Of a stretch of 64,000 nt of DNA, positions 1 to 64,000 are shown one piece after another. The notes under the pieces are model-generated. The model had not been told where the DNA came from and made no database searches. It saw only the letters and a list, made by a program, of their open reading frames with translations. How positions within the stretch are numbered: position 1 is the stretch's first letter; every line of letters starts with the position of its first letter. Made by a program: the position numbers and the translations under genes. The DNA is taken from the NCBI RefSeq assembly GCF_054482525.1, contig NZ_CM137006.1, one strand, 5' to 3'.

Positions 1-10664: not shown

Positions 10665-12344
10665 TTACAAAGACAGAATCACTTTTGCACCCACCGCCAG
10701 CTGATAGAGGATGGTGGAAATACCACGGGTAACTTCAATGTTTTTCGATTCATATTTCGGCAGAACCATAATCTCATCGCCCGGTTTGAGTGAATCCACA
10801 TCTTCTGCGTTGACGGCTGCACCGTTCTGACGAATGACGATAATTCTGGCGTTACCCGATTTCTGCGTCAGGCCACCACATTTCTCGATGTAATCCTCGG
10901 TGGTCATACCCTTCTGCCAGCTCACCGCGTTCGGGAACAGCACTTCGCCATGAACCATAACCAGCGATGTTTTCTCCGGAATATTGATGACGTCGCCATC
11001 TTCAAGCAGAACAGAATCAATATTGGATTCGTTGAGGATCACTTCACCTTTCGGAACCACGGTGCGTGCTTTCGCCACAAAGCGGCTGATCAGTTGTGCT
11101 TCCTGCATTCGCAGGCTGGCTTCTTCTTTGGTGGATGACTGGGCAGAAAGTGAGGCTTCCTCCAGTTTTTGCAGCGAGAGATTCAGCATCTCTTTCTGAC
11201 GCTGAGCTACTGATGGGCGATAAAGCTGAACCGCGTTCATCTGCGACATGCTGTTCGGGCGGACTTTTTCCAGAACCGCACGCATAGTGGAACCATAAGG
11301 CAGTACCATGGCATGTTCACCGGAGTGCGCGCCTTCAACCCGCACCTGAATGGTGCCGGCATAGCGGTCAGTGCTCACGATTAAGGTATCGCCATTTTGC
11401 AACATACGGCCTGGTGCAGAACTGATCGGATAGTATTCGCTGCGTTTTTGCAGCCCCTGTTTACGCATAATCGTAATGTGAGTCGCGCCAGGCTTAGGGC
11501 GCGCCCAGCTCAACGCTTCCGTTACGGGAATGCTGCTTTCGCGGAACTCAAAGTCGTAGCTGTTAAAGACATCGCCCTGAACGCTGAAAGTATGCTGACG
11601 CGGCCCGACGATGATGGTGTCACCATCGGCGAACTGCGAAAGCCCCAGTTTGCCGTTCAGCAGGAAGTCGTACAGGTTGACGTTGGAGCGCACGCGGTTA
11701 CCGCGCTTGACCACAATATCAACGTAACTTCCGCGCTCTGGATCAACGCCGCCAGCCTTGATCAGATAATTGAGTAACGAATCAGACGTCACACCGCCAT
11801 ACAGACCAGGATTACGCACAAATCCGGTCACGTACACTTTTACTGGCTGCGCCTGTAATAAGGAGGCGTAGACGTTGACGTTGGACTGGTACACTTCTTT
11901 CACTTTGGATGTGACCAGGGCATTTAACTGACTATTACTGACGCCAGCAACTTTCACCGGACCAACGTTCGGCAGGAAAATATTACCTTTGGGATCAATC
12001 TGTAACGCACCATCAAAGGTGAACGCACCCCACAAGCGAACCTGAATGCTATCGCCCGGATTCAGAATATAGTCAGGGTTGAATCCTACCGTCGCACCGC
12101 TATCCGCGCTGGTGCCGTTGAAAAGTTGAGCACCAAACATGCGGCTCATGACCACCGGCGGTGCGGGCGGCGGGGTATTGTCAAAGCCGCTCATGTTTTG
12201 CGTATCCGATTTTTGTCCGCTCAGAATACCGGTAAGCGGCGCTGCTCCTGTCAGGTTTGGGTCAGCGTTAATATCAATGGCCGCGCTGGCCTGCGCAGCC
12301 TGACAGGCGGCAATCAGTAAAATTGATTTCAATAATTTCATCAC
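10665..12344 (-). CDS. kpsD: Capsule polysaccharide export protein KpsD
   Basis: 559 aa with N-terminal signal peptide MMKLLKSILLIAACQAAQASA; Wza/KpsD-like. Confidence 0.9.
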   Translation of the reverse strand: MMKLLKSILLIAACQAAQASAAIDINADPNLTGAAPLTGILSGQKSDTQNMSGFDNTPPPAPPVVMSRMFGAQLFNGTSADSGATVGFNPDYILNPGDSIQVRLWGAFTFDGALQIDPKGNIFLPNVGPVKVAGVSNSQLNALVTSKVKEVYQSNVNVYASLLQAQPVKVYVTGFVRNPGLYGGVTSDSLLNYLIKAGGVDPERGSYVDIVVKRGNRVRSNVNLYDFLLNGKLGLSQFADGDTIIVGPRQHTFSVQGDVFNSYDFEFRESSIPVTEALSWARPKPGATHITIMRKQGLQKRSEYYPISSAPGRMLQNGDTLIVSTDRYAGTIQVRVEGAHSGEHAMVLPYGSTMRAVLEKVRPNSMSQMNAVQLYRPSVAQRQKEMLNLSLQKLEEASLSAQSSTKEEASLRMQEAQLISRFVAKARTVVPKGEVILNESNIDSVLLEDGDVINIPEKTSLVMVHGEVLFPNAVSWQKGMTTEDYIEKCGGLTQKSGNARIIVIRQNGAAVNAEDVDSLKPGDEIMVLPKYESKNIEVTRGISTILYQLAVGAKVILSL

Positions 12345-12364
12345 AAACTCATTCAGCGACAGCG

Positions 12365-13513
12365 TTAATCTCGGTGATCTTCAATAACAGCCAGCAACAG
12401 TTTCAGGGTGCCGAACAGCAGGCAGCACACCAGTAACCAGCAGGCGATCAAATAAGGGATATTTGGAAAAGACGATTCCTGCGGCAACTGTGGCGAACTG
12501 ATCACTGACAGCACCTTGAGCTTACGAGCCGCTTCTACACGGGTCTTTTCAATGGAGGTCAGGGTCAGTTTGTACAGCTCGGTGTTGAACTCTACTTTTG
12601 ATTTGATTTCTTCAAAATCCACCGCCATACGGTTTAGCTTGTCACCCTGCGGCGCTGTGATTTTGCTTTTTTCTTCGTCAATTTGTGCCTGCAATGACTG
12701 AATCGCATTACGCGCACTCACAACTTGCGGGGCGTCCTCACGCAGATACGTCAGCAAGTTCCGCAGGTCCGCTTCCATCTGGATCTTCTGGCCCATCAGC
12801 GTATTCACTAACGTGCTCGCCGCCTGTGCCTGTGCCTGTGGATCCAGAACGTTGTTGTTGTCTTGATAAGAGAGCAATTCCGCTTTGCTGGCGTCCAGAC
12901 GCTGGCGTGCCTTTTCCATCTCCGTTTCTGCAAAGGCAAGCTGGTCACGCGCGATGCGATGTGACATCTCATTGATAAAGCGCTCTGACTCTTTCAGCAC
13001 GGTTTGGTTAAACTTAAGCGCAAATTCCGGGCTAAAGCCCTGCGTCTGAATATTCAGTAATCCGGTTTTATCGTCATACGAGACGTTGATACGGTCCTTG
13101 TAGTACTTCAGGAAGCCTTCTGCGGTTTCATCCTTGCTAAGATGATTAAGAAAATCGAGCCCGCTGTGGCTAAACGCTTCACGAAAATTTAGTTGCTTAT
13201 CCAGCGCCGCCAGCATATCCGGCGAGTTGATGTACTCTTTCAGATACAACGCATCTTCTGCGGAACTGGGGTTAGAGGCACCCAGAAGCAGACCAAAATT
13301 CAGGCTGCCGCTGTTTAAATCATCCGAGCGTTTAATGGCGACTTTCGACTCGCTCATATAGCGAGGCTGGCTGAAGATAGCCAGATAGATCAGCAGCACC
13401 GCCATCGGTGCCAGAATGATGATTTTCGCCAGGTGTTTTTGGATATCTGCCAGTGAGATGGCAGACAGACGAGCACGCATCCAGGATACGGCAGACTTCA
13501 CTTTTATCAACAT
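12365..13513 (-). CDS. kpsE: Capsule polysaccharide export inner-membrane protein KpsE
   Basis: 382 aa; N- and C-terminal hydrophobic segments and coiled-coil middle. Confidence 0.9.
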   Translation of the reverse strand: MLIKVKSAVSWMRARLSAISLADIQKHLAKIIILAPMAVLLIYLAIFSQPRYMSESKVAIKRSDDLNSGSLNFGLLLGASNPSSAEDALYLKEYINSPDMLAALDKQLNFREAFSHSGLDFLNHLSKDETAEGFLKYYKDRINVSYDDKTGLLNIQTQGFSPEFALKFNQTVLKESERFINEMSHRIARDQLAFAETEMEKARQRLDASKAELLSYQDNNNVLDPQAQAQAASTLVNTLMGQKIQMEADLRNLLTYLREDAPQVVSARNAIQSLQAQIDEEKSKITAPQGDKLNRMAVDFEEIKSKVEFNTELYKLTLTSIEKTRVEAARKLKVLSVISSPQLPQESSFPNIPYLIACWLLVCCLLFGTLKLLLAVIEDHRD

Positions 13514-13584
13514 GTAACGATTATCAAAGTTTCAGTGGGGCGCAAACTCAATGAGAGACTAACCTCTCGCACCCCGTTGCTTAA

Positions 13585-14568
13585 TTAGTCGAAAATGCGC
13601 ACAAGGCCAGTGACTTTATTTGCCTTGTTGGTCACCAATAACGTTGAGACGCGGTGCTTTTGCATTTTTTCTTCCGCTTCAATGATCATGGTGTCTTCCG
13701 GTAGCGTCAGCGGTTCACGTGTCATCATCTGCGCAGCCGTGGCGGATGTCAGAGAATCCTCTTTTTCCATAAAGCGACGCAGGTCACCGTCGGTGATAAT
13801 GCCCGCTAGCCCACCTTCTGCGTCTTCTACCATCACCATTCCCTGGCATCCGCTGGTGATACGTTGAATCACGGTTTTAAATGACGCATCCAGCTGTACC
13901 GCAGGAACATCATGCTGCATGACATCAGCAACGCGGGTCAGCAGGCGACGACCTAATGAACCGCCCGGGTGATAGCGCGCAAAATCATTCGGCATAAATT
14001 TGCGTTGGTGGATCATGGCAATCGCCAGCGCATCGCCGATCGCCATCGTCAGCGTGGTAGACGTTGTTGGTGCAAGATTATTCGGGCAGGTTTCATTCGC
14101 CATGTGGAGTTCCAGCACGGCATCAGCATTTTTCGCCAGCGTGGAATTTCCATTATTGGTAATGGCGATAATTCGGTTGCCGAAATTTTTCAGTGAAGGA
14201 ACTAGCTTGAGGATTTCATCCGTTTCACCGCTGGCAGAAATAAGGATCAGAAGATCGTAAGGCGTAATCATGCCCAGATCGCCATGGAAAGCTTCTGCAG
14301 GATGAATAAAGAAACTAGGCGTACCCGTAGAGGCCAGCGTCGCTGACATTTTACGACCGACATGCCCTGATTTACCCATTCCCGAAAGAATAACGTGACC
14401 TTTACAGTTCATTATCAAATTAAGGACACGCTGGTACTGCCCGGAATCCAGTTGTTTAGACAAGTTTTGTAATGCTGCGCCTTGTTCTGCCAGAGTCTGG
14501 CGAACAGAGGTAATTAGATATGGATCGATAGTACTGCTCTGGTCATCAGGTAAATGTCTTTCAGACAT
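13585..14568 (-). CDS. kpsF: Arabinose-5-phosphate isomerase KpsF
   Basis: SIS domain plus CBS pair. Start placed at ATG 14568 (MSERHLPDD), preceded by AAAGGAG, giving 327 aa; the track ORF begins 36 nt upstream at 14604. Confidence 0.85.
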   Translation of the reverse strand: MSERHLPDDQSSTIDPYLITSVRQTLAEQGAALQNLSKQLDSGQYQRVLNLIMNCKGHVILSGMGKSGHVGRKMSATLASTGTPSFFIHPAEAFHGDLGMITPYDLLILISASGETDEILKLVPSLKNFGNRIIAITNNGNSTLAKNADAVLELHMANETCPNNLAPTTSTTLTMAIGDALAIAMIHQRKFMPNDFARYHPGGSLGRRLLTRVADVMQHDVPAVQLDASFKTVIQRITSGCQGMVMVEDAEGGLAGIITDGDLRRFMEKEDSLTSATAAQMMTREPLTLPEDTMIIEAEEKMQKHRVSTLLVTNKANKVTGLVRIFD

Positions 14569-14604
14569 ATCAGCTCCTTTGCACGGAAATAATGCCACAG
14601 TCAC

Positions 14605-15296
14605 AGCAAACCCGAACCCACTATAATTTATTTATGCTAAATCAATGGGTTGTAACAAAATTTTTAATGAATATAAAACCATGGTCAGTCCATGCTTATA
14701 TGCAGGACTTATCACCTTCTTATTAAGTCGCAATGTCTCATGGAGGTGCGAAGATGCTGCAATATTACAGGCGAGAAGGGGAACCAAATTTTGCCCACCT
14801 ATTTAACACACCCCTACATTATGAACAAGGAATTTAGGATTTTTATCATTTATTAAAATGTTTCCTACTTGACTATTAAGACCAAAAACAATTTATCAAT
14901 TGATTATTTCCTCGTAAAAAAAGAACGTATGACCATGTTATTAATAAATAAAACACGTAAATAATGGTGATGTTGTTTTATGATTAACTATTTAAGAACG
15001 GTATAATAAACAGGTTGACAATTTCTATGTAAAGAAGAAAATAATAAAATTTTAGCGGTGACTATTGAATGATATGATAGTTGTGGTGTTGATTATTTCT
15101 GGTAATGAATGCGGAATTAAATCTGGCCGGATTGTATTTTTGCTATATCTATTTTTCAGGAGATTATTATTAAATAGAAAAATAACAATGGTGATTATCT
15201 CTGGTTGAGTTGGAGTCACGTATGCCAGCGAGTGCTTTCTTCCGGGCCTTCCTTCACTTCAGAGAAAGAGCCTATGGAAAAGAGGCAATCATCAGG
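14605..15296 (-). promoter_or_regulatory. AT-rich kps region 1 promoter and long 5' leader region (exact sites not mapped)
   Basis: About 690 bp AT-rich non-coding DNA upstream of kpsF; no specific binding site identified by eye. Confidence 0.35.
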
Positions 15297-16722
15297 TAAT
15301 GCCGATCAGTTAAGGATCAGTTGACCGATCCAGTGGCTGTGTAAGAATCCGGAAACGCTCACTTGTTTCCGGATTTTTTTATGCACATTGGACAGGCTCT
15401 TGATCTGGTATCCCGTTACGATTCTCTGCGTAACCCACTGACTTCTCTGGGGGATTACCTCGACCCCGAACTCATCTCTCGTTGCCTTGCCGAATCAGGT
15501 ACTGTAACGCTACGCAAGCGCCGTCTTCCCCTCGAAATGATGGTCTGGTGTATTGTTGGCATGGCGCTTGAGCGTAAAGAACCTCTTCACCAGATTGTGA
15601 ATCGCCTGGACATCATGCTGCCGGGCAATCGCCCCTTCGTTGCCCCCAGTGCCGTTATTCAGGCCCGCCAGCGCCTGGGAAGTGAGGCTGTCCGCCGCGT
15701 GTTCACGAAAACAGCGCAGCTCTGGCATAACGCCACGCCGCATCCGCACTGGTGCGGCCTGACCCTGCTGGCCATCGATGGTGTGTTCTGGCGCACACCG
15801 GATACACTAGAGAACGATGCAGCCTTCCCCCGCCAGACACATGCCGGGAACCCGGCGCTCTACCCGCAGGTCAAAATGGTCTGCCAGATGGAACTGACCA
15901 GCCATCTGCTGACGGCTGCAGCCTTCGGCACGATGAAGAACAGCGAAAATGAGCTTGCTGAGCAACTTATAGAACAAACCGGCGATAACACTCTGACGTT
16001 AATGGATAAAGGTTATTACTCACTGGGACTGTTAAATGCCTGGAGCCTGGCGGGAGAACACCGCCACTGGATGATACCTCTCAGAAAGGGAGCGCAATAT
16101 GAAGAGATCAGAAAACTGGGTAAAGGCGATCATCTGGTGAAGCTGAAAACCAGCCCGCAGGCACGAAAAAAGTGGCCGGGACTGGGAAATGAAGTGACAG
16201 CCCGCCTGCTGACCGTGACGCGCAAAGGAAAAGTCTGCCATCTGCTGACGTCGATGACGGACGCCATGCGCTTCCCCGGAGGAGAAATGGCGGATCTGTA
16301 CAGTCATCGCTGGGAAATCGAACTGGGATACAGGGAGATAAAACAGACGATGCAACTGAGCAGGCTGACGCTGAGAAGTAAAAAACCGGAGCTTGTGGAG
16401 CAAGAGCTGTGGGGTGTCTTACTGGCTTATAATCTGGTGAGATATCAGATGATTAAAATGGCGGAACATCTGAAAGGTTACTGGCCGAATCAACTGAGTT
16501 TCTCAGAATCATGCGGAATGGTGATGAGAATGCTGATGACATTGCAGGGCGCTTCACCGGGACGTATACCGGAGCTGATGCGCGATCTTGCAAGTATGGG
16601 ACAACTTGTGAAATTACCGACAAGAAGGGAAAGGGCCTTCCCGAGAGTGGTAAAGGAGAGGCCCTGGAAATACCCCACAGCCCCGAAAAAGAGCCAGTCA
16701 GTTGCTTAACTGACTGGCATTA
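15297..16722 (+). mobile_element. IS4 insertion sequence, 1426 bp, intact
   Basis: Terminal inverted repeats TAATGCCGATCAGTTAAGG (15297-) and CCTTAACTGACTGGCATTA (-16722); 11-bp direct repeat CAATCATCAGG at 15286-15296 and 16723-16733. Confidence 0.9.
15363..16709 (+). CDS. IS4 transposase
   Basis: 448-aa ORF inside IS4; true start may be the internal MHIGQALDL Met. Confidence 0.9.
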
Positions 16723-16814
16723 CAATCATCAGGCTCTTTTTGAGTCATATGCGCCGATAATCAACTGTCTTGAACGTAACAATTATGGAGCAACATGATG
16801 CTACGATTCATTTC

Positions 16815-17000
16815 ACTCTTCGTTCTTTCTGAGCATTGCGTTCAGGATGGTCAGCAATTTACGCATACAGTCAACCAGCGCCACTTTTTTGGTTTTTCCG
16901 GCTGCTGACAGATGCATGTAAAACGCCTTTATCACCGGATTAAACCAGGTTACCACAAGCGCTGCCATGTGCAGGGCTGCTCTTGCCTCCGTACGCGCAC
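16815..17000 (-). pseudogene. IS110-family transposase, C-terminal fragment
   Basis: Minus-strand translation ends ...VALVDCMRKLLTILNAMLRKNEE*, the conserved IS110-family C-terminus; no N-terminal part. Similar DNA at 56393-56460. Confidence 0.5.
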
Positions 17001-17162
17001 TGGCGTCGTTCGGCCAGCAGATATGTGTGGGATAACAGGGATGTTATGTGAACTGAACTGTGTTTTGTTAACGGGGGATGTTTATTGATGATTCGGTAGT
17101 GTTTAAGACCTGATGGCGTTATGCTCCCAAGTTTATTTTATATAAAGATCCAAAAGCAAAAA

Positions 17163-17180
17163 CCCGCCTTGTGGGCGGGT
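17163..17180. terminator. GC-rich hairpin (CCCGCC-TTGT-GGGCGGG) flanked by A/T runs
   Basis: Perfect short stem-loop with A-run before and T-run after; next to the tRNA-like repeat. Confidence 0.35.
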
Positions 17181-17193
17181 TCTTTAGAATTAG

Positions 17194-17215
17194 TGGTGCC
17201 GGACTCGGAATCGAA
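17194..17215 (-). repeat. tRNA-Phe 3'-end-like 22-nt repeat (island att-site remnant)
   Basis: TGGTGCCGGACTCGGAATCGAA is the reverse complement of a tRNA-Phe acceptor/T-arm 3' end with one base missing; no full tRNA present. Confidence 0.5.
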
Positions 17216-17325
17216 AATTTCTTTTATCATATTGATATTAATACAATTTGTTTGGTTTGATTAAAAATGTACCCTCAATTATACCCGCAGTCCCTTTTGA
17301 TATCGAAAGGGAATCACACTCGGGA

Positions 17326-18168
17326 TCAGGCTGAGAGCACAGAAGGAAAGTACCTGGCTATTATATCGTTAATTCTGTCAATCAGTTCCAGCCTTTTGAA
17401 AGTGATGTGTGCAGATCCCTTCTTAAAGTATTTAATGATGAACATCTCGTCTTCATAGCGCTCTTTACCCTGAACGGACTGGATGTGACCATCCAGACGA
17501 ATAGTGATGTTTTCCCGGTTGTCGGGGATCGGTTTGCCGCTGAACAGATGTAGCATTCTTTCCAGGTCGACGAGTCGGTCAGTCTGTTGCCCGGTGATAA
17601 GATGAAACCCCCACCGGTCCCACCTCACCAGGTTGTTGACGATAATTTTACTGCCAAATTTGCAGGGGCAATTGGTTTTGTAATTCCAGCTCAGTCCCCT
17701 GAAGACGTTGATCACCCCTCGCTCAAACACCTCATCCTTATTCTGGTGTAGTTGTTCAAATGTGCTCAGAATGTTCGCTTCACTGATTTCCGGAAAATTA
17801 TCGTGCTCCAGTGACCGGTACCATGTATCACGGGCCTGTGCATCCATTAAGGAAAGCATCCCTGAACGTTGCATCAGGTCACGCCAGATTTCGCGATCGA
17901 GATTGCGTGTGATAGCTTTCATTGCGGTTTCCGGTTTCTCCATCAGCCAGCAGCCGCAGCGAAAATCCTGTTTCATGGCCCAGTCCGGGGCGGCTTTACC
18001 GCCAATACTTTCTGTCATTGCTGAGATTTCAGCCAGTTGCCGGATAAGTGTGTCGATTTGCAGCAGTGTACTTTTTCGTACAGCCAGAATGTGGCGGATA
18101 CTGGTTGAGCAGATAACGTCCGTATGCCCGGTGACCACTTCCGGATGGGAGATTGTGATGTTTGACAT
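17326..18168 (-). CDS. Conserved island protein, probably DUF4942 family (CP4-44-like module, copy 1)
   Basis: 280 aa; paralog of 45243-46109; occupies the module-terminal position after the YeeW-like genes. Confidence 0.6.
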   Translation of the reverse strand: MSNITISHPEVVTGHTDVICSTSIRHILAVRKSTLLQIDTLIRQLAEISAMTESIGGKAAPDWAMKQDFRCGCWLMEKPETAMKAITRNLDREIWRDLMQRSGMLSLMDAQARDTWYRSLEHDNFPEISEANILSTFEQLHQNKDEVFERGVINVFRGLSWNYKTNCPCKFGSKIIVNNLVRWDRWGFHLITGQQTDRLVDLERMLHLFSGKPIPDNRENITIRLDGHIQSVQGKERYEDEMFIIKYFKKGSAHITFKRLELIDRINDIIARYFPSVLSA

Positions 18169-18252
18169 TATCGGTTTCCCTTTTGGTTTATAAACGAAAA
18201 CGCCAGCCGTATTCAGGCTGGCGTCAGGGTAATGAAGCGTGGTGAGTGATAT

Positions 18253-18450
18253 TCACCGGTTCTGGTGCAGAAGCTGCAGATGACGCAGGGTACGGACATC
18301 CTCTCTGGCCTGTTCGATACAGGGCAACAGTGCTGCCGAATCCGTTCTATCCTCATCGTTGTCAAAGATAATTCCCGATTCGCAGTCGATATTGTCCTGC
18401 AGCCACGCAATGAGGATATCCAGCGCTGTTTCCGTGGTTAATGATTTCAT
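18253..18450 (-). CDS. Small conserved protein downstream of yeeW-like gene (copy 1)
   Basis: MKSLTTETALDILIAWLQDNIDCESGIIFDNDEDR...; start placed at ATG 18450 behind AGGAACAAC; paralog at 46194-46391. Confidence 0.5.
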   Translation of the reverse strand: MKSLTTETALDILIAWLQDNIDCESGIIFDNDEDRTDSAALLPCIEQAREDVRTLRHLQLLHQNR

Positions 18451-18461
18451 GTTGTTCCTGG

Positions 18462-18950
18462 TTATCAGTCGAAAGTGGGCAGGTCCGGCAGACATTCAGC
18501 GCTGGCATCCAGATGAATGAGACTGACGCCATAACGTTGGATGAGTGTGACAAACAGACGACGGAACGTTTTTGACAGCCCCAGGCGTTTAAGCCGCAGA
18601 ACCGGATATGATCACGCATCGGTACGTAACAGATATCCGCTACCTGTGAAATGAATCCATTCTGATTCGCCGAAGTCACTGGTCTGGTGTGACAGTGAGT
18701 ACAACCAGGCGTTGTCCGTTTCCGTGATATGTGCGGTACTGCAGCGTATGCCGGCAAGGGTTGCAAATGGCGGTGGTGTGCAGGTTGACTGTTGGTCGGA
18801 TTCCTCTGCCACACGGAGTGAATAATCGTTTTCAGCGACGTTATTAATCAGTTCAGTGAGATTAACACCATCGACGTCAACGACAATTCGCCCCATGTTC
18901 AGTGCCTGCACATTAATGCTGTCGGCTTCCAGCATCAGGGAAAGTTTCAT
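18462..18950 (-). pseudogene. YeeW-like protein, truncated by a TGA nonsense codon at codon 113 (copy 1)
   Basis: Copy 2 (46403-46894) reads through TGG (W) where copy 1 has TGA; downstream frame in copy 1 still encodes SYPVLRLKRLG... Confidence 0.55.
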
Positions 18951-19321
18951 CGTTTCTCCGGATGCTTACCCAGGGTAATGTTATTTACCGTTCTGTAATT
19001 GTCGCGGGTCATCAGGCCGGTCGCCCTGCGAGCCCGGAGGATATCGATGCTGTTTATTAACTGAGAGCGGGTACAGGCACTGAATTCCGGCTGGTCGGTA
19101 CGCACCAGTGCGTATTTTTCAACAAGAAAGTTCACTGCATCGCACAGTGAAATGCCAGCTTCAATATGCTGCTCAATCACACGTTCATCGGCGAACGGTG
19201 TGTCATTCAGCGTAAGGCCGTAATGCTGGTCCAGCAACCGGGACAGCAGTGTCTGCCAGATGGTGACGGGAGACGGGCAGCGCGATGCCTCCCGTACGTG
19301 TGTGTCGGGTAATGTTTTCAT
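18947..19321 (-). CDS. cbtA: CbtA/YeeV-family toxin
   Basis: 124 aa, [56 protein letters not shown]... Confidence 0.85.
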
Positions 19322-19410
19322 ACTGAAGGTTTTCCTGATATGCAGAGATGAAAAATGGAAAAGTGGCGTGGTGAAAGCACCAGGCCGGAGCAGAAGGTTA
19401 TTCCGGTGGT

Positions 19411-19791
19411 TTACTTTTTCGTTTCGGATGTTGGATAAACAGCCAGATAAACGTAACCACAGCTGCCGAGGGTGTCGGCTTCGCAGGTCAGCCCTTTCGC
19501 ATACAGTGTGACGGTATGCTGATGGCGGGGATTCAGTTCACCGCCGGTGAGCATGAGTTCCAGTTGTTTCATCAGCAGCGGAAAGGCCTGGTCCAGGTGG
19601 TACGCATCCGCGTCGCTGAACAGGCCTCTGATACCGGCGCGGTCGGCAAGGTAATGCAACCGGTTACCCTCCTGCACCAGACGTGCCCCGAAACAGGGCG
19701 TCACGGTGCAGGGTAGCCCCCCACCAGGGGCGGTTGTTGTTGTCGGGATGCGTTGTCCCGGGGAGTGTGTCTGACACGATAAAATCCTCAC
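19411..19791 (-). CDS. cbeA: CbeA/YeeU-family antitoxin, N-terminal frameshift relative to copy 2
   Basis: Residues after ~25 match YeeU ([31 protein letters not shown]...); copy 1 has a 6-C run at 19727-19732 where copy 2 has 5. Confidence 0.7.
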
Positions 19792-19856
19792 AGAAAATCG
19801 GTTAAGAATGGTCCGGTGGTGGCGATAATTCTGCTCATCTGAATGCCCTTCCAGAC

Positions 19857-20078
19857 TCAGTTCAGGGTGACGCTCATCAGCCGGACATACGGGCCAAAAC
19901 TGTCCTTACGGCGTTCAGCAAACACAGCCAGCACACCGGGAATATCCTGCACTTCACGACCGGTATACGTCTCAGCACTGCCGTGCCAGCGGTACTTACC
20001 GGTACAGAACGGAAAAAGACGGGATGCAGGATGCTGTTGGTGAATACGCATGGCTTCACCACGGGTGATAATTTTCAT
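19857..20078 (-). CDS. yeeT: DUF987/YeeT-like protein
   Basis: 73 aa, MKIITRGEAMRIHQQHPASRLFPFCTGKYRWHG...; conserved position between radC-like and cbeA. Confidence 0.7.
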   Translation of the reverse strand: MKIITRGEAMRIHQQHPASRLFPFCTGKYRWHGSAETYTGREVQDIPGVLAVFAERRKDSFGPYVRLMSVTLN

Positions 20079-20146
20079 GATGGGATACCTCTGAAGACAG
20101 AAGATAAAAGTGAAAACAAGTGTGATGTGGTTGTGACGGTGACGGG

Positions 20147-20638
20147 TTAAAGCAGACCGTGTTCGGCAAAGGAGAAAACCTGGTTGCCACCGACTATCAG
20201 ATGGTCCGGCACCCGGATATCCACCAGGCCCAGTGCCTGTACCAGACGTTCCGTGATAAGGCGGTCTGCCTTACTGGGTGTGACTTCACCGGACGGGTGA
20301 TTGTGCGCCAGCACCACGGCAGCGGCATTGTGGTACAGGGCGCGTTTAATCACTTCCCGGGGATGGACTTCCGTGCGGTTGATGGTGCCGGTGAAGAGGG
20401 TTTCACCGGCAATCAGCTGATTCTGGTTATTCAGATACAGTACCCGGAACTCTTCACGCTCCAGTCCCGCCATGTTCAGAATCAGCCATTCCCGTGCCGC
20501 ACGGGTGGAGGTGAAGGCCACGCCGGGTTCATGAAGATGGCGTTCCAGGGTTTTCAGGGCCCGCAGAATGAGACTGCGCTCGCCGGGCGTCATCTCTCCT
20601 GGCAGAAAGGAAAGTTGTTGCATTGTGCTTCTCTCCAT
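20147..20638 (-). CDS. yeeS: RadC-like JAB-domain protein (YeeS/YkfG/YfjY family)
   Basis: 163 aa; JAMM-like motif HNHPSGEVTPSKAD. Confidence 0.85.
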   Translation of the reverse strand: MERSTMQQLSFLPGEMTPGERSLILRALKTLERHLHEPGVAFTSTRAAREWLILNMAGLEREEFRVLYLNNQNQLIAGETLFTGTINRTEVHPREVIKRALYHNAAAVVLAHNHPSGEVTPSKADRLITERLVQALGLVDIRVPDHLIVGGNQVFSFAEHGLL

Positions 20639-21124
20639 TCAGTCGATGATGCGCATAATGGCGCTGCATTCCGGATGCTGCAGGGCGTAATCCCGCAGCC
20701 GGTAATAATGGACCGTCATGGCATAACACTCCGTACGACAGGCATGATGACTGTACGTCATCAGACAGGCAGCAATGCCGGCGGCTTCCGGGCTCATTTC
20801 AGCGCGGTTACCGTTCATGACATTGAACAGTACCCATGTTTCGTCATCATCGTCATCCGGTTCGGGTGCCATAAATGCCCCTCCGTTATTCAGTGTGTAC
20901 AGATTCCAGATACCACCGCAGTAGTCTTCACACAGACGGTCCATCCAGCCGAAGACACGGGGCTCCAGGGTCACCCACTGTGGAATGAGGCCAAAGTGCT
21001 GTGGCCAGAAGCTGATGCACTGTTCATCAGGGACGGGAGTGGCAACCAGTTGAGACTGGTTATTCCCTGATGCAGTAGTTACGGAAACAGAAGGTGTGGT
21101 GGAATTATGTGAAACGGTTGTCAT
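20639..21124 (-). CDS. Antirestriction protein (KlcA/ArdB-like, YfjX/YafX family)
   Basis: Start placed at ATG 21124 (MTTVSHNS...) behind AAGGA; acidic DDDDDE stretch; paralog at 48551-49036. Confidence 0.8.
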   Translation of the reverse strand: MTTVSHNSTTPSVSVTTASGNNQSQLVATPVPDEQCISFWPQHFGLIPQWVTLEPRVFGWMDRLCEDYCGGIWNLYTLNNGGAFMAPEPDDDDDETWVLFNVMNGNRAEMSPEAAGIAACLMTYSHHACRTECYAMTVHYYRLRDYALQHPECSAIMRIID

Positions 21125-21214
21125 GATATTATTCCTTATAAAAAGCAAATGAATGAAGAAGGCTCGGGGGCAGGGACAGACGTGAGTCAGGACGGCGCTT
21201 TCAGGTAAACGGTA

Positions 21215-22033
21215 TCAGCGCATGTTCTCCAGCAGCGTTTCCGCCATCACCCATAATGCGCGATTGAGCTTAATATCGGTGTCGATGCTGTGAATGGCCC
21301 GGGTATGGATACGTTTTCCTCTGGCACTGCGGCCGGAAATTCCGCCTTTCAGCATATTCTCCTGGATGGTCTGATATGCGCTCCACAGGTCCTTACCGTA
21401 ATCCTCCCTGCGTCGTGGCGTAAGAATGTCAGCGGTGGTGACGGGCTGATGTTCGTCACCATAACGGTAAGTCAGGGCCGCCTGTGCCAGCGCCTGGCGT
21501 GCCGGTGGCGGCAGGACCAGCGACTGCATGGCATCACGCTTCTCCTCTATCCGGTCAAACACGCCCACCACCTCGTAAGCCCCTTCGATAACTTTCTCCA
21601 CTACATTTCCCCGGTGTGGAACACGCACTTCCCCCAGAGACTGGCCACAGACGCACCCGTTCTGGCAGACGAACCTGAAGTAACCCGGCAGCATCTGGTA
21701 GCTGGAGGTACCGTCATGAGAGTTGAGCAGAATAATTTCAGGGACATGTTCTCCGTTTATCTCTCCGGCCCGCCGCAGACGCAGCATGTGTTTGGTATAT
21801 TCCCGGCGGCTCTGGTCGCGCACACGGGTCTGGCAGGCGAAGAACGGCTGAAAGCCTTCCCGCTGCAGATTTTCCAGGACGGTAATGGTGGGAATGTACG
21901 CATACCGTTCACTGCGGGAGGTGTGCCGGTCTTCCCCAAAAATACTGGGTACATGGCGTATCAGTTCTTCATGTGTCAGCGGACGGTCACGGCGTATCTG
22001 GTTTACATGACCAAAACGACTTGCTAATCGCAT
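21215..22033 (-). CDS. DUF932-family protein (YfjQ/YafZ-like)
   Basis: 272 aa; conserved module position; paralog at 49128-49946. Confidence 0.7.
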   Translation of the reverse strand: MRLASRFGHVNQIRRDRPLTHEELIRHVPSIFGEDRHTSRSERYAYIPTITVLENLQREGFQPFFACQTRVRDQSRREYTKHMLRLRRAGEINGEHVPEIILLNSHDGTSSYQMLPGYFRFVCQNGCVCGQSLGEVRVPHRGNVVEKVIEGAYEVVGVFDRIEEKRDAMQSLVLPPPARQALAQAALTYRYGDEHQPVTTADILTPRRREDYGKDLWSAYQTIQENMLKGGISGRSARGKRIHTRAIHSIDTDIKLNRALWVMAETLLENMR

Positions 22034-22123
22034 GATTTGCTCCTTATGAATGAGTTAGCGGTATAAATGAAAAAGCCGCGTCTTCTGGAGAAGACGCGGC
22101 CTGATGGATCAAGTGAATGACGT

Positions 22124-22357
22124 TTATTGCCTGAGAATTCCCTCACTGGCGAGATACGGATTTAGCTGTTTTCCGGCATCAGGTTCAAAATTCCAGCACC
22201 GCCAGCGTAGCTGCCCTTCAGCATTGCGAATAACCAACCGGAAATGTGTTCCCTGGTCATCTTCAATAAGCACATTAAGGTAAGCCGTTGTGACGGCAAG
22301 TGCCTGGTTGCGTGAGAAAGGGCCTTCGGGCAATAAACGTGATGTACAACCCGGCAT
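22124..22357 (-). CDS. DUF905-family small protein
   Basis: 77 aa; paralog at 50037-50246 (…[15 protein letters not shown]…). Confidence 0.6.
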
Positions 22358-22427
22358 ATCTGTTGCTCCCTGTAAGTAAAAGGCCCCGGTAATGATGACC
22401 GGGGCCTGAAGGGGAGTGACCTGATTA

Positions 22428-25274
22428 TCAGAAAGTCACGTTCAGTGTGGCCTGACCGTTATAACCTTCAGCGCTGCTGCCGCTGACACTGTGGGCATAA
22501 CCGGCCTGAACGCCCAGGGTGATATTTTCCCGGACACGGGCTTCCAGTCCGGCCTGCAGGTCCAGTGACGTGCCATTCTGGGACGGTGAGAACGTCATGT
22601 TACTGCCGGCTGCGGCTGTACCCATGCTCATGTCTCCCCGGGAGCTGAAGGTGCGGATAACAGAAGGCTGTACCCACCAGTTCACCGGCAGTTCACTCAC
22701 GCTGTGTTTGGCACTGTCGCGCAGGGTGTCACGGGATGAGGTGCCTTCGCCAAAGGTCATATCGTTGTGGCTGCCCAGACGGAAACCGGCACGCACATGT
22801 TGTGCACTGCCATGCCCGAACTTCACATAACCGGCGTTATCCTGACCGTCATCCAGGGAGAGCCCCTGCCAGGTGTACTGCAGTTGTGGCTCCAGCATCA
22901 GGTTGTCAGTGATACTGAAGGGCAGACCGGTTTCCAGTGAGCCCAGCCAGCCCCAGCCCCGGGCGCGGAAGTCGTTATTGTCCGATGACGCTTTCATGCT
23001 GTGGCGGGTTCCCTGTGCCACAATGTCAGCCCACAGGCCGGAGGATGTGTGTACCAGATTCAGGTATCCGCCCAGACTGCCGGCATCATCCCGGACCGTG
23101 CCGGCGCGGGAGCCGTCATCATCCTTAACATCAACGGAAGAATGGCCTGCAGCACCATACACCCCTGTCGTCAGAGACATACCGGCAACCTCTGTTCTGA
23201 GCAGGTCACCCTCCAGACGGACGAAGCCATAGCTGCCGCTGCTTTCCGGCGTGGCCCCACGGGCAATACCGCCGTTGTTATCGTGCCCGAGATGACCGCC
23301 CTGAATGCTGAGACGGACGCTGTTATTTTCACCGTTTACACCGGTCTGATGGCTGCGGGAGCCTGCCAGAATCCGGTCATAGTCCATTGCCTGTGTCAGC
23401 ATGGAGGCATACAGGGGGACTTCAGCACGATAAGCATTTTCACTGCGCAGGTACCAGTCTTCATCGCTGTCACGGTTCAGGGTGTAGTTAAAGGCGCCGG
23501 CCTGAAGCGGGCGGCTCAGGGCAAACGCACCTTCTTCTGTGGTGGCACCATTCTGTGCATCCACAACCCGGATACCCTGTCCGGTGGTTGCCACCCCGAG
23601 GTTACTGTTTCCGACATTTGTGAACGCAAGCCAGGTTTTGCCGGTTGCCTGGCCACCATTAATCACCAGCTGGTCAGAGGCATTGCTGCCATCAAGGCGA
23701 ACACGCATATTGATGGTGCCCCCCTGACCGGTGAGGTTACTGGTGGTCAGTTTATGGAACGTTACCGGGGAGTCGCCTTTTGCAACAGCACGGCTCAGCG
23801 CGGCATCCGGTGTCGTCTGATTATCAAAGTGAATCTCTCCTGCGTTAACAATATCGCCGGTACTGACCACATCACCATTCAGTACCATGCTGGCGCCTTT
23901 ACTGAGCTGTGTTCTGCCACTCAGACTTCCCCCGGCAGCCAGCGTCAGTGTTCCACGATGTCCGACAGTGGTGTTGCCTGCCTGTCCCCCGGCATTAACC
24001 GTAAAGCTGCCGCCATTTTCCAGTAGCAGGCCGCTGGCCTGCCCGGATATGCCATCAATACTGAACTTACCGCTGGCATTGGTCCCCTCAACAGTGGCAC
24101 CACTGTCTGCTATCAGGGCACCACCGGATGTCATGGTGACATCTGTTGCCTTACCACCGGCAGACACTGCCAGGGTACCGCCGTCATCCACCAGTGTTTT
24201 CTGCGCTGAATGGCCCTCCAGTACATCCAGGCGACCGCCGGACTCCAGAACAACGCCGTCAGCCTTACCGTTTTCCACCGTGAAATTGCCCAGACGGTTG
24301 CTGCCGGTGACGGTTGCCGCCGTACTGGTGACCAGTGCGCCGCCCTGCGTCAGGGTGACATTCGTGGCTGTACCACCGGCGTTCACCTGCAGTTTGCCTT
24401 TCTGGTTAACGGTGGTGAAATCCGCCAGACCACCTTCCTTGATAATCTGCCAGCCGTCACTGTTAACAACAGTGCCAGACGCCGTACCGCCGTTGTGCAC
24501 ATACTGGTACCCCCCATTCAGCGTGGTATCCAGTGCGTGACCATGTACAGTCTGGTCGCCGCCGGCATAAACCACAGTGGTATTTGCCGTTCCTTCAGCA
24601 GCCACAATCTGACGACCATTTTTATTGATGGTGGTGCGTACGGCATCTCCGTAGACGGTCTGCCCGGTATCACCATTTTCCGCATCCGGTCCTCCTTCCG
24701 CGCCAGTATTCACAACCGTGTCGGTTGCCATTGCGCCGGATTTGACGGCCTGCCAGCCCTTCTCATTAATGACGGTACCCGTTGCAATCCCGCCTTCATG
24801 TACCCACTGCTCACCGCCGTTCAGAGTGGTGTTCACTGCCTGCCCCTGAAGGCTCTGTCCGCCTCCGGCCCTGATAACCGTGTCTGAAACGCTTCCTCCG
24901 GCATTCACTCTCTGAAGACCACCACCGGTGACAGTAGTGTTGTTGGCGATACCGCCATTTTGTATCCATTGCCCGCCGGTATTGGCCTCGTTATCCGGCC
25001 CATACTCCAGACCGGTACTGATGGTCATTCCGTTGGCTGTACCGAAGACAATCTGGTTGTCATGATTTTCCAGTGCTCCGCCGCTCACGGTTTCTCCCGC
25101 CTGTACAACCGTGTCAGCAGCCAGTACCGGGAGTGATGTGACAGCAGCAAGAGACAGCGCAACCGCCACACCGGCGCGTTTTCCCCGTGAGCGGGCCAGT
25201 TCGGAGGCCACCACCAGGGTGCCCGTAATGTGATTCCATACCAGCCTGTAGCTGGTGTTCAGATGTCGTTTCAT
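22428..25274 (-). CDS. flu: Antigen 43 (Ag43/Flu) self-associating autotransporter adhesin
   Basis: Start at [18 protein letters not shown] (ATG 25274 behind AAGGAAAA); extended signal peptide, repetitive passenger, C-terminal beta-barrel ending ...[12 protein letters not shown]. Track ORF starts 75 nt upstream. Confidence 0.9.
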
Positions 25275-25487
25275 CAGCTTTTCCTTACAGAGGGTGAATA
25301 AAAAAGCCGGTACCCACAAATGTGGATACCGGCAGGTACAAAACAGCATGGTCAGATAAAGTGGTTTTTCCCGGACATAAATGCTTCCCCTCTCTCATCC
25401 GCCTGAGAAGTATCAGTCCGTTGTGTGCAATTCCGTTCTGCATGATGAAGAGATTCAGCTGCCTTTTCGCAGGCCATTAACCACTAT

Positions 25488-25531
25488 AAACGATCGATAT
25501 AAACGATCGATATCTGTTTTATCGATCGTTT
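25488..25531 (-). promoter_or_regulatory. agn43 phase-variation switch: three GATC sites (Dam/OxyR region)
   Basis: GATC at 25492, 25505 and 25524 inside AAACGATCGATATAAACGATCGATATCTGTTTTATCGATCG, about 220-250 bp upstream of the Ag43 start. Confidence 0.6.
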
Positions 25532-25646
25532 TATTCTATTAATAACAAGGCAGCCACGCAAGAGAAACAGGAGGAGTATGAGGGGTTTGTGTCATGTTTT
25601 CAGTTGGTTAACGCAATGTAATCAGGCATTTCCTCTGGCAGAGTGT

Positions 25647-26519
25647 TCAGAAGAAAATCCAGTTCCATACAGCGCGGGCAACAGAGACCACCGAGTCACG
25701 GACGGCACGCAGAACCGTGCGTGCAACAGAGGCAATACAGACGCTCTCCGCTGTGTCAAATATCCGGTCCACCGCACCGGTAAACTGTTCACGGGCCTGA
25801 GACCGGACAGATTCCGTGCGCAGCTCGTCCTGCAGGCGGGTCATCAGGGGACTGGCGGCATGGTCGGGAAGCGCTGTCATGAGCGCACTGACCAGCGTAT
25901 CCAGTTCCCAGCCGGTGCGGGCCGATACGGCCACAACCGGATGTACGGGCCGGAACAGACGGAATACCGCCTCCGTTTTTTCGCGAATATTCTGTGCCTG
26001 TGCGGGAGAAGGCTGAATACCGGCCATATCCCATTCATGGCAGGGCTCCGTTTTGTCGGCCTGCGTCACCACAAACAGCACCTGCTGATGTCCCCGGTGC
26101 AGGATGTGTCGCCAGAAATACTCATCCACAGACAGGGCGCGGTCATCGGCTTTAATCAGCCACAGCACCAGGTCCAGTTCGGGCAGAATGTCACGGTACA
26201 GGGCTTCATACTCTGCATCTCTGTCCCGGCTCTCGCCCACCCCGGGCAGGTCAGTGATAACCATGCTGTGACCGTGGCCACTCAGACGGAAGCGCCGCAC
26301 TTCCCGGGTGCCGGCGTGAACATCACTGACCGGGGTGACCTCCCCCTGAAACAGTGCATTACAGAGTGAGGATTTACCGGCCCCGCTTTTACCCATAATG
26401 CCAATCACGGGTTCGTGACTGGTGAGTTTGCGCAGATGTTCCAGGATGTGACGGGAAAGTGAGTAAGGCAGGGAGGAGAGCGGTTTTTCAATTGCCTCAA
26501 TGGCATCAGACGGATTCAT
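25647..26519 (-). CDS. yeeP: YeeP/YfjP/YkfA-family GTPase (copy 1)
   Basis: P-loop GIMGKSGAGKSSLCNALF and DLPG motif; start placed at ATG 26519 (the longer track ORF begins with GTG and no SD). Confidence 0.8.
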   Translation of the reverse strand: MNPSDAIEAIEKPLSSLPYSLSRHILEHLRKLTSHEPVIGIMGKSGAGKSSLCNALFQGEVTPVSDVHAGTREVRRFRLSGHGHSMVITDLPGVGESRDRDAEYEALYRDILPELDLVLWLIKADDRALSVDEYFWRHILHRGHQQVLFVVTQADKTEPCHEWDMAGIQPSPAQAQNIREKTEAVFRLFRPVHPVVAVSARTGWELDTLVSALMTALPDHAASPLMTRLQDELRTESVRSQAREQFTGAVDRIFDTAESVCIASVARTVLRAVRDSVVSVARAVWNWIFF

Positions 26520-26748
26520 ACATGTATTCCCGGTGAAAAAAGACAAAACCCCGCACACCGGAAAGATGGCGGGGGGATTCACGGAGATAATATCTGCCTG
26601 AAATTATTTGGAATGCAGGTATATGTGGCTGATTTGTATCAGCTAATGAGTACAGGTCTGAATCTAATCTGACAGTCCGCTCTGTGCCAGGAGCGGACAT
26701 TGTTTTCCAACTATTACCTAAGCCTGCGAACCATCTCATCTTCACCCC

Positions 26749-27636
26749 TTAAATTCTCAATGTATCGATAACCGCTCGTAGGGCGGGTGACACATTGCGG
26801 TGCGGATAATAGATATATGAACCCTCCAGGCGTTGGCTGTAGCATTGCAAAACTCTGATTAGCGCCCCCTGTTCTATATCATCAGACACTAATTCCTCCG
26901 GAACATAGGCCAGCCCCAGACCTAGCCTTGCGGCTTTGGCTTCCATATAACTGTCAGCAAAGGCCCATTGTCCCTGAGGCTGATGGGTGATCTTTTTACC
27001 GTCCTGATTGAGTTCCCAGACATACAGACTGCCGTCGCCGAACTGGTAAGCGATGCAGGGATGACCTACTAAATCGGTGGGGGTTTGTGGAAATCCGTAG
27101 CGCTGAAAGTGCCCGGGCGTGCCGACAACAGCCATCTCCATATCGGGCGAAATGCGCACCGCAACCATACCGCTATCCACTTCCGAGCCCAGACGTATAC
27201 CGGCATCGAAGCGCTCAGTAATAATATCGACAAACCGGCTTTCGCTGATGAGCTCCAGCCGAATATCCGGGTATCGTTGTTTAAACACCGCCAGCTTCGG
27301 CAGCAGCACTTTATCAATGGCGTGCTGGCTCGCATTAATTCGGACCGTACCCGATGGTGTATGGCGATAATGGGCCAGTGTGGCAAGCCCCATATCTAAG
27401 GCGTCAAATCCAGATTCGACGTTTCGATAGAGTAACTCGCCGGCATGGGTGAGCGATAACTTGCGCGTGGTGCGTACCAGAAGCTGCACGCCCAGTCGCT
27501 CTTCCAGCTCGCGCACTGCACGGCTAATTCCTGATTGCGCCAGGCCAAGCCTCTGCGCGGCGGCGGTAAAACTCCCTTCTCGCACGACCTGCATAAACAG
27601 ATAGAGATCGTTATAGTTTTCCCGTTTCGCCATCAT
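26749..27636 (-). CDS. LysR-family transcriptional regulator
   Basis: 295 aa; N-terminal HTH FTAAAQRLGLAQSGISRAVRELEERLGVQLL plus LysR substrate-binding domain. Confidence 0.85.
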   Translation of the reverse strand: MMAKRENYNDLYLFMQVVREGSFTAAAQRLGLAQSGISRAVRELEERLGVQLLVRTTRKLSLTHAGELLYRNVESGFDALDMGLATLAHYRHTPSGTVRINASQHAIDKVLLPKLAVFKQRYPDIRLELISESRFVDIITERFDAGIRLGSEVDSGMVAVRISPDMEMAVVGTPGHFQRYGFPQTPTDLVGHPCIAYQFGDGSLYVWELNQDGKKITHQPQGQWAFADSYMEAKAARLGLGLAYVPEELVSDDIEQGALIRVLQCYSQRLEGSYIYYPHRNVSPALRAVIDTLRI

Positions 27637-27788
27637 CCTTCCCCTGCTGCATCACAATTCAGAACAATATGTTATTAATCTTAGCATTTTTTACCCTCTA
27701 ATTAGCACTATTAATGCTAACTATAATGTGCGCGTTGCAACAAAGCACAGCAGTGTTATCCGTATGAAACCAGTATCTGGCATATTTT

Positions 27789-28940
27789 ATGAGGGGGATT
27801 TTGATGACTGCTTTCACCCAAAAATTGACAGCCGCGATACCCACCATGCTGTTATGCGTATCATTAAGTGGAGTCACAAATATGAGTTACGCTGATACAA
27901 CCAATCCGAACGCGCCCGTTTCGCAGGTCGAGAAATGGGATAAAACTTTTGCTGAGAGCACGAAAGTTGATCACCGTAAGGTGACCTTTCCGAACCGGTA
28001 CGGGATCACCTTAGTCGGGGATCTCTATATACCGAAGGATCGTGGCGATCGCAAGCTGGCAGCAATTGCTGTTAGTGGCCCCTTCGGGGCGGTGAAAGAG
28101 CAATCCAGCGGCCTGTATGCGCAGACGCTGGCTGAACGGGGGTTTGTCACTCTGGCTTTTGACCCTTCATACACGGGTGAAAGCGGTGGCTACCCGCGAA
28201 ACGTCGCATCTCCGGATATCAACACCGAGGATTTCAGCGCGGCGGTTGATTTCTTAGGCCTGCAAAAAGAGGTGGATCGCAACCGTATCGGGTTGCTCGG
28301 CATCTGCGGATGGGGTGGCATGGCCTTAAACGACGCCGCGATGGACACACGTGTCAAGGCGGTGGCGAGCAGCGTGATGTATGACATGAGCCGTGCAATG
28401 GGGCATGGCGTGGGCGATGGCAAAGACCGCTATACCACTGCCGATCGTCGTGCCGTATTGCAGTATTTGAACATGCAGCGCTGGAAGGATGCTGAAAATG
28501 GCGCTTTCGCGCCAGGCGGGCATGATATTTACGTTGATGAGAAGGGCAACGTCACCGCTTCCGATCGTATTTTACCGGAAACTTTGCCAGCGAATTCTAA
28601 TCCGGTATTGAAAGAGTTCTTTGATTATTACCGCATGCCGCGTGGTTTCCATGCGCGTTCGGTCAACTCAACCAGTGCCTGGAATGCAACCATGCCTCTG
28701 TCATTTATGAATATGCCGCTGCTGAGTTACGCTAATGAAGTTACTATCCCTACACTCATCGTGACCGGTGAAAAAGCCCATTCACGCTATTTTGCTGAAG
28801 ATGCCTTTAAGGCAATCGGCAGCAAAGAGAAAGAGTTAGTGATTGTCCCCGAGGCAAACCATGTTGATCTGTACGACAACGTTGCGGGTAAGATCCCATT
28901 TGCCAAATTTGAGCAATTTTTCAAGGCAAACTTAAGATAA
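27789..28940 (+). CDS. Secreted alpha/beta-fold hydrolase (dienelactone-hydrolase-like)
   Basis: 383 aa; signal peptide ending ...NMSYA; GxCxWG nucleophile-elbow-like LGICGWGG; divergent from the LysR gene. Confidence 0.7.
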   Translation: MRGILMTAFTQKLTAAIPTMLLCVSLSGVTNMSYADTTNPNAPVSQVEKWDKTFAESTKVDHRKVTFPNRYGITLVGDLYIPKDRGDRKLAAIAVSGPFGAVKEQSSGLYAQTLAERGFVTLAFDPSYTGESGGYPRNVASPDINTEDFSAAVDFLGLQKEVDRNRIGLLGICGWGGMALNDAAMDTRVKAVASSVMYDMSRAMGHGVGDGKDRYTTADRRAVLQYLNMQRWKDAENGAFAPGGHDIYVDEKGNVTASDRILPETLPANSNPVLKEFFDYYRMPRGFHARSVNSTSAWNATMPLSFMNMPLLSYANEVTIPTLIVTGEKAHSRYFAEDAFKAIGSKEKELVIVPEANHVDLYDNVAGKIPFAKFEQFFKANLR

Positions 28941-29117
28941 CCCGAAAGGTTTACCAGGCCACCTGTCGTAAACGGGTGGCTTTTAACTGCCTGGTGTGAT
29001 GCAGAATATGCCGCATCGCCCTATATTCTCACCCAACTATTATGTCGTTATTCCCTGAATAACTTCTGACCCGATTGCGCTTGAATCTGGCTGGTTCGAT
29101 ATTAAGGGGGGCTAATA

Positions 29118-30311
29118 ATGTCCACTGTAAGTCTCAAACAATTATACGGAAAAACGCATGCATACTGGAGCGGCGTATTCGCCATGACGCTTTGCGTGTT
29201 TGTGCTGATCGCTTCTGAGTTTATGCCAGTCAGCCTGCTTACGCTCATTGCCCATGATTTGCACGTTACCGAAGGGCTGGCAGGGCAAGGAATTGCTGTC
29301 TCTGGTGCGCTGGCGGTGCTTACCAGTCTGACTATCTCCCGTATTGTCGGAGACCTGAATCGAAAATATCTTTTGCTGGGACTGACGGTCTTAATGGCCA
29401 TATCGGGAATAATTATCACTATAGCACCTGACTATCCGGTTTATATGCTGGGGAGGGCTCTGATTGGTGTTGTCATTGGAGGGTTCTGGTCAATGTCGGC
29501 TGCAACCGCCATTCGGCTCGTGCCGCAGCACCAGGTTTCCCGCGCACTGGCAATTTTTAACGGCGGAAACGCACTGGCCACCGTTGTGGCAGCGCCACTT
29601 GGTAGCTATCTGGGGACAACCATCGGCTGGCGTGGGGCCTTTTTATGTCTGGTCCCCCTTGCGATAGCTGCGTTCATCTGGCAATGGGTCAGTCTGCCTC
29701 CGATGGAAAGTGATAAAACACAAAAGCCACAGAGATCTGTGCTTCGCCTGTTCAGCGTTGCCATCGTACCAACGGGACTGCTGGCCTGCGGACTCTTCTT
29801 TATGGGACAGTTTGCTTTATTTACCTACGTGCGCCTCTTTCTGGAGAGCGTCACCAGAGTGGGACCTTCTGATCTTTCTCTGATTTTGCTCGCAATAGGT
29901 GTAGCAGGCTTTGTCGGCACAATGATCGTCTCAACATTCCTGAACACCATATTTTATAAGACCTTAATAATGATCCCGTTGCTTATGGCAGCGATTACCG
30001 GTGCGTTACTGCTGGTCGGACACCATATCTGGGCTGTTGCCGTTTTACTCAGCCTGTGGGGGCTACTTGCGACAGCTGCGCCAACGGGGTGGTGGACATG
30101 GATAGCACGCGCGTTACCCGAAGATGCAGAGACGGGGGGAGGCCTCATGGTTGCAGTGATTCAGTTATCTATTGCACTTGGTTCAACGGCTGGAGGTCTG
30201 GTATTCGACAGTCTGGGATGGAGAAGTGCTTTTGGTTTAAGTGGTTTGTTACTTCTGGGAGCGGTAGCGATGACATGTGCCACATCCCGTCAAAACAGGA
30301 AGGCGCAGTAG
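29118..30311 (+). CDS. MFS transporter
   Basis: 397 aa; about 12 hydrophobic segments; MFS-like motif GDLNRKYLLLG. Confidence 0.85.
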   Translation: MSTVSLKQLYGKTHAYWSGVFAMTLCVFVLIASEFMPVSLLTLIAHDLHVTEGLAGQGIAVSGALAVLTSLTISRIVGDLNRKYLLLGLTVLMAISGIIITIAPDYPVYMLGRALIGVVIGGFWSMSAATAIRLVPQHQVSRALAIFNGGNALATVVAAPLGSYLGTTIGWRGAFLCLVPLAIAAFIWQWVSLPPMESDKTQKPQRSVLRLFSVAIVPTGLLACGLFFMGQFALFTYVRLFLESVTRVGPSDLSLILLAIGVAGFVGTMIVSTFLNTIFYKTLIMIPLLMAAITGALLLVGHHIWAVAVLLSLWGLLATAAPTGWWTWIARALPEDAETGGGLMVAVIQLSIALGSTAGGLVFDSLGWRSAFGLSGLLLLGAVAMTCATSRQNRKAQ

Positions 30312-30843
30312 CGCAATCCTTTTATTTCTGGCGTACGCTCTTTAAGGCATCCGGCTGAGAGGCTAATGATCACTCCTCGCTCACAACGGACCTTCAGCTC
30401 AGCCGCTCCGGCCGCTTCATGCCATGAATGTACGCAGCCAGTCAGAATATTAAGGTGCGGATTTCAGTTCACTTGCCAGCCCAGTGATACAGGACAGTAA
30501 TGACCAACAATTTGGTATTGATACAACAAGTTGCGGCCCCGGTTCGTGGGGGAGATGAAACGAAGGTAGCTGAAGTTACTGAAATGAAGAATTCAGAGAG
30601 ACTGAATGATATGCCTCACCTTTAGTGAATAGTGTAAAAACGGGAGACTCTCACCCGAGATTATCCACTCATGCTCAATGTATAACTTTCGTGCCCCTCA
30701 CAGGTAAGAGCCGGATACATTCGTTGTGTATGCTGCAGAATTGGTAACCGGGGCCCTGCAGTCTTTAACTCCATGTCTTGTGCTGCTCATTTGCCACAAA
30801 ATCCTGGTACGTCTGCTCAATCATTTCATTCAGCAGTTTTTTT

Positions 30844-30852
30844 GGGGGGGGG
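30844..30852. repeat. G9 homopolymer inside a decayed coding region
   Basis: Nine consecutive G; minus-strand translation on either side gives protein-like sequence in two different frames. Confidence 0.5.
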
Positions 30853-32688
30853 CTCCACGACTTCGGGCAATACTTTCAGGCTGTTTGTGGATTTTTCCGG
30901 ACAGTTTCAGCGGGACGGAACCATCAGCACGTTCATCACGCCTTTTTTGTTGCTCCCTGGCACTTTTCAGTTCATCCACAATATAGCTGCTCTTCTCGCA
31001 TTTTTGCCGATTTTAAAAATGCGAACAAAACATCCGTACATGATGTACAGATTAAACTGCCAGGGACTGGTGTCAGAAAACCTCCGGTTAGCCTGCTCTT
31101 TCCGGAATGTGCCGGTTATGAAAAACCGGAAATTCAGTCTCTGTTGTAAGATGTACCCTCTGATACTACGTTTTCGTTTTCTCTGTGTATTTAACTCACT
31201 GTATTTATTGTCTTTTTAAGCCTGACTGATATTCTCCGGTCATAGTGTGCCTGATAGACATCCCGTAACCTTCTCATTTTTATATAAAAATACCTGCACT
31301 GTCTTCAGCGCATCTGTCTCCTTTAAGTAAAAAATGTTTTCACGTATTGCTGTAAATTCATTTTAAATCAGTATGTTATCCTGATATTGCTGTCTCCTGG
31401 TTTGATGCGTAATCGTTCTGCCTTTCTGGATGATTCTGGTGCTTCCGGGTGCATTCTCCTCTGCACATGCAACAGTTCGTCATCGCCACGTGCCCAAAAG
31501 CATATAAAAACGAATCGAATCTGATCGTTTTTTCAATCGTTTTTCACAGGAATTTCGTAGGGTGTTCTCCGCTATAGCCTCCATATTTGCTGTCTTTTTC
31601 TTCATAAATCGTATGCAATATAACCAGTCTGTCAAGACATCTTCCCTGCTGTTGAGGTGACGATCTCATTTCTGGTCTTTTCCGGGAGAGAGACGGTCAG
31701 ATGAGCGAGCCGGATTTACTGCCAGAGGTACTCCCCGCGGCAGAAAATAGTGCTCCTGTTTCCGCAATCCGGGATCGGCAACGTCCCATGGTTAATGCCA
31801 CTTGCAGCGTCAGGCACTGCAGGTTTACGTCGTGATCTGATTTCTTCTGCACTTATCCCGATCACGGAAGTTCCCCCTGCGCAGACATCGGTTCCTGCCG
31901 ACATCTCACAATACCGCCAGGCAGTCATGCAGTAACACCCGCAATGCGGTCTGCGGTTTTAAGCGCACTCTCCTGTATTCAGTGCACCGATAATGCATCA
32001 TAGAAAGTCCGGGGGGAGTTACTGAATGTCTGTTAAGTGGTGCCGTGGGTGGAGACTGCTTACTTTTCCACAGTAACTGCAGTCATTCAGGATGCTCAGG
32101 AGAGAATATGTCAACGCCACGGGCCGGGCCATTTTCATGCCAGCCAGGATATTTTCAATATTGATGCTGTCTGCTTTTCACCATTTCATCCTCACTGACT
32201 GATGTTGTATTTTTGTGCAGCACTACAGATTTGCGTTTCTCTTTTAACTGGTCACGCTCTCCTTTGATATTCAGCGTGGTTGAGTGATGCAGCAGTTGAT
32301 TCAGGATTGCTGTTGCCCTGCAACCACCATATCAACTTCTTCCCGGCATGCCGGCGCTGGTATCCAGGCCGGGTTTCGAAGTGAAGCGTTCCTGACGGAC
32401 TCATTGATATCCGGGCCGGATGTAGTCATGCAGCATGGAACGTCTACCCGTATACACTGACGGCGTCCGGCCGTGTACATCTCTTCCGCGGTTCAGGGAG
32501 CAGCTGTCGCCATGTACTTATTGTCACCAGGAGAGGCATGTACCGCAGCATGCCAGCTCAGCAGTGACAGGATGCCCTTAAGACATCCGTCATGGCTCAG
32601 TATGACGACGCCCCCGCTCTGCAGGTGAGCATGCGGGGCCGGGAGCAGCATTCCCGTATTTTGCCGCACCTTCCGGAAGCAACCGGCA

Positions 32689-33297
32689 TCAGTTACGGTT
32701 ATCGTCAACCGTTGTGCGGTATGCCAGGAGCACGTACTGATCCATCAGATCCGCCAGTGCTGCGTTCTGCTTCTGACGGTCGATGATCCATTCCCCCAGC
32801 TCTTTTTCTGATTTACGTTTCAGGTTCTCCGTCCAGTCGTCAAGGCTGTTTCCGGTCATTAAATCAAGCCAGCAAAGCCAGACCAGTTTGAGGCGCAACT
32901 CAGTGCCACCAAACTGACGGAAGAGGCTGATCAGTTTATTTGCCAGAGAACGCTGCCTCAGACGTTCACATTCAGACAGCAGAATGCCTTCCAGCATCGG
33001 ATGATGAACCAGCAGATGTTCGCTGGTGCATAAGTTCACCACCAGATCATCATCCAGGGGCGGCGTGGCCCGTTTGTCAGAGCCATAAATCAGCCGGTGC
33101 AGACTCCGGGGGACGATGGCAATCTCCGGTTTTTCACCATTGAATGACACCCACCCGGGCGTCAGATTATGGAAGTAGTGGATATTCGGATGACACACGC
33201 CCCAGGATACGGCGTGCCGGGTGAAGCCGGTCAGCCATTTCTGGTAGCTTTCGTGGAGCAGCTCGTAACGGGTCTGATACTGTGGTTTCATTTTCAT
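32689..33297 (-). CDS. Hypothetical protein downstream of alpA
   Basis: About 200-aa ORF; ATG 33297 behind GTGAGGAA; no motif recognised. Confidence 0.5.
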   Translation of the reverse strand: MKMKPQYQTRYELLHESYQKWLTGFTRHAVSWGVCHPNIHYFHNLTPGWVSFNGEKPEIAIVPRSLHRLIYGSDKRATPPLDDDLVVNLCTSEHLLVHHPMLEGILLSECERLRQRSLANKLISLFRQFGGTELRLKLVWLCWLDLMTGNSLDDWTENLKRKSEKELGEWIIDRQKQNAALADLMDQYVLLAYRTTVDDNRN

Positions 33298-33384
33298 ATT
33301 CCTCACGGGGGATAACAGGCAGCAGAACGCCGCCGGCAGGCCGGAGATTGCGTCTGCTGTGGGTGAAGGGGCAGTGGTTAAAAA

Positions 33385-33570
33385 TTACGGACGGGACTGT
33401 GCAATACGCGCCTGCAGCCAGGCTTCCACTTCACTTTTCAGCCAGCGGGAGCTGCGGCCAAGTTTGATGGGAGCCGGAAAGGCCCCATCCTTGATGAGCT
33501 TGTAAAACCACTTATCGGTCAGGCCGGTCAGCTGAGTGATAAACGCCATATCGACCATCTGGTCATCCAT
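33385..33570 (-). CDS. alpA: AlpA-family transcriptional regulator
   Basis: 61 aa; ITQLTGLTDKWFYKLIKDGAFPAPIKLGRSSRWLKSEVEAWL is AlpA/Vis-like. Confidence 0.8.
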   Translation of the reverse strand: MDDQMVDMAFITQLTGLTDKWFYKLIKDGAFPAPIKLGRSSRWLKSEVEAWLQARIAQSRP

Positions 33571-33580
33571 CAGCGAAACT

Positions 33581-33588
33581 GGGGGGGG
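33581..33588 (-). repeat. C8 homopolymer (coding strand) between an SD-preceded ATG (33592) and the alpA start
   Basis: GGGGGGGG on + strand; upstream ATG with GGAGG; current length gives a 9-codon out-of-frame mini-ORF overlapping the alpA ATG. Confidence 0.5.
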
Positions 33589-33975
33589 TCATAAAAATCT
33601 CCTCCGGATGTTGTTAATCTCAACCGGCGTTGATGATGAAAACAACGCACCACCTTCACCGGCATAACAACCGGGGAGAAACGTAAAAAATCAGTAGGGG
33701 AATATTCCTGCCAGGAGAGAAACGGTTGTGTACAGGCAATACAGGTTGTCTGTTTTGTCAGTGAAGCCGGTATAAACGGAAGATGATTTTGTGTTGCCGG
33801 AATATGGGATGGTATTTTGTCGTGACGGAATCAGTATTTTCAGTGATGATTATTACTGCGCAGGGGAGTACCGGAGAGAAACCACGCCCTGTACCTGCCA
33901 GAGCGGTGGTTTGTATTGACTGAACGGAAGATAAAGCGAGGTAAACACTGTTGTGGTGAGCGGAGAAGACTGAGA

Positions 33976-34767
33976 TTATTCTCTGTAATTACAAACAACA
34001 GTGATCTTATCCGGTTTTTTTACCGTTACGGGTTTCAGGGGATCAATTTTATAGACCGGGGTAATGACCACGCCGTAATTTATGGAGAAAAGCGGGATCC
34101 AGCAATAAACGTCAGGATATTTCTGTGTCTCCGGAATACCTTTTGTGCCAGAGGCCATCAGATCTTTAACGCTCACGAAAAATGACTTCCGCAGATCAAA
34201 AAAGTACTCGTTATATATCACATCCTTTGCCAGCAGGATGACTGCATTACCAACAGCCGATTTTACAGGTGTTTCATCAGGTGGATTATCGTGATTGTAT
34301 ATTGTTCTTTCTATATAAATAAAACAGGCATATTTCGTCTTCTCCCCGGATAGTTGCATCTGGTATTCGCAAATGTCTTTGATATACCGACTTTCAACCC
34401 TTCCAATCATCTTATCCCGGCGATAGTGTCTTTTATGTTTCAGCGCGTACAGAACACCATTTGAACTGTCAAACTCCAGGACACTTCTGGTGAAAAGTTT
34501 GTTTTCCCAGATCTCCAGACAATACTTCTCTGCACTGACGACATTGCGTTTGTGGGGAAGATCCCGTTGATACACTCCATTTAATAAGCGTGACTGCAGT
34601 TCGCCTGCAAGTTGATAGTAACAGTTAATGTCATTAAGGACAGGTGCTGTGGCGTTGAGTAATGTGTTGATTACCTTAGAGCGCGAAAGTTTGTGGGTAT
34701 GACAGTACTCATCCACAATTCGCAGTGTCTCATCACTGGTCATATTGAAAGTTATACGTGTTGTCAT
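33976..34767 (-). CDS. Hypothetical protein with N-terminal ribbon-helix-helix-like domain and ~220-aa unknown C-terminal domain
   Basis: 263 aa; N-terminus MTTRITFNMTSDETLRIVDEYCHTHKLSRSKVINTLL fits a beta-strand/two-helix RHH pattern; low GC. Confidence 0.55.
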   Translation of the reverse strand: MTTRITFNMTSDETLRIVDEYCHTHKLSRSKVINTLLNATAPVLNDINCYYQLAGELQSRLLNGVYQRDLPHKRNVVSAEKYCLEIWENKLFTRSVLEFDSSNGVLYALKHKRHYRRDKMIGRVESRYIKDICEYQMQLSGEKTKYACFIYIERTIYNHDNPPDETPVKSAVGNAVILLAKDVIYNEYFFDLRKSFFVSVKDLMASGTKGIPETQKYPDVYCWIPLFSINYGVVITPVYKIDPLKPVTVKKPDKITVVCNYRE

Positions 34768-35094
34768 GATGAAGTTTTCTGTTAATCATACTGGTTGATA
34801 TGCATAACATTTCATAAAAAATACTGTTAATTCATATAATTGATTTTTTGACTGGTTTTATCCTCGTGTGGTGGAAAGCAGTATTACTGCCACTGTAGTC
34901 AGCATAAATCTATCACACAGAACCACCGAAAATGAAGCATTGCTCAGGGGGAAGCTGCCACTCGTATGAGTTCTCTGAACCATGATAACCAGTATTTTTC
35001 GTTTTGGGTGATTTGTTTATCGTTACAGCTACATACAGTTCATGTACCATTAAAAAATAATAAAGGTTAATTAGTATTATTTATAGAAGTATGT

Positions 35095-35300
35095 TTATGT
35101 AATTCTACCGTGTAAATGAACCCTGTAATTCTACCTTGTAAATACACCTTGTAACCAAGTCCTGTAGAAGTCTGTCTCATAGAAGTATCTGTGCAGTGAT
35201 ATTCTCTGTAGTAGTACTTGTAACTCTGTCCTTAACTCTCTCTTCAGTAATGTAGTCCCGCAACACCTGAATATAAATCTGTAATGTTCACACACTGACT
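35095..35300. repeat. Iteron-like direct-repeat array in AT-rich leader
   Basis: Tandem GTAATTCTACC(G/T)TGTAAAT (35100-35145) followed by many TGTA(A/G) half-sites; lies in the 1.4-kb ORF-poor region upstream of the Gp2-like gene at 36183. Confidence 0.5.
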
Positions 35301-36182
35301 GTAACGTGCTTTGTTAAGTAATGTCTGCTATTTTTTTCTGTTATTTTTCCTGTTGTTTTCTGTATTTTGTTGTATGGTGTAATAACTATTCTGAACCCGT
35401 CATCACCTTTATAGCTAAGAGTATGACTTCGCCAGTGTTGATACTGTGGATAACGGTGATTAAGGAATTACTGTTAATGATCTGTTCCTGCAGCTCACCT
35501 GATGAGTTTTGGTAGTAATACGTAAAAGAGTATGCCTCATGTCATTAAAAAGTCTTCCGGAGTGTTGTTTAACCCTGTACCTCTGTTACTCATGTAGTAC
35601 GTTGCGGAAAGCTACGTTAATTGTAATATCTGGTTATGGCGTTATGCCTTCAGTATTAAAAACATCTTTTACCGGAGAAACTGGGAAGTGGAAAGGCTTT
35701 CGGGATAACGTCAGGCCATTATGACGATATTACGTTAATCACAGTACAAGATAACGAGAGGGTAATGGAATTTTAAACCAGAGTAGTTCCACTGTTGTTC
35801 ACTGGAAAAAGTGATTTCCCACGCGCGTTATAAGCTTACTCCAGAGGAGATGGAAGCCTTCAACTCTGCGGTCGATCACCGGCTGGCAGAACTGACCATG
35901 AACAAACTTTACGATCGTGTTCCCGCTTCAGTCTGGAAATATGTTACCTGATAAATGTTTCTGATGAAGTACAGTCGTCACAATGACATCACTTCAGATA
36001 TTATCTGCGCTGTGATTGACTGTCACGTATGCCGTTCTCTGTATGGTTCTGATACCCGGGTGTGGTCCCACTTTCTCTGTGGCGCCCGGGGAGTTGTGAA
36101 CCTGCACGTCTTCGTGTGATAACGTTTTCTTCAAAAATTACGCCAGCGCTTCTTCCTGTGTTACAGAACACGAGGAAGAAAC

Positions 36183-36782
36183 ATGAAGACTTACAACACC
36201 AATCCCGGTTACGAAATGGATCCCCAGCTCCTGACACACTTTAACCAGCATCTGGATTCATTATTCGGGGTATATTCGAAACTGTTACCGTTCAGAATGG
36301 ATTTTGCTTACCGAAAAAACACCCTCAGCTACAGATGTGCCTGCAGGTACGCCATGTGCGCGGAGATACTGCGACTGATTAACGAAGTGGGAGAGAAACT
36401 GGTCGGGTATGCCTGGGTAATGGAATATACGGAACGTAAAGGGCTTCACATTCATTTTGTGGGCTATCTGAACGGTCAGAGCCACAGGAGTTCGTATCTG
36501 GTATCCAGATTGATGGGAGATATCTGGAGGCGGGTTACCGAGGGTGATGGTTACTACCACTGGTGCCGGTTTAATAAAAATTATCCGGTAAACATTAACC
36601 ACGTCATTCACTATTCAGATCACAAAGCGGTGAATGCCTTACGCTATGCCATCAGCTACCTGGCCAAACGAGAACAGAAAGAATGTGGCATCATCCTGAA
36701 ATGCAGCGGGCTTCCTGAAAAAAGTAATCGGGGTCGACCGCGACTGGGCAGCCCCCTGCCGGAGACTTATTCTCTGGTGTAA
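36183..36782 (+). CDS. Gp2-like protein (YfjJ/YagK family; inovirus replication-initiator-like)
   Basis: 199 aa; family pattern LPFRMDFAY...KGLHIHFVGYLNG...LRYAISYLAKREQKECG. Confidence 0.75.
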   Translation: MKTYNTNPGYEMDPQLLTHFNQHLDSLFGVYSKLLPFRMDFAYRKNTLSYRCACRYAMCAEILRLINEVGEKLVGYAWVMEYTERKGLHIHFVGYLNGQSHRSSYLVSRLMGDIWRRVTEGDGYYHWCRFNKNYPVNINHVIHYSDHKAVNALRYAISYLAKREQKECGIILKCSGLPEKSNRGRPRLGSPLPETYSLV

Positions 36783-37090
36783 GACCCTGAACGACAACTA
36801 CGGGCTGGCGCTAATTGTTACAGTCGGTTCCGGAGGCCACTTCAGGGACTCTGCGCATTTTTTACGACATGGCTATTCCGTATGAACCATACGGAGATTT
36901 AACCATGGCACATTCTTTACCATTCCTTCCGGCAACCGATACAGCACATCCTCCGATGTCCATCCCTGCCTGCTGACAGTTTTTTACGCCGGAGGGCCAT
37001 TGTGTGACAACCACAGTGCTGTAACAGCAACCAGCCTGCTTTACCCAAACTCCAGTCCAGATTTTAACTGAACCGCCATTCACACCCTGA

Positions 37091-39290
<2,200 letters not shown>

Positions 39291-39302
39291 GCTTTTCATA
39301 CT

Positions 39303-39803
39303 TTATGAACGTACATCAGCAAAATGCGTCAGTAATTTTTGATTAATGTCTTTAAACAGTTCACGTTCATCATAGGTCAGAGGACTCCAGATTTCTTTCA
39401 GGTACTGGTTTTGTGTAAGGGTAATGCCCTGAATAAAGGACAGGCCTTCAGATGTCAGACTGATTTTTTTAGCACGGCGGTCCTCTTTGCTATCAGTTCT
39501 TTCTGTATATCCGGCTTTTTCTAAAAAATCTGTAATGCGGGTAATGTTTGTTCTGGTAAACTGGAGTTCTCTGCTGATCTCTGAAGGCGAAAGACAATGA
39601 TTATCTGCTGTAGATAATACGGTGAGAACCATATATGTTGAGTAATTTATTCCGTATCCTCCCAGCATTCTCGATATATTATCCTGTATTTTCTTGTTTG
39701 CACGGATACAGAGTTGTATCAAAAGATGTTCCTGACAGGGATACAGGGGATCTTTGTTTTGTTGATATTTGATTATCTTCTCTAATGAGTGTATGTTTTC
39801 CAT
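39303..39803 (-). CDS. MarR-family regulator, possibly PapX/SfaX/FocX-like
   Basis: 166 aa; winged-helix LSPSEISRELQFTRTNITRITDFLEKAGYTER; low GC; stop codon lies 1-2 bp from the IS100 end. Confidence 0.65.
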   Translation of the reverse strand: MENIHSLEKIIKYQQNKDPLYPCQEHLLIQLCIRANKKIQDNISRMLGGYGINYSTYMVLTVLSTADNHCLSPSEISRELQFTRTNITRITDFLEKAGYTERTDSKEDRRAKKISLTSEGLSFIQGITLTQNQYLKEIWSPLTYDERELFKDINQKLLTHFADVRS

Positions 39804-40603
39804 TTAATCATTTTCCATATACTGAAACATTCTGCCTTTATATAAAAGTGCATCAGTCATCCGGTAAATATCTACTTTTCACAACAATCTATGACTGCCT
39901 GATATCTGTATGAGTGAGGCGGCCCGGCAGAGAGTAAGAGCAGATTCCTTCAAATAAAAGAACATAAATGTTCATCGCTGACAAGATGGTGAAAGAATTA
40001 TTTATACTGTTAAATCAGTATAGATAATCTATCTGCCCCTGTGCTTTGTTGAACGAATCCTGACGGCCCTGAATATTCATGCAATATTATTTTATTCAGT
40101 GCACGGTAATATCCTGATTTCCATAGCATGGTGGATATGTGTATCCGGGATGGATGTTTACCAGAACCTTCTCTGTTCCAGTGTGTGGAGTTTTACAGAA
40201 GAGGCGACTGTATGCAACTCTTGCCCCGTAACTGTCTTTATTCGTTTCTCCACACTCTCCGGACATTGTAAATTCCAGATGTGTGGCAGTGTGTTTTTCG
40301 TAAATCGTACACAATGCATTTTTACACGGAGTTCAGCCAGTCGTATCACTGAGAGTTTTTTTTCTGATTTGTACCACTCATGCAGCAGTGATAAGGAGAT
40401 ATTTTCTCTGTCGGGCCAGCAGGGGCGGTGCCACCTGTTTAGTTTTCTTATGTTTGGTAAAAGAGAGGCTAAAATATATACAACAGGCGTATGTAATGAT
40501 TCATATTGTTAATCATTAACCAGTAAGAATTAATGTAGTGGATCGGTAATTCAGGACACCTCGAAATCCTGTTAATGTTAAAACAGTGAAAATGGGGTGA
40601 TGC

Positions 40604-40921
40604 ATGAGCAAAACTCGTCGGACTAAACGCACCTTTTCCCCGGAGTTCAGGCTCGAAGCTATCGAGCAAGTAGTTAAATACCAGCGCGATGTCAGAGAAG
40701 TCGCGCTGGCACTTGAGCTCAATCCTGACCATTTGCGTAAATGGATACGGTTGTATAAGCTGGAACTTCAGGGTATTGAGCCCGCTGGTAATGCCATACC
40801 CCTGAACAGCGAGAAATTCAGCAGCTTAAAAGCGCAGATAAAGCGCCTTGAGATGGAAAAAGAAATACTAAAGCAGGCTGCCGTGCTGATGAGCGAAATC
40901 CCCGGCAAGCTGTCGCGCTAA
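40604..40921 (+). CDS. IS3-family transposase OrfA (element A)
   Basis: 105 aa; HTH plus leucine-zipper-like C-terminus ...KRLEMEKEILKQAAVLMSE. Confidence 0.75.
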   Translation: MSKTRRTKRTFSPEFRLEAIEQVVKYQRDVREVALALELNPDHLRKWIRLYKLELQGIEPAGNAIPLNSEKFSSLKAQIKRLEMEKEILKQAAVLMSEIPGKLSR

Positions 40922-41040
40922 TCACACTGCTGAAAGCAAAGCGGCCAGTGCGGATTATTTGTCATTTATTCGGTGTTCACCGTAGCGTTTATTACGCGCA
41001 GGTGAAGCGTCCTGTTAATGTATCAGCGCCAATGATATAA
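40918..41040 (+). pseudogene. IS3-family OrfB 5' fragment (element A), cut by insertion of element B
   Basis: In the -1 frame after orfA; about 40 codons (…RPVRIICHLFGVHRSVYYAQVKRP…) then ends at the terminus of the inserted element. Confidence 0.5.
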
Positions 41041-41325
41041 GACAGTAATTAGGATTCGGACGATTTCCTGGACTGCTTTATTATGCCAGCCCGCATTGTT
41101 GGCGGTACATTTCAGGGATGACTGCACCCAGCGAAAATTTTATACGCCGCTCGTTATACCATCTGATGTAAGCATCCACATGCCGCATGAATTTTTCAGG
41201 CGTGATACCCAATCATTTACGCCCATAATATATTTCAGTTTTCAGTCTGCCGAAAAAGCCTTCGCATGCAGCATTATCAGGCGAGCATCCTTTACGGGAC
41301 ATTGAGCGAATAAGGCCTGCTGTAT

Positions 41326-41796
41326 TCACTCTTTCCAGCCAGGCCAGCGATAATGCCCACCTCTGTCACTGTGTATCACCGGTCGTTCGCCAGCATTTAA
41401 CGTTTCGACAGCGTTATCCAGCATAGTGTTGACCAGTTCAGCATCGGGGCGTGTACTGAGAGACCAGCTCACAACTTTTCTGTCGAAGCAGTCCACCACC
41501 GGTGATAGCCAGACTTTTCCTGCAGGAAGCTGGAACTCCGTGATATCTGTCAGCCATTTCTGATTAGGTTGCTCCGCCTTAAAATCTCTGGCGATAAGGT
41601 TATCCGGAGAAGGTCCGATTTCTCCGCAATATGAGCTGTAGCGGCGATGACGGTTACGGCTGACGACAAGCTGTTCCTCCACCATAAGTCTGCGTACAAC
41701 CTTTTCTGATAGCCGATCCCCCTCATGCCTGAGCATCGCATGCAGGCGACGATAGCCATAACACTGGTAATTACTGTTAAATATATCTGTCAGCAT
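41326..41796 (-). pseudogene. IS3-family OrfB fragment (element B)
   Basis: 156 aa covering the N-terminal and part of the catalytic region; the C-terminal region continues in another frame. Confidence 0.6.
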
Positions 41797-41904
41797 CGTA
41801 CGTATCGTGGCGTATTTATCACTGGCTTTCAGTGCAGCCCGGTGATAAAAATAACTGCTACGGGCAAGGCCCAGAACATGCAGTAATTCTGTCAGGGGAT
41901 ATGT

Positions 41905-42608
41905 TTATCTCAGGGCATCAGTAATCTTTGTTTTTTCTCTGTTGTTCAGGTGACTGATGCTGATGCCCGGGTCTTTTTTTATTATTTCCTCCGCTTTTTT
42001 CAGAATATCCAGTTCCATCTGCCGGCGGCGTATTTCCTGATTCAGTCGGGCGACTTCCTCCCGCAACGCATCGCGTTCTGCCTCCAGGGAAGGGGCGTTA
42101 TGTTTACGCATAGTCTGGTAAGCACTGTTGCCGATAATTTCATCTTTCCATTTATACAATACCGCGCGACTGACACCAATACGCCTGGCGATTTCACTGG
42201 CTGATCCTTGTCGTGTACAGAGTACCATGACAGCCTGACGTTTGACTTCTGGTTCAAAGGACGCAACCGGATTGGTCTTACTGGTAAATACACGTCGTCT
42301 GTCGGGGGAACGTTCATTAACCCAGCGAGCGAGCATATCGGTACAGGGATAACCCAGAGTCCTGCTGGTAAACGCCAGGCAGCAGCCGTGGTTAAGATAA
42401 TGTTCAACGGCAACCTGTTTTTGCTCATCGGAGTAACGGTGCTTATGACGAATGGATTCTTTTGATCCGCCACCTGCTTCCCATGAACGGATCCAACGCC
42501 GCAGATTTCTTTTCGAAGGGTAGCCCAGTTCGCGTACGACGGGGCCAGCTTCTTACCATATTTGAAATAAAGCTCAATGGTGCGAATTTTTTGTTCTTCA
42601 GTAAACAT
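41905..42608 (-). pseudogene. IS3-family OrfA, frameshifted (element B)
   Basis: Two overlapping ORFs in different frames together cover one orfA (MFTEEQKIRTIELYFKYGKK... and ...LYKWKDEIIGNSAYQ...EVARLNQEIRRRQMELDILKKAEEI). Confidence 0.6.
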
Positions 42609-42858
42609 GTTTCATCTCCTGAGAGTCCAGGAAATCGTCCGCATCCCCTAACGGTCAAAAATCGTGGCGTTGATACAGGGGAAATCCGTAGTTTTTGATG
42701 CCAGCCATAACGTGTTTGACTATAAAGTATTACGAAAGGACTTTAATGAGCCCCTGGAATAATTCATTAAAGTAATTTACTTCGCTATCCTTTTCCCAGT
42801 TACTCACAAAGAAAAATATTCATAAAATAATTCCCGGGCTGGCAGCCCGGGATGATTA

Positions 42859-44121
42859 CTATTTTAATGGATTGTTAATCTTTGCATATTCAAACGGGCT
42901 GATACATTGTTCTCTGTTCGCACCCAGAAAATCTGCCCACCACTGTAGCATCAGTCGACGTTCTTCCAGATGTTCTGCTTTATGGATATATGCAGCACGT
43001 ACACCATTACGCTCCTGATGGCTCATCTGACGTTCCACAGCATCGCGGGACCACAAACCTGATTCAATCAATGCACTGCACGCCATCGCCCGGAATCCAT
43101 GACCACAGACTTCCTGGGTTGTGTCATATCCCATCACCCTCAGGGCTTTATTTACAGTATTTTCACTGATCGGTTTACGCGGGTCATGTGCTCCCGTAAA
43201 GATCAGACCATTTTCACCAGCCCATGTCTGTAGTTCTGTCAGTATGGCTACAGCCTGTTTGCTGAGTGGCACAAGATGTGGTGTTCGCATCTTGGAGCCC
43301 CGGTGTGAGTATTTTACGCCTGGCAGAGGTTCGCGTTCGGCTGGAATAGTCCACATGGCATTGTCAATATCAATTTCAGACCAGCGGGAATATCTGAGTT
43401 CACTGGAACGAATAAAAACCAGTAAATTCAGCATAACTGCCAGTCGGGTGACAGGCTGACCTTTATAACCGTCAATACGCGACAGAAGTTCAGGCAGGCG
43501 TGAAAGATCCAGAGCAGGGCGATGCTGGCGTTTTACCGTGGTCAATGCACCAGCCATATCCAGAGCCGGGTTATATCTGATGATGCCAGACTGTACGGCA
43601 TAACGCATTACAGCAGATATTCTTTGCTGCAGACGACTGGCGATTTCATAAATTTGTTTTGCTTCTGCAGCACGAACAGGGATAAGCAGGTCCGGGGTAT
43701 TGAGTGTTGTGATATCCCGGTTGCCGATAAAGGGGAAAACGTGTGTCTCGAGGCTTTTGATTACTTTATCGCTGTGTGATTGTGCCCATTGTTTATTACT
43801 GGCATGCCAGCGTCGTGCAATATGTTCAAAAGAGAGTTGTAAATCAGGGACTACTTTTTTAGCTCTTTTTTGTTCGCAAGGGTCAATCCCCTCTGAAATC
43901 AGTTTTCGGGCCTCATCCCGTTTTGTACGAGCTTCGGAGAGAGAAACTTCTGGATATACACCAAGTGCCAGAGTCTTCTCCTTACCCAGAATACGATAAC
44001 GGAGACGCCAGTAACGGGAACCATTAGGATGAACCAGCAGGAACATGCCAGCCCCGTCAGTGAGTTTATAAGCCTTGTCAGTGTGCTTTGCAGCCCGGAT
44101 TTTTGCGTCAGTCAGTGCCAT
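42859..44121 (-). CDS. int: P4/CP4-57-type tyrosine integrase
   Basis: 420 aa; MALTDAKIRAAKHTDKAYKLTDGAGMFLLVHPNGSRYWRLRYR N-terminus; C-terminal catalytic region with R...HxxR...Y. Confidence 0.9.
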   Translation of the reverse strand: MALTDAKIRAAKHTDKAYKLTDGAGMFLLVHPNGSRYWRLRYRILGKEKTLALGVYPEVSLSEARTKRDEARKLISEGIDPCEQKRAKKVVPDLQLSFEHIARRWHASNKQWAQSHSDKVIKSLETHVFPFIGNRDITTLNTPDLLIPVRAAEAKQIYEIASRLQQRISAVMRYAVQSGIIRYNPALDMAGALTTVKRQHRPALDLSRLPELLSRIDGYKGQPVTRLAVMLNLLVFIRSSELRYSRWSEIDIDNAMWTIPAEREPLPGVKYSHRGSKMRTPHLVPLSKQAVAILTELQTWAGENGLIFTGAHDPRKPISENTVNKALRVMGYDTTQEVCGHGFRAMACSALIESGLWSRDAVERQMSHQERNGVRAAYIHKAEHLEERRLMLQWWADFLGANREQCISPFEYAKINNPLK

Positions 44122-44286
44122 AGTTCAGCCTTCTGAATGCGTTAAAGAGGGTACAAATTCTGTCGAACTGGGGTATACCCGCAATTATACCCACACAATG
44201 GGGTTGATGTGGGGGGAATCTGGTTGAGTTCGGTAGAATTGATTTGGAGGCAGAACGCTTAAATTGTGGCGTTCTGAAACGAAAAA

Positions 44287-44306
44287 CGGACCTCCGTGGA
44301 GGTCCG
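44287..44306 (-). terminator. Hairpin CGGACCTCC-GTG-GAGGTCCG followed by T-run on the minus strand
   Basis: Perfect 9-bp stem between the tRNA-like repeat and the integrase gene. Confidence 0.4.
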
Positions 44307-44318
44307 TTGATATGAATT

Positions 44319-44340
44319 TGGTGCCCGGACTCGGAATGAA
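44319..44340 (-). repeat. tRNA-Phe 3'-end-like repeat (island att-site remnant)
   Basis: TGGTGCCCGGACTCGGAAT matches the reverse complement of a tRNA-Phe 3' end, then diverges; no full tRNA. Confidence 0.55.
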
Positions 44341-44584
44341 ACTGGTTATATAACCAATTGTTTTGTATCGACTGTTTTATCCTTGTTCTTTTTGAGGCCA
44401 CCAATGAGGCCCCCATGTGCAATTCGAATTCTTTTGACGCTATAATCCCTCTTTCTTGTGGTTTGTTGTAATCATTTTGTCTGGTTCGATATGCTGAATC
44501 GCGGAATCGAAGTGACAACAAAATACAGAGATTTATAAAATACCTGGCTACCTGTGTTAGGGAGCGTTAACGCACAGATTTTGT

Positions 44585-44911
44585 TTATGGCTGCCAGAAA
44601 TGATCTGATGGTTTGTCGTCTGGCTCTGCAAGTACCCTGTTGATATCCCGGGAACCATGAACGATACGTTCGATACGAACTTCAGTATCCAGTACCCTGA
44701 ACAGCAGAAGGTAACGACCATACGAACAACCTCTGATCCCAGCCCCTAACTCGGGTCTTTCTCTGTAGAGTACTGGCGATTCGGCTATCAACAGACATTG
44801 TTGGTAAAGCTCTTCGGTAAAACTGATTGCACGGACAGGATTATCCTGAGCGATCCAGTCACCTATAGCTTCAAGATCGTGTTCTGCTAATGGTGAAACA
44901 GTCAGTTTCAT
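44585..44911 (-). CDS. parE: ParE/RelE-superfamily toxin (type II TA)
   Basis: 108 aa; 4-nt overlap with the upstream antitoxin gene. Confidence 0.75.
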   Translation of the reverse strand: MKLTVSPLAEHDLEAIGDWIAQDNPVRAISFTEELYQQCLLIAESPVLYRERPELGAGIRGCSYGRYLLLFRVLDTEVRIERIVHGSRDINRVLAEPDDKPSDHFWQP

Positions 44912-45171
44912 ATTGGCTGTTCACCTTCTGCCATCTTTTTGTATTTGTGCGTCAGTCGCCCGAATACCTCTTCAGCACTTTTACTTTCACCGCTGTTGAT
45001 GCCTGCGGCCACGGCGCTCTGGAGTGATTCAAGCTTTATCTGCTGTTCCCGTTCTTCCAGAGCACGAAGTCCGGCACGAATGACTTCACTTGTATTGTTG
45101 TACCGACCACTTTCTATTTGTTCGCGGATAAACGTTTCAAAGTAAGGACTGAGGGATACACTGGTAGGCAT
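44908..45171 (-). CDS. parD: ParD-like antitoxin (type II TA)
   Basis: 87 aa; ...SEVIRAGLRALEEREQQ... ParD-type fold signature. Confidence 0.7.
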   Translation of the reverse strand: MPTSVSLSPYFETFIREQIESGRYNNTSEVIRAGLRALEEREQQIKLESLQSAVAAGINSGESKSAEEVFGRLTHKYKKMAEGEQPI

Positions 45172-45242
45172 GGTTATTTTCTCGCCGATTGATTACTATC
45201 AATTAATAATAGTTAATATTCGCGAATTGTAAAATACCTCTT

Positions 45243-46109
45243 TTATGCCTTGCGGCTTTTGTTCACTGTGCTTGCCAGGGCTTCCGGGTAGTGTCTGGCA
45301 ATAATATCATTAAGCCTGTCAACCAGCTCTGGTTTCCTGAACGTGATGTGCGCGGAGCCCTTCTTAAAGTATCTGATGCTGAACATCTCATCTTCATAGT
45401 CCTCTTTACCCTGAACAGACTGGATGTGATCATCCAGATGAATGGTGATGTTTTCCCGGTTGTCGGGGATCGGTTTGCCGCTGAACAGGTGCAGCATTCT
45501 TTCCAGATCGGCAAGTCGATCGGCCTGTTGTCCGGTGATAAGATGAAACCCCCACCGGTCCCACCTCACCAGATTGTTGACGATAATTTTACTGCCAAAT
45601 TTGCAGGGTGAATTGGTTTTGTAATTCCAGCTCAGTCCTCTGAAAACGTTGAGCACCCCTCGCTCAAACACTTCATCTTTGTTCTGGTGCAGTTGTTCAA
45701 ACGTGCTCAGGATATTTGCTTCGCTGATTTCCGGAAAATTATCGTACTCCAGTGACCGGTACCATGTATCACGGGCTTGTGCATCCATTAATGACAGCAT
45801 CCCTGAACGTTGCATCAGATCACGCCAGATTTCGCGGTCAAGGTTGCGGGTGATGGCTTTCATTGCGGTTTCCGGTTTTTCCATCAGCCAGCAACCGCAG
45901 CGAAAATCCTGTTTCATGGCCCAGTCCAGTGCAGTTTTACCTCCGATGCTTTCCGTCAGCACCGAGATTTCTGCCAGTTGCCGGATAAGTGTGTCGATTT
46001 GCAGCAGCGCACTCTTTCGTACAGCCAGAATGTGGCGGATGCTGGTTGAGCCGATAACGTCCGTATGCCCGTTGACCACTTCCGGACGGGGGGCTGTGAT
46101 TTCAGACAT
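45243..46109 (-). CDS. Conserved island protein, probably DUF4942 family (copy 2)
   Basis: 288 aa; paralog of 17326-18168. Confidence 0.6.
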   Translation of the reverse strand: MSEITAPRPEVVNGHTDVIGSTSIRHILAVRKSALLQIDTLIRQLAEISVLTESIGGKTALDWAMKQDFRCGCWLMEKPETAMKAITRNLDREIWRDLMQRSGMLSLMDAQARDTWYRSLEYDNFPEISEANILSTFEQLHQNKDEVFERGVLNVFRGLSWNYKTNSPCKFGSKIIVNNLVRWDRWGFHLITGQQADRLADLERMLHLFSGKPIPDNRENITIHLDDHIQSVQGKEDYEDEMFSIRYFKKGSAHITFRKPELVDRLNDIIARHYPEALASTVNKSRKA

Positions 46110-46193
46110 AATCGATATTCCTTTTTGCAGATAAATGAAAACGCCAGCCCTGTTCAGGCTGGCGTCAGTGGAATGAAGTCTGGTGAGTAAGAC

Positions 46194-46391
46194 TCACCGG
46201 TTCTGTTGCAGAAGCTGCAACTGGCGCAGGATACGGATATCCTCCCTGGCCTGTTCGATACAGGGCAACAGTGCTGCCGAATCCGTTCTATCCTCATCGT
46301 TGTCAAAGATAATTCCCGATTCGCAGTCGATATTGTCCTGTAGCCACGCAATCAGAATATCCAGTGCGGTTTCCGTGGTTAATGATTTCAT
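46194..46391 (-). CDS. Small conserved protein downstream of yeeW-like gene (copy 2)
   Basis: Paralog of 18253-18450; start at ATG 46391, 11 nt after the yeeW-like stop. Confidence 0.5.
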   Translation of the reverse strand: MKSLTTETALDILIAWLQDNIDCESGIIFDNDEDRTDSAALLPCIEQAREDIRILRQLQLLQQNR

Positions 46392-46402
46392 GTTGTTCCT
46401 GG

Positions 46403-46894
46403 TTACCAGTCGAAAGTGGGCAGGTCCGGCAGACATTCAGCGCTGGCATCCAGATGAATGAGACTGACGCCATAACGTCGGGTAAGTGTGACAACCAGAC
46501 GACGGAACGTTTTTGACAGGCCCAGGCGCTTAAGCCGCAGAACCGGGTATGACCACGCATCGGTACGTAACAGATATCCGCTACCTGTGAAATGAATCCA
46601 TTCTGATTCGCCGGTGCCATTCGTCTGATGTGACAGCGAGTACAGCCAGGCGTTGTCCTTTGCCGTGATATGCGCGGTACTGCAGCGTATGCCGGTAAGG
46701 GCCGCCGCAGATGATGGCGTGCGCTCTGCTGATGTCCGGTCAGATTCATCAACAACACGAAGGGAGTAACCGTTATCGCAGACCACGTTAATCAGTTCAG
46801 CGAGAGTAACACCATCGACGTCAACGACAATGCGCCCCATGTTCAGTGCCTGCACGTTAATGCTGTCGGCTTCCAGCGTCAGGGCCAGTTTCAT
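46403..46894 (-). CDS. yeeW: YeeW-like protein, full length (copy 2)
   Basis: 163 aa; intact counterpart of the truncated copy at 18462-18950. Confidence 0.65.
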   Translation of the reverse strand: MKLALTLEADSINVQALNMGRIVVDVDGVTLAELINVVCDNGYSLRVVDESDRTSAERTPSSAAALTGIRCSTAHITAKDNAWLYSLSHQTNGTGESEWIHFTGSGYLLRTDAWSYPVLRLKRLGLSKTFRRLVVTLTRRYGVSLIHLDASAECLPDLPTFDW

Positions 46895-47268
46895 TGTTTC
46901 GCCCCCGGATGTTTACCCAGGGTAATGTTATTTACCGTTCTGTAATTGTCGCGGGCCATCAGGCCGGTTGCCCGGCGGGCCCGGAGGATATCAATACTGT
47001 TTATTAACTGAGAACGGGTACAGGCGCTGAATCCTGGCTGGTCGGTACGTACCAGTGCGTATTTTTCAACGAGAAAGTTCACCGCATCGCACAGTGAAAT
47101 GCCTGCCTCAATATGCTGCTCAATCACACGTTCATCAGCGAACGGTGTGTCATTCAGTGTGAGGCCGTAATGCTGGTCCAACAGTCGGGTGAGCAGTGTC
47201 TGCCAGATGGTGACGGGAGACGGGCAGCGCGATGCCTCCCGTACGTGTGTGTCAGGTAATGTTTTCAT
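46891..47268 (-). CDS. cbtA: CbtA/YeeV-family toxin (copy 2)
   Basis: Start at MKTLPDTHV (47268); the track ORF extends upstream to 47370. Confidence 0.85.
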   Translation of the reverse strand: MKTLPDTHVREASRCPSPVTIWQTLLTRLLDQHYGLTLNDTPFADERVIEQHIEAGISLCDAVNFLVEKYALVRTDQPGFSACTRSQLINSIDILRARRATGLMARDNYRTVNNITLGKHPGAKQ

Positions 47269-47314
47269 CTTAAGTTCTCTGTAACTGGTAGTGCTAAAGG
47301 TGAGATATTCGGGG

Positions 47315-47689
47315 TTATGAGGTGGTTGCGGGTGCCAGTGTCGGATAAACAGCCATATAAACGTAACCACAACTGCTGAGGGTATCGGCTTTGCAGGTCA
47401 GCCCTTTTGCATACAGCGTGACGGTATGCTGATGGCGGGGATTCAGTTCACCGCTGGTGAGCATGAGTTCCAGTTGTTTCATCAGCAGCGGAAAGGCCTG
47501 GTCCAGATGGTACGCATCCGCGTCGCTGAACCGGCCTCTGATACCGGCGCGGTCTGCAAGGTAATGCAACCGGTTACCCTCCTGCACCAGACGTGCCCCA
47601 AAACAGGGCGTCACGGTGCAGGGTAGCCCCCACCAGGGGCGGTCGTTGTTATCGTCGGGATGCGTTGTCCCGGGGAGAGTGTCTGACAC
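47315..47689 (-). CDS. cbeA: CbeA/YeeU-family antitoxin (copy 2, intact frame)
   Basis: 124 aa, [42 protein letters not shown]...; GTG start. Confidence 0.8.
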   Translation of the reverse strand: MSDTLPGTTHPDDNNDRPWWGLPCTVTPCFGARLVQEGNRLHYLADRAGIRGRFSDADAYHLDQAFPLLMKQLELMLTSGELNPRHQHTVTLYAKGLTCKADTLSSCGYVYMAVYPTLAPATTS

Positions 47690-47768
47690 GATAAAATCCT
47701 CACAGAAAATTGGTTAAGAATGGTCCGGTGGTGGCGATAATTCTGCTCTTCTGAATGCCCTTCCAGAC

Positions 47769-47990
47769 TCAGTTCAGGGTGACGCTCATCAGCCGGACAT
47801 ACGGGCCAAAACTGTCCTTACGGCGTTCAGCAAACACGGCCAGCACACCGGGAATATCCTGCACTTCACGACCGGTATACGCTTCAGCACTGCCGTGCCA
47901 GCGGTATTTGCCGGTACAGAACGGAAAAAGACGGGATGCCGGATGCTGACGGTGAATACGCATGGCTTCGCCACGGGTGATGATTTTCAT
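47769..47990 (-). CDS. yeeT: DUF987/YeeT-like protein (copy 2)
   Basis: 73 aa paralog. Confidence 0.7.
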   Translation of the reverse strand: MKIITRGEAMRIHRQHPASRLFPFCTGKYRWHGSAEAYTGREVQDIPGVLAVFAERRKDSFGPYVRLMSVTLN

Positions 47991-48058
47991 AGTGGGATAC
48001 CTCTGAAGACAGAAGATAAAAGTGAAAACAGGTGTGATATGGTTGTGGCGGTGACGGG

Positions 48059-48550
48059 TTAAAGCAGACCGTGTTCCGCAAAGGAGAAAACCTGGTTGCC
48101 ACCAACTATCAGATGGTCCGGTACCCGGATATCCACCAGGGCCAGTGCCTGTACCAGGCGTTCCGTGATAAGGCGATCTGCCTTACTGGGGGTGACTTCA
48201 CCGGACGGGTGGTTGTGTGCCAGTATCACGGCAGCGGCATTGTGGTACAGGGCACGTTTAATTACCTCCCGGGGATGGACTTCCGTGCGGTTGATGGTGC
48301 CTGTGAAGAGGGTTTCACCGGCAATCAGCTGATTCTGGTTGTTCAGATACAGTACCCGGAACTCTTCCCGCTCCAGTCCCGCCATGTTCAGAATCAGCCA
48401 TTCCCGTGCCGCATGCGTGGAGGTGAAGGCCACACCGGGTTCATGAAGATGGCGGTCCAGGGTTTTCAGGGCCCGCAGAATGAGGCTGCGCTCGCCGGGC
48501 GTCATCTCTCCGGGCAGAAAGGAAAGCTGTTGCATTGTGCTTCTCTCCAT
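48059..48550 (-). CDS. yeeS: RadC-like JAB-domain protein (copy 2)
   Basis: 163 aa; HNHPSGEVTPSKAD. Confidence 0.85.
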   Translation of the reverse strand: MERSTMQQLSFLPGEMTPGERSLILRALKTLDRHLHEPGVAFTSTHAAREWLILNMAGLEREEFRVLYLNNQNQLIAGETLFTGTINRTEVHPREVIKRALYHNAAAVILAHNHPSGEVTPSKADRLITERLVQALALVDIRVPDHLIVGGNQVFSFAEHGLL

Positions 48551-49036
48551 TCAGTCGATGATGCGCATAATGGCGTTGCATTCCGGATGCTGCAGGGCGT
48601 AATCCCGCAACCGATAATAATGGACCGTCATGGCATAATTCTCTGTACGACAGGCGTGATGACTGTACGCCATCAGACAGGCGGCAATGCCGGCGGCTTC
48701 CGGGCTCATTTCAGCGCGGTTGCCGTTCATGGCATTGAACAGTACCCATGTTTCGTCATCATCGTCATCCGGTTCGGGTACCATAAATGCCCCACCGTTG
48801 TTCAGGGTGTACAGATTCCAGATACCACCGCAGTAGTCTTCGCAAAGACGGTCCATCCAGCCGAAGACACGGGGCTCCAGGGTCACCCACTGTGGAATGA
48901 GGCCAAAATGTTGCGGCCAGAAACTGATGCGCTGTTCATCAGGGACGGGAGTGGCAACCAGTTGAGACTGGTTATTCCCTGGTGCAGTGGTTACGGAAAC
49001 AGAAGGCGTGGTGGAGCTATGCGAAAAGGTTGTCAT
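48551..49036 (-). CDS. Antirestriction protein (KlcA/ArdB-like, copy 2)
   Basis: 161 aa paralog. Confidence 0.8.
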   Translation of the reverse strand: MTTFSHSSTTPSVSVTTAPGNNQSQLVATPVPDEQRISFWPQHFGLIPQWVTLEPRVFGWMDRLCEDYCGGIWNLYTLNNGGAFMVPEPDDDDDETWVLFNAMNGNRAEMSPEAAGIAACLMAYSHHACRTENYAMTVHYYRLRDYALQHPECNAIMRIID

Positions 49037-49127
49037 GAGATGATTCCTTATAAAAAGTAAATGAATGGAAGAATGCCCGGGGACTGGTACAGACGTGAGT
49101 CAGGGTTGCACTTTCAGGGAAACAGCA

Positions 49128-49946
49128 TCAGCGCATGCTCTCCAGCAGCGTTTCTGCCATCACCCACAATGCGCGATTGAGCTTAATGTCCGTGTCGATG
49201 CTGTGAATGGCACGGGTGTGGATACGTTTTCCTTTAGCGCTGCGACCAGAAATCCCGCCTTTCAGCATATTTTCCTGGATGGTCTGATAAGCACTCCACA
49301 GGTCCTTACCGTAATCCTCCCGGCGTCGTGGCGTCAGAATGTCGGCGGTGGTGACGGGCTGATGTTCGTCACCATAACGGTAAGTCAGTGCCGCCTGTGC
49401 CAGCGCCTGGCGTGCCGGTGGCGGCAGGACCAGCGACTGCATGGCATCACGCTTTTCCTCAATCCGGTCAAAAACGCCCACCACTTCGTAAGCCCCTTCA
49501 ATGACTCTGTCCACCACATTTCCCCGGTGCGGAACACGCACTTCCCCCAGAGACTGACCACAGACGCAGCCGTTCTGGCAGACGAACCTGAAGTAACCCG
49601 GCAGCATCTGGTAGCTGGAGGTACCGTCATGGGAGTTCAGCAGGATGATTTCAGGGACATGTTGTCCGTTTATCTCCCCGTCACGGCGCAGACGCAGCAT
49701 GTGTTTGGTATACCCCCGGCGGCCCGGGTCACGTACGCGGGTCTGGCAGGCAAAGAAGGGCTGAAAGCCTTCCCGCTGCAGGCTTTCCAGCACGGTGATG
49801 GTGGGGATCCAGGTATAGTTCTCGCTTCTGGATGTGTGCTTATCTTCCCCGAATACGCTGGGGACGACCTGCATCAGTTCTTCGCGAGTTAAGGGGCGGT
49901 CACGGCGTATCTGGTTCGCATAACCAAAACGACTTGCTAATCGCAT
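49128..49946 (-). CDS. DUF932-family protein (copy 2)
   Basis: 272 aa paralog. Confidence 0.7.
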   Translation of the reverse strand: MRLASRFGYANQIRRDRPLTREELMQVVPSVFGEDKHTSRSENYTWIPTITVLESLQREGFQPFFACQTRVRDPGRRGYTKHMLRLRRDGEINGQHVPEIILLNSHDGTSSYQMLPGYFRFVCQNGCVCGQSLGEVRVPHRGNVVDRVIEGAYEVVGVFDRIEEKRDAMQSLVLPPPARQALAQAALTYRYGDEHQPVTTADILTPRRREDYGKDLWSAYQTIQENMLKGGISGRSAKGKRIHTRAIHSIDTDIKLNRALWVMAETLLESMR

Positions 49947-50036
49947 GATTTGCTCCTTATGAATGAGTTAGCGATATAAATGAAAAAGCCGCGCCTCCCG
50001 GAGAAGACGCGGCCTGATGGATGAAATGAATGACGT

Positions 50037-50246
50037 TTATTGTCTGAGAAGCCCTTCACTGGCGAGCCACACATTAAGCTGTTTTCCGGCATCGGATTCA
50101 AAATTCCAGTACCGCCAGCGCAACTGACCTTCAGCATTACGGATAACCAGCCGGAAATGCGTTCCCTGGTCATCTTCAATAAGCACATTGCGGTAAGCTG
50201 TTGTGACGGCAACCGCCTGTTCGCGTGAGAAAGGGCCTTCGGGCAA
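50037..50246 (-). CDS. DUF905-family small protein (copy 2)
   Basis: 69 aa paralog. Confidence 0.6.
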
Positions 50247-50275
50247 TTAAACAGGGTGACAGTCCGACATACCGG

Positions 50276-50953
50276 CTATTTTCCGATAAATTCAACGCTG
50301 GCACCGGTGGCATTACCGTCAGCACCAACCGTGACGGTCACTTTGTCGTACGCACGGTCTTCAGGATTGAACACTTCAAACTCAACCTTATTGCCTTTTA
50401 CTTCGTAAGAGCCAAAATCAGCGGTTTCTGTTGTTTCCTCGTCATATTCCCGGGCGTATGCCAGCCGGGCAGCCTGCAGGACGGAATCTTTATTAATGGC
50501 GGGTGTCTGTTTCGGGGAAAAACCGGCAAGTGATGTGACAAATTTCGGACAGACCTTCAGCATATCACCGCGGGTGAATTCCATTCGTACACCAAATGCC
50601 TGTAAAACGGACACATCACGCTCTGCTATGGAGTGAACGGCTTTTTTGACCATTTCCGGCGCCTGTCCGACTTCCACCTCAACAGCCCTGAATCCTGTCT
50701 GCTGATTACACATTTGTGATGTGGGGATCAGGTTACCGTTAATACTGATACGGCTGCCCAGGAGCGTCTGTACGCCATTCGGGCATCCCTGCATCAGGCC
50801 GGTAATACCAATCGTGCCATTTTTCAGCATTACCAGCGCCTGACCATCTTCCGTCATGGTCTGACACCAGCCGTTTTTGACAGCCCAGTTACCGGCGGAG
50901 GTGGAGAAGGATGCCACAGTGAACAGCAGGGGAAAAAGCATTCTGGTATTCAT
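50276..50953 (-). CDS. Secreted or periplasmic protein of unknown function (occupies the Ag43 slot in module 2)
   Basis: 225 aa; signal peptide MNTRMLFPLLFTVASFSTSAGN; several Cys. Confidence 0.6.
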   Translation of the reverse strand: MNTRMLFPLLFTVASFSTSAGNWAVKNGWCQTMTEDGQALVMLKNGTIGITGLMQGCPNGVQTLLGSRISINGNLIPTSQMCNQQTGFRAVEVEVGQAPEMVKKAVHSIAERDVSVLQAFGVRMEFTRGDMLKVCPKFVTSLAGFSPKQTPAINKDSVLQAARLAYAREYDEETTETADFGSYEVKGNKVEFEVFNPEDRAYDKVTVTVGADGNATGASVEFIGK

Positions 50954-51071
50954 GACTGACCTCTGAAATTAAAGAGCGTGTTATTGATAATGACAGACGG
51001 TATACGGCAGTGGTTACCGTAATCCGTTGTCGTGTAAAGGTATACGGTTGCCACGGGGGACTCCGGGGCGC

Positions 51072-51956
51072 TCAGAACAGGTGATCCCACAGTGTGACCA
51101 GTAGGTGGATAATGCGGGCCCGGGCTTTACGCAGAAGCTGTAACATCCAGGCCGGAAAACTGAACCGGGCAACGGCGTCGTCAAAACTTTTCCCGATGGC
51201 GTCACCAAAAGTCTGTTGTGCGTGTTTCCGGGCCTGTTCAGAGCGGTTTTCCCCCCGGATATGTGAATAAACCGCGCTGGTTGCCTGTGGTGGCAGTGCG
51301 TGGATCATCAGTGACACCAGTGCCGGAAGATTCCAGCCGACAGGCGCTGCAACGGAGAGTACCGGAAATGATGACGGGAACAGGGTGGCCACCCGGGCTG
51401 TTACTGTCGCCAGTGAGAGTTCCTGCTGACGGGACGGGCATTTTTCTGCGTCGTTCCATTCTTCAGCAGGAAACACGCGATCGGCATGGCTGAGAACAAA
51501 CAGAAAACGCGAGGGATCTGCACCTTCATTCAGTAAAAACTGATGCATGGCAATATCAGCAGCATACGCACGTTCATCAGCCCGCAGGATCCAGATAATC
51601 AGATCCAGTTCCGGCAGTAACTGACGGTAAAGCTCCCGGTATTCCTGATCATGCTGCGGTGTTTCACCAATGCCGGGCAGATCGACCAGCGTCATTCTGC
51701 GTTCACCAATCTGCAGGGTGAGGCGATGAGCCTGGCGGGTGCAGCCGTTCAGGGGATGCGTGGCGCAGATACGGGACTGAAAAATGGCATTACACAGACT
51801 GCTTTTGCCGGTGCCGGATTTACCCATAATGCCAATCACGGGCTCGTAATGAATAACACCGTGGAGATGTTCAAGGATTTTCTGGCGAATTTCTTCAGGA
51901 AGAAACGTCAGATATGATTTCACTTGTGCGGAGAGGGAAGAATGGCTGAATGACAT
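51072..51956 (-). CDS. YeeP/YfjP/YkfA-family GTPase (copy 2)
   Basis: 294 aa; P-loop GIMGKSGTGKSSLCNAIF, DLPGIG. Confidence 0.85.
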   Translation of the reverse strand: MSFSHSSLSAQVKSYLTFLPEEIRQKILEHLHGVIHYEPVIGIMGKSGTGKSSLCNAIFQSRICATHPLNGCTRQAHRLTLQIGERRMTLVDLPGIGETPQHDQEYRELYRQLLPELDLIIWILRADERAYAADIAMHQFLLNEGADPSRFLFVLSHADRVFPAEEWNDAEKCPSRQQELSLATVTARVATLFPSSFPVLSVAAPVGWNLPALVSLMIHALPPQATSAVYSHIRGENRSEQARKHAQQTFGDAIGKSFDDAVARFSFPAWMLQLLRKARARIIHLLVTLWDHLF

Positions 51957-52062
51957 ACCGGTATCCTGTTGATTTCACTGAACCGGATCACACTAATCCG
52001 GTTTATCATTCAGGTAATATGGGCGTGAAAAAATCTGGAGTGACAAAGTGTGGAGGGAAGAG

Positions 52063-52995
52063 ATGACTGCACAACAGATTGATGCATTACGCGACATTGT
52101 TAATAAGGCCAGAGTTACCGCCATTTGTAAAAGTCCGGCCTGGAAATATACTCTGCGAATACTGAAGCGCAGCAGACTCGTGTACAGAGGAGAACGGTCA
52201 GAATCGTTTGATCCGGAGAAACATTTTAATCGTTATACGGTGCGTTATCTGTACCTGCTTAACATAATGGCACTTGAGCTAAAGTCAGATACACGGATTA
52301 AGGTTGAGGTAGGTCAATGGTATCGCATGACGGGTAAACGTTTATCACTTAATGTCCCGCCTTTTATGCTGATTCCGCGTAATATCCGGAGAAAAGTGGA
52401 TGGATTCAGACAATCAGAAGGCGAAGCAACAAAACAAACGGCTCAACCGTTCACGGGCAGTTTGTATGAGGTTTTGAGCAGGGATAACGATTCGGCTGAG
52501 CTGGACGCCTGGTTTGCTGAACCACCGCTGACACGACAGGAAGTGCGGGAGGGGAGGCGTGTCACAGATTTTAATCCATGGGCGCAGTCTTCGTTTATTT
52601 GCCGTTCAGCATCCCCGACGTTTGAACTTTTTTACCAGGAATATAAGCGACTGGGATTAAGTGTTTTTTTTGATCCGGAAAATAGAAAACCTTTTGAAAG
52701 TATAAAAAAACATTTCGGGGATAAACCACAGTTACTGGAGAGACTGGGGGATGTGTTGTTTTTCACGTCGCTTTATAACCAGGGATGTTTAGGGGAGTTT
52801 GTCAATGCGCTTGTGGAAAAGGAGGACATTTATCTGAAAGCGTCCCCCGGGGAAGAAAAGCTGAAAGCACACCAGAAAATGATTAACTACATTGAAGAGT
52901 TCTGCAACAAAATGACGGAAAAGTATCTGATATCCGCAGCCAGGAGACACTACCAAAAGAAGAAAATCGGCAGGAGCAGAAGTGGTGAAAGTTAA
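52063..52995 (+). CDS. Hypothetical protein A (unknown function)
   Basis: ATG 52063 behind GGAGGG; 310 aa; no recognised motif; divergent from the GTPase gene. Confidence 0.55.
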   Translation: MTAQQIDALRDIVNKARVTAICKSPAWKYTLRILKRSRLVYRGERSESFDPEKHFNRYTVRYLYLLNIMALELKSDTRIKVEVGQWYRMTGKRLSLNVPPFMLIPRNIRRKVDGFRQSEGEATKQTAQPFTGSLYEVLSRDNDSAELDAWFAEPPLTRQEVREGRRVTDFNPWAQSSFICRSASPTFELFYQEYKRLGLSVFFDPENRKPFESIKKHFGDKPQLLERLGDVLFFTSLYNQGCLGEFVNALVEKEDIYLKASPGEEKLKAHQKMINYIEEFCNKMTEKYLISAARRHYQKKKIGRSRSGES

Positions 52996-53822
52996 TACAG
53001 TCTGTGGTTCTGAATCACCAGCCTGTGGTTCTGAATCAGATGTTCCAGGACAGCCTGTTGTGTTGTTTTCAGTTCTCTGGTCAGTCTGTCCAGAGTACGT
53101 TTTGCATCTGATGATATTTTAACGTTGATTTGTACCCGCTTATCTTTTTTTCCGTCGGTAAACTGTTTTCGGAATGCATTGTGCATCTTGTCGAAAAATT
53201 TTTCTTTTGCGGCAACCCCATAGTGAAGTACTTTTGGCTGCTGTAAGTATGGTGTATCTGCGGGGAATAAAATTTTTAGTAAAACTACGATAGCAATGTA
53301 TCTTTCGTTATCACTTACAGGATAAAACCAGGAAAGATACGTGTGCGGGATGCGTGCATTGATATATTTCCATGCCCATTCGAGTTGTTCTGTATTCTTT
53401 TTAAGCCATTTGGCTTCGTTTCTCTTTTCGATCTGCAGCCAGTTTTGATGCATTGTTGAGATGAAGCAATCTGATTGATTGTCAAGGATTAATGCATTAA
53501 TCCATTTGCTTATAACATCCAGTCTCATTTCATGATCTGAAGGAATTGTTGTTATGGGTATACTCCCCGCAGGAATCAGCCCCATCATGGCTGTATTGAA
53601 CCCTAATTCATTACGAACCCCAAGGAGTTTGGGATCTGTGTTAATTATAACTAACCAGAACCAGAATGCTGCAATTTCATTTTTTTTAACCCATTCAGGT
53701 ATGTGATTATCTGTCAGTTGTTTATCATTCAACAAATACTCAATTGTTTCATTTTCCCAGCTATATCCATTCACGTTATAACCATCTTCATATTGTTTCA
53801 TCTGATTACGCCTCAATCGCAT
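52992..53822 (-). CDS. Hypothetical protein B (unknown function) with C-terminal ribbon-helix-helix-like segment
   Basis: Low-GC ORF; C-terminus ...VKISSDAKRTLDRLTRELKTTQQAVLEHLIQNH; alternative starts at 53801 or 53915; 3' end overlaps gene A by 4 nt. Confidence 0.5.
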   Translation of the reverse strand: MRLRRNQMKQYEDGYNVNGYSWENETIEYLLNDKQLTDNHIPEWVKKNEIAAFWFWLVIINTDPKLLGVRNELGFNTAMMGLIPAGSIPITTIPSDHEMRLDVISKWINALILDNQSDCFISTMHQNWLQIEKRNEAKWLKKNTEQLEWAWKYINARIPHTYLSWFYPVSDNERYIAIVVLLKILFPADTPYLQQPKVLHYGVAAKEKFFDKMHNAFRKQFTDGKKDKRVQINVKISSDAKRTLDRLTRELKTTQQAVLEHLIQNHRLVIQNHRLY

Positions 53823-54494
53823 TCTCTTCTGGTGATTTTCACTATCACATGGAAATCGAATATGCAAGGAAGTTAACAAAAAAACATTGCATCCGGACTT
53901 GTGTTCAAAAAGCAATCACTTCAAGGCTTGATCACTCTGTGAGATGCTGAAGAACTATTCTCTAACTATTCACGATCTATTCTTGATCTATTCATAATAA
54001 ATTAAAACATGCTATCAACTACTGCTCATATCCTCCTTGGGTGTGTCGTTGTACTGTTCGACTGTTCTTGTGGTCAGATTAACAATCTGAAGAGTAAAAG
54101 CGACAGTAATCTGTCTGTTATAGTGGCGATAAAAACACTGAATGCGCATCCTGTATGTGAAATCCTGTCATGTGGAGCAGTAAGCAATGACAGGCATGCA
54201 TGTTATATGTGAAGGGGGCCGGGAGACGACATAATCAGTATGGCTGTCATTCTGGTTGTAAAACGCGATCACTTTCCGGGGGTAAAAGATGATATGGAAG
54301 CTGACAAACGGTTTGCTTCGGATTGTCTTTTCTGGGGCCTGAAATACGGGGACAGAAAAATAATTCCAGAGTAAATCTGCTCCGTTTTCAGAACAAAAAT
54401 CCCCATGCTGGCCGTGAAAAACTGAAACGAACATTCAGTCTGCATGAGTGTCTGAAGATGTTGAGAATGTCGGTATGATACTATATACACATGT

Positions 54495-54700
54495 TTTTAT
54501 TAAGTGTTATATACATATCTTTTTAAATAGATAATTCTACACATATTTTACTAAGTGTTTTTACTAAGCATTTCAGTAAGTGTTATACACGTATTTTCTA
54601 CTAAGTGTTTTACCAGACATACACATGTTTTCATAAACAATTCTACAAGTGTTTTCATTAAGTATTGTTATACACATTGCTTTGTCTGATACACATCCAG
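54495..54700. repeat. Iteron-like array of TAAGTGTT / ATACAC motifs
   Basis: At least five (C)TAAGTGTT copies at about 22-25-bp spacing, interleaved with ATACAC; inside a 1.6-kb ORF-poor region between hypothetical B and the Gp2-like gene at 55552. Confidence 0.5.
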
Positions 54701-55506
54701 TTTAGTAAACCTGTCAGTCCTGTTTTTACGTTAACTAAAATCAGCTTAATGCTACTACAAAACAATCTTTCCTGTTTAAGCAATCAATATGATATTCTAT
54801 TTTTCTGATGTTACATTTAACCTTTTATGAGTTTTCGTGTTTTTAGTCGTTAACCTGAGACAAGTGTTTTTATGTAAAACGCAAATCCGGCTGAGATAAC
54901 CTGGCGTGATTTACTGTGTGCTTACGATGATTTTGTTAAATGGTTTTATGGATGATTTTGTAGCGATAAGATTGATGAGATGATTAACTGGCCCTGGTGT
55001 TTTTTCTCAGTGCAAGGTGATTATCTTCATCATAAGGCTCTTTTCAGAAAAAGCGTGATGATTGGTTCTGGTGTTTTGATTCAGATGAGATTTACGTTAT
55101 CGATGGTTAATCGTTTTTATGGTGTGTTGAAAAGTAACGTTTTCAGGATAAGAAAATCGATTCTGATGTTGGTGGTTTTTGTTCTCGGGGCAGGGTTATC
55201 TGTAAACAGGTTTTAAACGCGCTATTCGGCTCTGTGATTGAGTTTTGTGGTTAAGCTGTAGGTTTTGGTATTGTTGTTGATTCACAGCAGCAGAAAGCGT
55301 TCTGATTGCGTTTTTGGTGTTTTGTTTGCACGTTCTGTTGATCCGTTTCCCTTCGGGCTTTGTAGTTTTTAAAAACCATTTATGCCGTTGTTGTGTGTTT
55401 TACCCTGCGTGTAGGTTTATCTTTTCTTCGTGGGGGATTCATTCTGTTTTAATCAGGAGCCATTGGCGTTGCTCAATGGCGGGATGCCGTAAAGTTTTAC
55501 CGCAGT

Positions 55507-55544
55507 GATTAATGATGTGAAGTCAATCCAAATCAACGGAGATC
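55507..55544 (+). promoter_or_regulatory. Conserved ~35-40-bp element GATTAATGATGTGAA...CAACGGAGATC (copy 1)
   Basis: Near-identical core to 61295-61327; ends 8 bp before the Gp2-like gene start at 55552. Confidence 0.4.
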
Positions 55545-55551
55545 TCTCATC

Positions 55552-56283
55552 ATGAATCAACCAATACACAATGCTTACTGGTTATCCCGTTTTGACAGCC
55601 TTCTCGACAGTGCCCTAGTGCAGCACCGTGCCGTCTCGTTAATTCGGGTGGATTTACGTTTTCCTGAGTATATGCCTGCCACTATTATGGATACCGATTT
55701 AGATTCAGCAGTGATTTCTCGTTTTTTCGAATCCCTGAAAGCAAAAATTCAGGCTTACCAGCGGAAAAAACGACGTGCCAACAAGCGTGTGCGTGCAACC
55801 ACTCTGCGTTATTTCTGGTGTCGGGAGTTTGGCAAGGAAAAAGGCAGGAAACATTATCACGTGATATTACTGCTCAACAAAGATACCTGGTGCTCGCCAG
55901 GGGATTTCACCGTTCCTTCTTCGCTGGCGACGCTGATCAAGCTGGCATGGTGCAGTGCTCTGCATCTCGAGCCCTGGCAGGGTAATGGACTGGTTCATTT
56001 TTCCAGGCGGACGCCTTTCCGTAAACCGACATCATCTGATGCTCGCCCTTCTTCCGATGATACGCCTTTGTCGGGTGGATGTTCTGAAACCAGGAAGGCT
56101 TCAGACAAAAAGCCGGGTGAAGCCGCTGTTCTCTGGGTCAAGCGTGGTGATGTGGAAGCGATGCAGAAAGCCATGGAGAGAGCCTGTTATCTCGTGAAGT
56201 ATGAGACGAAGCAGCATGACGGTTCTGGGCAACGTAATTATGGTTGCAGTCGTGGGCCGGGGCGTCTACTGGATGGCAGGTGA
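55552..56283 (+). CDS. Gp2-like protein (YfjJ/YagK family)
   Basis: 243 aa; VSLIRVDLRFP...RKHYHVILLLNKD...CYLVKYETKQ family pattern. Confidence 0.75.
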   Translation: MNQPIHNAYWLSRFDSLLDSALVQHRAVSLIRVDLRFPEYMPATIMDTDLDSAVISRFFESLKAKIQAYQRKKRRANKRVRATTLRYFWCREFGKEKGRKHYHVILLLNKDTWCSPGDFTVPSSLATLIKLAWCSALHLEPWQGNGLVHFSRRTPFRKPTSSDARPSSDDTPLSGGCSETRKASDKKPGEAAVLWVKRGDVEAMQKAMERACYLVKYETKQHDGSGQRNYGCSRGPGRLLDGR

Positions 56284-56392
56284 GCCCTGTAAAACGGCAT
56301 CCGGTGCCTGAGCATACGTCACGTAATTAACTGTCTTGACCAACAAAATTATGGAGTAACCTGATGGCAGGATTCATTACATTTCTTTGTTC

Positions 56393-57034
<642 letters not shown>

Positions 57035-57051
57035 TATTGCCCATTCTTGCT

Positions 57052-57094
<43 letters not shown>

Positions 57095-57467
57095 TGGCTC
57101 AGCGTATGCGCCATTTGCTTACATATGGGCTTAAACCCTAAGGGGCCCCAGGCTGCATACGCTTTGCCAAATCTGTTCGCTGCTCATGATAACGAAGAAC
57201 CAGGATACAAGGTGGAAGATCCTCAACGCTCAGGGGCGCAATGTTCCCTGTGTTTCATGCCCCCATCGTTTGTTGCTGTGGTGCCAGACTTCTGAGGCAC
57301 CTCCATGTCGTTTTGCTTTTGTCAGCATCATAAATGCGTCGGGACTGGTGAATGGATACAAGCCATTTTATTATCGACGTCAGCGAACATACTCACAATG
57401 TCGGTATATTTCTGAACTGAACAGTAAGTTTTGCGTTGATTACAGTATGCGAAGGAGGTCCATTACA

Positions 57468-59072
57468 ATGAATCCCGATTATGTGCAATCCTTGCAGACA
57501 TCCCACCACTTCCCAGCTGATTTAACCTACAGATTATTTCCTAGTGAGCTTGCGTATCTCATTGACGACTTATATGAAAGTACCCAACTTCCGTTGGAGC
57601 TCATTTTTAATACTGTACTGGCAACGCTCTCACTCTCCTGTCAGTCATTGGTTGACGTTGTTCATCCTCACACCAACATGCCGGAACCCTGCTCACTTTA
57701 TCTGTTGGCAATCGCAGAGCCAGGCGCGGGAAAAACAACGATAAACAGACTGGTGATGAACCCCTGTTACGAATTTGCCGATCGACTCATTCAACAATAC
57801 GAAGAGAGAAACAAAGATTATAAGACTGAACTACAGATCTGGAATACCCGGCAGAAAGCGCTTGCTGCCAATTTAAGAAAGGTTGTTAACCGGGGGTATC
57901 CGGGGGAACAGGAAGAAGAGGCGCTGCGTAATCACGAAAGAAATAAACCGACACGTCCGGTTCGACCGAATTTTATCTATGAAGATGTTTCGCTTAAAGC
58001 GCTTGTGGAAGGGCTCAATGAACATCCTGAGGCAGGGGTTATTTCTGATGAGGCGGTCACTTTTTTCAGAAGCTATCTGAAAAATTATCCGGGCCTGTTG
58101 AATAAAGCATGGAGTGGGCAACCGTTTGATTTTGGACGGGCTGACGAGAAATACCATATCGCGCCACGTCTGACATTTTCGTTAATGTCTCAGCCGGATG
58201 TCTTTACGAATTATATAAATAAAAATGACGTACTGGCGTGGGGAAGCGGATTTCTTTCCCGGTTTCTGTTCAGTCAGGTTGTAAGTTCTTCCTGGATACG
58301 TGATTATACGAGAGGTGAGTTCAGAACAATATCAACCCTGGAGAACTTTCATAAAAAGATTAACGGATTCCTGTTAAACCACAACATTAATTTCCCCGGC
58401 ATGAGCACCGAAAGGAAGACATTAAAACTTGCGAAGAAAGCGTTGGGGGAGTGGCAGGAAAACCAGATTAAGATTGAAAGAAAAGCGCTTGCAGGCGGGG
58501 AGTGGGAACACATCAGAGATATTGTTCTGAAAGCAGGTTCTAATATACTGAGGATAGCTGGAATATTCACCTGCTATTGCTATAAAGATGCTGAGGAAAT
58601 TGAATCAATTGCGCTTTTTAAAGCTATGCATCTCATGGACTGGTATCTGGAGGAGGCGAGCACAATATTTTATCCCATGTCTGCACGATGCCAGTTTGAA
58701 CAGGATGCCTGTGAACTGTATGCATGGATTATGACCCGAATAAGGCAGAATAATTGGCGTGCTATCAGGAAAACAGACATTGAAAGATATGGTCCCAATC
58801 GACTGAGAAGAGCAGAAAAACTTACACCTGTACTCAATCAGTTAATCTGTCAGGGGTATTTATGTATCATCAGAATGCGATCGCATCAGGCACTTTATGT
58901 TTCTGTTTATTGTAACAATGGTTACCTCCTTCCTTTAGGCGCAATGTATTACGAACAGTTTGATATTGTTCTACCCGAGAATATTCATAAAGCGAAAGCA
59001 TATCACGTTAATATTCCACCGGAATTAATTCCGTCATTTGCGTCACCTTTTTCAGAGTATAGCTTATTTTGA
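57468..59072 (+). CDS. DUF3987-like P-loop protein (YfjI-like; putative primase/helicase-associated)
   Basis: Start ATG 57468 behind AAGGAGG (track ORF extends 282 nt upstream); Walker A-like AEPGAGKTT. Confidence 0.7.
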   Translation: MNPDYVQSLQTSHHFPADLTYRLFPSELAYLIDDLYESTQLPLELIFNTVLATLSLSCQSLVDVVHPHTNMPEPCSLYLLAIAEPGAGKTTINRLVMNPCYEFADRLIQQYEERNKDYKTELQIWNTRQKALAANLRKVVNRGYPGEQEEEALRNHERNKPTRPVRPNFIYEDVSLKALVEGLNEHPEAGVISDEAVTFFRSYLKNYPGLLNKAWSGQPFDFGRADEKYHIAPRLTFSLMSQPDVFTNYINKNDVLAWGSGFLSRFLFSQVVSSSWIRDYTRGEFRTISTLENFHKKINGFLLNHNINFPGMSTERKTLKLAKKALGEWQENQIKIERKALAGGEWEHIRDIVLKAGSNILRIAGIFTCYCYKDAEEIESIALFKAMHLMDWYLEEASTIFYPMSARCQFEQDACELYAWIMTRIRQNNWRAIRKTDIERYGPNRLRRAEKLTPVLNQLICQGYLCIIRMRSHQALYVSVYCNNGYLLPLGAMYYEQFDIVLPENIHKAKAYHVNIPPELIPSFASPFSEYSLF

Positions 59073-59092
59073 AATAACCTTACACAGATAAA

Positions 59093-59116
59093 ACAAAATC
59101 AACCAACCTTCATTCG
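59093..59116 (+). terminator. Hairpin CCAACCTTC-ATTC-GGAGGTTGG downstream of the DUF3987 gene
   Basis: Stem-loop 20 bp after the stop; weak T-tract. Confidence 0.3.
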
Positions 59117-60668
59117 GAGGTTGGTGATAAGGCGTTTTGCATATCCTGCACCTATGCAAATGTTCACCAATTATGGGGGGGGAATGAGAATTTCTCTGAA
59201 AAAACCGCTACGGTAGCAACAGTAGCAGCACATGCACCACATCTGTGATTTAATTTTGTTTTCATAATGACCTGCTGTCAGAGCTGGTTGAATACAGGAG
59301 TGTGCGCACTGGTGGAAGCATGGCTTTCGTTTTTTATTGATCGAAAGTGAATCGAAAGATTATTTTTAACATAGATTAAAGCTAATCATTAACCATATTG
59401 TGTGAGTTTTCATATATAACTTCGTTTGATTTTCGTCGTGATGAGTGTAGGTGTATATGATAATGTCGGTCTCTGCCTGAATAACGAATGGTTATCACTG
59501 TTACTGAAAAGAGATGCTGTTCAAGTTTGCATTTCAATAGGAGAGTGAAGAAAAATGATTTGATATTTTTTCTGTAAGATAATGGTTTGTCATGTTCGTA
59601 TTCAGAACGGATGATTTCTTATTTTTACTCATCAAACATGGATAATTTTAATTTAGGTTTATTACTATAATTAGTATCTACCCCTTTATTTATCATCCAT
59701 CTCTGCCCTTCATTTTCCCTCTCTGTCTTTACACATTCCATTACTCTTATTCTCATCCAGTTATATTCACTCCCTTCCTTGTCTAATCTTCATTGTCACC
59801 ATTATCATGGTATCCACCTTCTCCATTCCTCAATCATAACTACTGTAACTCATATGATACTCAGATAAGTTATTCTCTACTACGCTATTGCTGATATCCA
59901 TCTGTTCCTGTTTTCAGTAAAATAATAATTTATTTTAATTTTATCCATCATGAGCTGTATTTGCTTAACAATGATTGTTTATCTGATATGTTTTAACCAT
60001 TCTGGTAAATATCAATACTTCTGTCATCACTGATTAACTGAATGCTTACTCTTTAATAAGGTATCCATTATTCTGTAACGATTAGCCGAGCAGGGTAAAT
60101 AACAGAATTAATAGAGTGAATTTCTGATTGTGTTTGTTCGTTCCTGATTATCTTGTATTTTAAATAAAATGAAAATTATCCATCCATGGTATGTTTCATT
60201 CTGGTACCGTGTACCCGTTAACGTTCATATCTTGAACATGAGTTGTTTTTAACAGATAAAATGAGTGCGTGTAAGTTTATTGGGTTACAGGTATCGTGTT
60301 GGCCTTGTACACGGTTTTTTAGAACCATTGAGAGCAAGTTTGTAATTTATGATGGTGATTAGTCGTAATATGTTTCTTGAACTTCTGATCGTGGGTTTTT
60401 ATCGCATATTTTGCAGTATTTCGTGATGTTTATTGATTCTGTATTTTATTCACTCCTCGTTTATCTCATCTCTTTAGCTAATACCATCAGATAATCCATT
60501 TATTTCTGCACAACGCTACGTGTCGTTAATAACCGACGTATCCATTCTGTTACAGCATGCCTGATAAATACCGTCTGTAAGTTATTACCGTTTTAGATCT
60601 GATTATGAGCGAAAGCATTAATTCGTTTACAGCACTTAAAACGTCATTAACTTTCAGGAGTCATCAGC

Positions 60669-61235
60669 ATGCCTAAATCTTACACACCAAACTGGTTTTT
60701 TACCGCTTTACTTGACAATCACATCAATCAGTTGGTCGCACGCTATTCCCGTCTGCGGGCCTTACGCATGGATTTCTTCTACAGGAAAGATACGCCTGAT
60801 TTCTTACAACCTGATCATCGCTGGCTTGAATTGCAGTTGCGTATGCTGCTGGAGCAGGTGGAACAATTTGAAAATATCGTTGGTTTCTTCTGGGTGATTG
60901 AATGGACGGCTGATCATGGTTTTCATGCGCATGCGGTTTTCTGGCTCGATCGTCAGAGGGTTAAAAAAATATATCCCTTTGCGGAGCGGATTACGGAATG
61001 CTGGCAGTCTATTACGCATAACAGCGGTTCGGCACACCGCTGTACATATCAGCCGCATTATACATACAACATCAACATTCCTGTGCGCCACAACGATCCT
61101 GAAAGCATCGATAATATTCGCGGTGCCCTGCATTATCTGGCGAAAGAAGAGCAAAAAGACGGGCTGTGTGCCTACGGCTGCAGTGAAGTTCCTGAGCGTC
61201 CTGCTGCAGGGCGTCCTCGTAAGCCTCACTTCTGA
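60669..61235 (+). CDS. Gp2-like protein (YfjJ/YagK family)
   Basis: 188 aa; LRMDFFYRKD...HGFHAHAVFWLDR...LHYLAKEEQKDG. Confidence 0.75.
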   Translation: MPKSYTPNWFFTALLDNHINQLVARYSRLRALRMDFFYRKDTPDFLQPDHRWLELQLRMLLEQVEQFENIVGFFWVIEWTADHGFHAHAVFWLDRQRVKKIYPFAERITECWQSITHNSGSAHRCTYQPHYTYNINIPVRHNDPESIDNIRGALHYLAKEEQKDGLCAYGCSEVPERPAAGRPRKPHF

Positions 61236-61294
61236 AGCTTAAGGCCTGAGCCTCCGCTCCTGGAAACACTCCGTCGGTAAAAATCTACCGCCCT

Positions 61295-61327
61295 GATTAA
61301 TGATGTGAACTGAAGTCAACGGAGATC
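61295..61327 (+). promoter_or_regulatory. Conserved element GATTAATGATGTGAA...CAACGGAGATC (copy 2)
   Basis: Matches 55507-55544 with a 3-bp insertion and a 7-bp deletion; lies between two Gp2-like genes. Confidence 0.4.
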
Positions 61328-61518
61328 ATTCACCTTAAACCCACCTCAGGAATTTTACACCTGTCTGGTCTCCTGACTGTCCTGGCATACGACATCTGCC
61401 ATCCCCGGTTCCACGGTTATCACATCAACAATCTCAGTACACGACGCCTTCAGTTTCACCATACGCTCGTCTTTCGCTGGCGGGGATGCGTCGTGCGTTT
61501 CCATATGGAGCATATCTT

Positions 61519-62091
61519 ATGAATGGTATCCCTCATTTCGACTATAGCCTGGCGCCCTTCTGGCCGTCTTATCAGAACAAAATCATCGGTGTTCTCAACC
61601 GTGCGCTGCGTGAACAGTCCTGCTCCCGGGTACGGCGGATCCTGCTTCGTCTGCCGTGGGAACATGACAACGCCTTCAGTGACAGAAAAATCTGGTTCGG
61701 TATGGATTTTATCGAAACCGTCAGTGCGCTGATGAATGCAACACCCGGACGTGACCTCTGCTGGCTCCTGACCCGTCATCCTGAAAAACCGGAATACCAC
61801 GTGGTGTTATGCGTCAGACAGGAGTATTTCGATGGCCCTGAACTGGACCGGCTGATTCTGGATGCCTGGAGCAACGTACTGGGCTTCGCGTCACCGGGTG
61901 AAGCGGCACCGTACCAGAAGCAGATAACACGGGATGTGGTGCTGGACAGTCGTTCACCGGACTGCGAAGACATCCTCAAAGAGTTGATATGGGCGTTCAG
62001 TGATTTCGCCCGCGATCGTCGTGGTGTGCGCGATCCGGAAGCCCGTTACCTCGCCGGTAATCCCTGGTATCCCGTAGCAGGCCAGCTCTGA
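61519..62091 (+). CDS. Gp2-like protein, divergent (putative YfjJ/YagK family)
   Basis: Start ATG 61519 behind GGAG; RVRRILLRLPW...EYHVVLCVRQEY resembles the family core. Confidence 0.5.
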   Translation: MNGIPHFDYSLAPFWPSYQNKIIGVLNRALREQSCSRVRRILLRLPWEHDNAFSDRKIWFGMDFIETVSALMNATPGRDLCWLLTRHPEKPEYHVVLCVRQEYFDGPELDRLILDAWSNVLGFASPGEAAPYQKQITRDVVLDSRSPDCEDILKELIWAFSDFARDRRGVRDPEARYLAGNPWYPVAGQL

Positions 62092-62159
62092 AAACACCGT
62101 TCAGCAGATTAATCCGCATTTGCACAACCTTCATAAATCTCATAAAGGACATTCTGACC

Positions 62160-62396
62160 ATGTTGACCTCAATGACAGGCCACGACAGCGTGTTGCTGCG
62201 TGCTGACGATCCCCTGATCGACATGAACTACATCACCAGTTTCACCGGTATGACCGACAAATGGTTTTACAAGCTGATCAGTGAAGGCCATTTCCCGAAA
62301 CCCATCAAGCTGGGCCGCAGCAGCCGCTGGTACAAAAGTGAAGTGGAGCAGTGGATGCAGCAGCGAATTGAGGAATCACGAGGAGCAGCAGCATGA
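62160..62396 (+). CDS. alpA: AlpA-family transcriptional regulator
   Basis: ITSFTGMTDKWFYKLISEGHFPKPIKLGRSSRWYKSEVEQW; true start may be the internal MNYITSF Met. Confidence 0.75.
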   Translation: MLTSMTGHDSVLLRADDPLIDMNYITSFTGMTDKWFYKLISEGHFPKPIKLGRSSRWYKSEVEQWMQQRIEESRGAAA

Positions 62397-62506
62397 AACG
62401 TGTTGTGATGCCGGTACGCTGGCAATGTGCAAAATGCCGGCGCTGGTATTGCGGAAATCAGCCCTGTCCCTGGTGCTGGCGACATTACCGTTCATTTTCC
62501 TGCTGA
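62393..62506 (+). CDS. Small Cys-rich zinc-ribbon-like ORF (37 aa) coupled to alpA
   Basis: ATG overlaps the alpA stop (ATGA) with AGGAG 7 nt upstream; MKRVVMPVRWQCAKCRRWYCGNQPCPWCWRHYRSFSC has two CxxC pairs. Too short for the ORF track. Confidence 0.35.
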   Translation: MKRVVMPVRWQCAKCRRWYCGNQPCPWCWRHYRSFSC

Positions 62507-62664
62507 CCCTCTCCGGTCAGCCAGCAGGTTGTAGCTCTTTCCTGACTGATTCGTCATTCCATTCACATTGTTTATAACTGGCATTACACCGGTGTTGATG
62601 CGCACCTTCCCGTGTGTCTGCACCGGCTTAACAAAATTCAACAGGGTTTGAAAAGGAACATTTC

Positions 62665-63213
62665 GTGCAAATAACCGAAGCCTTAATTTCAGAGCCGGGA
62701 GACATCCGGCGTTTTGTTCAGCAGGCGGTGGACCACTGGCCGCGTCTGCTGGCAGTCCACTTCACGCTCCATTCGGCTGAAGGAAACATCAACGGGCAAC
62801 AGATTCAGGCATTCTGTACTTCCTTTTACCGACAGGTGCACGAACGTATTACTGAGCGTAATCACACTGCCTGTCCATCCTCGCCGGTGGTATTACGCTG
62901 GTTGCGGGAACAACATGGAGGAGCAACAATACGATGCCTGTTGCTGCTCAGCCAGACGAGCATTTGCCATCCGCGGGCCAGTGCCACGGTTGATGAAGAA
63001 TGTTCGCAACGGGTGGATTTATTGCAACAGACCTGGAAGGTGATAAGCGCTGGCGGACAATGCCAGGTTGAAAGGTGTTTTCGGGTTGCCCGGGGTGATA
63101 CATCTGGCCAGTATGTTGCGTTAAAAACAGTCGCATTGTCTCTGGGGTTACCGGTTGTGATCGCCATTACCCATCGTCCGGTACAGCGCTGTACATTGAT
63201 TACAGCTCAGTGA
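62665..63213 (+). CDS. Hypothetical protein, possibly divergent Gp2-like
   Basis: 182 aa, GTG start; weak pattern similarity (RLLAVHFTLHS...RCLLLLSQ). Confidence 0.45.
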   Translation: MQITEALISEPGDIRRFVQQAVDHWPRLLAVHFTLHSAEGNINGQQIQAFCTSFYRQVHERITERNHTACPSSPVVLRWLREQHGGATIRCLLLLSQTSICHPRASATVDEECSQRVDLLQQTWKVISAGGQCQVERCFRVARGDTSGQYVALKTVALSLGLPVVIAITHRPVQRCTLITAQ

Positions 63214-63231
63214 ATCAGCGCAGTTGTGCAG

Positions 63232-63534
63232 TCAACGAGGTTTTCTGGCTTTTCGTCGGTCATTCAGCATCATTAAACGGGTCTCTGCCTCTTTCTGTTC
63301 CTGTGGTGTCACTTCCCCGCACGGCTGACCGTTCAGGTTGTAACGGGCGCCACCTGCTATTAACGCACGGTAATAGCGCGGAGACTGCACATAAGACGCC
63401 ACTGCTGCATGTAATGTACCAGCGCCAAACGCCAGTTCTCGGATGGCGATATCCTGTATCAGGTCGTCAGGTATCCCCACTTTAAGTGGTTTTGTTTTTT
63501 TCCCGGTTGAATGACTCAGGCCAGAGTTCCACAA
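63232..63534 (-). CDS. Hypothetical protein
   Basis: 100-aa ORF; unknown function. Confidence 0.35.
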   Translation of the reverse strand: MWNSGLSHSTGKKTKPLKVGIPDDLIQDIAIRELAFGAGTLHAAVASYVQSPRYYRALIAGGARYNLNGQPCGEVTPQEQKEAETRLMMLNDRRKARKPR

Positions 63535-63548
63535 GACGAATAATGCGC

Positions 63549-63743
63549 TTACGGTTTTTGCTCTGGCGTTTTGTCATGTCGCCACGGTGTTTTATCAGCA
63601 GGTTTCTGTTTATCGTTCAACTGTGGTATCTGGTCACCGGCCTTCATTTTGTATGCTGTGTCCGTTTTATCCTGCAGCGGCGTTGCCGGTGATTTACTGA
63701 AAATACCCTGCGGTTTACGGTTAATGGTCAGAGTTACCATCAA
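63549..63743 (-). CDS. Hypothetical small protein
   Basis: 64-aa ORF 14 nt upstream of 63232-63534; Lys/Pro/Asp-rich; could be spurious. Confidence 0.25.
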   Translation of the reverse strand: MMVTLTINRKPQGIFSKSPATPLQDKTDTAYKMKAGDQIPQLNDKQKPADKTPWRHDKTPEQKP

Positions 63744-64000
63744 TTTTGTTACCTCGCGCTGTCAATGGAAGTAGTACCTCATCCGATATCTGAAAATGTT
63801 TTCCGGTGGATGTTACAGCGAATTTCATGTAAGACATGTTGTTGTCGGTATTGTTCAGTACTGTGCGTTGTGAGCGTATTCGTTATCAGACAGAGGGGCA
63901 GGGAACAAACGTCAGAGGTTAAGGATATCCGGGAACAAATGGCGTAAACGGACATCTCAGTGCCTGAGAAACAGTACAGGTCAGGCCATCATGGCCTGCA

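Follow-up and report, generated by a model that had tools for sequence, protein, structure and literature searches.

A complete IS4 element between the capsule promoter region PR1 and an IS110-family remnant upstream of kpsF is probably a neutral marker of a small lineage

The window analyzed here, a stretch of 64 kb, carries the border between region 1 of a kps capsule locus and a genomic island integrated at pheV. The first gene of region 1, kpsF, is encoded on the minus strand (13585-14568), and its 327-aa product combines SIS and CBS domains. Reading from left to right, kps region 1 is followed by its regulatory region PR1, an IS4 element, a gap of 28 bp, a remnant of an IS110-family element, about 150 bp of further sequence, the pheV terminator with attR, and a CP4-type island. 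This order bears out the initial annotation, which had located IS4 at the border of the capsule locus and the island array. The same annotation had given the distance to kpsF as roughly 0.7 kb, in agreement with the 729 bp that separate the kpsF ATG at 14568 from the nearer IS4 end.

The element occupies 15297-16722 on the plus strand, as determined by repeat matching and by comparison with the copy in MG1655, and measures 1,426 bp. Its 18-bp terminal inverted repeats (IRL at 15297-15314 and IRR at 16705-16722) match at 16 of 18 positions (TAATGCCGATCAGTTAAG and TAATGCCAGTCAGTTAAG, respectively). Relative to the K-12 MG1655 element, which is annotated as 'insertion sequence:IS4', there are 5 differences over 1,426 bp (99.65% identity) and 3 amino-acid changes in the transposase, and copies in five other genomes are 100% identical to that of the window. 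The InsG-type transposase ORF (15381-16709, plus strand; 442 aa) reads in the direction opposite to kpsF, and the PGAP version begins at a TTG codon at 15363 and is 448 aa long. Pfam matches to Nterm_IS4 (PF13006, 3e-33) and DDE_Tnp_1 (PF01609, 1.4e-31) were obtained, as well as a match to the NCBIfam model transpos_IS4_1 (NF033592) at 304.7 bits against a cut-off of 115. The protein also contains the Y-2-R-3-E-6-K (YREK) signature of the IS4 family. On these sequence criteria the element is IS4 itself, the type element of the family, and it is complete. The earlier description of an intact IS4 is therefore upheld in its length, its inverted repeats and its whole DDE transposase. The intact ORF and ends, together with the target duplication described below, are compatible with transposition activity of this copy.

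Both ends of the element contain a terminator-like hairpin that faces inward and is accompanied by a T-run. The hairpin inside IRL lies 5′ of the transposase start (15346-15380, plus strand) and has a predicted folding energy of -21.4 kcal/mol (z -5.8), a stability equaled by none of 200 shuffled sequences. Its counterpart inside IRR (16693-16718, minus strand) folds at -18.7 kcal/mol (z -5.7), and, as predicted from the fold, would halt kpsF-strand transcripts coming into IS4 from the island side. Outward promoters occur in some other insertion sequences, and IS4 could by analogy provide kpsF with an outward-reading or hybrid promoter. In a kps locus rearranged in ST131, a promoter derived from IS1 has been proposed (bioRxiv 10.64898/2025.12.15.689991). 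However, a consensus scan of the left IS4 end returned one promoter-like site, which is directed inward on the transposase side (15321-15348, plus strand), and returned no outward consensus promoter toward kpsF at this kps-proximal end. Between that end and kpsF, at a distance of about 500 bp, there is moreover a strong array of native promoters, and promoter activity of IS4 toward kpsF is very improbable.

IS4 is flanked by a perfect direct repeat, CAATCATCAGG, with its left copy at 15286-15296 and its right copy at 16723-16733, both placed by a coordinate check. The repeat stops at 11 bp, and the 11-mer has no other occurrence on either strand of the 64-kb window. An exact match of this length at both junctions would be expected by chance with a probability of about 4^-11, or 2e-7. 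When the flanks are joined through one repeat copy, the reconstructed empty site is an exact match to strain 20A24, in which CAATCATCAGG is present once. Because the IS4-less reconstruction matches 20A24 exactly, the repeat is a true target-site duplication that has undergone no later rearrangement, and the 11-bp duplication reported in the initial annotation is confirmed on both sides of the element.

To the right of IS4, the 3′-terminal portion of an IS110-family element, about 235 bp in length, is found on the minus strand at 16762-16995, as supported by DNA homology, protein comparison and PGAP. What survives is the end of the coding sequence (~62 codons), with a premature stop at 16813-16815, together with the 3′ non-coding end. 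The terminus is intact. The 5′ part is missing: homology ceases at about 16995, and the remnant lacks both the N-terminal DEDD domain and the non-coding 5′ sequence of a complete IS110 element. Translation of the minus strand at 16816-17001 gives 76% identity to residues 251-312 of the 322-aa IS110-family transposase of pLVPK (E 1e-29), a protein that matches DEDD_Tnp_IS110 (PF01548), Transposase_20 (PF02371) and NCBIfam transpos_IS110. In a Pfam scan at E 0.01 the remnant peptide alone gave no match (16.1 bits against a cut-off of 21.3), and PGAP labels it a partial IS110 family transposase. The IS110-family C-terminal fragment that had been noted just right of IS4 is therefore real.

At the other end of the remnant, homology to full-length IS110-family elements ends at window position ~16762. 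Three unrelated contexts split at this same terminus: the window itself, pFII-FIB, where the surroundings are a T6SS region, and pLVPK, where they are an IS3-family element. Plasmids with the empty site bracket the IS110-family copy of pLVPK at exactly that point. These two observations fix the terminus at 16762, and the IS4 target (16723-16733) therefore lies 28 bp outside the remnant. The view that IS4 had inserted into the IS110-family remnant is accordingly not sustained; the two elements are neighbors.

The arrangement of kpsF-upstream sequence and remnant recurs in 1,492 of 5,426 complete E. coli genomes, including island-free strains, in which the remnant abuts pheV, with about 210 bp between it and the tRNA gene itself. 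The remnant is thus an old, fixed landmark of the pheV-kps boundary and records no strain-specific event. The idea of successive insertion sequence hits at this junction is supported in a loose sense only, the remnant not being particular to this strain. The empty site was also searched for among 72,556 plasmid records, where NZ_LR890315.1, a 29-kb record labeled as a Klebsiella oxytoca plasmid, gave the only full-length match (16535-17026, 99.8% over 492 bp, to the E. coli kpsF-upstream/remnant empty site). This record could be a mislabeled contig or a transferred kps boundary.

Beyond the remnant, a stretch of K-12-type backbone on the minus strand (17146-17216) contains the downstream terminator of pheV (17158-17184) and the 3′ end of the tRNA-Phe gene (17194-17216). 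The latter consists of the last ~22 nt with a deletion of 1 nt (CCGGCACCA instead of CCGGGCACCA), and ARAGORN detects no tRNA within the window. This stretch is the attR of the pheV-integrated island and forms the outer edge of the capsule locus. Within the island portion of the window, an ORF for a CbtA-family toxin (124 aa) in the minus-strand interval 18947-19791 looks intact. In the window, the N-terminus of the YeeU-type antitoxin beside it is aberrant, and the annotations of GN03551 and 20A24 both mark this antitoxin as frameshifted. The neighboring DUF5983 gene carries an internal stop in GN03551. An IS3-family element of isolate F719 (H26) was considered as a further insertion between PR1 and the remnant and was rejected, as it lies beyond 17330 at the 3′ end of a DUF4942 gene.

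In GN03551, the genome that best matches the window, the island extends for ~46 kb to its integrase, and the segment 718801-768800 is the counterpart of window positions ~14000-64000. Its contents include a sugar-utilization block (alpha-galactosidase, MFS transporter, GH32 hydrolase and porin), a type I restriction-modification system whose M and S subunit genes are separated by one for an AAA ATPase, an IS3-family element that harbors a group II intron (ltrA), and an autotransporter of the Cah/Ag43 type. The two sequences are identical over 14000-18200 and diverge beyond ~21.9 kb, at first through SNPs and then by loss of register.

The reason for the position of IS4 was sought in its target preference. 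IS4 generates duplications of 11-13 bp at pseudo-palindromic sites of the type AAAN20TTT. A full-text literature search for AAAN20TTT as a published IS4 consensus returned no match, and the preference was evaluated empirically on copies of the element taken from MG1655 and from eleven further genome hits. This provided seven further independent sites, all with duplications of 11-13 bp. AAAN20TTT is centered on the duplication at 6 of the 8 independent sites, among them the kps site with its layout AAAAGAGG-CAATCATCAGG-CTCTTTTT, against a background of 0.18% of positions in the IS4-free window. Most of the seven further sites combine a left A-run with a right T-run as mutually inverted repeats, and several of them are terminator-like hairpins at gene 3′ ends, for example at tynA/feaB, adhE, aroA and typA. 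A stricter palindrome rule, derived from the other IS4 sites, gives twelve hits over three core lengths in the 62.6 kb of the IS4-free window. These hits amount to about ten distinct positions, the actual insertion site among them. The position of IS4 is thereby explained by transposase preference, and therefore selection on capsule regulation need not be invoked.

The IS4 copies in TCM3e1 (near bamD) and SCU-172 (near kup) were left out of the target analysis; no duplication was detectable at either. Both genomes hold multiple copies, and the lack of a duplication would fit recombination or deletion between copies. Destruction of a functional terminator by IS4 at kps was considered and is not proposed, since the hairpin of the empty site is no more stable than shuffled sequences (z -1.2 and -1.3).

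The consequences of the insertion depend on where IS4 stands relative to PR1, whose regulatory region as mapped in the literature and anchored on the window covers 14613-15018 on the minus strand (PMC8960920, PMC5738388). In the published maps, PR1-1 is located 225 bp upstream of kpsF, PR1-2 at +132, PR1-3 at +181 and the IHF site at +140, with H-NS/SlyA footprints at -224 to -134, -121 to -79, and +1 to +32 (PMC8960920, PMC5738388). Four anchors were taken from Jia et al. (PMC5738388), namely the IHF 13-mer, the EMSA primers, the PR1-2 hexamer and the -13 T of PR1-1. The IHF 13-mer TTACAACCCATTG is found at 14643-14655, the EMSA primers (+46 to +224) at 14749 and 14571, and the PR1-2 -10 hexamer TATATT at 14670-14675. 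All four landmarks agree on a PR1-1 +1 at 14794, give or take 1, and this places the starts of PR1-2 and PR1-3 at about 14663 and 14614, respectively, and the -224 footprint edge at about 15018.

On this scale IS4 begins at about -503 from PR1-1, some 280 bp past the most distal H-NS/SlyA footprint. All mapped PR1 elements, from +181 to -224, are contiguous with kpsF, and IS4 lies neither within nor between them. The promoter thus maps wholly within 14605-15285, which is the first of the two findings (the other being unchanged activity) that the initial annotation had named as speaking against its suggestion of displaced upstream regulatory input, and no mapped element has been moved by the insertion. 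Base composition changes along the same stretch: GC content is 24-28% across 14800-15199 and 49% across 15200-15299, where IS4 landed. Judged by composition, the AT-rich tract at 14800-15199 is the stretch expected to hold H-NS, with IS4 outside it.

An influence of IS4 on region 1 could nevertheless be exerted at a distance, by separation of far-upstream cis elements or of nucleoid context (the IS110 remnant, the pheV boundary or the island) from the promoter, by a change in local supercoiling that divergent transcription of the transposase would bring about, or by a GC-rich boundary to the H-NS domain. IS4 shifts the DNA beyond -503 outward by another 1,437 bp and introduces divergent transcription, and PR1-2 has been reported to depend on transcription-coupled supercoiling (PMC5738388). 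Furthermore, the IS4 site lies within the fragment of -646 to +227 that was used as the 'full-length' PR1 reporter (PMC5738388), and the distal end of this fragment falls at window position ~16877, in the IS110 remnant. Jia et al. (PMC5738388) also found PR1-1 repression to be stronger on the chromosome than on a plasmid, and suggested far-upstream cis sequences or the local supercoiling or nucleoid state as its basis. A literature search yielded neither a published 5′ deletion analysis of PR1 for the interval from -646 to -224 nor other PR1 regulators that bind upstream, and the paper on Rcs and K92 gives no PR1 site.

Several observations weigh against such an effect. Every mapped site lies at least 280 bp to the promoter side of IS4, and the AT-rich tract has already ended before the insertion. 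DNA past about -1,000 is naturally variable among strains, in which either pheV follows directly or an island of ~46 kb intervenes. In addition, a second insertion sequence occurs closer to PR1. ISEc10, of the IS21 family, is inserted at the equivalent of window positions 15120-15127, at about -330, in 137 of the 5,426 complete genomes. This insert is ~2.4 kb long, has a duplication of 7-8 bp and lies between PR1 and the IS110 remnant (junctions at 4230 and 6639 in the example examined, in which istB is annotated with an internal stop). Because this larger element sits nearer PR1 in 137 genomes with an otherwise intact region 1, DNA beyond about -330 appears dispensable, and the comparison argues that sequence farther upstream is not needed for a working capsule locus. 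In the ST131 strain NCTC13441, 'ISEc10 upstream of kpsF' showed no correlation with the antibody-binding phenotype studied (PMC7382476). Later insertions have thus entered the DNA between PR1 and the remnant at least twice independently, namely IS4 (4 genomes) and ISEc10 (137 genomes). Taken together, modulation of region 1 by IS4 at a distance is unlikely, though it retains more weight than a promoter supplied by the element.

A narrower form of this idea is that IS4 (at -503) and ISEc10 (at about -330) sever PR1 from the chromosomal-context input suspected by Jia et al., which seems a slightly less likely proposition still. If it were true, carriers would be expected to show measurable changes in the thermoregulation of the capsule or in its control by growth phase, and they would constitute ready-made natural mutants of a deletion series with which to study chromosomal-context repression of PR1-1.

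The insertion itself is rare. IS4 as such is present in 2,686 of the 5,426 complete genomes (median 1 copy per positive genome, maximum 32). It occupies the kps site in four: GN03551 and GN03139 (human bloodstream, USA), 2452 (human, China) and AH50 (poultry). GN03551 has IS4 at seven places and its kpsFEDUCS genes are annotated as intact. In 2452 (locus at 10466-12244) most of the pheV island is gone, and an IS1A lies between DUF5983 fragments and a truncated integrase beside pheV. Misassembly is frequent at insertion sequence copies, and the junctions in the window might for that reason be suspected of being an assembly artifact or a chimeric join. This is scarcely credible, since four complete genomes that were assembled independently of each other agree in junctions, orientation and duplication, and since the empty site in 20A24 is exact.

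Over 4.2 kb the sequences of all four carriers match the window without a difference (100% identity), whereas the nearest genomes with an empty site reach at most 99.3%. This pattern suggests a single ancestral insertion that has been inherited clonally in a small lineage. Given the site preference of IS4, independent insertions at the kps site are, strictly speaking, conceivable. The kps-site IS4 is best used as a rare lineage marker. Neither the element nor the insertion is new as such, as IS4 is a textbook element and PGAP has already annotated this insertion in four public genomes.

The preferred reading is a simple one, in which IS4 transposed into non-coding DNA between PR1 and the old IS110 remnant. 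The site was chosen through the preference of the element for a pseudo-palindrome of A-run and T-run, and staggered cleavage followed by repair produced the 11-bp duplication. PR1 and its known inputs remain contiguous with kpsF, beside an element that is oriented away from the gene and holds hairpins inside both of its ends. Ordinary transposition with no or negligible effect on capsule expression, leaving a neutral marker in a small lineage, is thus the likely account. The neutrality of the insertion, which is deduced from its position and the precedent of ISEc10, is probable. The main value of the analysis is corrective: IS4 lies beside the remnant, the remnant is fixed in ~1,500 genomes, and the mapped PR1 is untouched.

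Three known systems help to place this insertion. Mutants resistant to phage K1F have been described in which insertion sequences in the polysialic acid gene cluster are reported to confer the resistance (PMC9241782). The body text of that paper mentions neither IS4 nor a promoter, and kpsF appears in its reference list only. The resemblance is that mobile elements have struck a group 2 capsule locus in both cases. The K1F-resistance insertions described there lie within the cluster and abolish the capsule, whereas IS4 at kps breaks no gene and sits in intergenic DNA about 500 bp upstream of the promoter. ISEc10 provides a closer parallel, as it occupies the same intergenic stretch and likewise leaves kpsF and the mapped PR1 elements intact. 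It differs from the kps IS4 in belonging to another insertion sequence family, in lying ~170 bp nearer the promoter, and in being commoner (137 genomes against 4). Closest of all is the IS4 of K-12 (insG, b4278), which agrees with the kps copy in its length of 1,426 bp and in its inverted repeats, and whose site also fits AAAN20TTT. Its duplication is 12 bp, compared with 11 bp at the kps site, and both fall in the same range. The two differ in location only: the K-12 element is found in the KpLE2 region near nanX, and the one described here upstream of kpsF.

What the first reader, a model, noticed from the sequence alone, without database searches (positions are those of the whole stretch)
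17160..17215. tRNA-Phe 3'-end-like repeats with adjacent hairpins mark tandem island boundaries
The 19-22-nt copies of a tRNA-Phe 3' end at 17194-17215 and 44319-44340 each have a GC hairpin just beside them (17163-17180, 44287-44306). The right copy is about 200 bp from a P4-type integrase start. This fits an array of islands accreted at a pheV-type tRNA gene, with the kps locus lying outside the left repeat. Inside the left island, int is about 9 kb from alpA with IS100 and nested IS3 elements between them, which points to IS-mediated rearrangement.
Basis: partly seen in the sequence, partly recalled or inferred. Interest (0 to 1): 0.5.

Follow-up and report, generated by a model that had tools for sequence, protein, structure and literature searches.

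The report
Island boundaries at the pheV tRNA
The two short repeats are leftover copies of the end of a phenylalanine tRNA gene, marking where two mobile genomic islands sit one after the other in an E. coli chromosome; the hairpins beside them are the tRNA's transcription terminators, and all of this is a well-described arrangement.

Summary

- **The repeats.** 17194-17215 and 44319-44340 copy the 3' end of E. coli tRNA-Phe (minus strand), each with a 1-nt deletion. The left one is the published GI-pheV attR, TTCGATTCCGAGTCCGG-CACCA. The right one is the published 19-bp attR type.
- **The hairpins.** Both look like minus-strand rho-independent terminators. The left one matches the native pheV terminator of K-12 apart from one spacer SNP. 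The right one belongs to the integrase-proximal arm of island A and also lies downstream of pheU in K-12.
- **Comparative series.**
  - K-12 has an empty site.
  - MS14384 has the identical integrase directly abutting intact pheV.
  - CFT073 has the B-type end joined to the native terminator.
  - Strains 746 and AH50 have the same tandem array, with intact pheV next to yqgA; in 746 it lies about 43 kb beyond the position matching the window's right edge.
- **Surroundings.** kps lies outside the left repeat, with no further repeat beyond it. An IS100-adjacent 27.2-kb deletion shortened island A.
- **Side result.** The left repeat's 1-nt deletion accompanies this island family's distal arm at 10 or more different left flanks. 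It therefore looks element-borne, which would place strand exchange in the last 7 bp of the tRNA gene.

The parts
13585..14604 (-). kpsF, the last gene of kps region 1; lies outside the island array
   Evidence: ORF. Annotated KpsF/GutQ or SIS-domain protein in AH50 and 2452.
15363..16709 (+). IS4 transposase ORF, inserted between kpsF and the IS110 fragment
   Evidence: CFT073 lacks this IS4 at the position. Many metagenome loci match the kpsF-to-IS110-fragment stretch in two pieces, consistent with its absence there.
16813..16995 (-). IS110-family transposase fragment between kps and the pheV terminator remnant
   Evidence: Annotation in AH50, 2452 and CFT073.
17139..17193 (-). Native pheV downstream remnant, about 55 bp, containing the putative pheV rho-independent terminator (hairpin 17158-17184)
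   Evidence: Matches the K-12 sequence immediately 3' of pheV apart from one spacer SNP; similarity to K-12 stops at about 17139. Terminator call and fold.
17194..17215 (-). Distal attR of the array: the last 23 nt of tRNA-Phe minus one C (22 nt)
   Evidence: Identical to the attR TTCGATTCCGAGTCCGG-CACCA listed in Table 1 of PMC11537424.
17216..17325 (.). Distal arm of island A, with a candidate integrase arm-type site CAATTATACCCGCA at 17276-17289
   Evidence: The 14-nt motif is shared with the integrase-proximal arm at 44182-44195. This arm family recurs in 70 or more metagenome loci.
17326..42858 (.). Body of island A: DUF4942, CbtA/CbeA-type toxin-antitoxin, RadC, antirestriction, Ag43, GTPase, LysR/hydrolase/MFS cargo, AlpA, Gp2-like, IS100, MarR, IS3-family element
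   Evidence: ORFs; annotation of the 99.7-100% identical AH50 region.
33385..33570 (-). AlpA-family small HTH protein; candidate excision regulator or directionality factor of island A
   Evidence: ORF. Annotated AlpA family in AH50. Weak NCBIfam 'excise' domain hit, below the cutoff.
37337..39290 (-). IS100 (IS21 family). Its left end is the junction of a 27.2-kb deletion relative to strain 746
   Evidence: Window 37341 matches L008 17546 and window 37337 matches L008 44773. Junction sequences. The zinc-ribbon gene is annotated as truncated in AH50 and intact in 746.
41052..42646 (-). Degenerate IS3-family element bounded by 23-nt inverted repeats; it abuts a fragment of another IS3-type orfA (40604-41022)
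   Evidence: Annotated as frameshifted with an internal stop.
42859..44121 (-). Island A integrase, 420 aa, P4/CP4-type tyrosine recombinase
   Evidence: Pfam Arm-DNA-bind_3, Phage_int_M and Phage_integrase. PDB sequence hits to CP4-like integrase domains. The same protein accession, WP_001596139.1, sits directly beside pheV in MS14384.
44122..44318 (-). Integrase-proximal arm of island A, carrying a putative island-borne tRNA-Phe terminator (hairpin 44285-44308) and candidate arm-type sites at 44174-44195
   Evidence: Aligned with no differences to the DNA between int and intact pheV in strain 2452, and homologous to the DNA downstream of pheU in K-12. Terminator call and fold.
44319..44340 (-). 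Internal hybrid att site: the tRNA-proximal att of island A fused to the distal attR of island B. 19 nt of the tRNA-Phe 3' end, a 1-nt gap, then GAA
   Evidence: Matches of island-A-only genomes stop exactly at 44340. The same B-type repeat and arm is joined to the native terminator in CFT073.
44341..64000 (.). Distal part of island B: ParDE toxin-antitoxin, DUF4942, CbtA/CbeA, RadC, antirestriction, GTPase, YfjI, Gp2-like, AlpA-like. It runs off the window
   Evidence: ORFs; annotation of the 99.98% identical strain 746.

Best explanation
The window covers the far end of a tandem array of integrative genomic islands at the pheV tRNA-Phe gene of an E. coli chromosome (GI-pheV). The tRNA gene is on the minus strand, to the right of the window.

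How such an array forms (established model). A P4-type tyrosine integrase recombines an island's attP with the 3' end of the tRNA gene. This leaves a regenerated tRNA beside the integrase end of the island and a short tRNA 3'-end copy at the far end.

The left repeat. 17194-17215 is the terminal attR. Left of it is the original chromosomal DNA that followed pheV, including what appears to be its rho-independent terminator. Beyond that come IS remnants and the kps capsule locus.

The right repeat. 44319-44340 is an internal junction. On its left is island A's integrase arm, which carries its own terminator-like hairpin for the regenerated tRNA, followed by the intact integrase. On its right is the far end of a second island, B.

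What is shown and what is inferred.
- Shown by comparison: the single-island states and the empty site exist in other strains, and the array is bounded by intact pheV in close relatives.
- Inferred: that the integrase made these junctions, that the hairpins terminate tRNA-Phe transcripts, and the order of events. Either B entered the tRNA beside A, or A entered B's attR; both give this structure.

After assembly, island A was shortened by an IS100-adjacent 27.2-kb deletion.
For: Repeats and flanks.
- Both repeats match the tRNA-Phe 3' end.
- The left flank matches the K-12 pheV downstream region and terminator.
- The right flank matches the K-12 pheU downstream region and the pheV-to-int spacer of strain 2452.
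- Both hairpins are terminator-like on the tRNA strand and unusually stable.

Integrase.
- It has the complete three-domain architecture.
- R, HxxR and Y motifs are visible in the alignment.
- 3328 of 5426 complete E. coli genomes hold this int plus arm; in the sampled rows it is usually next to tRNA-Phe.

Natural series.
- K-12 has an empty site.
- MS14384 has the same integrase accession with 100% identical DNA abutting intact pheV and yqgA, and its match ends at window 44340.
- CFT073 has the B-type arm and repeat fused to the native pheV terminator.
- 746 and AH50 have the same tandem junction, with pheV further to the right: 43 kb beyond the window-end position in 746, and about 80 kb from the left repeat in AH50.
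- 2452 has an IS1 deletion that leaves 3.2 kb between the left repeat and pheV.

Prevalence and literature.
- The left junction is present in 541 genomes and the tandem junction in 213 genomes.
- A 14-nt motif is shared by the two arms of island A.
- The attR sequences and the P4-type integrase intP4 of GI-pheV are published (PMC11537424).
- Tandem arrays at tDNAs are published (PMC4383910, PMC7192596).
Against: - The source genome itself could not be read beyond 64000, so the intact pheV is shown only in relatives.
- Island B has no integrase inside the window. In 746 and AH50 only int fragments, plus a different 394-aa integrase (42% identical) next to pheV, lie to the right, and no further repeat is found there. 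'Island B' may therefore be a composite of two or more decayed islands.
- Both repeats are imperfect, which may impair excision.
- No excision product or transcript data were available.
Confidence: 0.9

Rival explanations
1. The right repeat and its flank were imported from the pheU locus by homologous recombination or rearrangement, rather than created by island integration at pheV.
For: Window 44210-44318 is nearly identical to the DNA downstream of pheU in K-12. Almost all E. coli genomes hold that stretch.
Against: - The same arm with the intact, identical integrase lies directly beside pheV and yqgA in MS14384 and 2452.
- The K-12 pheU flank is itself next to an integrase remnant, yjdQ. 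It is therefore an old island arm, not pheU-specific DNA.
- Matches of island-A-only genomes end exactly at the repeat.
Confidence: 0.04
2. The two repeats are chance or decayed pseudo-tRNA fragments unrelated to island ends, and the hairpins are terminators of neighbouring protein genes.
For: Each repeat is only 19-22 nt and imperfect. Each hairpin is near the 3' end of another feature.
Against: - No chance matches occurred in shuffles.
- Both repeats sit exactly where similarity to empty-site or single-island genomes breaks.
- The hairpins with their T-runs are on the tRNA strand and occupy the same position as in K-12 downstream of pheV and pheU.
Confidence: 0.01
3. On the 1-nt deletions only: they are random post-integration decay of displaced tRNA fragments, with strand exchange in the T-loop part of the repeat, rather than an element-borne feature.
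For: - The 23-nt block starts exactly at the T-loop, which is the usual reading of such identity blocks.
- The same deletion occurs in longer (29-48 nt) tRNA-Phe fragments next to native-looking terminators in other genera, and in one full-length tRNA-Phe gene in Pantoea.
- A CCC run is the likeliest place in the repeat for a slippage deletion.
Against: - In an allele-neutral metagenome scan, 76 of 79 relevant loci carry the deletion.
- It occurs beside 10 or more unrelated left flanks. Three of these flank types carry an intact CCC in another context: the pheU locus, an intact intA-type integrase arm and a 394-aa integrase arm.
- The B-type arm next to the same flanks keeps CCC.
- Many independent identical deletions would be required.
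Confidence: 0.3

Closest known systems
GI-pheV of E. coli (Nhu et al. 2024, PLoS Genet, PMC11537424), including PAI-CFT073-pheV, PAI V of strain 536 and EC958 GI-pheV
   Same: - Same tRNA target and the same P4-type integrase family.
- The left repeat is letter-for-letter their '23-bp' attR with the gap; the right repeat is their '19-bp' attR type.
- kps lies at the breakpoint beyond attR.
- Modular content shaped by IS elements and deletions.
   Different: Here both published attR types occur in one array, separated by a complete island with its own integrase. The paper treats GI-pheV as one island and does not use the words 'tandem' or 'terminator'.
Tandem arrays of integrative genetic elements at tRNA genes (Islander, PMC4383910; TIGER, PMC7192596)
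   Same: A regenerated tDNA at one end and displaced tDNA fragments marking each unit, with successive integration into a restored att site.
   Different: Only island A meets the strict rule that a unit has its own fragment plus its own integrase. Island B's integrase is outside the window and appears decayed in relatives.
CP4-type cryptic prophage-like elements of E. coli K-12 (CP4-6, CP4-44, CP4-57)
   Same: Backbone of GTPase, Ag43, DUF932, antirestriction, RadC, CbeA/CbtA and DUF4942, plus AlpA and a P4-type integrase (annotations). The comparison to K-12 is from my own knowledge.
   Different: Different tRNA target. Extra cargo and IS elements lie between int and alpA, which are neighbours in CP4-57 (own knowledge).
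22-bp pheU/pheV direct repeats with a 'frame shift' in LEE-negative STEC (Saile et al. 2018, PMC6174562)
   Same: The same 22-bp repeat with a 1-nt shift relative to K-12, seen at both pheU and pheV.
   Different: That paper reports the shift as 'data not shown' and gives no explanation. Here the shift is shown to follow the island arm across many flanks.

Membership tests
tRNA-integrated genomic island (Islander/TIGER definition; GI-pheV) | Displaced 3' fragment of the target tRNA gene, in the same orientation as the gene, at the far end of the island | tested here: met
   Both repeats are on the minus strand like pheV in relatives. They match the tRNA-Phe 3' end, and similarity to reference genomes breaks exactly at them.
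tRNA-integrated genomic island (Islander/TIGER definition; GI-pheV) | Intact target tRNA gene at the other end of the island or array | tested here: inconclusive
   It is not in the window. It is present beside yqgA in 746, AH50, 2452 and MS14384. The source genome itself could not be read.
tRNA-integrated genomic island (Islander/TIGER definition; GI-pheV) | Tyrosine integrase gene close to the tRNA-proximal end | tested here: met
   Island A: int 42859-44121, 198 bp from the right repeat, reading away from it.
tRNA-integrated genomic island (Islander/TIGER definition; GI-pheV) | An uninterrupted reference site (attB) exists in a related genome | tested here: met
   In K-12, pheV is followed directly by the same terminator and then yghD.
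Tandem island array | [quoted passage not shown] | tested here: inconclusive
   Island A has both. Island B has its fragment (44319-44340) but no integrase in the window. Relatives show only int fragments plus a divergent 394-aa integrase at pheV.
P4/CP4-type tyrosine integrase | Arm-type DNA-binding N-terminal domain, integrase central domain and catalytic domain | tested here: met
   Pfam PF13356, PF22022 and PF00589, with E-values from 3e-29 to 2e-16. PDB sequence hits to CP4-like integrase domains.
P4/CP4-type tyrosine integrase | Score above the curated cutoff of the NCBIfam integrase model PRK09692 | tested here: not met
   245 bits against a cutoff of 434. The protein is related to that model but is not a member of that particular curated family.
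Rho-independent terminator | G+C-rich stem-loop followed by a T-run on the transcribed strand, directly 3' of the gene | tested here: met
   The positions equal those 3' of pheV and pheU in K-12. Termination itself was not testable here.
Excision-competent island | Circular excision product or empty-site junction detectable | not testable with these tools
   This needs PCR or read-level data. No A-A attP-like junction was found in complete E. coli genomes.

The most novel reading that the evidence does not exclude
The missing C in the 22-nt repeat may be a built-in feature of the attP of one widespread family of tRNA-Phe islands, rather than decay.

It travels with the island's distal arm to every new flank: pheV, pheU, other islands' integrase arms and other species. 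If so, strand exchange must happen within the last 7 bp of the tRNA gene (GGCACCA), and the remaining 15 nt would be a shifted mimic of the T-arm kept for integrase binding. That would revise how the 23-bp 'direct repeat' of these pathogenicity islands is read. It could also explain why attL and attR are never identical.
Probability: 0.6. Interest if true: 0.35.

Novelty: already known. Interest (0 to 1): 0.2.

Why it matters
The finding correctly delimits the units of a pathogenicity-island array next to the capsule locus, which helps annotation and tracing how virulence and resistance modules were added. It adds no new kind of element: the GI-pheV att sites, its P4-type integrase and tandem accretion at tRNA genes are all published. 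Two small additions may interest specialists. First, the hairpins beside the repeats look like the tRNA's own terminator and an island-supplied replacement. Second, the 1-nt gap in the common attR appears to be carried by the island, which would point to strand exchange at the very end of the tRNA gene.

Tried and rejected
- **Looking for the tRNA in the window.** ARAGORN finds none. The gene had to be sought in relatives.
- **Further repeat copies.**
  - None lie between the right repeat and pheV in 746 or AH50.
  - None lie left of kps in AH50, at up to 4 edits or with any shared 12-mer.
  - kps is therefore not bracketed by a repeat, and the islands to the right cannot be split further.
- **A genome matching the whole window.** None was found. 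AH50 matches 1-46266, except for an IS1 present only in the window. Strain 746 matches 42565-64000. Strain 2452 matches only as far as 18637.
- **A natural attP.**
  - A core-plus-arm pattern gave nothing in genome contigs.
  - The allele-neutral pattern gave nothing in viral contigs.
  - A synthetic attP of island A found no contiguous match in complete E. coli genomes, only the B-A junction in two pieces. That search was run on E. coli genomes instead of the plasmid collection I had intended.
- **Literature.** Williams 2002 on integration sublocations (PMC100330) is not held, so its classification is cited only through the Islander paper and from memory. A search for a pheV attP or excision paper found nothing.
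- **Rejected readings.** Chance repeats and import of the right flank from pheU were both rejected; see the rival explanations.

Full report
**1. Observation**

The two short sequences exist as described. Window 17194-17215 reads TGGTGCCGGACTCGGAATCGAA, and 44319-44340 reads TGGTGCCCGGACTCGGAATGAA. The reverse complement of the E. coli K-12 tRNA-Phe 3' end is TGGTGCCCGGACTCGGAATCGAACC.

- The left copy is the last 23 nt of the tRNA minus one C of the CCC run.
- The right copy is 19 exact nt, then a 1-nt gap, then GAA.
- The shared 11-mer occurs only at these two places, against 0.03 expected. No shuffle gave a 25-mer match with up to 3 mismatches.
- ARAGORN finds no tRNA gene in the window.
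- Both copies read as the minus strand of a tRNA, so the intact gene should lie to the right.

The two hairpins are also real. The consensus scan calls both terminator-like on the minus strand: 17184-17158 and 44308-44285, each a stem followed by a T-run. As RNA they fold at -18.1 and -17.6 kcal/mol, and none of 200 shuffles folds as well.

**2. What flanks the repeats**

*Left repeat.* The 55 bp to its left (17139-17193, hairpin included) match the DNA that immediately follows pheV in K-12, apart from one SNP in the spacer. Similarity to K-12 stops at about 17139. The left hairpin is therefore, most likely, the native pheV terminator, and the left repeat is the terminal attR of whatever was inserted at pheV.

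*Right repeat.* The sequence to its left (about 44210-44318, hairpin included) is nearly identical to the DNA that follows pheU in K-12. There it sits next to yjdQ, which is annotated only as a pseudogene; I know it as an integrase remnant. The same stretch, with no differences in the alignment, lies between the truncated integrase and intact pheV in strain 2452. This 197-bp stretch is therefore the integrase-proximal arm of an island. Its hairpin would be a terminator that the island supplies to the regenerated tRNA gene.

*Integrase.* ORF 42859-44121 (minus strand, 420 aa) starts 198 bp from the right repeat.

- It has the Arm-DNA-bind_3, Phage_int_M and Phage_integrase domains.
- It matches solved CP4-like integrase domains by sequence.
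- It shows the R, HxxR and Y motifs in alignment.
- It falls below the curated cutoff of NCBIfam PRK09692.
- 3328 of 5426 complete E. coli genomes hold this int plus arm at 94-98% identity. In the sampled rows it is usually next to a tRNA-Phe.
- On this prevalence and identity it is most likely the common 'intP4' of GI-pheV (PMC11537424).

**3. Comparative series**

| Strain | State at pheV |
|---|---|
| K-12 | Empty site |
| MS14384 | Identical integrase accession and 100% identical DNA abutting intact pheV and yqgA; its match to the window ends exactly at 44340 |
| CFT073 | B-type repeat and distal arm (TGGTGCCCGGAATCGGAATGAAACTG...) fused directly to the native pheV terminator |
| 746 | 99.98% identical to window 42565-64000; same junction; intact tRNA-Phe beside yqgA about 43 kb past the window-end position |
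| AH50 | 99.7-100% identical to window 1-46266; same two repeats; pheV about 80 kb from the left one |
| 2452 | An IS1 deletion leaves only 3.2 kb between the left repeat and pheV |

The left junction is present in 541 complete genomes and the tandem junction in 213. This series shows that the window holds two islands in tandem at pheV.

The order of events is not fixed by the structure. Either B entered the tRNA beside A, or A entered B's attR; both give the same product.

**4. Surroundings**

- kpsF and the rest of kps region 1, an IS4 and an IS110 fragment lie left of the pheV terminator remnant.
- Within island A, strain 746 has 27.2 kb (cit, acnB, malX and other genes) that the window lacks. 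The break lies exactly at the left end of IS100, where a zinc-ribbon gene is truncated. This supports an IS-adjacent deletion.
- An IS3-family element bounded by 23-nt inverted repeats (41052-42646) abuts a fragment of another. True nesting was not shown.
- The two arms of island A share the 14-nt motif CAATTATACCCGCA (17276 and 44182). These are candidate arm-type integrase sites.
- To the right of the internal repeat, relatives show no further repeat. They show only integrase fragments and a 394-aa integrase, 42% identical, at pheV. 'Island B' may therefore be a composite of decayed units.

**5. Comparison with the literature**

- Nhu et al. 2024 list TTCGATTCCGAGTCCGG-CACCA as the attR of many GI-pheV islands. 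They also list a 19-bp type (TTTCATTCCGA.TCCGGGCACCA), name the P4-type integrase gene intP4, and place the end of the island at the breakpoint before kps. The left repeat is the first sequence; the right repeat is the second type.
- Tandem arrays at tRNA genes are a standard concept.
- The finding is therefore already known in kind and in detail. Two features are not discussed in the GI-pheV paper: both attR types occurring in one array, and the terminator identity of the hairpins.

**6. Side result on the 1-nt deletion**

*Scans.* A scan of species-representative genomes for the deleted 22-mer found 22 loci in many Enterobacterales genera. That scan could only find the deleted allele. An allele-neutral scan of metagenome contigs (TGGTGCC, optional base, GGACTCGGAATCGAA, then not C) returned 104 stretches. 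Of the 80 read, 76 carry the deletion, 3 have an intact C and 1 is unrelated.

*Flanks next to the deleted allele:*

- the E. coli pheV terminator, with yghD or with IS110'/kps beyond it;
- the pheU locus (9 or more loci, 7 arm subtypes);
- an intact intA-type integrase (L041);
- the 394-aa integrase (L104);
- several flanks matching none of the E. coli reference regions tested.

All the right-hand arms belong to one family.

*Reasoning.* The pheU-type arm and the 394-aa integrase arm each carry an intact CCC where they abut a working tRNA. B-type arms next to two of these flank types, the pheV terminator and the pheU-type arm, also keep CCC. The simplest reading is that the deletion belongs to the island's attP. 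Strand exchange would then lie in the last 7 bp or fewer of the tRNA gene, since otherwise each integration would break the tRNA.

*Caveats.*

- Longer fragments (29-48 nt) with the same deletion occur next to native-looking terminators.
- One full-length Pantoea tRNA-Phe gene carries it.
- The 23-nt block starts at the T-loop, which is usually read as the crossover site.
- Saile et al. 2018 noted the shift without explaining it.
- I put about 0.6 on the element-borne reading.

**7. Verdict**

Interest is low. The attP question is a modest lead for specialists.

Noticed in passing
window 5799-6566: An IS1 copy with a 9-bp target duplication (TCATTTATT) interrupts a kps region-2 glycosyltransferase gene. 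That gene is intact in AH50 and 2452, so capsule synthesis may be affected in the source strain.
   Followed up: partly
window 17194-17215; loci L015-L116: The 1-nt deletion of the left repeat recurs in 76 of 79 relevant metagenome loci. It sits beside 10 or more different left flanks but always with one family of island arms, so it looks attP-borne.
   Followed up: yes
L016 1473-1547 (Pantoea sp. IMH): A full-length 75-nt tRNA-Phe gene carries the same missing C in its acceptor stem, next to a native-looking terminator. It may be the scar of island loss by recombination to the right of the deletion.
   Followed up: no
window 17276-17289 and 44174-44195: The motif CAATTATACCCGCA / TATACCCGCAATTATACCCACA is shared by the two arms of island A. 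These are candidate arm-type binding sites for the integrase's N-terminal domain.
   Followed up: partly
window 44585-45171 versus L013 4373-5695 (CFT073): The slot just inside the B-type distal end holds a ParD/ParE toxin-antitoxin pair here but a DUF6088/AbiEii pair in CFT073, so the cargo at the island tip is variable.
   Followed up: no
window 15363-16709: An IS4 copy sits between kpsF and the IS110 fragment. CFT073 lacks it there, and many metagenome loci match this stretch in two pieces, consistent with its absence.
   Followed up: partly
L005 21579-27000 (strain 746) and L007 29441-38236 (strain 13P484A), just right of the window end: Resistance modules differ between otherwise identical arrays at the same IS1/ISCR2-flanked spot: sul2 with ISCR2 in 746, and floR, tet(A), strAB and sul2 in 13P484A. 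CTX-M-55 with ISEcp1 interrupts island B in EC26 and M24FEP.
   Followed up: no
L022 and L023 (Xenorhabdus hominickii): Two contigs carry identical copies of a flank resembling the 394-aa-integrase arm (judged by eye), then a 48-nt tRNA-Phe fragment with the deletion, then an arm. This could be a repeated tandem junction or an attP-like site.
   Followed up: no

Follow-up and report, generated by a model that had tools for sequence, protein, structure and literature searches.

A frameshifted cbeA antitoxin gene and a truncated DUF5983 gene beside an intact cbtA toxin gene in a CP4-44-like island module of E. coli

Two CP4-44-like modules next to the kps genes

The window (the whole 64-kb stretch of DNA that was analysed) holds an E. 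coli genomic island adjoining the kps capsule genes, and this island is the setting of two modules (Table 1). Both have the same gene order by Pfam and RefSeq annotation, running from DUF932 through an antirestriction gene, RadC/JAB, DUF987 (YeeT), the CbeA/YeeU antitoxin, the CbtA toxin, DUF5983 (yeeW-like), and DUF957 to DUF4942, with repeat segments that are 84–96% identical and about 27.9 kb apart. The order and the families are those of the CbtA/CbeA (YeeV/YeeU) type IV locus of CP4-44 in K-12 (yeeS-yeeT-cbeA-cbtA-yeeW), and modules 1 and 2 are paralogous CP4-44-like accessory-gene blocks. They are separated by a P4-type integrase gene and a ParD/ParE type II toxin-antitoxin pair, an arrangement that points to two islands integrated in tandem; no tRNA genes were found by ARAGORN across the 64-kb window.

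Several further elements surround module 1. Between kpsF and its DUF4942 end, the IS4 insertion is accompanied by a fragment of an IS110 transposase (~16800–17000); the IS4 insertion is common to the window and strain AH50 and absent from strains Z0117EC0005 and 20A24. An Ag43/flu autotransporter gene occupies 22428–25349, and just upstream of it lies an IS102 sRNA (RF00124, 79.4 bits; 25293–25529, minus strand), the sole Rfam match in the window at the gathering threshold, with none in either module. A promoter scan, uninformative on expression, returned no minus-strand promoter-like site just upstream of module 1 cbeA, and the terminator-like hairpin 3′ of DUF957 (18225–18199) says nothing on expression.

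Table 1. Positions of the modules, their antitoxin, toxin, and DUF5983 genes, and neighbouring features in the window.
Feature	Position	Strand	Remarks
kpsS-to-kpsF	~6615–14604	minus	
IS4 insertion	15363–16709		448-aa transposase ORF; after the kps genes, in the interval from kpsF to DUF4942 of module 1
Module 1	17326–22033	minus	
DUF5983 (yeeW-like) pseudogene, module 1	18465–18950	minus	open part 18612–18950, 112 aa
Premature TGA, codon 113 of module 1 DUF5983	18612–18614	minus	TGG in module 2 and strain 20A24
Intact cbtA toxin gene, module 1	18947–19321	minus	124 aa; CbtA_toxin match
cbeA (YeeU-family type IV antitoxin) pseudogene, module 1	19411–19777	minus	conserved GTG start to original stop
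Premature TAA reached from canonical cbeA start after frameshift	19664–19666	minus	
6-G homopolymer on coding strand of module 1 cbeA	19717–19722	minus	6 C on plus strand; +1 insertion
Out-of-frame GTG opening a 126-aa ORF	19789–19791	minus	no Shine-Dalgarno sequence upstream
P4-type integrase	42859–44121		420 aa; between modules
ParD/ParE type II toxin-antitoxin pair (parDE)	44585–45171		between modules
Module 2	45243–49946	minus	
Intact DUF5983 gene, module 2	46403–46894	minus	163 aa
Intact cbtA, module 2	46891–47265	minus	
Intact cbeA, module 2	47315–47689	minus	124 aa; 5-G run (5 C on plus strand) at 47627–47631

Coding capacity of cbtA, DUF5983, and cbeA in module 1

The toxin gene of module 1 is intact, as it had appeared to be in the preliminary description. 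Its 124-aa ORF has a full-length match to Pfam CbtA_toxin (PF06755; 1–112 of 112, E = 5.5e-62), the product shares 89% identity with K-12 CbtA and retains F65, and the same sequence stands in RefSeq as an intact CDS (WP_016242964.1). The CbtA of module 2 differs from it by three internal residues (S27T, E79G, and T105A) and by the last four residues. In the CbtA of both modules and of 20A24 the sequence reads …A-S-R14-C15-P…, compared to …A-S-S14-R15-P… in K-12 CbtA. For the K-12 protein, F65 mediates binding to FtsZ and R15 binding to MreB, and an engineered R15C change specifically abolishes the MreB interaction (PMC5624674).

Differences between the modules were checked by pairwise alignment and by direct counting of bases. 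The alignment and the ORFs bear out the earlier reading of a nonsense codon in the yeeW-like gene, with TGA in place of TGG and a product shortened from 163 to 112 aa. The open part of module 1 DUF5983 has a 4-nt overlap (ATGA) with the cbtA stop and retains a complete N-terminal domain (DUF5983_N), while its C-terminal domain is matched only at 3–43 of 90 in Pfam because of the TGA. The two domains whose completeness was taken to mark the gene (PF25638 + PF19419) are thus not both complete in module 1, whereas in module 2 the N- and C-terminal domains are each complete. The original frame of the module 1 gene ends in TGA (18465–18467) where module 2 has TGG-TAA, and even without the nonsense codon the product would still be one residue shorter (…TFD compared to …TFDW). 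Truncated forms of DUF5983 are found elsewhere, as the 64-aa yeeW of K-12 and a partial pseudogene in CFT073, from which it appears that the gene decays repeatedly; the K-12 remnant is short by truncation, whereas that of module 1 carries a nonsense codon.

In cbeA, the count of six C in module 1 compared to five in module 2, given by the preliminary description, was upheld, but the position was not: the run had been placed at 19727–19732, 10 bases from its true location (Table 1), and that stretch of module 1 holds a run of four G. The intact cbeA alleles of module 2, K-12, and CFT073 all have the 5-G run, so the 6-G run is the derived state, and the +1 frameshift sets module 1 cbeA apart from that of K-12. 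The cbeA copies of the two modules also differ by an in-frame 3 nt (GAT) 20 nt upstream of the run, a difference missed in the preliminary description; it was considered as a lesion and rejected, as it is in frame and also occurs in the intact CFT073 allele (the DNNN N-terminal variant). Both the nonsense codon and the frameshift are found in module 1 and not in module 2, in agreement with the earlier view of them as copy-specific and inactivating.

The consequence of the frameshift depends on the start codon. The normal start of module 1 cbeA is GTG 19777, which has GAGGA 7 nt upstream (anti-SD duplex, −6.0 kcal/mol) and is the start used by PGAP. Translation from this codon runs through 20 residues and a further 17 out-of-frame residues before the premature TAA, for a peptide of 37 aa. 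The replacement of the first ~25 residues that had been proposed presumes a start at GTG 19791 instead, which is without an SD sequence of its own (anti-SD duplex, +0.3 kcal/mol) and overlaps the ribosome-binding site of GTG 19777. The "altered N-terminus" of the 126-aa ORF is most likely an accident of ORF calling that corresponds to no protein.

Downstream of the frameshift, the original frame of module 1 cbeA still matches Pfam CbeA_antitoxin (PF06154) over 4–100 of 101 (E = 3.9e-52), compared to 1–100 of 101 for module 2 cbeA, the product of which is 93% identical to K-12 CbeA and matches PDB entries 2INW and 2H28. K-12 cbeA aligns closely with the in-frame part of the module 1 gene and with the whole of the module 2 gene. 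Module 1 cbeA also lies in the position of the family, as the co-oriented gene that immediately precedes a cbtA-family toxin gene, from which it is separated by 89 nt, and it lacks an uninterrupted frame from the conserved start. Judged by sequence and synteny, module 1 cbeA is a pseudogene of the CbeA/YeeU family and would not be a functional member of it.

That module 1 nonetheless makes a working antitoxin appears improbable. Such a product could come from GTG 19791 with its new 25-residue N-terminus, from a +1 slip at the GGG-G run, or from re-initiation at GTG 19704 or TTG 19659, and the downstream frame that retains most of the Pfam domain is fully open. Moreover, YfjZ has no counterpart of the first ~14 residues (its structures, PDB 2EA9 and 2JN7, begin to align at residue 19 of module 2 CbeA), so the extreme N-terminus of CbeA is dispensable, a family comparison that covers only those ~14 residues. 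Both internal codons are in frame and preceded by SD-like sequences, GTG 19704 (−9.3 kcal/mol) opening a 97-aa product and TTG 19659 (−10.8 kcal/mol), 5 nt past the premature TAA, an 82-aa product. Restarts at these codons would, however, drop 27–42 residues, and with them the conserved beginning (WWGLPC) of the Pfam domain, and a single-sequence structural model, unreliable at a pLDDT of 45, would place the first two or three strands within the lost region. The internal start candidates occur in intact alleles as well, and were therefore not selected as a rescue. For the remaining routes, GTG 19791 is without an SD sequence, and an efficient +1 shift would not be expected given that the slippery site is followed by a common Ala codon. 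An N-truncated CbeA from the internal starts may be made, as a minor rival to complete loss.

Occurrence and history of the two lesions

A set of 5,426 complete E. coli genomes was searched with positions 18200–19900 of the window; genomes that matched had a median of three matching places (maximum, 16). Seven complete genomes, with dog, chicken, poultry, and human as hosts, were 100% identical to the window over 1,701 bp with both lesion sites included. In two of these, AH50 (NZ_CP169755.1; ACETQM_RS04215 and RS04225) and Z0117EC0005 (NZ_CP098223.1; NBY12_RS18865 and RS18855), PGAP annotates the identical sequence as two pseudogenes, a DUF5983 gene with an "internal stop" and a "frameshifted" YeeU family antitoxin. 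In public annotation both genes thus already stand as pseudogenes. AH50 resembles the window in having the IS4 insertion, the kps genes nearby, and a second module, and is the closest RefSeq complete genome over 25 kb (97.9%, in three pieces). In both strains the surrounding island differs from that of the window by insertions and deletions, whereas the locus itself has no difference. In Z0117EC0005 (NZ_CP098223.1, 5948–8095), the copy of module 1, again with the two lesions, breaks off within the RadC/JAB gene and borders on fragments of citF/citX, an indication that the block with the pseudogenes was carried through further rearrangement of the island.

It is almost certain that neither the extra C nor the TGA is a sequencing or assembly error over a true sequence of five C and TGG, the outcome that the preliminary description had named as a refutation of the lesions. 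Homopolymer indels are the commonest error of long reads, and the window is identical to no RefSeq complete genome over 25 kb. The seven independently assembled complete genomes nevertheless agree base for base over the 1,701 bp, at both sites, an eighth (20A24) has the 6-G run on a diverged haplotype, and the TGA is a substitution and not a homopolymer error.

The frameshift is rare: an exact 33-mer with the 6-G run occurred once each in eight of the 5,426 genomes, and a 61-mer returned the same eight. All eight carriers have exactly six G on one allele background. In 20A24 the cbeA allele with six G is the same as that of the window at 363 of 367 nt, while DUF5983 has TGG and the haplotype is 95.8% identical overall. 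The frameshift consequently predates the nonsense mutation, and the comparison of haplotypes indicates that it persisted through divergence or recombination of the flanking haplotype. When the common allele was altered in silico to six or to four G, neither version had an exact match (1,027 genomes, 1,408 places). The restriction to a single background indicates one old insertion and no hotspot.

These distributions also bear on the suggestion, made in the preliminary description, that the homopolymer change could be reversible. A single-base change in length, in a run of G/C close to the 5′ end of the cbeA coding region, is a likeness to the contingency loci in which homopolymer tracts drive phase variation, and on such a reading the G run would reversibly switch the antitoxin of module 1. 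The tract is just 5–6 nt long, however, and shows no length polymorphism among carriers or other alleles, which is the variation among related genomes that defines a phase-variable locus. With six G confined to one allele and neither 6-G nor 4-G variants of the common allele among 1,027 genomes, nothing points to repeated or reversible changes in tract length, and the frameshift survived while the flanking haplotype diverged or recombined to 95.8% identity and a second mutation arose. A phase-variable tract is accordingly given hardly any credence, and the G run appears to behave as a fixed mutation.

An intact toxin gene beside an interrupted antitoxin gene

The pairing of an altered antitoxin with an intact toxin, to which the preliminary description had drawn attention, loses much of its force in light of published work on the K-12 systems and of the intact cbeA that module 2 carries with a near-identical toxin, 28 kb from module 1. 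In the account of Masuda et al. 2012 given in PMC5086665, insofar as it deals with K-12 CbeA, antitoxins of the CbeA type do not bind the toxin and counteract it by stabilising or bundling FtsZ and MreB polymers. The toxin YkfI is neutralised by two non-cognate antitoxins, YfjZ and CbeA, deletion of all three K-12 antitoxin genes leaves growth and viability unaffected, and the operons do not regulate their own expression (Wen et al. 2017, PMC5371832). Antitoxins of this class are thus dispensable at native expression and cross-complemented by paralogues (PMC5371832).

The locus is very probably a case of ordinary, stable, inherited gene decay, with two pseudogenes in module 1 of a redundant island. 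As proposed, a G was inserted into the G5 run of module 1 cbeA, so that ribosomes starting at the normal GTG would make the 37-residue peptide and stop, and a TGG-to-TGA substitution later interrupted DUF5983. The lesions would since have been inherited and not switched. The intact cbtA could be tolerated because the antitoxins act on the cytoskeleton and not by binding their own toxin, because paralogous antitoxins cross-neutralise, and because the toxin may be harmless at native expression levels. Module 1 would then yield little or no functional CbeA, and the module 2 copy or other copies likely cover for it as a source of antitoxin in trans. Besides the internal starts, two points weigh against gene decay: the toxin is intact in both frameshift haplotypes, which might mean that it is still under selection, and the cross-neutralisation data come from plasmid-expressed K-12 paralogues, which are other alleles than those of the window.

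If the orphaned module 1 toxin depended on antitoxin supplied by module 2 or by other paralogues, this would amount to a cross-island addiction, under which loss of the neighbouring island would be penalised and the decayed module would stabilise the intact paralogue. The triple deletion in K-12 counts against such a dependence, which is considered very unlikely. Read as gene decay, the locus involves neither an assembly error nor a phase-variable switch, and it poses no toxin-antitoxin paradox. On a small scale, it documents that an intact type IV toxin gene has remained next to a defunct antitoxin gene across several lineages of E. coli, and this persistence fits the published evidence of dispensable, interchangeable antitoxins.

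The spacer between cbeA and cbtA occurs in two unrelated forms, one of ~89 nt in module 1 (19322–19410), 20A24, and K-12 (about 88–89 nt, the same length as in module 1) and one of ~49 nt in module 2 (47266–47314). Only 27 of 89 positions are identical between the spacers of the two modules, compared to >90% identity in the flanking genes, and the short spacer of module 2 comes with a different C-terminal tail of CbeA. Unrelated spacers between genes this similar suggest mosaic recombination, with a probable breakpoint at the 3′ end of cbeA.

What the first reader, a model, noticed from the sequence alone, without database searches (positions are those of the whole stretch)
25488..25531. agn43 Dam/OxyR phase-variation switch is intact
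Three GATC sites (25492, 25505, 25524) in the characteristic AAACGATCGATATAAACGATCGATATCTGTTTTATCGATCG context upstream of the Ag43 gene. This predicts ON/OFF phase-variable expression of the adhesin. I did not find the same switch upstream of module 2.
Basis: partly seen in the sequence, partly recalled or inferred. Interest (0 to 1): 0.4.

Follow-up and report, generated by a model that had tools for sequence, protein, structure and literature searches.

The report
Intact Ag43 Dam/OxyR on-off switch
This is the well-known methylation-based on/off switch in front of the E. coli Ag43 clumping adhesin gene, intact by sequence, so the finding is correct but ordinary.

Summary
GATC sites lie at 25492, 25505 and 25524, each in a CGATCG context. 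On the minus strand they sit 218-253 nt upstream of an intact 948-aa Ag43/Cah gene (25274..22428).

The region is homologous to the K-12 yeeP-isrC-flu interval. It keeps the -10 TAGAAT, the spacing of the three GATC sites, and two OxyR half-sites: ATAGAATAAAACGAT, 17 nt, ATCGTTTATATCGAT (16/20 to consensus). That spacing matches the validated P22 gtr OxyR/Dam sites. It also keeps the IsrC-type leader and its terminator.

In 120 metagenomic alleles anchored outside the core, each GATC is intact in 119. "Module 2" has no switch because it has no Ag43 gene.

The allele is not the K-12 version. It belongs to the commoner class (3180 versus 1256 of 5426 genomes), in which the central element between GATC-I and GATC-II is reverse-complemented. 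Five bases between GATC-II and GATC-III are hypervariable in this class. I could confirm only K-12-type alleles among those tested in the papers I could read.

Verdict: an already known system, sequence-intact, with phase variation predicted but not shown. Interest is low.

The parts
25556..25561 (-). -35 hexamer TTGCGT (3/6 to TTGACA), 17-nt spacer to the -10
   Evidence: Read. It aligns with K-12 TTGTCC. The strict promoter scan did not call it.
25533..25538 (-). -10 hexamer TAGAAT
   Evidence: Identical in 14 of the 15 alleles tabulated, including K-12, CFT073 agn43b and both Citrobacter species (GF4 has GATAGAAT upstream context but the same hexamer). AH50 has TAGGAT.
25525..25539 (-). OxyR half-site H0, ATAGAATAAAACGAT (8/10 to ATAGnTnnnAnCTAT). 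It overlaps the -10 hexamer and GATC-I.
   Evidence: Consensus taken from PMC2909390.
25524..25527 (-). GATC-I. Its G (25527) is the inferred transcription start.
   Evidence: The K-12 isrC annotation starts at the G of the homologous GATC. Intact in 119/120 metagenomic alleles.
25512..25520 (-). 9-nt central loop AAAACAGAT, between 11-bp inverted-repeat arms (25531..25521 and 25511..25501). It is reverse-complemented relative to K-12 (ATCTATTTT).
   Evidence: DNA hairpin -14.8 kcal/mol, z -4.9. Orientation is fixed within the class, 120/120.
25505..25508 (-). GATC-II
   Evidence: Intact in 119/120.
25493..25507 (-). OxyR half-site Hb, ATCGTTTATATCGAT (8/10). GATC-II and GATC-III form its two ends.
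   Evidence: It has the same G-ATCG-N7-CGAT-C design as P22 gtr half-sites A and C.
25499..25503 (-). Hypervariable pentanucleotide (TTTAT here) at the centre of Hb
   Evidence: 15 different pentanucleotides among 120 alleles, while the flanking bases are nearly invariant.
25492..25495 (-). GATC-III
   Evidence: Intact in 119/120.
25293..25529 (-). 5' leader, homologous to the IsrC / IS102 RNA
   Evidence: Rfam RF00124, 79.4 bits, model positions 1-206/206.
25297..25333 (-). Intrinsic terminator in the leader: 12-bp stem GCCGGTATCCAC/GTGGGTACCGGC followed by a T-run
   Evidence: Conserved in both allele classes and across 117 metagenomic alleles.
25282..25286 (-). Shine-Dalgarno AAGGA, 7 nt before the ATG
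   Evidence: Read.
22428..25274 (-). Ag43/Cah family autotransporter gene, 948 aa, intact
   Evidence: NCBIfam NF033177, positions 1-948/948, 1998.6 bits against a cut-off of 1200. Pfam ESPR, AIDA, AC_1 and Autotransporter domains.
25647..26519 (-). YeeP-like GTPase gene upstream of the switch
   Evidence: Pfam MMR_HSR1. Annotated as 'GTPase family protein' in AH50 and other genomes.

Best explanation
This is the regulatory region of an Ag43 (agn43/flu/cah family) autotransporter gene. It carries the canonical Dam/OxyR epigenetic switch.

Shown by sequence:
- A sigma-70 promoter: TTGCGT, 17 nt, TAGAAT.
- A start point inferred at the G of GATC-I (25527).
- A 47-bp OxyR site made of two half-sites 17 nt apart. 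H0 covers the -10 hexamer and GATC-I. Hb has GATC-II and GATC-III as its two ends.
- A 253-nt leader with a conserved intrinsic terminator (the IsrC-type RNA).
- An intact 948-aa Ag43 gene.

Inferred from the K-12 system:
- When the three GATC sites are unmethylated, OxyR binds across the -10 hexamer and the start site. This represses transcription and shields the GATC sites from Dam (OFF).
- When Dam methylates them, the N6-methyl groups fall on the outer consensus positions of the half-sites. OxyR cannot bind and the promoter fires (ON).
- After each replication the hemimethylated site is open to competition between Dam and OxyR. This gives heritable but reversible states.

The allele belongs to the commoner of two E. 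coli classes. It differs from K-12 by an inversion of the central element, which lies in the spacer between the two half-sites and so should not affect binding in this mode.
For: - Positions and context of the three GATC sites.
- Homology to K-12 yeeP-isrC-flu and to CFT073 agn43b.
- Rfam IS102/IsrC hit above the gathering score.
- H0-N17-Hb scores 16/20 in the window, K-12, CFT073b, O157 cah, O104:H4 and both Citrobacter species. Only two sites in the 64 kb reach 15/20 or more, and none of 30 resamples reached 16/20.
- The experimentally validated P22 gtr OxyR sites have the same 17-nt spacing and the same GATC-ended half-site design.
- Each GATC is intact in 119 of 120 alleles sampled with anchors outside the core.
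- The Ag43 ORF is full length.
- Published mechanism and OxyR repression of agn43 in K-12, CFT073, EC958 and 83972; ON/OFF clones with strain 042 flu promoter fusions: PMC13337833, PMC4807369, PMC9431211.
Against: - I could read no experiment on an allele I could confirm as this class. CFT073 agn43b is K-12-type. EC958 is probably K-12-type: its 228-nt 5'RACE distance matches the K-12-type allele of NCCP13983, not the 253 nt found here. Both strain 042 copies match the K-12 query.
- The compact (7-nt spacer) OxyR arrangement that covers all three GATC sites scores 14/20 in K-12-type alleles. In this class it is absent in that register (13/20 or less, in another register).
- The -35 is weak (3/6), and the consensus promoter scan found nothing.
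- The exact 37-nt core was not found in 120 metagenomic alleles. No complete E. coli genome is 99% or more identical over the 111-nt switch region.
- dam and oxyR are not in the window.
- The leader terminator may limit read-through into agn43.
Confidence: 0.85

Rival explanations
1. The switch works, but with altered properties relative to K-12. Two features could change OxyR affinity or the binding register of oxidised OxyR: the inversion of the central element and this allele's rare core (A at +15, TTTAT at +25..+29). The ON/OFF bias, the switching rate or the response to oxidative stress would then differ.
For: - The compact 7-nt-spacer site at -2..+35 (14/20) exists only in K-12-type alleles. 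In this class the best compact match shifts to -12..+25 (13/20) and leaves out GATC-III.
- The centre of Hb is hypervariable in this class: 15 pentanucleotides among 120 alleles.
- The switch/promoter is the most divergent 200 nt between the window and its 99.3%-identical relative AH50.
Against: - The extended 17-nt-spacer site is unchanged in every allele.
- The variable bases sit at 'n' positions of the consensus.
- No rate or affinity data exist for any of these variants in the papers I could read.
Confidence: 0.1
2. The switch is a sequence relic. The promoter or the leader no longer supports expression (weak -35, strong leader terminator), so Ag43 is silent or the transcript ends as an IsrC-like short RNA whatever the methylation state.
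For: - The strict promoter scan found no site.
- There is a 12-bp GC-rich terminator with a T-run 24 nt before the ATG.
- K-12 annotates the same leader as a separate small RNA, isrC.
Against: - The same -35, -10 and terminator are shared by thousands of alleles in front of intact genes, including K-12, where Ag43 is expressed.
- The ORF is intact.
- The terminator is conserved rather than decayed, which argues for a regulatory role.
Confidence: 0.03
3. The inverted repeats flanking the central loop form an active DNA-inversion switch that flips within a strain, and this, rather than methylation, sets the expression state.
For: - 11-bp perfect inverted repeats flank a 9-nt loop.
- The loop is found in both orientations among E. 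coli alleles.
Against: - Orientation is fixed with the flanking haplotype. All 120 alleles with the window-type leader have one orientation. All K-12-type alleles examined have the other.
- No invertase gene is adjacent.
- A 9-nt loop is far too short for site-specific recombinase synapsis (established knowledge).
Confidence: 0.01

Closest known systems
E. coli K-12 agn43 (flu) Dam/OxyR phase-variation switch (Henderson & Owen 1999; Haagmans & van der Woude 2000; Wallecha 2002; Waldron 2002; reviewed in PMC13337833)
   Same: - Genomic context: YeeP-like GTPase, then switch, then Ag43 gene.
- -10 TAGAAT.
- Three GATC sites at identical spacing.
- H0 and Hb half-sites identical in sequence.
- Leader terminator, ribosome-binding site and start of the ORF.

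   Different: - The element between GATC-I and GATC-II is reverse-complemented: AAAACAGAT versus ATCTATTTT in the loop.
- The sequence after GATC-III and much of the leader differ, and the leader is 253 nt versus 222 nt.
- The -35 is TTGCGT versus TTGTCC.
- The Ag43 protein is the 948-aa Cah-like form, not the 1039-aa K-12 form.
- No yeeR or irmA gene lies downstream.
Salmonella / phage P22 gtr OxyR/Dam switch (Broadbent 2010, PMC2909390)
   Same: - OxyR half-sites of the form G-ATCG-N7-CGAT-C, with two GATC sites 13 bp apart.
- 17-nt spacing between half-sites.
- Methylation blocks OxyR binding.

   Different: - gtr has three half-sites, which give two alternative OxyR positions (one activating, one repressing), and four GATC sites upstream of the promoter.
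- Here there are two half-sites, one OxyR position over the -10 hexamer and start site, and three GATC sites. OxyR acts as a repressor only.
IsrC / IS102 small RNA (Rfam RF00124)
   Same: Full-length match (model positions 1-206), including the 5' GATC hairpin and the 3' terminator.
   Different: The middle of the RNA has diverged and carries insertions of 41 and 63 nt against 35 and 35 in the model. This match is most simply the terminated agn43 leader rather than an independent gene.
Ag43/Cah regulatory regions of pathogenic E. coli (O157:H7 cah, O104:H4, UPEC agn43 alleles)
   Same: Same allele class as the window: inverted loop, the TTTATAGTGGTTAATGG leader and a 252-253-nt leader. O157 cah shares the TTTAT pentanucleotide.
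   Different: The window has A rather than G at +15 (1 of 120 alleles). Its combination of A at +15 with TTTAT was not seen elsewhere.

Membership tests
agn43-type Dam/OxyR epigenetic switch | Three GATC sites clustered at the promoter / start-site region, with K-12 spacing (19 and 13 nt start to start) | tested here: met
   25527, 25508 and 25495 on the gene strand. Spacing is identical to K-12, CFT073b and the other alleles.
agn43-type Dam/OxyR epigenetic switch | An OxyR-binding site that contains the GATC sites and overlaps the promoter | tested here: met
   By consensus only. H0 (8/10), 17 nt, Hb (8/10) at 25539..25493, overlapping the -10 hexamer and carrying all three GATC sites. The architecture matches the validated gtr sites. 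Physical binding was not tested.
agn43-type Dam/OxyR epigenetic switch | A sigma-70 promoter whose transcription start lies at GATC-I | tested here: inconclusive
   The -10 TAGAAT and the 17-nt spacer are conserved with K-12. The strict scan found no promoter because the -35 matches only 3/6. The start site is inferred from the K-12 isrC annotation, not measured.
agn43-type Dam/OxyR epigenetic switch | Controls an intact Ag43-family autotransporter gene | tested here: met
   NF033177, positions 1-948/948, 1998.6 bits. Pfam domains ESPR, AIDA, AC_1 and Autotransporter.
agn43-type Dam/OxyR epigenetic switch | GATC sites maintained by selection in related alleles | tested here: met
   Each GATC is intact in 119/120 alleles retrieved with anchors outside the 37-nt core, although five bases between GATC-II and GATC-III are hypervariable.
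agn43-type Dam/OxyR epigenetic switch | The host has Dam and OxyR | not testable with these tools
   Neither gene is in the window. The adjacent LysR-family gene is YafC-like, not OxyR. The nearest relative is E. coli AH50 (99.7% over 25 kb). Both genes are core E. coli genes (established knowledge).
agn43-type Dam/OxyR epigenetic switch | Heritable, reversible ON/OFF expression with alternative methylation states | not testable with these tools
   Requires methylation-aware sequencing or reporter assays.
gtr-type OxyR/Dam switch (two alternative OxyR positions) | Three half-sites at 17-nt spacing and two GATC pairs | tested here: not met
   Only one pair of half-sites at 17-nt spacing scores 15/20 or more here, whereas P22 gtr has two overlapping pairs.
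IsrC / IS102 RNA (RF00124) | Covariance-model score above the Rfam gathering threshold | tested here: met
   79.4 bits against 46, E 1.5e-11, full model length.
Invertible-DNA phase switch (fimS-like) | Both orientations present within a lineage, and a recombinase | tested here: not met
   One orientation in 120/120 alleles of this class. No recombinase gene next to the switch.

The most novel reading that the evidence does not exclude
The two E. coli switch classes and the hypervariable centre of half-site Hb may form a natural allelic series that tunes the switch.

- The inversion of the central element moves an ATAG-like OxyR contact element from the register of Hb (K-12-type: compact site at -2..+35, covering all three GATC sites) to the register of H0 (this class: compact site at -12..+25, omitting GATC-III). 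Oxidised OxyR might therefore bind differently to the two classes.
- The 15 pentanucleotide variants between GATC-II and GATC-III might set OxyR affinity, and with it the ON/OFF bias, copy by copy in strains that carry several Ag43 genes.
Probability: 0.2. Interest if true: 0.45.

Novelty: already known. Interest (0 to 1): 0.18.

Why it matters
It confirms that this island's Ag43 adhesin is probably expressed in only part of the population. That matters when interpreting aggregation, biofilm or vaccine-antigen data from the strain. A single colony can be all-ON or all-OFF, the pitfall described in PMC3764049.

The mechanism itself is textbook. The mild added value lies in three side observations:
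- The reference K-12 switch represents the minority allele class.
- The majority class has its central element inverted.
- The centre of one OxyR half-site is a polymorphism hot spot.

Each of these would be cheap to test for effects on switching rate.

Tried and rejected
- **Promoter scan:** the strict sigma-70 scan of 25200-25750 found no promoter. I located the promoter by homology instead.
- **Chance clustering:** bare GATC clustering is not significant. The claim therefore rests on the CGATCG context, the OxyR consensus and homology.
- **Second copy of the switch:** blastn with word size 7 found only self and palindromic self matches.
- **Local LysR regulator (26749-27636) as the binding protein:** it is YafC-like and far below the OxyR models. 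Rejected.
- **Active DNA inversion of the loop:** rejected, because orientation is fixed within each class.
- **Phage homologues of the switch:** none.
- **Primary papers:** Wallecha 2002, Kaminska 2010 and Fang 2012 are not held. The OxyR footprint coordinates for K-12 could not be read, so I derived the half-site assignment from the consensus and from the P22 gtr comparison.
- **Methylome and review papers searched for data on this allele class:** they contained only general statements.
- **EC958 allele:** not retrieved. Its class is inferred only from the 228-nt 5'RACE distance.
- **Citrobacter 154-aa protein as IrmA:** rejected (BLASTP E 0.88).

Full report
**Observation.** The quoted context is present. 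They are the only GATC sites between 22107 and 26989.

The neighbouring long ORF is on the minus strand. Its biological start is the ATG at 25274 ([15 protein letters not shown]...), preceded by AAGGA, and it ends at 22428. On the gene strand the sites are therefore GATC-I (25527..25524), GATC-II (25508..25505) and GATC-III (25495..25492), 253 to 218 nt upstream of the ATG.

Three GATC within 33 nt is not in itself unusual. It happens four times in the window, and a Markov null gives a mean of 1.4 per 64 kb. Three CGATCG within 33 nt, however, never occurred in 300 resamples. The real evidence is homology.

**What it is.**
- The ORF is a full-length Ag43/Cah autotransporter: NCBIfam NF033177, positions 1-948 of 948, 1998.6 bits against a cut-off of 1200. 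Pfam finds ESPR, AIDA, AC_1 and Autotransporter domains.
- Upstream lies a YeeP-like GTPase gene.
- Rfam places the IS102/IsrC RNA at 25529..25293 on the minus strand, at 79.4 bits against a gathering score of 46. In K-12 this is the annotated small RNA between yeeP and flu, and it starts at the G of the first GATC.
- Aligned to K-12, the window keeps the -10 TAGAAT, a -35 at 17-nt spacing (TTGCGT versus TTGTCC), all three GATC sites at identical spacing, the leader terminator, the ribosome-binding site and the start of the ORF.
- The window as a whole is 99.7% identical over 25 kb to E. coli AH50. There the same genes are annotated as GTPase, Ag43/Cah adhesin, DUF905, DUF932, antirestriction, RadC, YeeU/CbtA and so on.

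**The OxyR site.** I scored the published half-site consensus ATAGnTnnnAnCTAT (PMC2909390) along the region.
- Two half-sites score 8/10 each: H0, ATAGAATAAAACGAT (25539..25525), and Hb, ATCGTTTATATCGAT (25507..25493). They are separated by 17 nt.
- H0 overlaps the -10 hexamer and ends in GATC-I. Hb begins inside GATC-II and ends inside GATC-III. The methylatable adenines therefore sit at the outer consensus positions.
- This 16/20 arrangement is present in every allele I examined from both classes, and in two Citrobacter species.
- Only two positions in the 64-kb window reach 15/20 or more. None of 30 resamples reached 16/20.
- The P22 gtr regulatory region has the same 17-nt spacing: ATCGGTAACAACGAT, 17 nt, ATAGATAAAAACTAT, 17 nt, ATCGCTTGTATCGAT. 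It also has the same G-ATCG-N7-CGAT-C half-site design. OxyR(C199S) binding to that region, and its loss on Dam methylation, were shown experimentally.
- The authors of that paper describe the gtr spacing as consistent with the reduced form of OxyR.
- I could not read the K-12 footprinting papers. This assignment is therefore my inference.

**How it most likely works.** The mechanism below is taken from the K-12 system as summarised in PMC13337833 and PMC4872104.
- Unmethylated GATC sites allow OxyR to bind over the -10 hexamer and the start site. This represses transcription and shields the sites from Dam (OFF).
- Methylated sites exclude OxyR, and the promoter is active (ON).
- Replication creates a hemimethylated window in which Dam and OxyR compete again. 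The states are therefore heritable but reversible.
- The presence and arrangement of the elements is shown here. Binding, methylation states and bimodality are inferred.

The leader also carries a strong intrinsic terminator (25333..25297). It is conserved in both allele classes and across 117 metagenomic alleles. Part of the transcription probably ends as an IsrC-like RNA. I recall, without having been able to check it, a 2014 J Bacteriol paper from the van der Woude and deHaseth laboratories on control of expression at the agn43 leader.

**This is not the K-12 allele.**
- Searching 5426 complete E. coli genomes, the window's 111-nt switch region finds 3180 genomes (4411 places). None is 99% or more identical, and most are 90-95% identical. 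The K-12 region finds 1256 genomes.
- The two classes differ in the flanks. Most visibly, the segment between GATC-I and GATC-II is reverse-complemented. The window class reads CGATCGATAAAACAG[G/A]TATCGATCG; K-12-type alleles read CGATC[A/G]ATA[T/A/C]CTATTT[T/A]ATCGATCG.
- The segment is a 9-nt loop between perfect 11-bp inverted repeats.
- Orientation is fixed with the haplotype. All 120 metagenomic alleles with the window-type leader have the window orientation. All K-12-type alleles examined, and both Citrobacter alleles, have the other. It is an old difference, not an active flip.
- The inverted segment lies in the 17-nt spacer, so the H0-N17-Hb site is untouched.
- The compact 7-nt-spacer arrangement does change. 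It scores 14/20 at -2..+35 in K-12-type alleles only. In the window class the best compact match is 13/20 at -12..+25.

**Selection in this class.** I scanned metagenome contigs with a pattern anchored on the -10 region and on the leader, leaving the 37-nt core free.
- Among 120 alleles (25 core haplotypes), each GATC is intact in 119.
- Variation is concentrated in five bases between GATC-II and GATC-III (+25..+29; window 25503..25499), where there are 15 different pentanucleotides.
- The -35/-10 spacer is also variable.
- The window's own core was not seen. A at +15 is found in 1 of 120 alleles, and TTTAT as in K-12 and O157 cah in 4 of 120.
- The window and AH50 differ at 230 positions between 14001 and 48293. 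Nineteen of these fall in 25400-25599, inside a divergent patch at 24600-26400. AH50 still keeps all three GATC sites.

**Experimental support and its limits.**
- OxyR represses agn43 in CFT073, EC958 and 83972, with a 121-fold rise of agn43 mRNA in an EC958 oxyR mutant (PMC4807369).
- Both flu promoters of strain 042 gave ON and OFF clones (PMC9431211).
- However, CFT073 agn43b is K-12-type, and both 042 copies match the K-12 query.
- The EC958 start site, 228 nt from the ATG, equals the distance from GATC-I to the ATG in the K-12-type allele of NCCP13983, not the 253 nt found here.
- I found no readable experiment on an allele I could confirm as the window's class.

**Module 2.** The switch region has no second copy in the window. 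Module 1 (17354-22338) and module 2 (45295-50252) are 89-92% identical, and the homology stops at DUF905. In module 2 a 225-aa ORF with no Pfam match and a second GTPase gene take the place of Ag43.

**Verdict.** This is the already known agn43 Dam/OxyR switch, intact by every sequence criterion I could test. It sits in front of an intact gene and belongs to the majority allele class. Phase variation is a well-founded prediction (confidence about 0.85), not a demonstrated fact. Interest is low. The modest new leads are the class-level inversion, the hypervariable centre of Hb and the rewiring of the cassette in Citrobacter.

Noticed in passing
window 25508-25524 (loop 25512-25520): The segment between GATC-I and GATC-II is reverse-complemented relative to K-12. 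It is a 9-nt loop between 11-bp inverted repeats. Orientation is fixed within each of the two E. coli allele classes (3180 versus 1256 genomes).
   Followed up: yes
window 25499-25503: Five bases at the centre of OxyR half-site Hb are hypervariable: 15 pentanucleotides among 120 alleles, next to nearly invariant GATC sites. Four E. coli K-12-type alleles examined all have TTTAT. This could tune OxyR affinity, or it could reflect a mutable hairpin loop.
   Followed up: partly
window 22111-26988: This is a GATC desert apart from the three switch sites. The agn43 CDS has 0 GATC (7-10 expected) and K-12 flu also has 0 (8-11 expected); CFT073 agn43b has 2. The whole island is GATC-poor, so the excess depletion is modest.
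   Followed up: partly
L011 4551-5260 (Citrobacter braakii) and L012 850-1337 (C. amalonaticus): The complete switch cassette (-10 hexamer, three GATC sites, H0-N17-Hb, K-12 loop orientation) follows a YeeP-like GTPase gene. It lies about 120 nt upstream of a 154-aa ORF with an apparent N-terminal signal peptide and no Pfam or NCBIfam match, not upstream of an Ag43 gene. A 72-76%-identical E. coli homologue (7 of 5426 genomes) has no switch upstream.
   Followed up: partly
window 24600-26400: This is a divergent patch between the window and its nearest relative AH50, which is otherwise 99.3-99.7% identical. The peak is 19 differences in 25400-25599, at the switch and promoter. It suggests recombination or gene conversion between Ag43 copies.
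   Followed up: partly
window 25297-25333: A strong intrinsic terminator sits inside the agn43 leader, 24 nt before the ATG. It is conserved in both allele classes and marks the 3' end of the IsrC/IS102 RNA model.
   Followed up: partly
window 59371-59417: This is the only other 16/20 match to the extended OxyR consensus in the window (ATAGATTAAAGCTAA, 17 nt, TTTTCATATAT...). It lies in an AT-rich intergenic stretch with no GATC inside and is probably a chance match.
   Followed up: no
window 15304-15330: Three GATC sites within 27 nt lie 33-59 nt upstream of the IS4 transposase ORF (15363-16709), apparently at the left end of the element (TAATGCCGATCAGTTAAGGATCAGTTGACCGATCC). This may be a Dam-sensitive IS end.
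   Followed up: no
window 45243-51956: Module 2 is a second CP4-like backbone (GTPase ... DUF4942, ParDE, integrase), 89-92% identical to module 1. It has a 225-aa ORF with no Pfam match (50276-50953) where module 1 has Ag43.
   Followed up: partly
L010 (contig labelled Collinsella sp. MAG): This 1560-nt contig carries an E. coli window-type switch and leader that break off inside the terminator hairpin. It is most likely E. coli contamination of the bin, or a rearrangement junction.
   Followed up: no

What the first reader, a model, noticed from the sequence alone, without database searches (positions are those of the whole stretch)
26749..30311. LysR regulator, secreted alpha/beta hydrolase and MFS transporter form a compact cargo cassette
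The LysR gene is divergent from the hydrolase gene, which is followed by the MFS gene. This arrangement suggests an inducible uptake or efflux and hydrolysis unit for an unknown substrate, carried inside the island.
Basis: inference. Interest (0 to 1): 0.3.

Follow-up and report, generated by a model that had tools for sequence, protein, structure and literature searches.

The report
Mobile LysR–periplasmic hydrolase–efflux pump operon
Three intact genes (a LysR-type regulator, an exported cysteine-type alpha/beta hydrolase and an efflux-type membrane transporter) form a conserved unit of unknown substrate, carried as optional cargo in an E. coli genomic island; it is real but an ordinary kind of accessory operon.

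Summary
LysR is at 26749-27633/27636 (-), the hydrolase at 27804-28940 (+) and the MFS gene at 29118-30311 (+). All three are intact.

It is island cargo in E. coli. Only 102 of 5,426 complete genomes carry the full cassette. It sits in one slot of an Ag43/YeeP/CbtA-type island, and other strains hold different genes there.

It is also a real functional unit. The same trio, in the same layout, occurs in nine other genera sampled, in unrelated neighbourhoods. The three proteins diverge together.

The shared promoter region has an invariant TATAAT and conserved repeated boxes. A hairpin with compensatory changes follows the hydrolase gene. In some loci the MFS gene starts only 11-17 nt after that hairpin, which argues for co-transcription.

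- **Hydrolase:** PA2218/YcjY family (PDB 2HDW, about 60% identity), with a Sec signal peptide and a Cys168-His353-Glu323 triad. It is periplasmic rather than secreted.
- **MFS:** nearest relatives are the exporters NepI and SotB, so efflux is more likely than uptake.
- **Regulator:** 40% identical to K-12 PgrR, whose gene is divergent from ycjY. The pair is a paralogue of pgrR-ycjY.
- **Substrate:** unknown.

Verdict: new member of a known kind, low interest.

The odd thing lies outside the claim. The slot is bracketed by a 24-bp palindrome that is widespread across phyla and is a target for an IS110-family element.

The parts
26675..26698 (.). Left boundary palindrome, type A (GTCCGCTC TGTGCCAG GAGCGGAC; 8-8-8). 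Homology to the island backbone ends here and homology to the cassette begins.
   Evidence: Backbone homology to L003 runs to 26702. Homology to the Kosakonia plasmid starts at 26683. An IS110-family element is inserted between 26691 and 26692 in strain TUM14759.
26749..27636 (-). LysR-type transcriptional regulator (294/295 aa), PgrR-like.
   Evidence: Pfam HTH_1 and LysR_substrate. Best NCBIfam model is YafC, 196 bits against a cut-off of 470. 40% identity to K-12 PgrR/YcjZ over the full length, E 7e-73. 79-97% identical orthologues sit next to the hydrolase gene in every locus examined.
27637..27803 (.). Divergent control region. It contains repeated TTAGCA boxes (27681-27686 and 27702-27707), an AGCA-N7-TGCT dyad (27704-27718), an invariant TATAAT (27722-27727), a conserved leader of about 70 nt, and a GAGGGGG Shine-Dalgarno (27791-27797).
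   Evidence: Alignment of 8 loci from 7 genera. The same TCTAATCA box lies 17 nt before the -10 hexamer in the K-12 pgrR-ycjY spacer. The generic sigma-70 scan found no strong -35, as expected for an activator- or regulator-dependent promoter.
27804..28940 (+). Exported alpha/beta hydrolase of the PA2218/YcjY family (378 aa). Signal peptide is residues 1-30. Predicted triad is Cys168 (GICGWGG), Glu323 and His353.
28956..28984 (+). Conserved intercistronic stem-loop (10 bp stem, 7 nt loop, then UUUU). Probably a partial terminator or an mRNA 3' stabiliser.
   Evidence: A stable hairpin is present at this position in all 8 loci, -16 to -26 kcal/mol. The formal pair count on 7 of them (the Salmonella plasmid hairpin has a different sequence and was left out) gives 100% of cells paired and 3 of 10 pairs with compensatory changes. 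The generic terminator scan did not call it because the T-run is short.
29118..30311 (+). MFS transporter (397 aa, about 12 TM) of the NepI/SotB-like drug:H+ antiporter type. AAGGGGGG Shine-Dalgarno at 29104-29111.
   Evidence: MFS_1 137 bits. NepI model 271 bits against a cut-off of 584; sugar efflux and Cmx/CmrA efflux models come next. SotB sugar efflux transporter 6KKL E 1e-19. Hydropathy profile.
30368..30391 (.). Right boundary palindrome, type B, degenerate here (GATCACTC CTCGCTCA CAACGGAC). Cassette homology ends and island-backbone homology resumes.
   Evidence: Backbone homology to L003 resumes at 30373. Kosakonia homology runs to 30394. The copy is chimeric between the Kosakonia-type and the backbone-type sequence.

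Best explanation
This is a regulator-controlled, horizontally mobile two-gene operon with its own LysR-type regulator.

**Regulation (inferred).** The regulator is a paralogue of E. coli PgrR. It binds the conserved repeated boxes and dyad in the 167-bp divergent spacer. In response to a small-molecule ligand it controls a promoter that has an invariant -10 hexamer and a poor -35.

**Transcript (inferred).** The transcript encodes the hydrolase first. A conserved hairpin just after the hydrolase stop codon terminates or stabilises part of the transcripts. The membrane transporter is therefore made from read-through, at a lower level.

**Hydrolase.** It is exported by Sec to the periplasm. There a Cys168-His353-Glu323 triad in a dienelactone-hydrolase-like alpha/beta fold cleaves an ester, lactone or thioester bond. 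An amide bond is less likely. The substrate is an exogenous small molecule that has not been identified.

**Transporter.** It belongs to the NepI/SotB exporter branch and expels the same compound or its product from the cytoplasm.

Together this makes a detoxification or processing module rather than a nutrient-uptake system.

**Shown by computation:** gene integrity, family assignments, catalytic residue positions, export signal, conserved synteny, conserved promoter and hairpin, and accessory, mobile distribution.

**Inferred:** ligand-dependent regulation, co-transcription, direction of transport and chemistry of the substrate.
For: **Linkage**
- LysR, hydrolase and MFS orthologues occur in the same layout in 12 independent contexts. 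Identities are 79-97% for LysR, 84-96% for the hydrolase and 66-93% for the MFS.
- A metagenomic locus at 43-52% identity keeps all three genes in the order LysR <-> MFS - cyclophilin-like - hydrolase.

**Selection**
- Differences from the Kosakonia copy are mostly at third codon positions: 41 of 53, 29 of 50 and 68 of 98.

**Regulation**
- The spacer is conserved, with an invariant TATAAT, repeated TTAGCA boxes and an AGCA-N7-TGCT dyad.
- The regulator is 40% identical to PgrR and the hydrolase 33% identical to YcjY. Those two genes are also divergent neighbours in K-12, and ycjY is in the PgrR regulon.
- Both spacers share a TCTAATCA box 17 nt before the -10 hexamer.

**Co-transcription**
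- The hairpin after the hydrolase gene is conserved, with covariation.
- In the E. coli thrW copy, Serratia and the Salmonella plasmid, only 11-17 nt separate the hairpin from the MFS start. That leaves no room for a separate promoter.
- The MFS gene has its own strong Shine-Dalgarno.

**Enzyme**
- Cys168 lies at the nucleophile elbow, Glu323 and His353 after strands 7 and 8.
- Cys aligns with the catalytic Ser of relatives.
- Four of the five homologues that lack the Cys also lack the His.
- DLH is the Pfam family that most homologues match, 23 of 29.

**Export**
- A conserved signal peptide.

**Efflux**
- NepI, sugar-efflux and Cmx/CmrA are the best NCBIfam models. SotB is the only solved relative of note.
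Against: - There are no expression, binding or enzymatic data for any member of this module.
- PgrR is described as a repressor, so 'inducible' may mean de-repression rather than activation.
- The hairpin could be a full terminator. Loci with long gaps (143-186 bp) share a conserved block that could be a separate MFS promoter.
- An IncHI2 plasmid variant has lost the MFS gene but kept LysR and the hydrolase, so the transporter is dispensable for whatever the hydrolase does.
- A periplasmic enzyme paired with a cytoplasm-to-periplasm exporter has no obvious shared substrate pool.
- Direction of transport cannot be read from sequence.
- The nearest paralogue pair (pgrR-ycjY) belongs to a recycling regulon, not a detoxification regulon.
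Confidence: 0.6

Rival explanations
1. A salvage or catabolic module. The periplasmic hydrolase releases a usable moiety from a peptide, murein-derived fragment or ester. The MFS imports the product, and the regulator switches the operon on when the substrate is present. This would be analogous to the PgrR-YcjY-MpaA peptidoglycan-peptide recycling regulon.
For: - The regulator and hydrolase are paralogues of PgrR and YcjY. ycjY is co-transcribed with mpaA in the PgrR regulon.
- In K. pneumoniae the module lies about 1.7 kb from the tpx-ycjG-mpaA-mppA cluster.
- Many homologues also match the peptidase S9 and S15 Pfam models.
Against: - The transporter's closest characterised relatives are all exporters: NepI, SotB, Cmx.
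- No catabolic enzyme for a product is linked in any of the 12 contexts.
- The closest structural neighbours with a known function are esterases, thioesterases and lactone-forming enzymes, not peptidases.
Confidence: 0.2
2. Only LysR and the hydrolase form the functional pair. The MFS gene is an independently expressed, loosely associated general efflux pump separated from the hydrolase gene by a true terminator.
For: - The IncHI2 variant keeps LysR, the hydrolase and the hairpin but lacks the MFS gene.
- A stable conserved hairpin with a short T-run follows the hydrolase stop.
- The MFS diverges faster (66-93%) than the hydrolase (84-96%).
- Loci with long gaps share a conserved block upstream of the MFS gene.
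Against: - The MFS orthologue is present in 12 of 13 contexts, including one with a rearranged gene order in which it is the first gene after the divergent promoter.
- Three loci leave only 11-17 nt between the hairpin and the MFS start.
- The T-run is absent in K. michiganensis and Kluyvera.
- No promoter-like site was found in the gap.
Confidence: 0.12
3. Non-functional hitch-hikers: remnants of donor DNA carried passively in the island and decaying.
For: The surrounding island is full of pseudogenes and IS elements. In some strains the cassette is hit by IS110- and IS3-family insertions, and one of these truncates the MFS gene.
Against: - All three ORFs are full length.
- Substitutions are mostly at third codon positions relative to a 93% identical copy.
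- Catalytic residues, signal peptide, Shine-Dalgarno sites, promoter and hairpin are all intact.
- The cassette is 99-100% conserved across 102 genomes.
Confidence: 0.05

Closest known systems
E. coli K-12 pgrR (ycjZ) - ycjY divergent pair (PgrR regulon: ycjY-ymjDC-mpaA, ycjG; PMC5934670)
   Same: - A LysR-type regulator gene divergent from a YcjY-family hydrolase gene.
- Regulator 40% identical, hydrolase 33% identical.
- Both hydrolases have Cys at the nucleophile elbow.
- Both spacers carry a TCTAATCA box 17 nt upstream of the -10 hexamer.
   Different: - YcjY has no signal peptide and is 306 aa.
- Its operon partners are ymjD, ymjC and mpaA, not an MFS transporter.
- It is core chromosomal in K-12, not island cargo.
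- Identity levels indicate paralogy, not orthology.
Pseudomonas aeruginosa PA2218 (PDB 2HDW, structural-genomics 'hypothetical protein')
   Same: - Identical GICGWGG and HVDLYD motifs.
- Exported.
   Different: - PA2218 has an LVGC lipobox, so it is probably a lipoprotein. The enterobacterial proteins have a signal-peptidase-I site instead.
- No function has been published for PA2218.
- Its gene neighbourhood was not examined here.
Dienelactone hydrolase (Pfam PF01738; Cys-His-Asp alpha/beta hydrolases)
   Same: - A Cys nucleophile in a G-x-C-x-x-G-G elbow.
- DLH is the Pfam model that most family members match.
   Different: - The match is only at the cut-off (21.7 against 21 bits) and covers half the model.
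- The protein is about 130 residues larger, with a big cap insertion.
- It is periplasmic.
- It is not linked to chlorocatechol-pathway genes.
NepI / SotB-type MFS exporters (purine ribonucleoside efflux pump NepI; sugar efflux transporter SotB, PDB 6KKL)
   Same: Best-scoring characterised relatives of the MFS protein, with full-length alignment and 12 TM.
   Different: Scores are far below the equivalog cut-offs (271 against 584, and 157 against 401). It is a distinct subfamily whose substrate is unknown.
UilS urea-induced AHL lactonase of Serratia marcescens (PMC11633161)
   Same: Best NCBIfam hit for the hydrolase. A dienelactone-hydrolase-like alpha/beta fold.
   Different: The score is 67 bits against a cut-off of 400, over the N-terminal third only. 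UilS is a 31.5 kDa cytoplasmic protein. Not the same family.

Membership tests
LysR-type transcriptional regulators (LTTR) | N-terminal winged HTH (Pfam HTH_1) plus C-terminal LysR substrate-binding domain | tested here: met
   HTH_1 84 bits (cut-off 26.6) at residues 9-67. LysR_substrate 124 bits (cut-off 28) at residues 93-294.
LysR-type transcriptional regulators (LTTR) | Divergent transcription from the regulated gene, with a conserved dyad or repeated boxes in the spacer | tested here: met
   A 167-bp divergent spacer. TTAGCA repeats and an AGCA-N7-TGCT dyad are conserved in 8 loci. Binding itself was not tested.
PgrR (YcjZ) orthologue | Orthology to K-12 PgrR and control of the ycjY-mpaA / ycjG peptidoglycan-peptide genes | tested here: not met
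   Only 40% identity. The operon contains an MFS gene, not mpaA. K-12 has its own pgrR-ycjY elsewhere. It is a paralogue.
PA2218/YcjY family of alpha/beta hydrolases | Full-length sequence and fold similarity to 2HDW and 5XB6 | tested here: met
   [not shown]
PA2218/YcjY family of alpha/beta hydrolases | Cys at the nucleophile elbow, with His and an acidic residue at the canonical triad positions | tested here: met
   C168 lies between strand 157-167 and helix 169-180, E323 after strand 317-322 and H353 after strand 343-348. Cys is present in 24 of 29 and His in 25 of 29 homologues. The Cys aligns with the Ser of serine hydrolases.
PA2218/YcjY family of alpha/beta hydrolases | Hydrolytic activity and substrate | not testable with these tools
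   No biochemical data were found for any member.
Dienelactone hydrolase (PF01738) | Score above the Pfam gathering threshold with a full-length domain match | tested here: inconclusive
   21.7 bits against a cut-off of 21. No single stretch passes, and only profile positions 30-126 of 217 are matched. 23 of 29 homologues match DLH.
UilS quorum-quenching AHL lactonase (NF047920) | Score at or above the equivalog cut-off (400 bits) | tested here: not met
   67 bits, residues 78-198 only.
Major facilitator superfamily | MFS_1 domain and about 12 transmembrane helices | tested here: met
   MFS_1 137 bits. The hydropathy profile shows about 12 TM segments.
NepI purine ribonucleoside efflux pump (NF007578) | Score at or above the equivalog cut-off (584 bits) | tested here: not met
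   271 bits. It is a related exporter subfamily only.
Genomic-island cargo (accessory gene cassette) | Patchy distribution within the species, location inside an integrase-bearing island, and alternative content at the same site | tested here: met
   Present in 102 of 5,426 genomes. Island context. Alternative cargos in the same slot. The same island and cassette occur at a second chromosomal site. A 93% identical copy is on a Kosakonia plasmid.
Anti-phage defence systems (PADLOC) | Match to any defence-system protein model | tested here: not met
   No hits for any of the three proteins.

The most novel reading that the evidence does not exclude
The cassette is one of several interchangeable cargo modules that are swapped by recombination at a conserved pair of 24-bp palindromes. 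Type A is GTCCGCTyTGTGCCArrAGCGGAC and type B is GTCCGCTnyTCGCTCAnArCGGAC. This would be a cassette-exchange system in the spirit of integron attC or pdif modules, operating in Ag43-type E. coli islands and in Enterobacterales plasmids.

The palindromes bracket every cargo type seen in this slot. They separate gene modules on a Kosakonia plasmid. They are absent from the seven loci scanned where the module has no plasmid or transposon link (six genera). The right-hand copy in the window is chimeric, as if a crossover had occurred inside it.
Probability: 0.15. Interest if true: 0.7.

Novelty: new member of a known kind. Interest (0 to 1): 0.25.

Why it matters
As given, the finding matters little. 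It is one more regulator-enzyme-transporter accessory operon of unknown substrate, already annotated generically in hundreds of genomes.

Its modest value is threefold.

- It ties two structural-genomics orphans (PA2218/2HDW and YcjY/5XB6) to a conserved regulatory and transport context. It also points to a cysteine-based active site. That narrows the experiments needed to find their function.
- The module is mobile across Enterobacterales. It occurs on islands, on Tn3-associated plasmid segments and on IncHI2 conjugative plasmids next to resistance genes. Any detoxifying activity would therefore spread easily.
- Defining its exact boundaries exposed a widespread palindrome pair that may mark sites of cargo exchange. 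That is the part worth a separate look.

Tried and rejected
- **First AlphaFold run.** It used 11 close homologues and was unusable (pLDDT 50). A second run with 29 diverse sequences gave pLDDT 86.
- **Rfam** at permissive thresholds over 26400-30800. It returned only a chance NsiR4 hit over the intercistronic hairpin (E 0.37). There is no known RNA family for the leader, the hairpin or the palindromes.
- **PADLOC.** No defence-system match.
- **Literature.**
  - YcjY gave only an old prediction as a possible cPHB polymerase from its GxCxG motif, plus membership of the PgrR regulon.
  - PA2218 gave nothing functional.
  - GrgF and DcsB were not retrievable.
  - The palindrome sequences gave no paper.
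- **UilS AHL-lactonase and NepI assignments.** Both rejected on score.
- **Lipoprotein reading of the hydrolase.** Rejected because Cys18 is not conserved.
- **Generic promoter and terminator scan.** It found no promoter for either gene and missed the intercistronic hairpin, so it gave no help.
- **RNA structure in the conserved 5' leader.** Only a weak 7-bp consensus stem at -4 kcal/mol, not convincing.
- **K-12 CP4-44.** Checked for an annotated name for the palindrome. The region is deleted or rearranged there and carries no copy.
- **tRNA genes.** None in the window, so the island's attachment site could not be placed.
- **Recombinase or transposase near the palindrome.** Clustering ORFs around 129 copies found none recurring. 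LysR regulators, SDRs, GNATs, glyoxalases, OYE and MFS genes recur instead.
- **Costly peptide scan of genome contigs for the hydrolase.** Not run, because 12 independent contexts were already in hand.


Full report
**1. What is there**

The interval holds exactly the three genes described. The ORF list gives:
- a 295-aa LysR-type regulator on the minus strand (26749-27636; RefSeq starts it one codon later);
- an alpha/beta hydrolase on the plus strand;
- a 397-aa MFS transporter (29118-30311).

Pfam confirms the regulator (HTH_1 and LysR_substrate) and the transporter (MFS_1). It gives weak PETase-like, Hydrolase_4 and DLH matches for the enzyme.

The hydrolase start should be ATG 27804 rather than 27789. 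A GAGGGGG Shine-Dalgarno lies 7 nt upstream of 27804, and RefSeq uses that start. The MFS gene has its own AAGGGGGG Shine-Dalgarno.

All three genes are full length relative to homologues from other genera.

**2. Where the window comes from and whether this is cargo**

The window is E. coli chromosome. It is 99.4% identical and collinear with strain AH50 over 41.7 kb.

The cassette lies inside an island of the CP4-44/Ag43 type. On one side are a DUF4942 gene, CbtA/YeeU, RadC, an antirestriction gene, DUF932, Ag43 and a YeeP-like GTPase gene. On the other are AlpA, Hha, IS100 and a P4-type integrase. A group-2 capsule (kps) cluster is adjacent.

Evidence for accessory status:
- Only 102 of 5,426 complete E. 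coli genomes carry the whole cassette. Its immediate flanks match about 1,650 genomes.
- In other strains the same slot, between the GTPase gene and the AlpA-side backbone, holds a TonB-dependent receptor with an ABC transporter (an ST131 strain and another), a DUF2971 gene with a hypothetical gene, or a hypothetical gene with a small integrase and an ETEC_3214-family gene.
- The cassette-bearing island occurs at a second chromosomal location next to the sgc/yjh genes.

So in E. coli the 'island cargo' reading is correct.

**3. The three genes are a unit**

The same trio, with the regulator divergent and the transporter downstream, is found in:
- Klebsiella michiganensis, Leminorella grimontii, Rahnella victoriana, Serratia marcescens and Kluyvera cryocrescens chromosomes;
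- a Salmonella plasmid next to a Tn3-family transposase;
- a Kosakonia cowanii plasmid and Pantoea megaplasmids;
- a K. pneumoniae record that PLSDB lists as a plasmid but that looks like misassembled chromosome;
- a second E. coli site between thrW and paoD, whose LysR-hydrolase part megablast detects in roughly 178 genomes (the 60-80% identity band).

The flanking genes are unrelated in each case.

The three proteins diverge in parallel: LysR 79-97%, hydrolase 84-96%, MFS 66-93%. A metagenomic locus at only 43-52% identity still links all three, in the order LysR <-> MFS - cyclophilin-like protein - hydrolase.

Compared with the 93%-identical Kosakonia copy, substitutions are mostly at third codon positions, so all three genes are under purifying selection.

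The one exception is an IncHI2 conjugative plasmid. It keeps LysR, the hydrolase, the downstream hairpin and the conserved block that follows it, but has lost the MFS gene. The regulator-hydrolase pair is therefore the core, and the pump is an almost constant accessory.

**4. Signals that bear on co-regulation**

An alignment of the divergent spacer from eight loci shows a block as conserved as the coding sequence. It contains:
- repeated TTAGCA boxes (27681-27686 and 27702-27707);
- an AGCA-N7-TGCT dyad (27704-27718);
- an invariant TATAAT (27722-27727) with a poor -35;
- a conserved leader of about 70 nt.

That is the usual look of a regulator-dependent LTTR promoter.

After the hydrolase stop codon, all eight loci have a stable hairpin of -16 to -26 kcal/mol. 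A pair count on seven of them shows every cell paired and compensatory changes in 3 of 10 pairs. The eighth, the Salmonella plasmid hairpin, has a different sequence and was left out. The T-run is short or absent in some species.

In three loci only 11-17 nt separate this hairpin from the MFS start codon. That leaves no room for a promoter and implies read-through transcription. In the long-gap loci, including the window, a further conserved block could be a second promoter, so I cannot exclude it there.

Co-regulation is thus well supported by comparative evidence but has not been measured.

**5. The hydrolase**

It is a close relative of Pseudomonas aeruginosa PA2218 (PDB 2HDW, E 1e-121, about 60% identity). 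It is a more distant relative of E. coli YcjY (5XB6). Both are uncharacterised.

The nucleophile elbow reads GICGWGG. Cys168 sits between strand 157-167 and helix 169-180. It aligns with the catalytic serine of serine-hydrolase relatives. Glu323 and His353 occupy the canonical acid and base positions.

Among 29 diverse homologues, Cys is present in 24 and His in 25. Four of the five that lack the Cys also lack the His. That is what one expects of a catalytic pair. DLH is the Pfam model matched by most members, 23 of 29.

The N-terminus is a Sec signal peptide with a conserved MS[YH]A|D site. Cys18 is not conserved, so the protein is not a lipoprotein. It is therefore a periplasmic cysteine hydrolase of the dienelactone-hydrolase-like kind.

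The chemistry most consistent with its neighbours is cleavage of an ester, lactone or thioester. The substrate cannot be named. The UilS AHL-lactonase assignment fails (67 against 400 bits).

**6. The transporter and the regulator**

The MFS protein scores best against NepI (271 bits, cut-off 584). The next best models are sugar-efflux and Cmx/CmrA efflux. Its only notable solved relative is the sugar exporter SotB. It has about 12 TM segments. It belongs to an exporter branch but to no named family, so efflux is the better guess.

The regulator is 40% identical over its full length to K-12 PgrR (YcjZ). The hydrolase is 33% identical to YcjY. In K-12 these two genes are divergent neighbours, and ycjY-ymjDC-mpaA is listed in the PgrR regulon. 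Both spacers carry a TCTAATCA box exactly 17 nt upstream of the -10 hexamer.

The cassette's regulator-enzyme pair is therefore a paralogue of pgrR-ycjY. It differs in having an export signal on the enzyme and a pump in place of mpaA.

**7. How it most likely works**

The PgrR-like regulator controls the divergent promoter in response to a small molecule. The hydrolase is made in excess, exported, and cleaves an exogenous ester- or lactone-type compound in the periplasm. Read-through past the hairpin yields a smaller amount of the exporter, which clears what reaches the cytoplasm. I put about 0.6 on this.

The rivals:
- **A salvage or uptake module, by analogy with PgrR (0.2).** It is weakened by the exporter affinities and by the lack of any linked catabolic genes.
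- **A regulator-hydrolase pair with a loosely attached independent pump (0.12).** It is supported by the IncHI2 variant and the hairpin.
- **Decaying hitch-hikers (0.05).** It is contradicted by the signs of selection.

**8. Boundaries, and the one odd thing**

The whole segment 26683-30394 is 93% identical to a Kosakonia cowanii plasmid. Island-backbone homology stops at 26702 and resumes at 30373. Both junctions therefore fall within overlaps of about 20 bp.

Each overlap is a 24-bp palindrome with 8-bp arms and an 8-bp centre.
- Type A is GTCCGCTCTGTGCCAGGAGCGGAC, at 26675-26698.
- Type B is GTCCGCTnyTCGCTCAnArCGGAC, degenerate at 30368-30391.

What was seen:
- Every cargo type examined in this slot is bracketed by A on the GTPase side and B on the other side.
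- On the Kosakonia plasmid, B-A pairs about 40 bp apart separate successive gene modules. An A copy sits about 50 bp from the LysR stop on the IncHI2 plasmid too.
- The seven module loci scanned that have no plasmid or transposon link lack them (K. michiganensis, Leminorella, Rahnella, Serratia, Kluyvera, a K. pneumoniae record and the E. coli thrW copy), and so does the Salmonella Tn3-linked plasmid.
- The window's B copy is chimeric between the Kosakonia form and the backbone form.
- In strain TUM14759 an IS110-family element has inserted inside palindrome A, between 26691 and 26692.
- The exact A pattern occurs in at least 120 stretches from Enterobacterales, many Alphaproteobacteria, Nitrosospira, Acidobacteria and others, often several per genome.
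- Of 129 copies, 124 are intergenic. About a quarter have a second hairpin with the same stem just upstream.
- No recombinase recurs nearby. LysR regulators and small detoxification-type enzymes do.
- I found no name for this element in Rfam or in the literature.

It may be a REP/BIME-like repeat at which homologous exchange happens. It may instead be a true site-specific recombination site. I cannot tell which.

**9. Verdict**

It is an ordinary accessory operon of unknown substrate: a new member of known kinds, with low interest (0.25). The palindrome-bracketed cargo slot deserves its own follow-up.

Noticed in passing
window 26675-26698 and 30368-30391; L003 6076 and 7813; L022/L024 272 and 5992; L023 6076 and 9288; L012 3634, 3673, 6981, 10672, 10717, 11412; L021 5922 and 11020: Two flavours of one 24-bp palindrome (8-8-8; same arms GTCCGCT/AGCGGAC, different centres) bracket every cargo type seen in this island slot. 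They also separate gene modules on a Kosakonia plasmid. The cassette's homology breakpoints fall inside them, and the right-hand copy in the window is chimeric.
   Followed up: partly
L025-L144 (genome-contig scan): The exact type A palindrome (GTCCGCTnTGTGCCAnnAGCGGAC) is multi-copy and almost always intergenic. It occurs in Enterobacterales (Pantoea, Mixta, Kosakonia, Enterobacter, Citrobacter and others) and also in Hyphomicrobiales, Rhizobium, Nitrosospira, Acidobacteria and other MAGs. An upstream partner hairpin with the same stem is often present. No name was found in Rfam or in papers. In Mixta a conserved repeat of about 70 bp abuts it.
   Followed up: partly
L147 about 378-1890 (strain TUM14759), equivalent to window 26691/26692: An IS110-family element is inserted precisely inside palindrome A. 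In the same strain an IS911 copy truncates the MFS gene. IS110-family elements are known, from general knowledge, to target REP- or attC-like palindromes.
   Followed up: partly
L002 7997-11473 (E. coli THO-010, between thrW/ykgR and paoD): A second, diverged copy of the same three-gene module (protein identities 83%, 87% and 71%) sits at a fixed chromosomal site. Megablast detects its LysR-hydrolase part in roughly 178 complete E. coli genomes (the 60-80% identity band). The hydrolase cluster includes O55:H7 sequences. RefSeq annotates that hydrolase from an internal Met, which drops the signal peptide.
   Followed up: partly
L011 5732-5941 (Salmonella 60-kb plasmid); L021 (IncHI2 plasmid p58011): Two plasmid variants. 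One has a 69-aa YdgH/BhsA-like gene inserted between the promoter and the hydrolase gene, next to a Tn3-family transposase. The other, on a conjugative IncHI2 plasmid beside ars genes, has lost the MFS gene.
   Followed up: partly
window 27733-27790: The 5' leader of the hydrolase mRNA (AAAGCACAGCAGyGTTrTCCGTATGAAACCwGTATC) is conserved across seven genera about as well as the coding sequence. Only a weak stem is predicted. Its role, whether an extra regulator site or an RNA element, is unexplained.
   Followed up: partly
proteins P0146, P0156, P0162, P0171, P0245 (alignment A5): Five distant family members have Gly in place of the nucleophile Cys, and four of them also lack the catalytic His. 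They are possible pseudo-enzymes. Some relatives are fused to carboxymuconolactone decarboxylase, cupin or copper amine oxidase N-terminal domains.
   Followed up: no
window about 17300-50300 (annotation transferred from L001): The window contains two tandem island copies with parallel gene sets (DUF4942, DUF957, CbtA/YeeU, DUF987, RadC/JAB, antirestriction). They are 89-95% identical to each other and separated by the P4-type integrase and a ParD/RelE pair. There are many IS elements (IS4, IS100, IS3) and pseudogenes.
   Followed up: no
PLSDB records CP125156.1, NZ_CP134663.1, NZ_CP141089.1, NZ_CP076548.1: Several 'plasmid' records in the collection are 4.9-5.4 Mb, or are linear pieces carrying core chromosomal genes (tpx, ycjG, mpaA). 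They appear to be chromosomes or misassemblies, so plasmid counts for this module are inflated.
   Followed up: no
L013 786-4257 and 6000-9468 (K. pneumoniae): In K. pneumoniae the module lies about 1.7 kb beyond the tpx-ycjG-mpaA-mppA cluster. That is the neighbourhood where K-12 has the paralogous ycjY-pgrR pair. It could be coincidence or a positional relationship.
   Followed up: no

What the first reader, a model, noticed from the sequence alone, without database searches (positions are those of the whole stretch)
30700..32690. About 2 kb of decayed coding sequence containing a G9 homopolymer
Between the MFS gene and the alpA-linked gene there are only short, mutually overlapping ORFs. 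Minus-strand translation around 30760-31010 gives protein-like sequence (…YIVDELKSAREQQKRRDERADGSVPLKL… then …KKLLNEMIEQTYQDFVANEQH…) split across two frames at a 9-G run (30844-30852). Likely a pseudogene, possibly switchable by tract length.
Basis: seen in the sequence. Interest (0 to 1): 0.3.

Follow-up and report, generated by a model that had tools for sequence, protein, structure and literature searches.

The report
Dead island gene with slippery G-run
This stretch of an E. coli genomic island holds the broken tail of an uncharacterised island gene, a dead insertion-sequence fragment and about 1.1 kb with no sign of coding; the run of nine Gs changes length between strains but cannot switch the gene back on.

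Summary
G9 lies at 30844-30852, and the minus-strand peptides on either side are real protein sequence split over two frames.

They are the last 71-72 codons of an uncharacterised ~391-aa island gene. That gene is intact in 1961 of 5426 complete E. coli genomes. Here a 952-bp internal deletion, shared by 328 genomes, removed about codons 6-320. The native ATG (31001) now stops after 9 codons, upstream of the tract. No tract length from G6 to G13 gives more than a 72-aa ORF, so the tract is not a switch for the gene.

The tract is derived. Intact genes read T-C6-A8 or CCTCCC-A7 on the coding strand. The long tract occurs in only 14 genomes, as G9, G10 or G11, and these are otherwise near-identical over 2.15 kb. 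That fits slippage in dead DNA, though assembly error cannot be excluded.

"2 kb of decayed coding sequence" is only partly right. About 0.2 kb is the gene tail and about 0.33 kb (32128-32454) is an IS21-family istA/istB remnant. The 1.1 kb between them shows no coding signal here, and no long ORF or annotated gene in the two intact-gene islands examined.

RefSeq already annotates both pseudogenes. This is ordinary.

Side observation: alpA, 2.7 kb away, has a C8 tract at codons 2-4 that breaks its native frame. Related islands carry C7 to C11.

The parts
30373..30764 (-). Conserved 3' flank of the island gene. Homology with islands that carry different cargo begins at about 30373-30377.
   Evidence: blastn of the window against L005 and L004: 30377-30976 and 30373-30976 align at 89%. 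The neighbouring cargo differs between islands.
30765..30979 (-). C-terminal remnant (71-72 codons) of a ~391-aa uncharacterised island gene (family of WP_072646255.1, WP_001336040.1, WP_000263647.1). It is split over two frames at the tract.
   Evidence: Translations; DNA alignment A1; PGAP pseudogene at the same coordinates in a near-identical genome.
30837..30852 (.). T7 then G9 on the + strand (C9 then A7 on the coding strand). G9 is 30844-30852. The tract is derived and variable in length.
   Evidence: locate it. G9, G10 and G11 occur in otherwise near-identical relatives. Ancestral states are T-C6-A8 and CCTCCC-A7.
30977..30987 (.). Junction of the 952-bp internal deletion (L005 positions 4377-5328 are missing); about 11 nt do not align.
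   Evidence: The junction sequence is present in 328 of 5426 genomes, and homology to intact genes stops at 30976.
30972..31001 (-). Retained native start codon (ATG at 31001-30999) and the first five codons, now a 9-codon ORF (MREEQLYCG*) that ends upstream of the tract. A GTG at 30979-30977 overlaps it in the frame of the tail.
   Evidence: frame showing KMREEQLYCG*; L005 starts MWEEQ.
31002..32127 (.). Region upstream of the island gene with only short ORFs. It is AT-rich at 31100-31700 and shows no coding signal here.
   Evidence: No Pfam hit in six frames; no Rfam hit; no 3-base periodicity of substitutions, unlike the control gene; only short non-conserved ORFs in L004 and L005; GC content 35-44%.
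32128..32454 (-). IS21-family remnant. It holds the IstB C-terminal fragment (annotated 32155-32316) fused to a short IstA fragment (around 32357-32386).
   Evidence: blastn to annotated istB genes at about 85%; PF01695 profile positions 209-237, E=0.0032; tblastn with IS100 IstB residues 223-254, E=4e-7, and IstA residues 114-123, weak here but E=3e-5 in the syntenic L004; PGAP 'AAA family ATPase' pseudogene.
32455..32688 (.). Variable spacer downstream of the 205-aa alpA-linked gene. Part of it (32382-32465) replaces 352 bp present in L005.

Best explanation
The region is a decayed piece of the backbone of a CP4-44/CP4-57-type E. coli genomic island, whose other genes include a P4-type integrase, AlpA, a YeeP-like GTPase, Ag43 and CbtA/YeeU.

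Shown: an uncharacterised ~391-aa backbone gene was inactivated by one 952-bp internal deletion. The deletion kept the start codon and five codons and left only the last 71-72 codons, out of frame with that start.

Shown: upstream lies an older IS21-family insertion, itself reduced to an istA/istB stub.

Inferred: in one small sub-lineage of the dead allele, a substitution joined interrupted C runs on the coding strand, and the run then expanded to C9-C11.

Inferred: such a long homopolymer gains and loses units by slipped-strand mispairing. That would explain why near-identical genomes carry G9, G10 or G11.

Shown by simulation: translation from the native start ends before the tract, and no tract length rebuilds more than a 72-aa tail ORF.

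Inferred from that: the length changes have no consequence for the gene. This is neutral hypermutation in a relic, not a phase switch.
For: - Intact 391-aa and 390-aa genes sit at the syntenic position in L005, L004 and CFT073.
- The intact gene is present in 1961 of 5426 genomes.
- The deletion is mapped to L005 4377-5328, and its junction is present in 328 genomes at 98% identity or more, indicating a single origin.
- The native ATG reads MREEQLYCG*.
- Simulated G6-G13 alleles give at most 72 aa.
- The long-tract allele occurs in only 14 genomes.
- Window, L001, L002 and L003 differ over 2.15 kb only by tract length and one other 1-bp indel.
- Other carriers of the same deletion have T-C6-A8 (in frame), C6-A7 (-1) or C6-A6 (-2). 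The frame is therefore broken in several independent ways, as expected without selection.
- The IS21 remnant is supported.
- PGAP annotates both relics as pseudogenes.
Against: - G10, the only in-frame long allele, is the commonest of the 14 (about 8). The retained promoter region, start codon and a GTG overlapping the leader's stop could in principle express a 71-aa tail.
- The tail carries the family's invariant residues.
- Differences in tract length between assemblies could be sequencing errors rather than real mutations (PMC4134206). Two assemblies of strain NCTC86 differ at the alpA tract.
- The function of the ancestral gene is unknown, so residual activity of the tail cannot be judged.
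Confidence: 0.85

Rival explanations
1. The tract is a working phase switch for a small free-standing protein. The retained promoter and 9-codon leader drive translation from the overlapping GTG (30979). G10 (or G7, G13) would then yield a 70-72-aa protein comprising the family's most conserved C-terminal module, which might bind DNA. G9 and G11 would truncate it.
For: - G10 joins the frames into VDELKSAREQ...HKTWS* of 71 aa.
- All 18 invariant columns of the family alignment lie in this tail.
- G10 is the commonest state among the 14 genomes.
- The leader's stop codon overlaps the GTG.
Against: - Sampled carriers of the same deletion include frame-broken tails: C6-A7 in Nissle and CREC-544, C6-A6 in M6.
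- There is no clear Shine-Dalgarno sequence before the GTG.
- The tail matches no Pfam, PHROG or PDB DNA-binding family.
- The window itself carries the OFF length.
- No expression data are available.
Confidence: 0.04
2. The G9/G10/G11 differences are not biological. They would be homopolymer miscalls in long-read or 454-type assemblies of a tract that has a single true length.
For: - Homopolymer indels are the dominant discrepancy between assemblies of one strain (PMC4134206).
- Two assemblies of strain NCTC86 report C8 and C7 at the alpA tract.
- The tract is the only variable site among otherwise identical sequences.
Against: - In the assemblies of this clade listed, the nearby alpA tract is uniformly C8 while the longer tract varies.
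- Shorter states of the same site differ heritably between lineages: C6-A7, C6-A6 and T-C6-A8.
- This rival concerns only the polymorphism. It does not change the identification of the relic.
Confidence: 0.25
3. The 1.1-kb stretch without long ORFs (31002-32127) is not junk. It would be a functional non-coding element of the island backbone, such as a long regulatory leader or promoter region, or an undescribed small RNA.
For: - It is retained upstream of the gene in islands with intact copies.
- Its AT-rich part, 31140-31590, is the least diverged segment against L004: about 5% compared with 11-17% elsewhere.
- One sigma-70-like site lies at 31635-31608 on the minus strand.
Against: - No Rfam match at E<=1.
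- Promoter-like sites are not above shuffled expectation.
- Overall the segment is the least conserved of the three aligned blocks: 84.6% against 88.9% and 93.1%.
- It is absent from the Citrobacter relative, whose gene lies 500 bp from alpA.
Confidence: 0.12

Closest known systems
Slipped-strand-mispairing contingency loci (poly-G/C tracts in coding regions, as in Neisseria, Haemophilus and Campylobacter; from general knowledge)
   Same: A G/C homopolymer of 9 or more bases lies inside a reading frame. Its length differs by single units between near-identical genomes, and this moves the downstream frame in and out of register.
   Different: The tract sits in the tail of a gene already destroyed by a 952-bp deletion. 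No tract length restores the protein. The tract is absent from the intact copies examined (L004, L005, CFT073). The frame is broken in several ways across carriers of the deletion.
CP4-44 / CP4-57 / CP4-6-type cryptic P4-like islands of E. coli
   Same: The backbone matches: P4-type integrase, AlpA, YagK/YfjJ-like protein, Hha, YeeP-like GTPase, IsrC, Ag43, DUF932, antirestriction protein, RadC/JAB protein, YeeU/CbtA and DUF4942.
   Different: The K-12 CP4-44 region examined has no DNA-level homologue of this 2-kb region or of the 391-aa gene. The 391-aa gene belongs to a backbone variant common in other strains.
IS21-family insertion sequences (istA transposase plus istB AAA+ helper)
   Same: 32128-32454 retains the IstB C-terminus and an IstA fragment. 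It is about 85% identical at DNA level to annotated istB genes.
   Different: Only about 330 bp survive. An internal deletion fuses istA to the end of istB. There is no intact gene and no pair of terminal repeats, so the element is immobile.

Membership tests
Phase-variable (contingency) gene controlled by a homopolymeric tract | A long mononucleotide tract within the coding region or promoter | tested here: met
   G9 at 30844-30852 lies inside the remnant reading frame.
Phase-variable (contingency) gene controlled by a homopolymeric tract | Tract length varies between very close relatives or within a population | tested here: inconclusive
   G9, G10 and G11 occur in genomes otherwise near-identical over 2.15 kb. 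Assembly error cannot be excluded, and no read-level data are available.
Phase-variable (contingency) gene controlled by a homopolymeric tract | At least one tract length yields the full-length functional product | tested here: not met
   G6-G13 give at most a 72-aa tail ORF. The native start terminates after 9 codons, upstream of the tract, and about 320 codons are deleted.
Phase-variable (contingency) gene controlled by a homopolymeric tract | ON/OFF expression demonstrated | not testable with these tools
   This needs reporter fusions or proteomics.
Pseudogene of the ~391-aa island-backbone protein family (WP_072646255.1 and relatives) | Significant similarity to intact family members at the syntenic position | tested here: met
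   89% DNA identity over 30377-30976. The in-frame (G10) version of the tail, from L001, is 89% identical to the L005 protein. The flanks are the same: the alpA/205-aa genes on one side and a cargo junction on the other.
Pseudogene of the ~391-aa island-backbone protein family (WP_072646255.1 and relatives) | Disabling lesion(s) | tested here: met
   A 952-bp internal deletion (net -941 nt, out of frame) plus a tract frameshift.
IS21-family insertion sequence | IstB (PF01695) and IstA coding sequences | tested here: inconclusive
   Only fragments remain. The PF01695 match covers profile positions 209-237 at E=0.0032, below the gathering score. tblastn gives IstB E=4e-7 and a weak IstA match. 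blastn is 85% identical to annotated istB genes. This is enough to call a remnant, not a member element.
IS21-family insertion sequence | Complete element with both terminal inverted repeats | tested here: not met
   About 330 bp survive. Homology to IS21-family copies ends at 32128, and the istA side is truncated.

The most novel reading that the evidence does not exclude
The most novel reading not excluded concerns both poly-C tracts of this island lineage, which lie on the same strand. The alpA tract sits at codons 2-4 and is C8 here, putting the native start out of frame. Near-identical alpA alleles in related islands carry C7 to C11. It could act as a stochastic translational switch or dimmer for AlpA, the regulator that triggers excision in CP4-57-type elements, making island stability phase-variable. 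In the same scenario the G9-G11 tract of the finding would toggle a 71-aa tail protein.
Probability: 0.07. Interest if true: 0.55.

Novelty: already known. Interest (0 to 1): 0.12.

Why it matters
It matters little. The case shows how island backbones erode through a deletion, an IS stub and a runaway homopolymer. It also warns that a long G-run inside protein-like sequence is not evidence of phase variation unless some tract length restores a complete gene.

Two by-products may be worth more than the finding:
- The intact ~391-aa gene is a widespread orphan (36% of complete E. coli genomes) with no Pfam, PHROG or PDB relative, and it heads the YeeP-CbtA backbone module in a Citrobacter relative.
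- The alpA start region carries its own length-variable C-tract.

Tried and rejected
- **Rfam**, whole window at gathering scores and 30300-33800 at E<=1: nothing in the region. The only hit is IsrC/IS102 at 25293-25529.
- **Pfam, NCBIfam and PHROGs** on the intact 391-aa protein, the 71-aa tail, and the 205-aa and 263-aa neighbours: no meaningful family.
- **Six-frame Pfam scan of 30990-32700:** only the IstB fragment.
- **PDB sequence searches** with the protein and with a profile of the tail: no credible hit. My guess that the tail is a ribbon-helix-helix domain therefore stays unsupported.
- **AlphaFold2 model:** mean pLDDT 62, mostly helical. Foldseek against the PDB gave nothing.
- **Promoter and terminator scan:** not above shuffled expectation.
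- **K-12 CP4-44 (yoeG, yoeH region):** no DNA homology, so no K-12 gene name applies.
- **The + strand ORFs of 148 and 123 aa across the tract:** rejected as genes. They are antisense to the remnant, span the deletion junction and are not called by PGAP.
- **Citrobacter relative:** DNA and tblastx comparison found only alpA and the 205-aa gene conserved.

Full report
**1. Observation**

The + strand reads T7 (30837-30843) followed by G9 (30844-30852). Minus-strand translation gives ...YIVDELKSAREQQKRRDERADGSVPLKLSGKIHKQPESIARSRGAPPQKNC* in one frame. Another frame gives ...PPPKKLLNEMIEQTYQDFVANEQHKTWS*.

From the MFS gene's stop (30311) to the 205-aa gene (32689-33306) there are only short, overlapping ORFs. 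A lone G9 in 64 kb is not statistically remarkable: 22 of 100 dinucleotide shuffles contain one. Runs of G8 or longer are mildly enriched, with 4 overlapping matches against 1.17 expected.

**2. Context**

The window is E. coli chromosome. The 2.15-kb region is 99.8-100% identical to 14 complete genomes. In a near-identical genome it lies inside a CP4-44/CP4-57-type island. That island carries a P4-type integrase next to tRNA-Phe, IS debris, a YagK/YfjJ-like protein, Hha, a YagM-family protein and AlpA. After AlpA come a 205-aa protein, this region, and LysR/hydrolase/MFS cargo. Beyond the cargo are a YeeP-like GTPase, IsrC, Ag43, DUF932, an antirestriction protein, a JAB/RadC protein, YeeU/CbtA and DUF4942.

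PGAP already annotates two pseudogenes here. One is a [quoted passage not shown] at 30765-30979. The other is an "AAA family ATPase, incomplete" at 32155-32316.

**3. The protein-like sequence**

Related islands carry an intact minus-strand gene at the syntenic place:
- L005:4167-5342, 391 aa, WP_072646255.1
- L004:4167-5315, annotated from an internal GTG as 382 aa (WP_001336040.1); the 391-aa ATG-started ORF (4167-5342) is also open there
- CFT073, 390 aa, WP_000263647.1

Its last 72 codons match the two window peptides. The intact gene is present at 80% coverage or more in 1961 of 5426 complete E. coli genomes.

blastn maps window 30377-30976 to L005 3812-4376, and window 30988-32381 to L005 5329-6729. 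The window therefore lacks L005 4377-5328 (952 bp), with about 11 unalignable bases at the junction. The start codon survives at 31001-30999 but now reads MREEQLYCG*, ending at 30972, upstream of the tract. The junction sequence occurs in 328 genomes at 98% identity or more, while homology to intact genes stops exactly at 30976. This points to one deletion event, inherited or spread by recombination.

**4. The tract**

On the coding strand, intact genes read GGT GTC CCC CCA AAA AAA ATG (T-C6-A8) or GGT GTC CTC CCA AAA AAA CTG.

Carriers of the deletion show several states:

| Coding-strand state | Frame relative to ancestor | Examples |
|---|---|---|
| T-C6-A8 | in frame | 536, Santai |
| C6-A7 | -1 | Nissle 1917, CREC-544 |
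| C6-A6 | -2 | M6 |
| C9-A7 | +2 | window, L002 |
| C10-A7 | +3, in frame | L001 |
| C11-A7 | +4 | L003 |

The C9 to C11 states occur only in the 14-genome clade of the window. From the match lengths, that clade holds about four G9 genomes (plus the window), about eight G10 and two G11. Window, L001, L002 and L003 differ across 2.15 kb only in tract length and one 1-bp indel at 32502.

PGAP calls the G10 version "incomplete" and the G9 and G11 versions "frameshifted; incomplete". Simulating G6 to G13 gives at most a 70-72-aa ORF from GTG 30979 on the minus strand.

The tract is therefore a derived, slippage-prone run inside a relic. It cannot restore the gene. The varied frame-breaking states among deletion carriers argue against selection on the tail.

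One caveat applies. Homopolymer length is the classic assembly error (PMC4134206), and two assemblies of strain NCTC86 disagree at another tract of this island. Against pure artefact, the listed assemblies of this clade all agree on C8 at alpA.

**5. The rest of the "2 kb"**

*IS21-family stub, 32128-32454.*
- It is about 85% identical to annotated istB genes on many plasmids and chromosomes.
- It matches the last 29 positions of PF01695.
- tblastn with the window's own IS100 proteins gives IstB residues 223-254 at E=4e-7 and a short IstA match.
- The IstA fragment is larger in the syntenic L004 (E=3e-5).

*No coding signal, 31002-32127.*
- It gives no Pfam hit in any frame and no Rfam hit.
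- Substitutions against L004 and L005 show no 3-base periodicity. The 205-aa control gene shows it clearly (12/29/10, p=0.0016).
- The corresponding stretch in the two intact-gene islands examined (L004, L005) holds only short, non-conserved ORFs and, apart from one 79-aa call in L004, no annotated gene.

This 1.1 kb is thus the gene's native upstream region or very old debris, not recently decayed coding sequence. Its AT-rich core (31140-31590) is the best-conserved part against L004. I could not take this further.

**6. What the lost gene was**

The family is small and restricted to enterobacteria. Most members are from E. coli. Relatives at 25-31% identity occur in Citrobacter koseri, Cronobacter sakazakii and unnamed samples. 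It has no Pfam, NCBIfam, PHROG or PDB relative.

The AlphaFold2 model is helical with a disordered Pro/Thr-rich linker (pLDDT 62), and it has no Foldseek match in the PDB. All invariant alignment columns lie in the C-terminal tail. The pattern of an extended segment followed by two helices made me think of a ribbon-helix-helix domain. Nothing confirmed that idea, and it remains inference.

In the Citrobacter island the gene lies immediately upstream of the YeeP-like GTPase and divergent from alpA. It may therefore be the first gene of the GTPase-DUF932-antirestriction-RadC-CbtA module. In E. coli, different cargo sits between it and the GTPase:
- MFS, hydrolase and LysR genes here
- an iron ABC transporter in CFT073 and Nissle
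- dynamin-family genes in L005
- DUF2971 and an acetyltransferase in L004

**7. Verdict**

"Pseudogene" is right. "Switchable" is wrong for the gene. "2 kb of decayed coding sequence" is about one-quarter right. The feature is ordinary and already annotated as pseudogenes in RefSeq.

**8. Side observation: the alpA start**

In most islands alpA starts ATG ACC ACC CCA... (MTTPVSLMDDQ..., 68 aa) behind a GGAGGAG Shine-Dalgarno sequence. In the window's clade it reads ATG ACC CCC CCC AGT... = MTPPSFADG*. This is a C8 tract, seen as G8 at 33581-33588 on the + strand. PGAP falls back on the internal ATG at 33570, giving 61 aa.

Near-identical alpA alleles carry the following tract lengths:

| Tract | Frame | Product from the native start | Records |
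|---|---|---|---|
| C7 | in frame | 68 aa | most of the ~140 records at >=99% identity (inferred; 31 listed) |
| C8 | out of frame | 9-aa peptide | 16 |
| C9 | out of frame | 7-aa peptide | 5 |
| C10 | in frame | 69 aa | 7 |
| C11 | out of frame | not translated here | 1 |

This is a better candidate for length-dependent expression than the assigned tract. However, the NCTC86 discrepancy (C8 against C7 in two assemblies of one strain) shows that it needs read-level verification.

Noticed in passing
window 33581-33591 (minus strand; alpA start region): A C8 tract at codons 2-4 of alpA puts the native start, which has a strong Shine-Dalgarno sequence, out of frame (MTPPSFADG*). PGAP calls a 61-aa ORF from the internal ATG at 33570, which the short ORF's stop codon overlaps. 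Near-identical alleles in other genomes have C7 (in frame, 68 aa), C9, C10 (in frame, 69 aa) and C11. Two assemblies of strain NCTC86 give C8 and C7. This could be a length-dependent dimmer of the excision regulator, or assembly noise.
   Followed up: partly
L005:4167-5342, L004:4167-5315, L008:2976-4148 (intact counterparts of window 30765-31001): The intact ~391-aa gene is an orphan present in 1961 of 5426 complete E. coli genomes, with no Pfam, NCBIfam, PHROG or PDB relative. Its invariant residues cluster in the C-terminal ~70 aa. In a Citrobacter koseri island it lies immediately upstream of the YeeP-like GTPase and divergent from alpA.
   Followed up: partly
window about 30373 (and 26749-30311): Homology between island variants ends about 390 bp downstream of the gene, and different cargo follows: LysR/hydrolase/MFS here, an iron ABC transporter in CFT073 and Nissle, dynamin-family genes in L005, DUF2971 and an acetyltransferase in L004. 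This looks like a cargo-exchange hot spot between the gene and the YeeP-like GTPase.
   Followed up: no
window 31140-31590: The AT-rich core (GC 35-44%) of the upstream region is its best-conserved part against L004, about 5% diverged compared with 11-17% in neighbouring blocks. It has no conserved ORF and no Rfam hit. It could be a regulatory region; this is unexplained.
   Followed up: partly
window 32502: A single extra A relative to three otherwise near-identical genomes (L001, L002, L003). It is the only difference in the 2.15 kb besides the G tract.
   Followed up: no
window 59175-59182: A third G8 run, intergenic, about 100 bp downstream of a 628-aa ORF (57186-59072) in what appears to be another island segment.
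   Followed up: no
window 25293-25529 (minus strand): An Rfam IS102/IsrC small RNA (79 bits) lies between the YeeP-like GTPase and Ag43 genes, as in K-12 CP4-44.
   Followed up: no
window 42859-50000: A second integrase-sized ORF (42859-44121) is followed by a region 92-94% identical to the window's own DUF4942-CbtA-antirestriction module at 17-22 kb. This suggests two related islands in tandem. No tRNA gene is found anywhere in the window.
   Followed up: no
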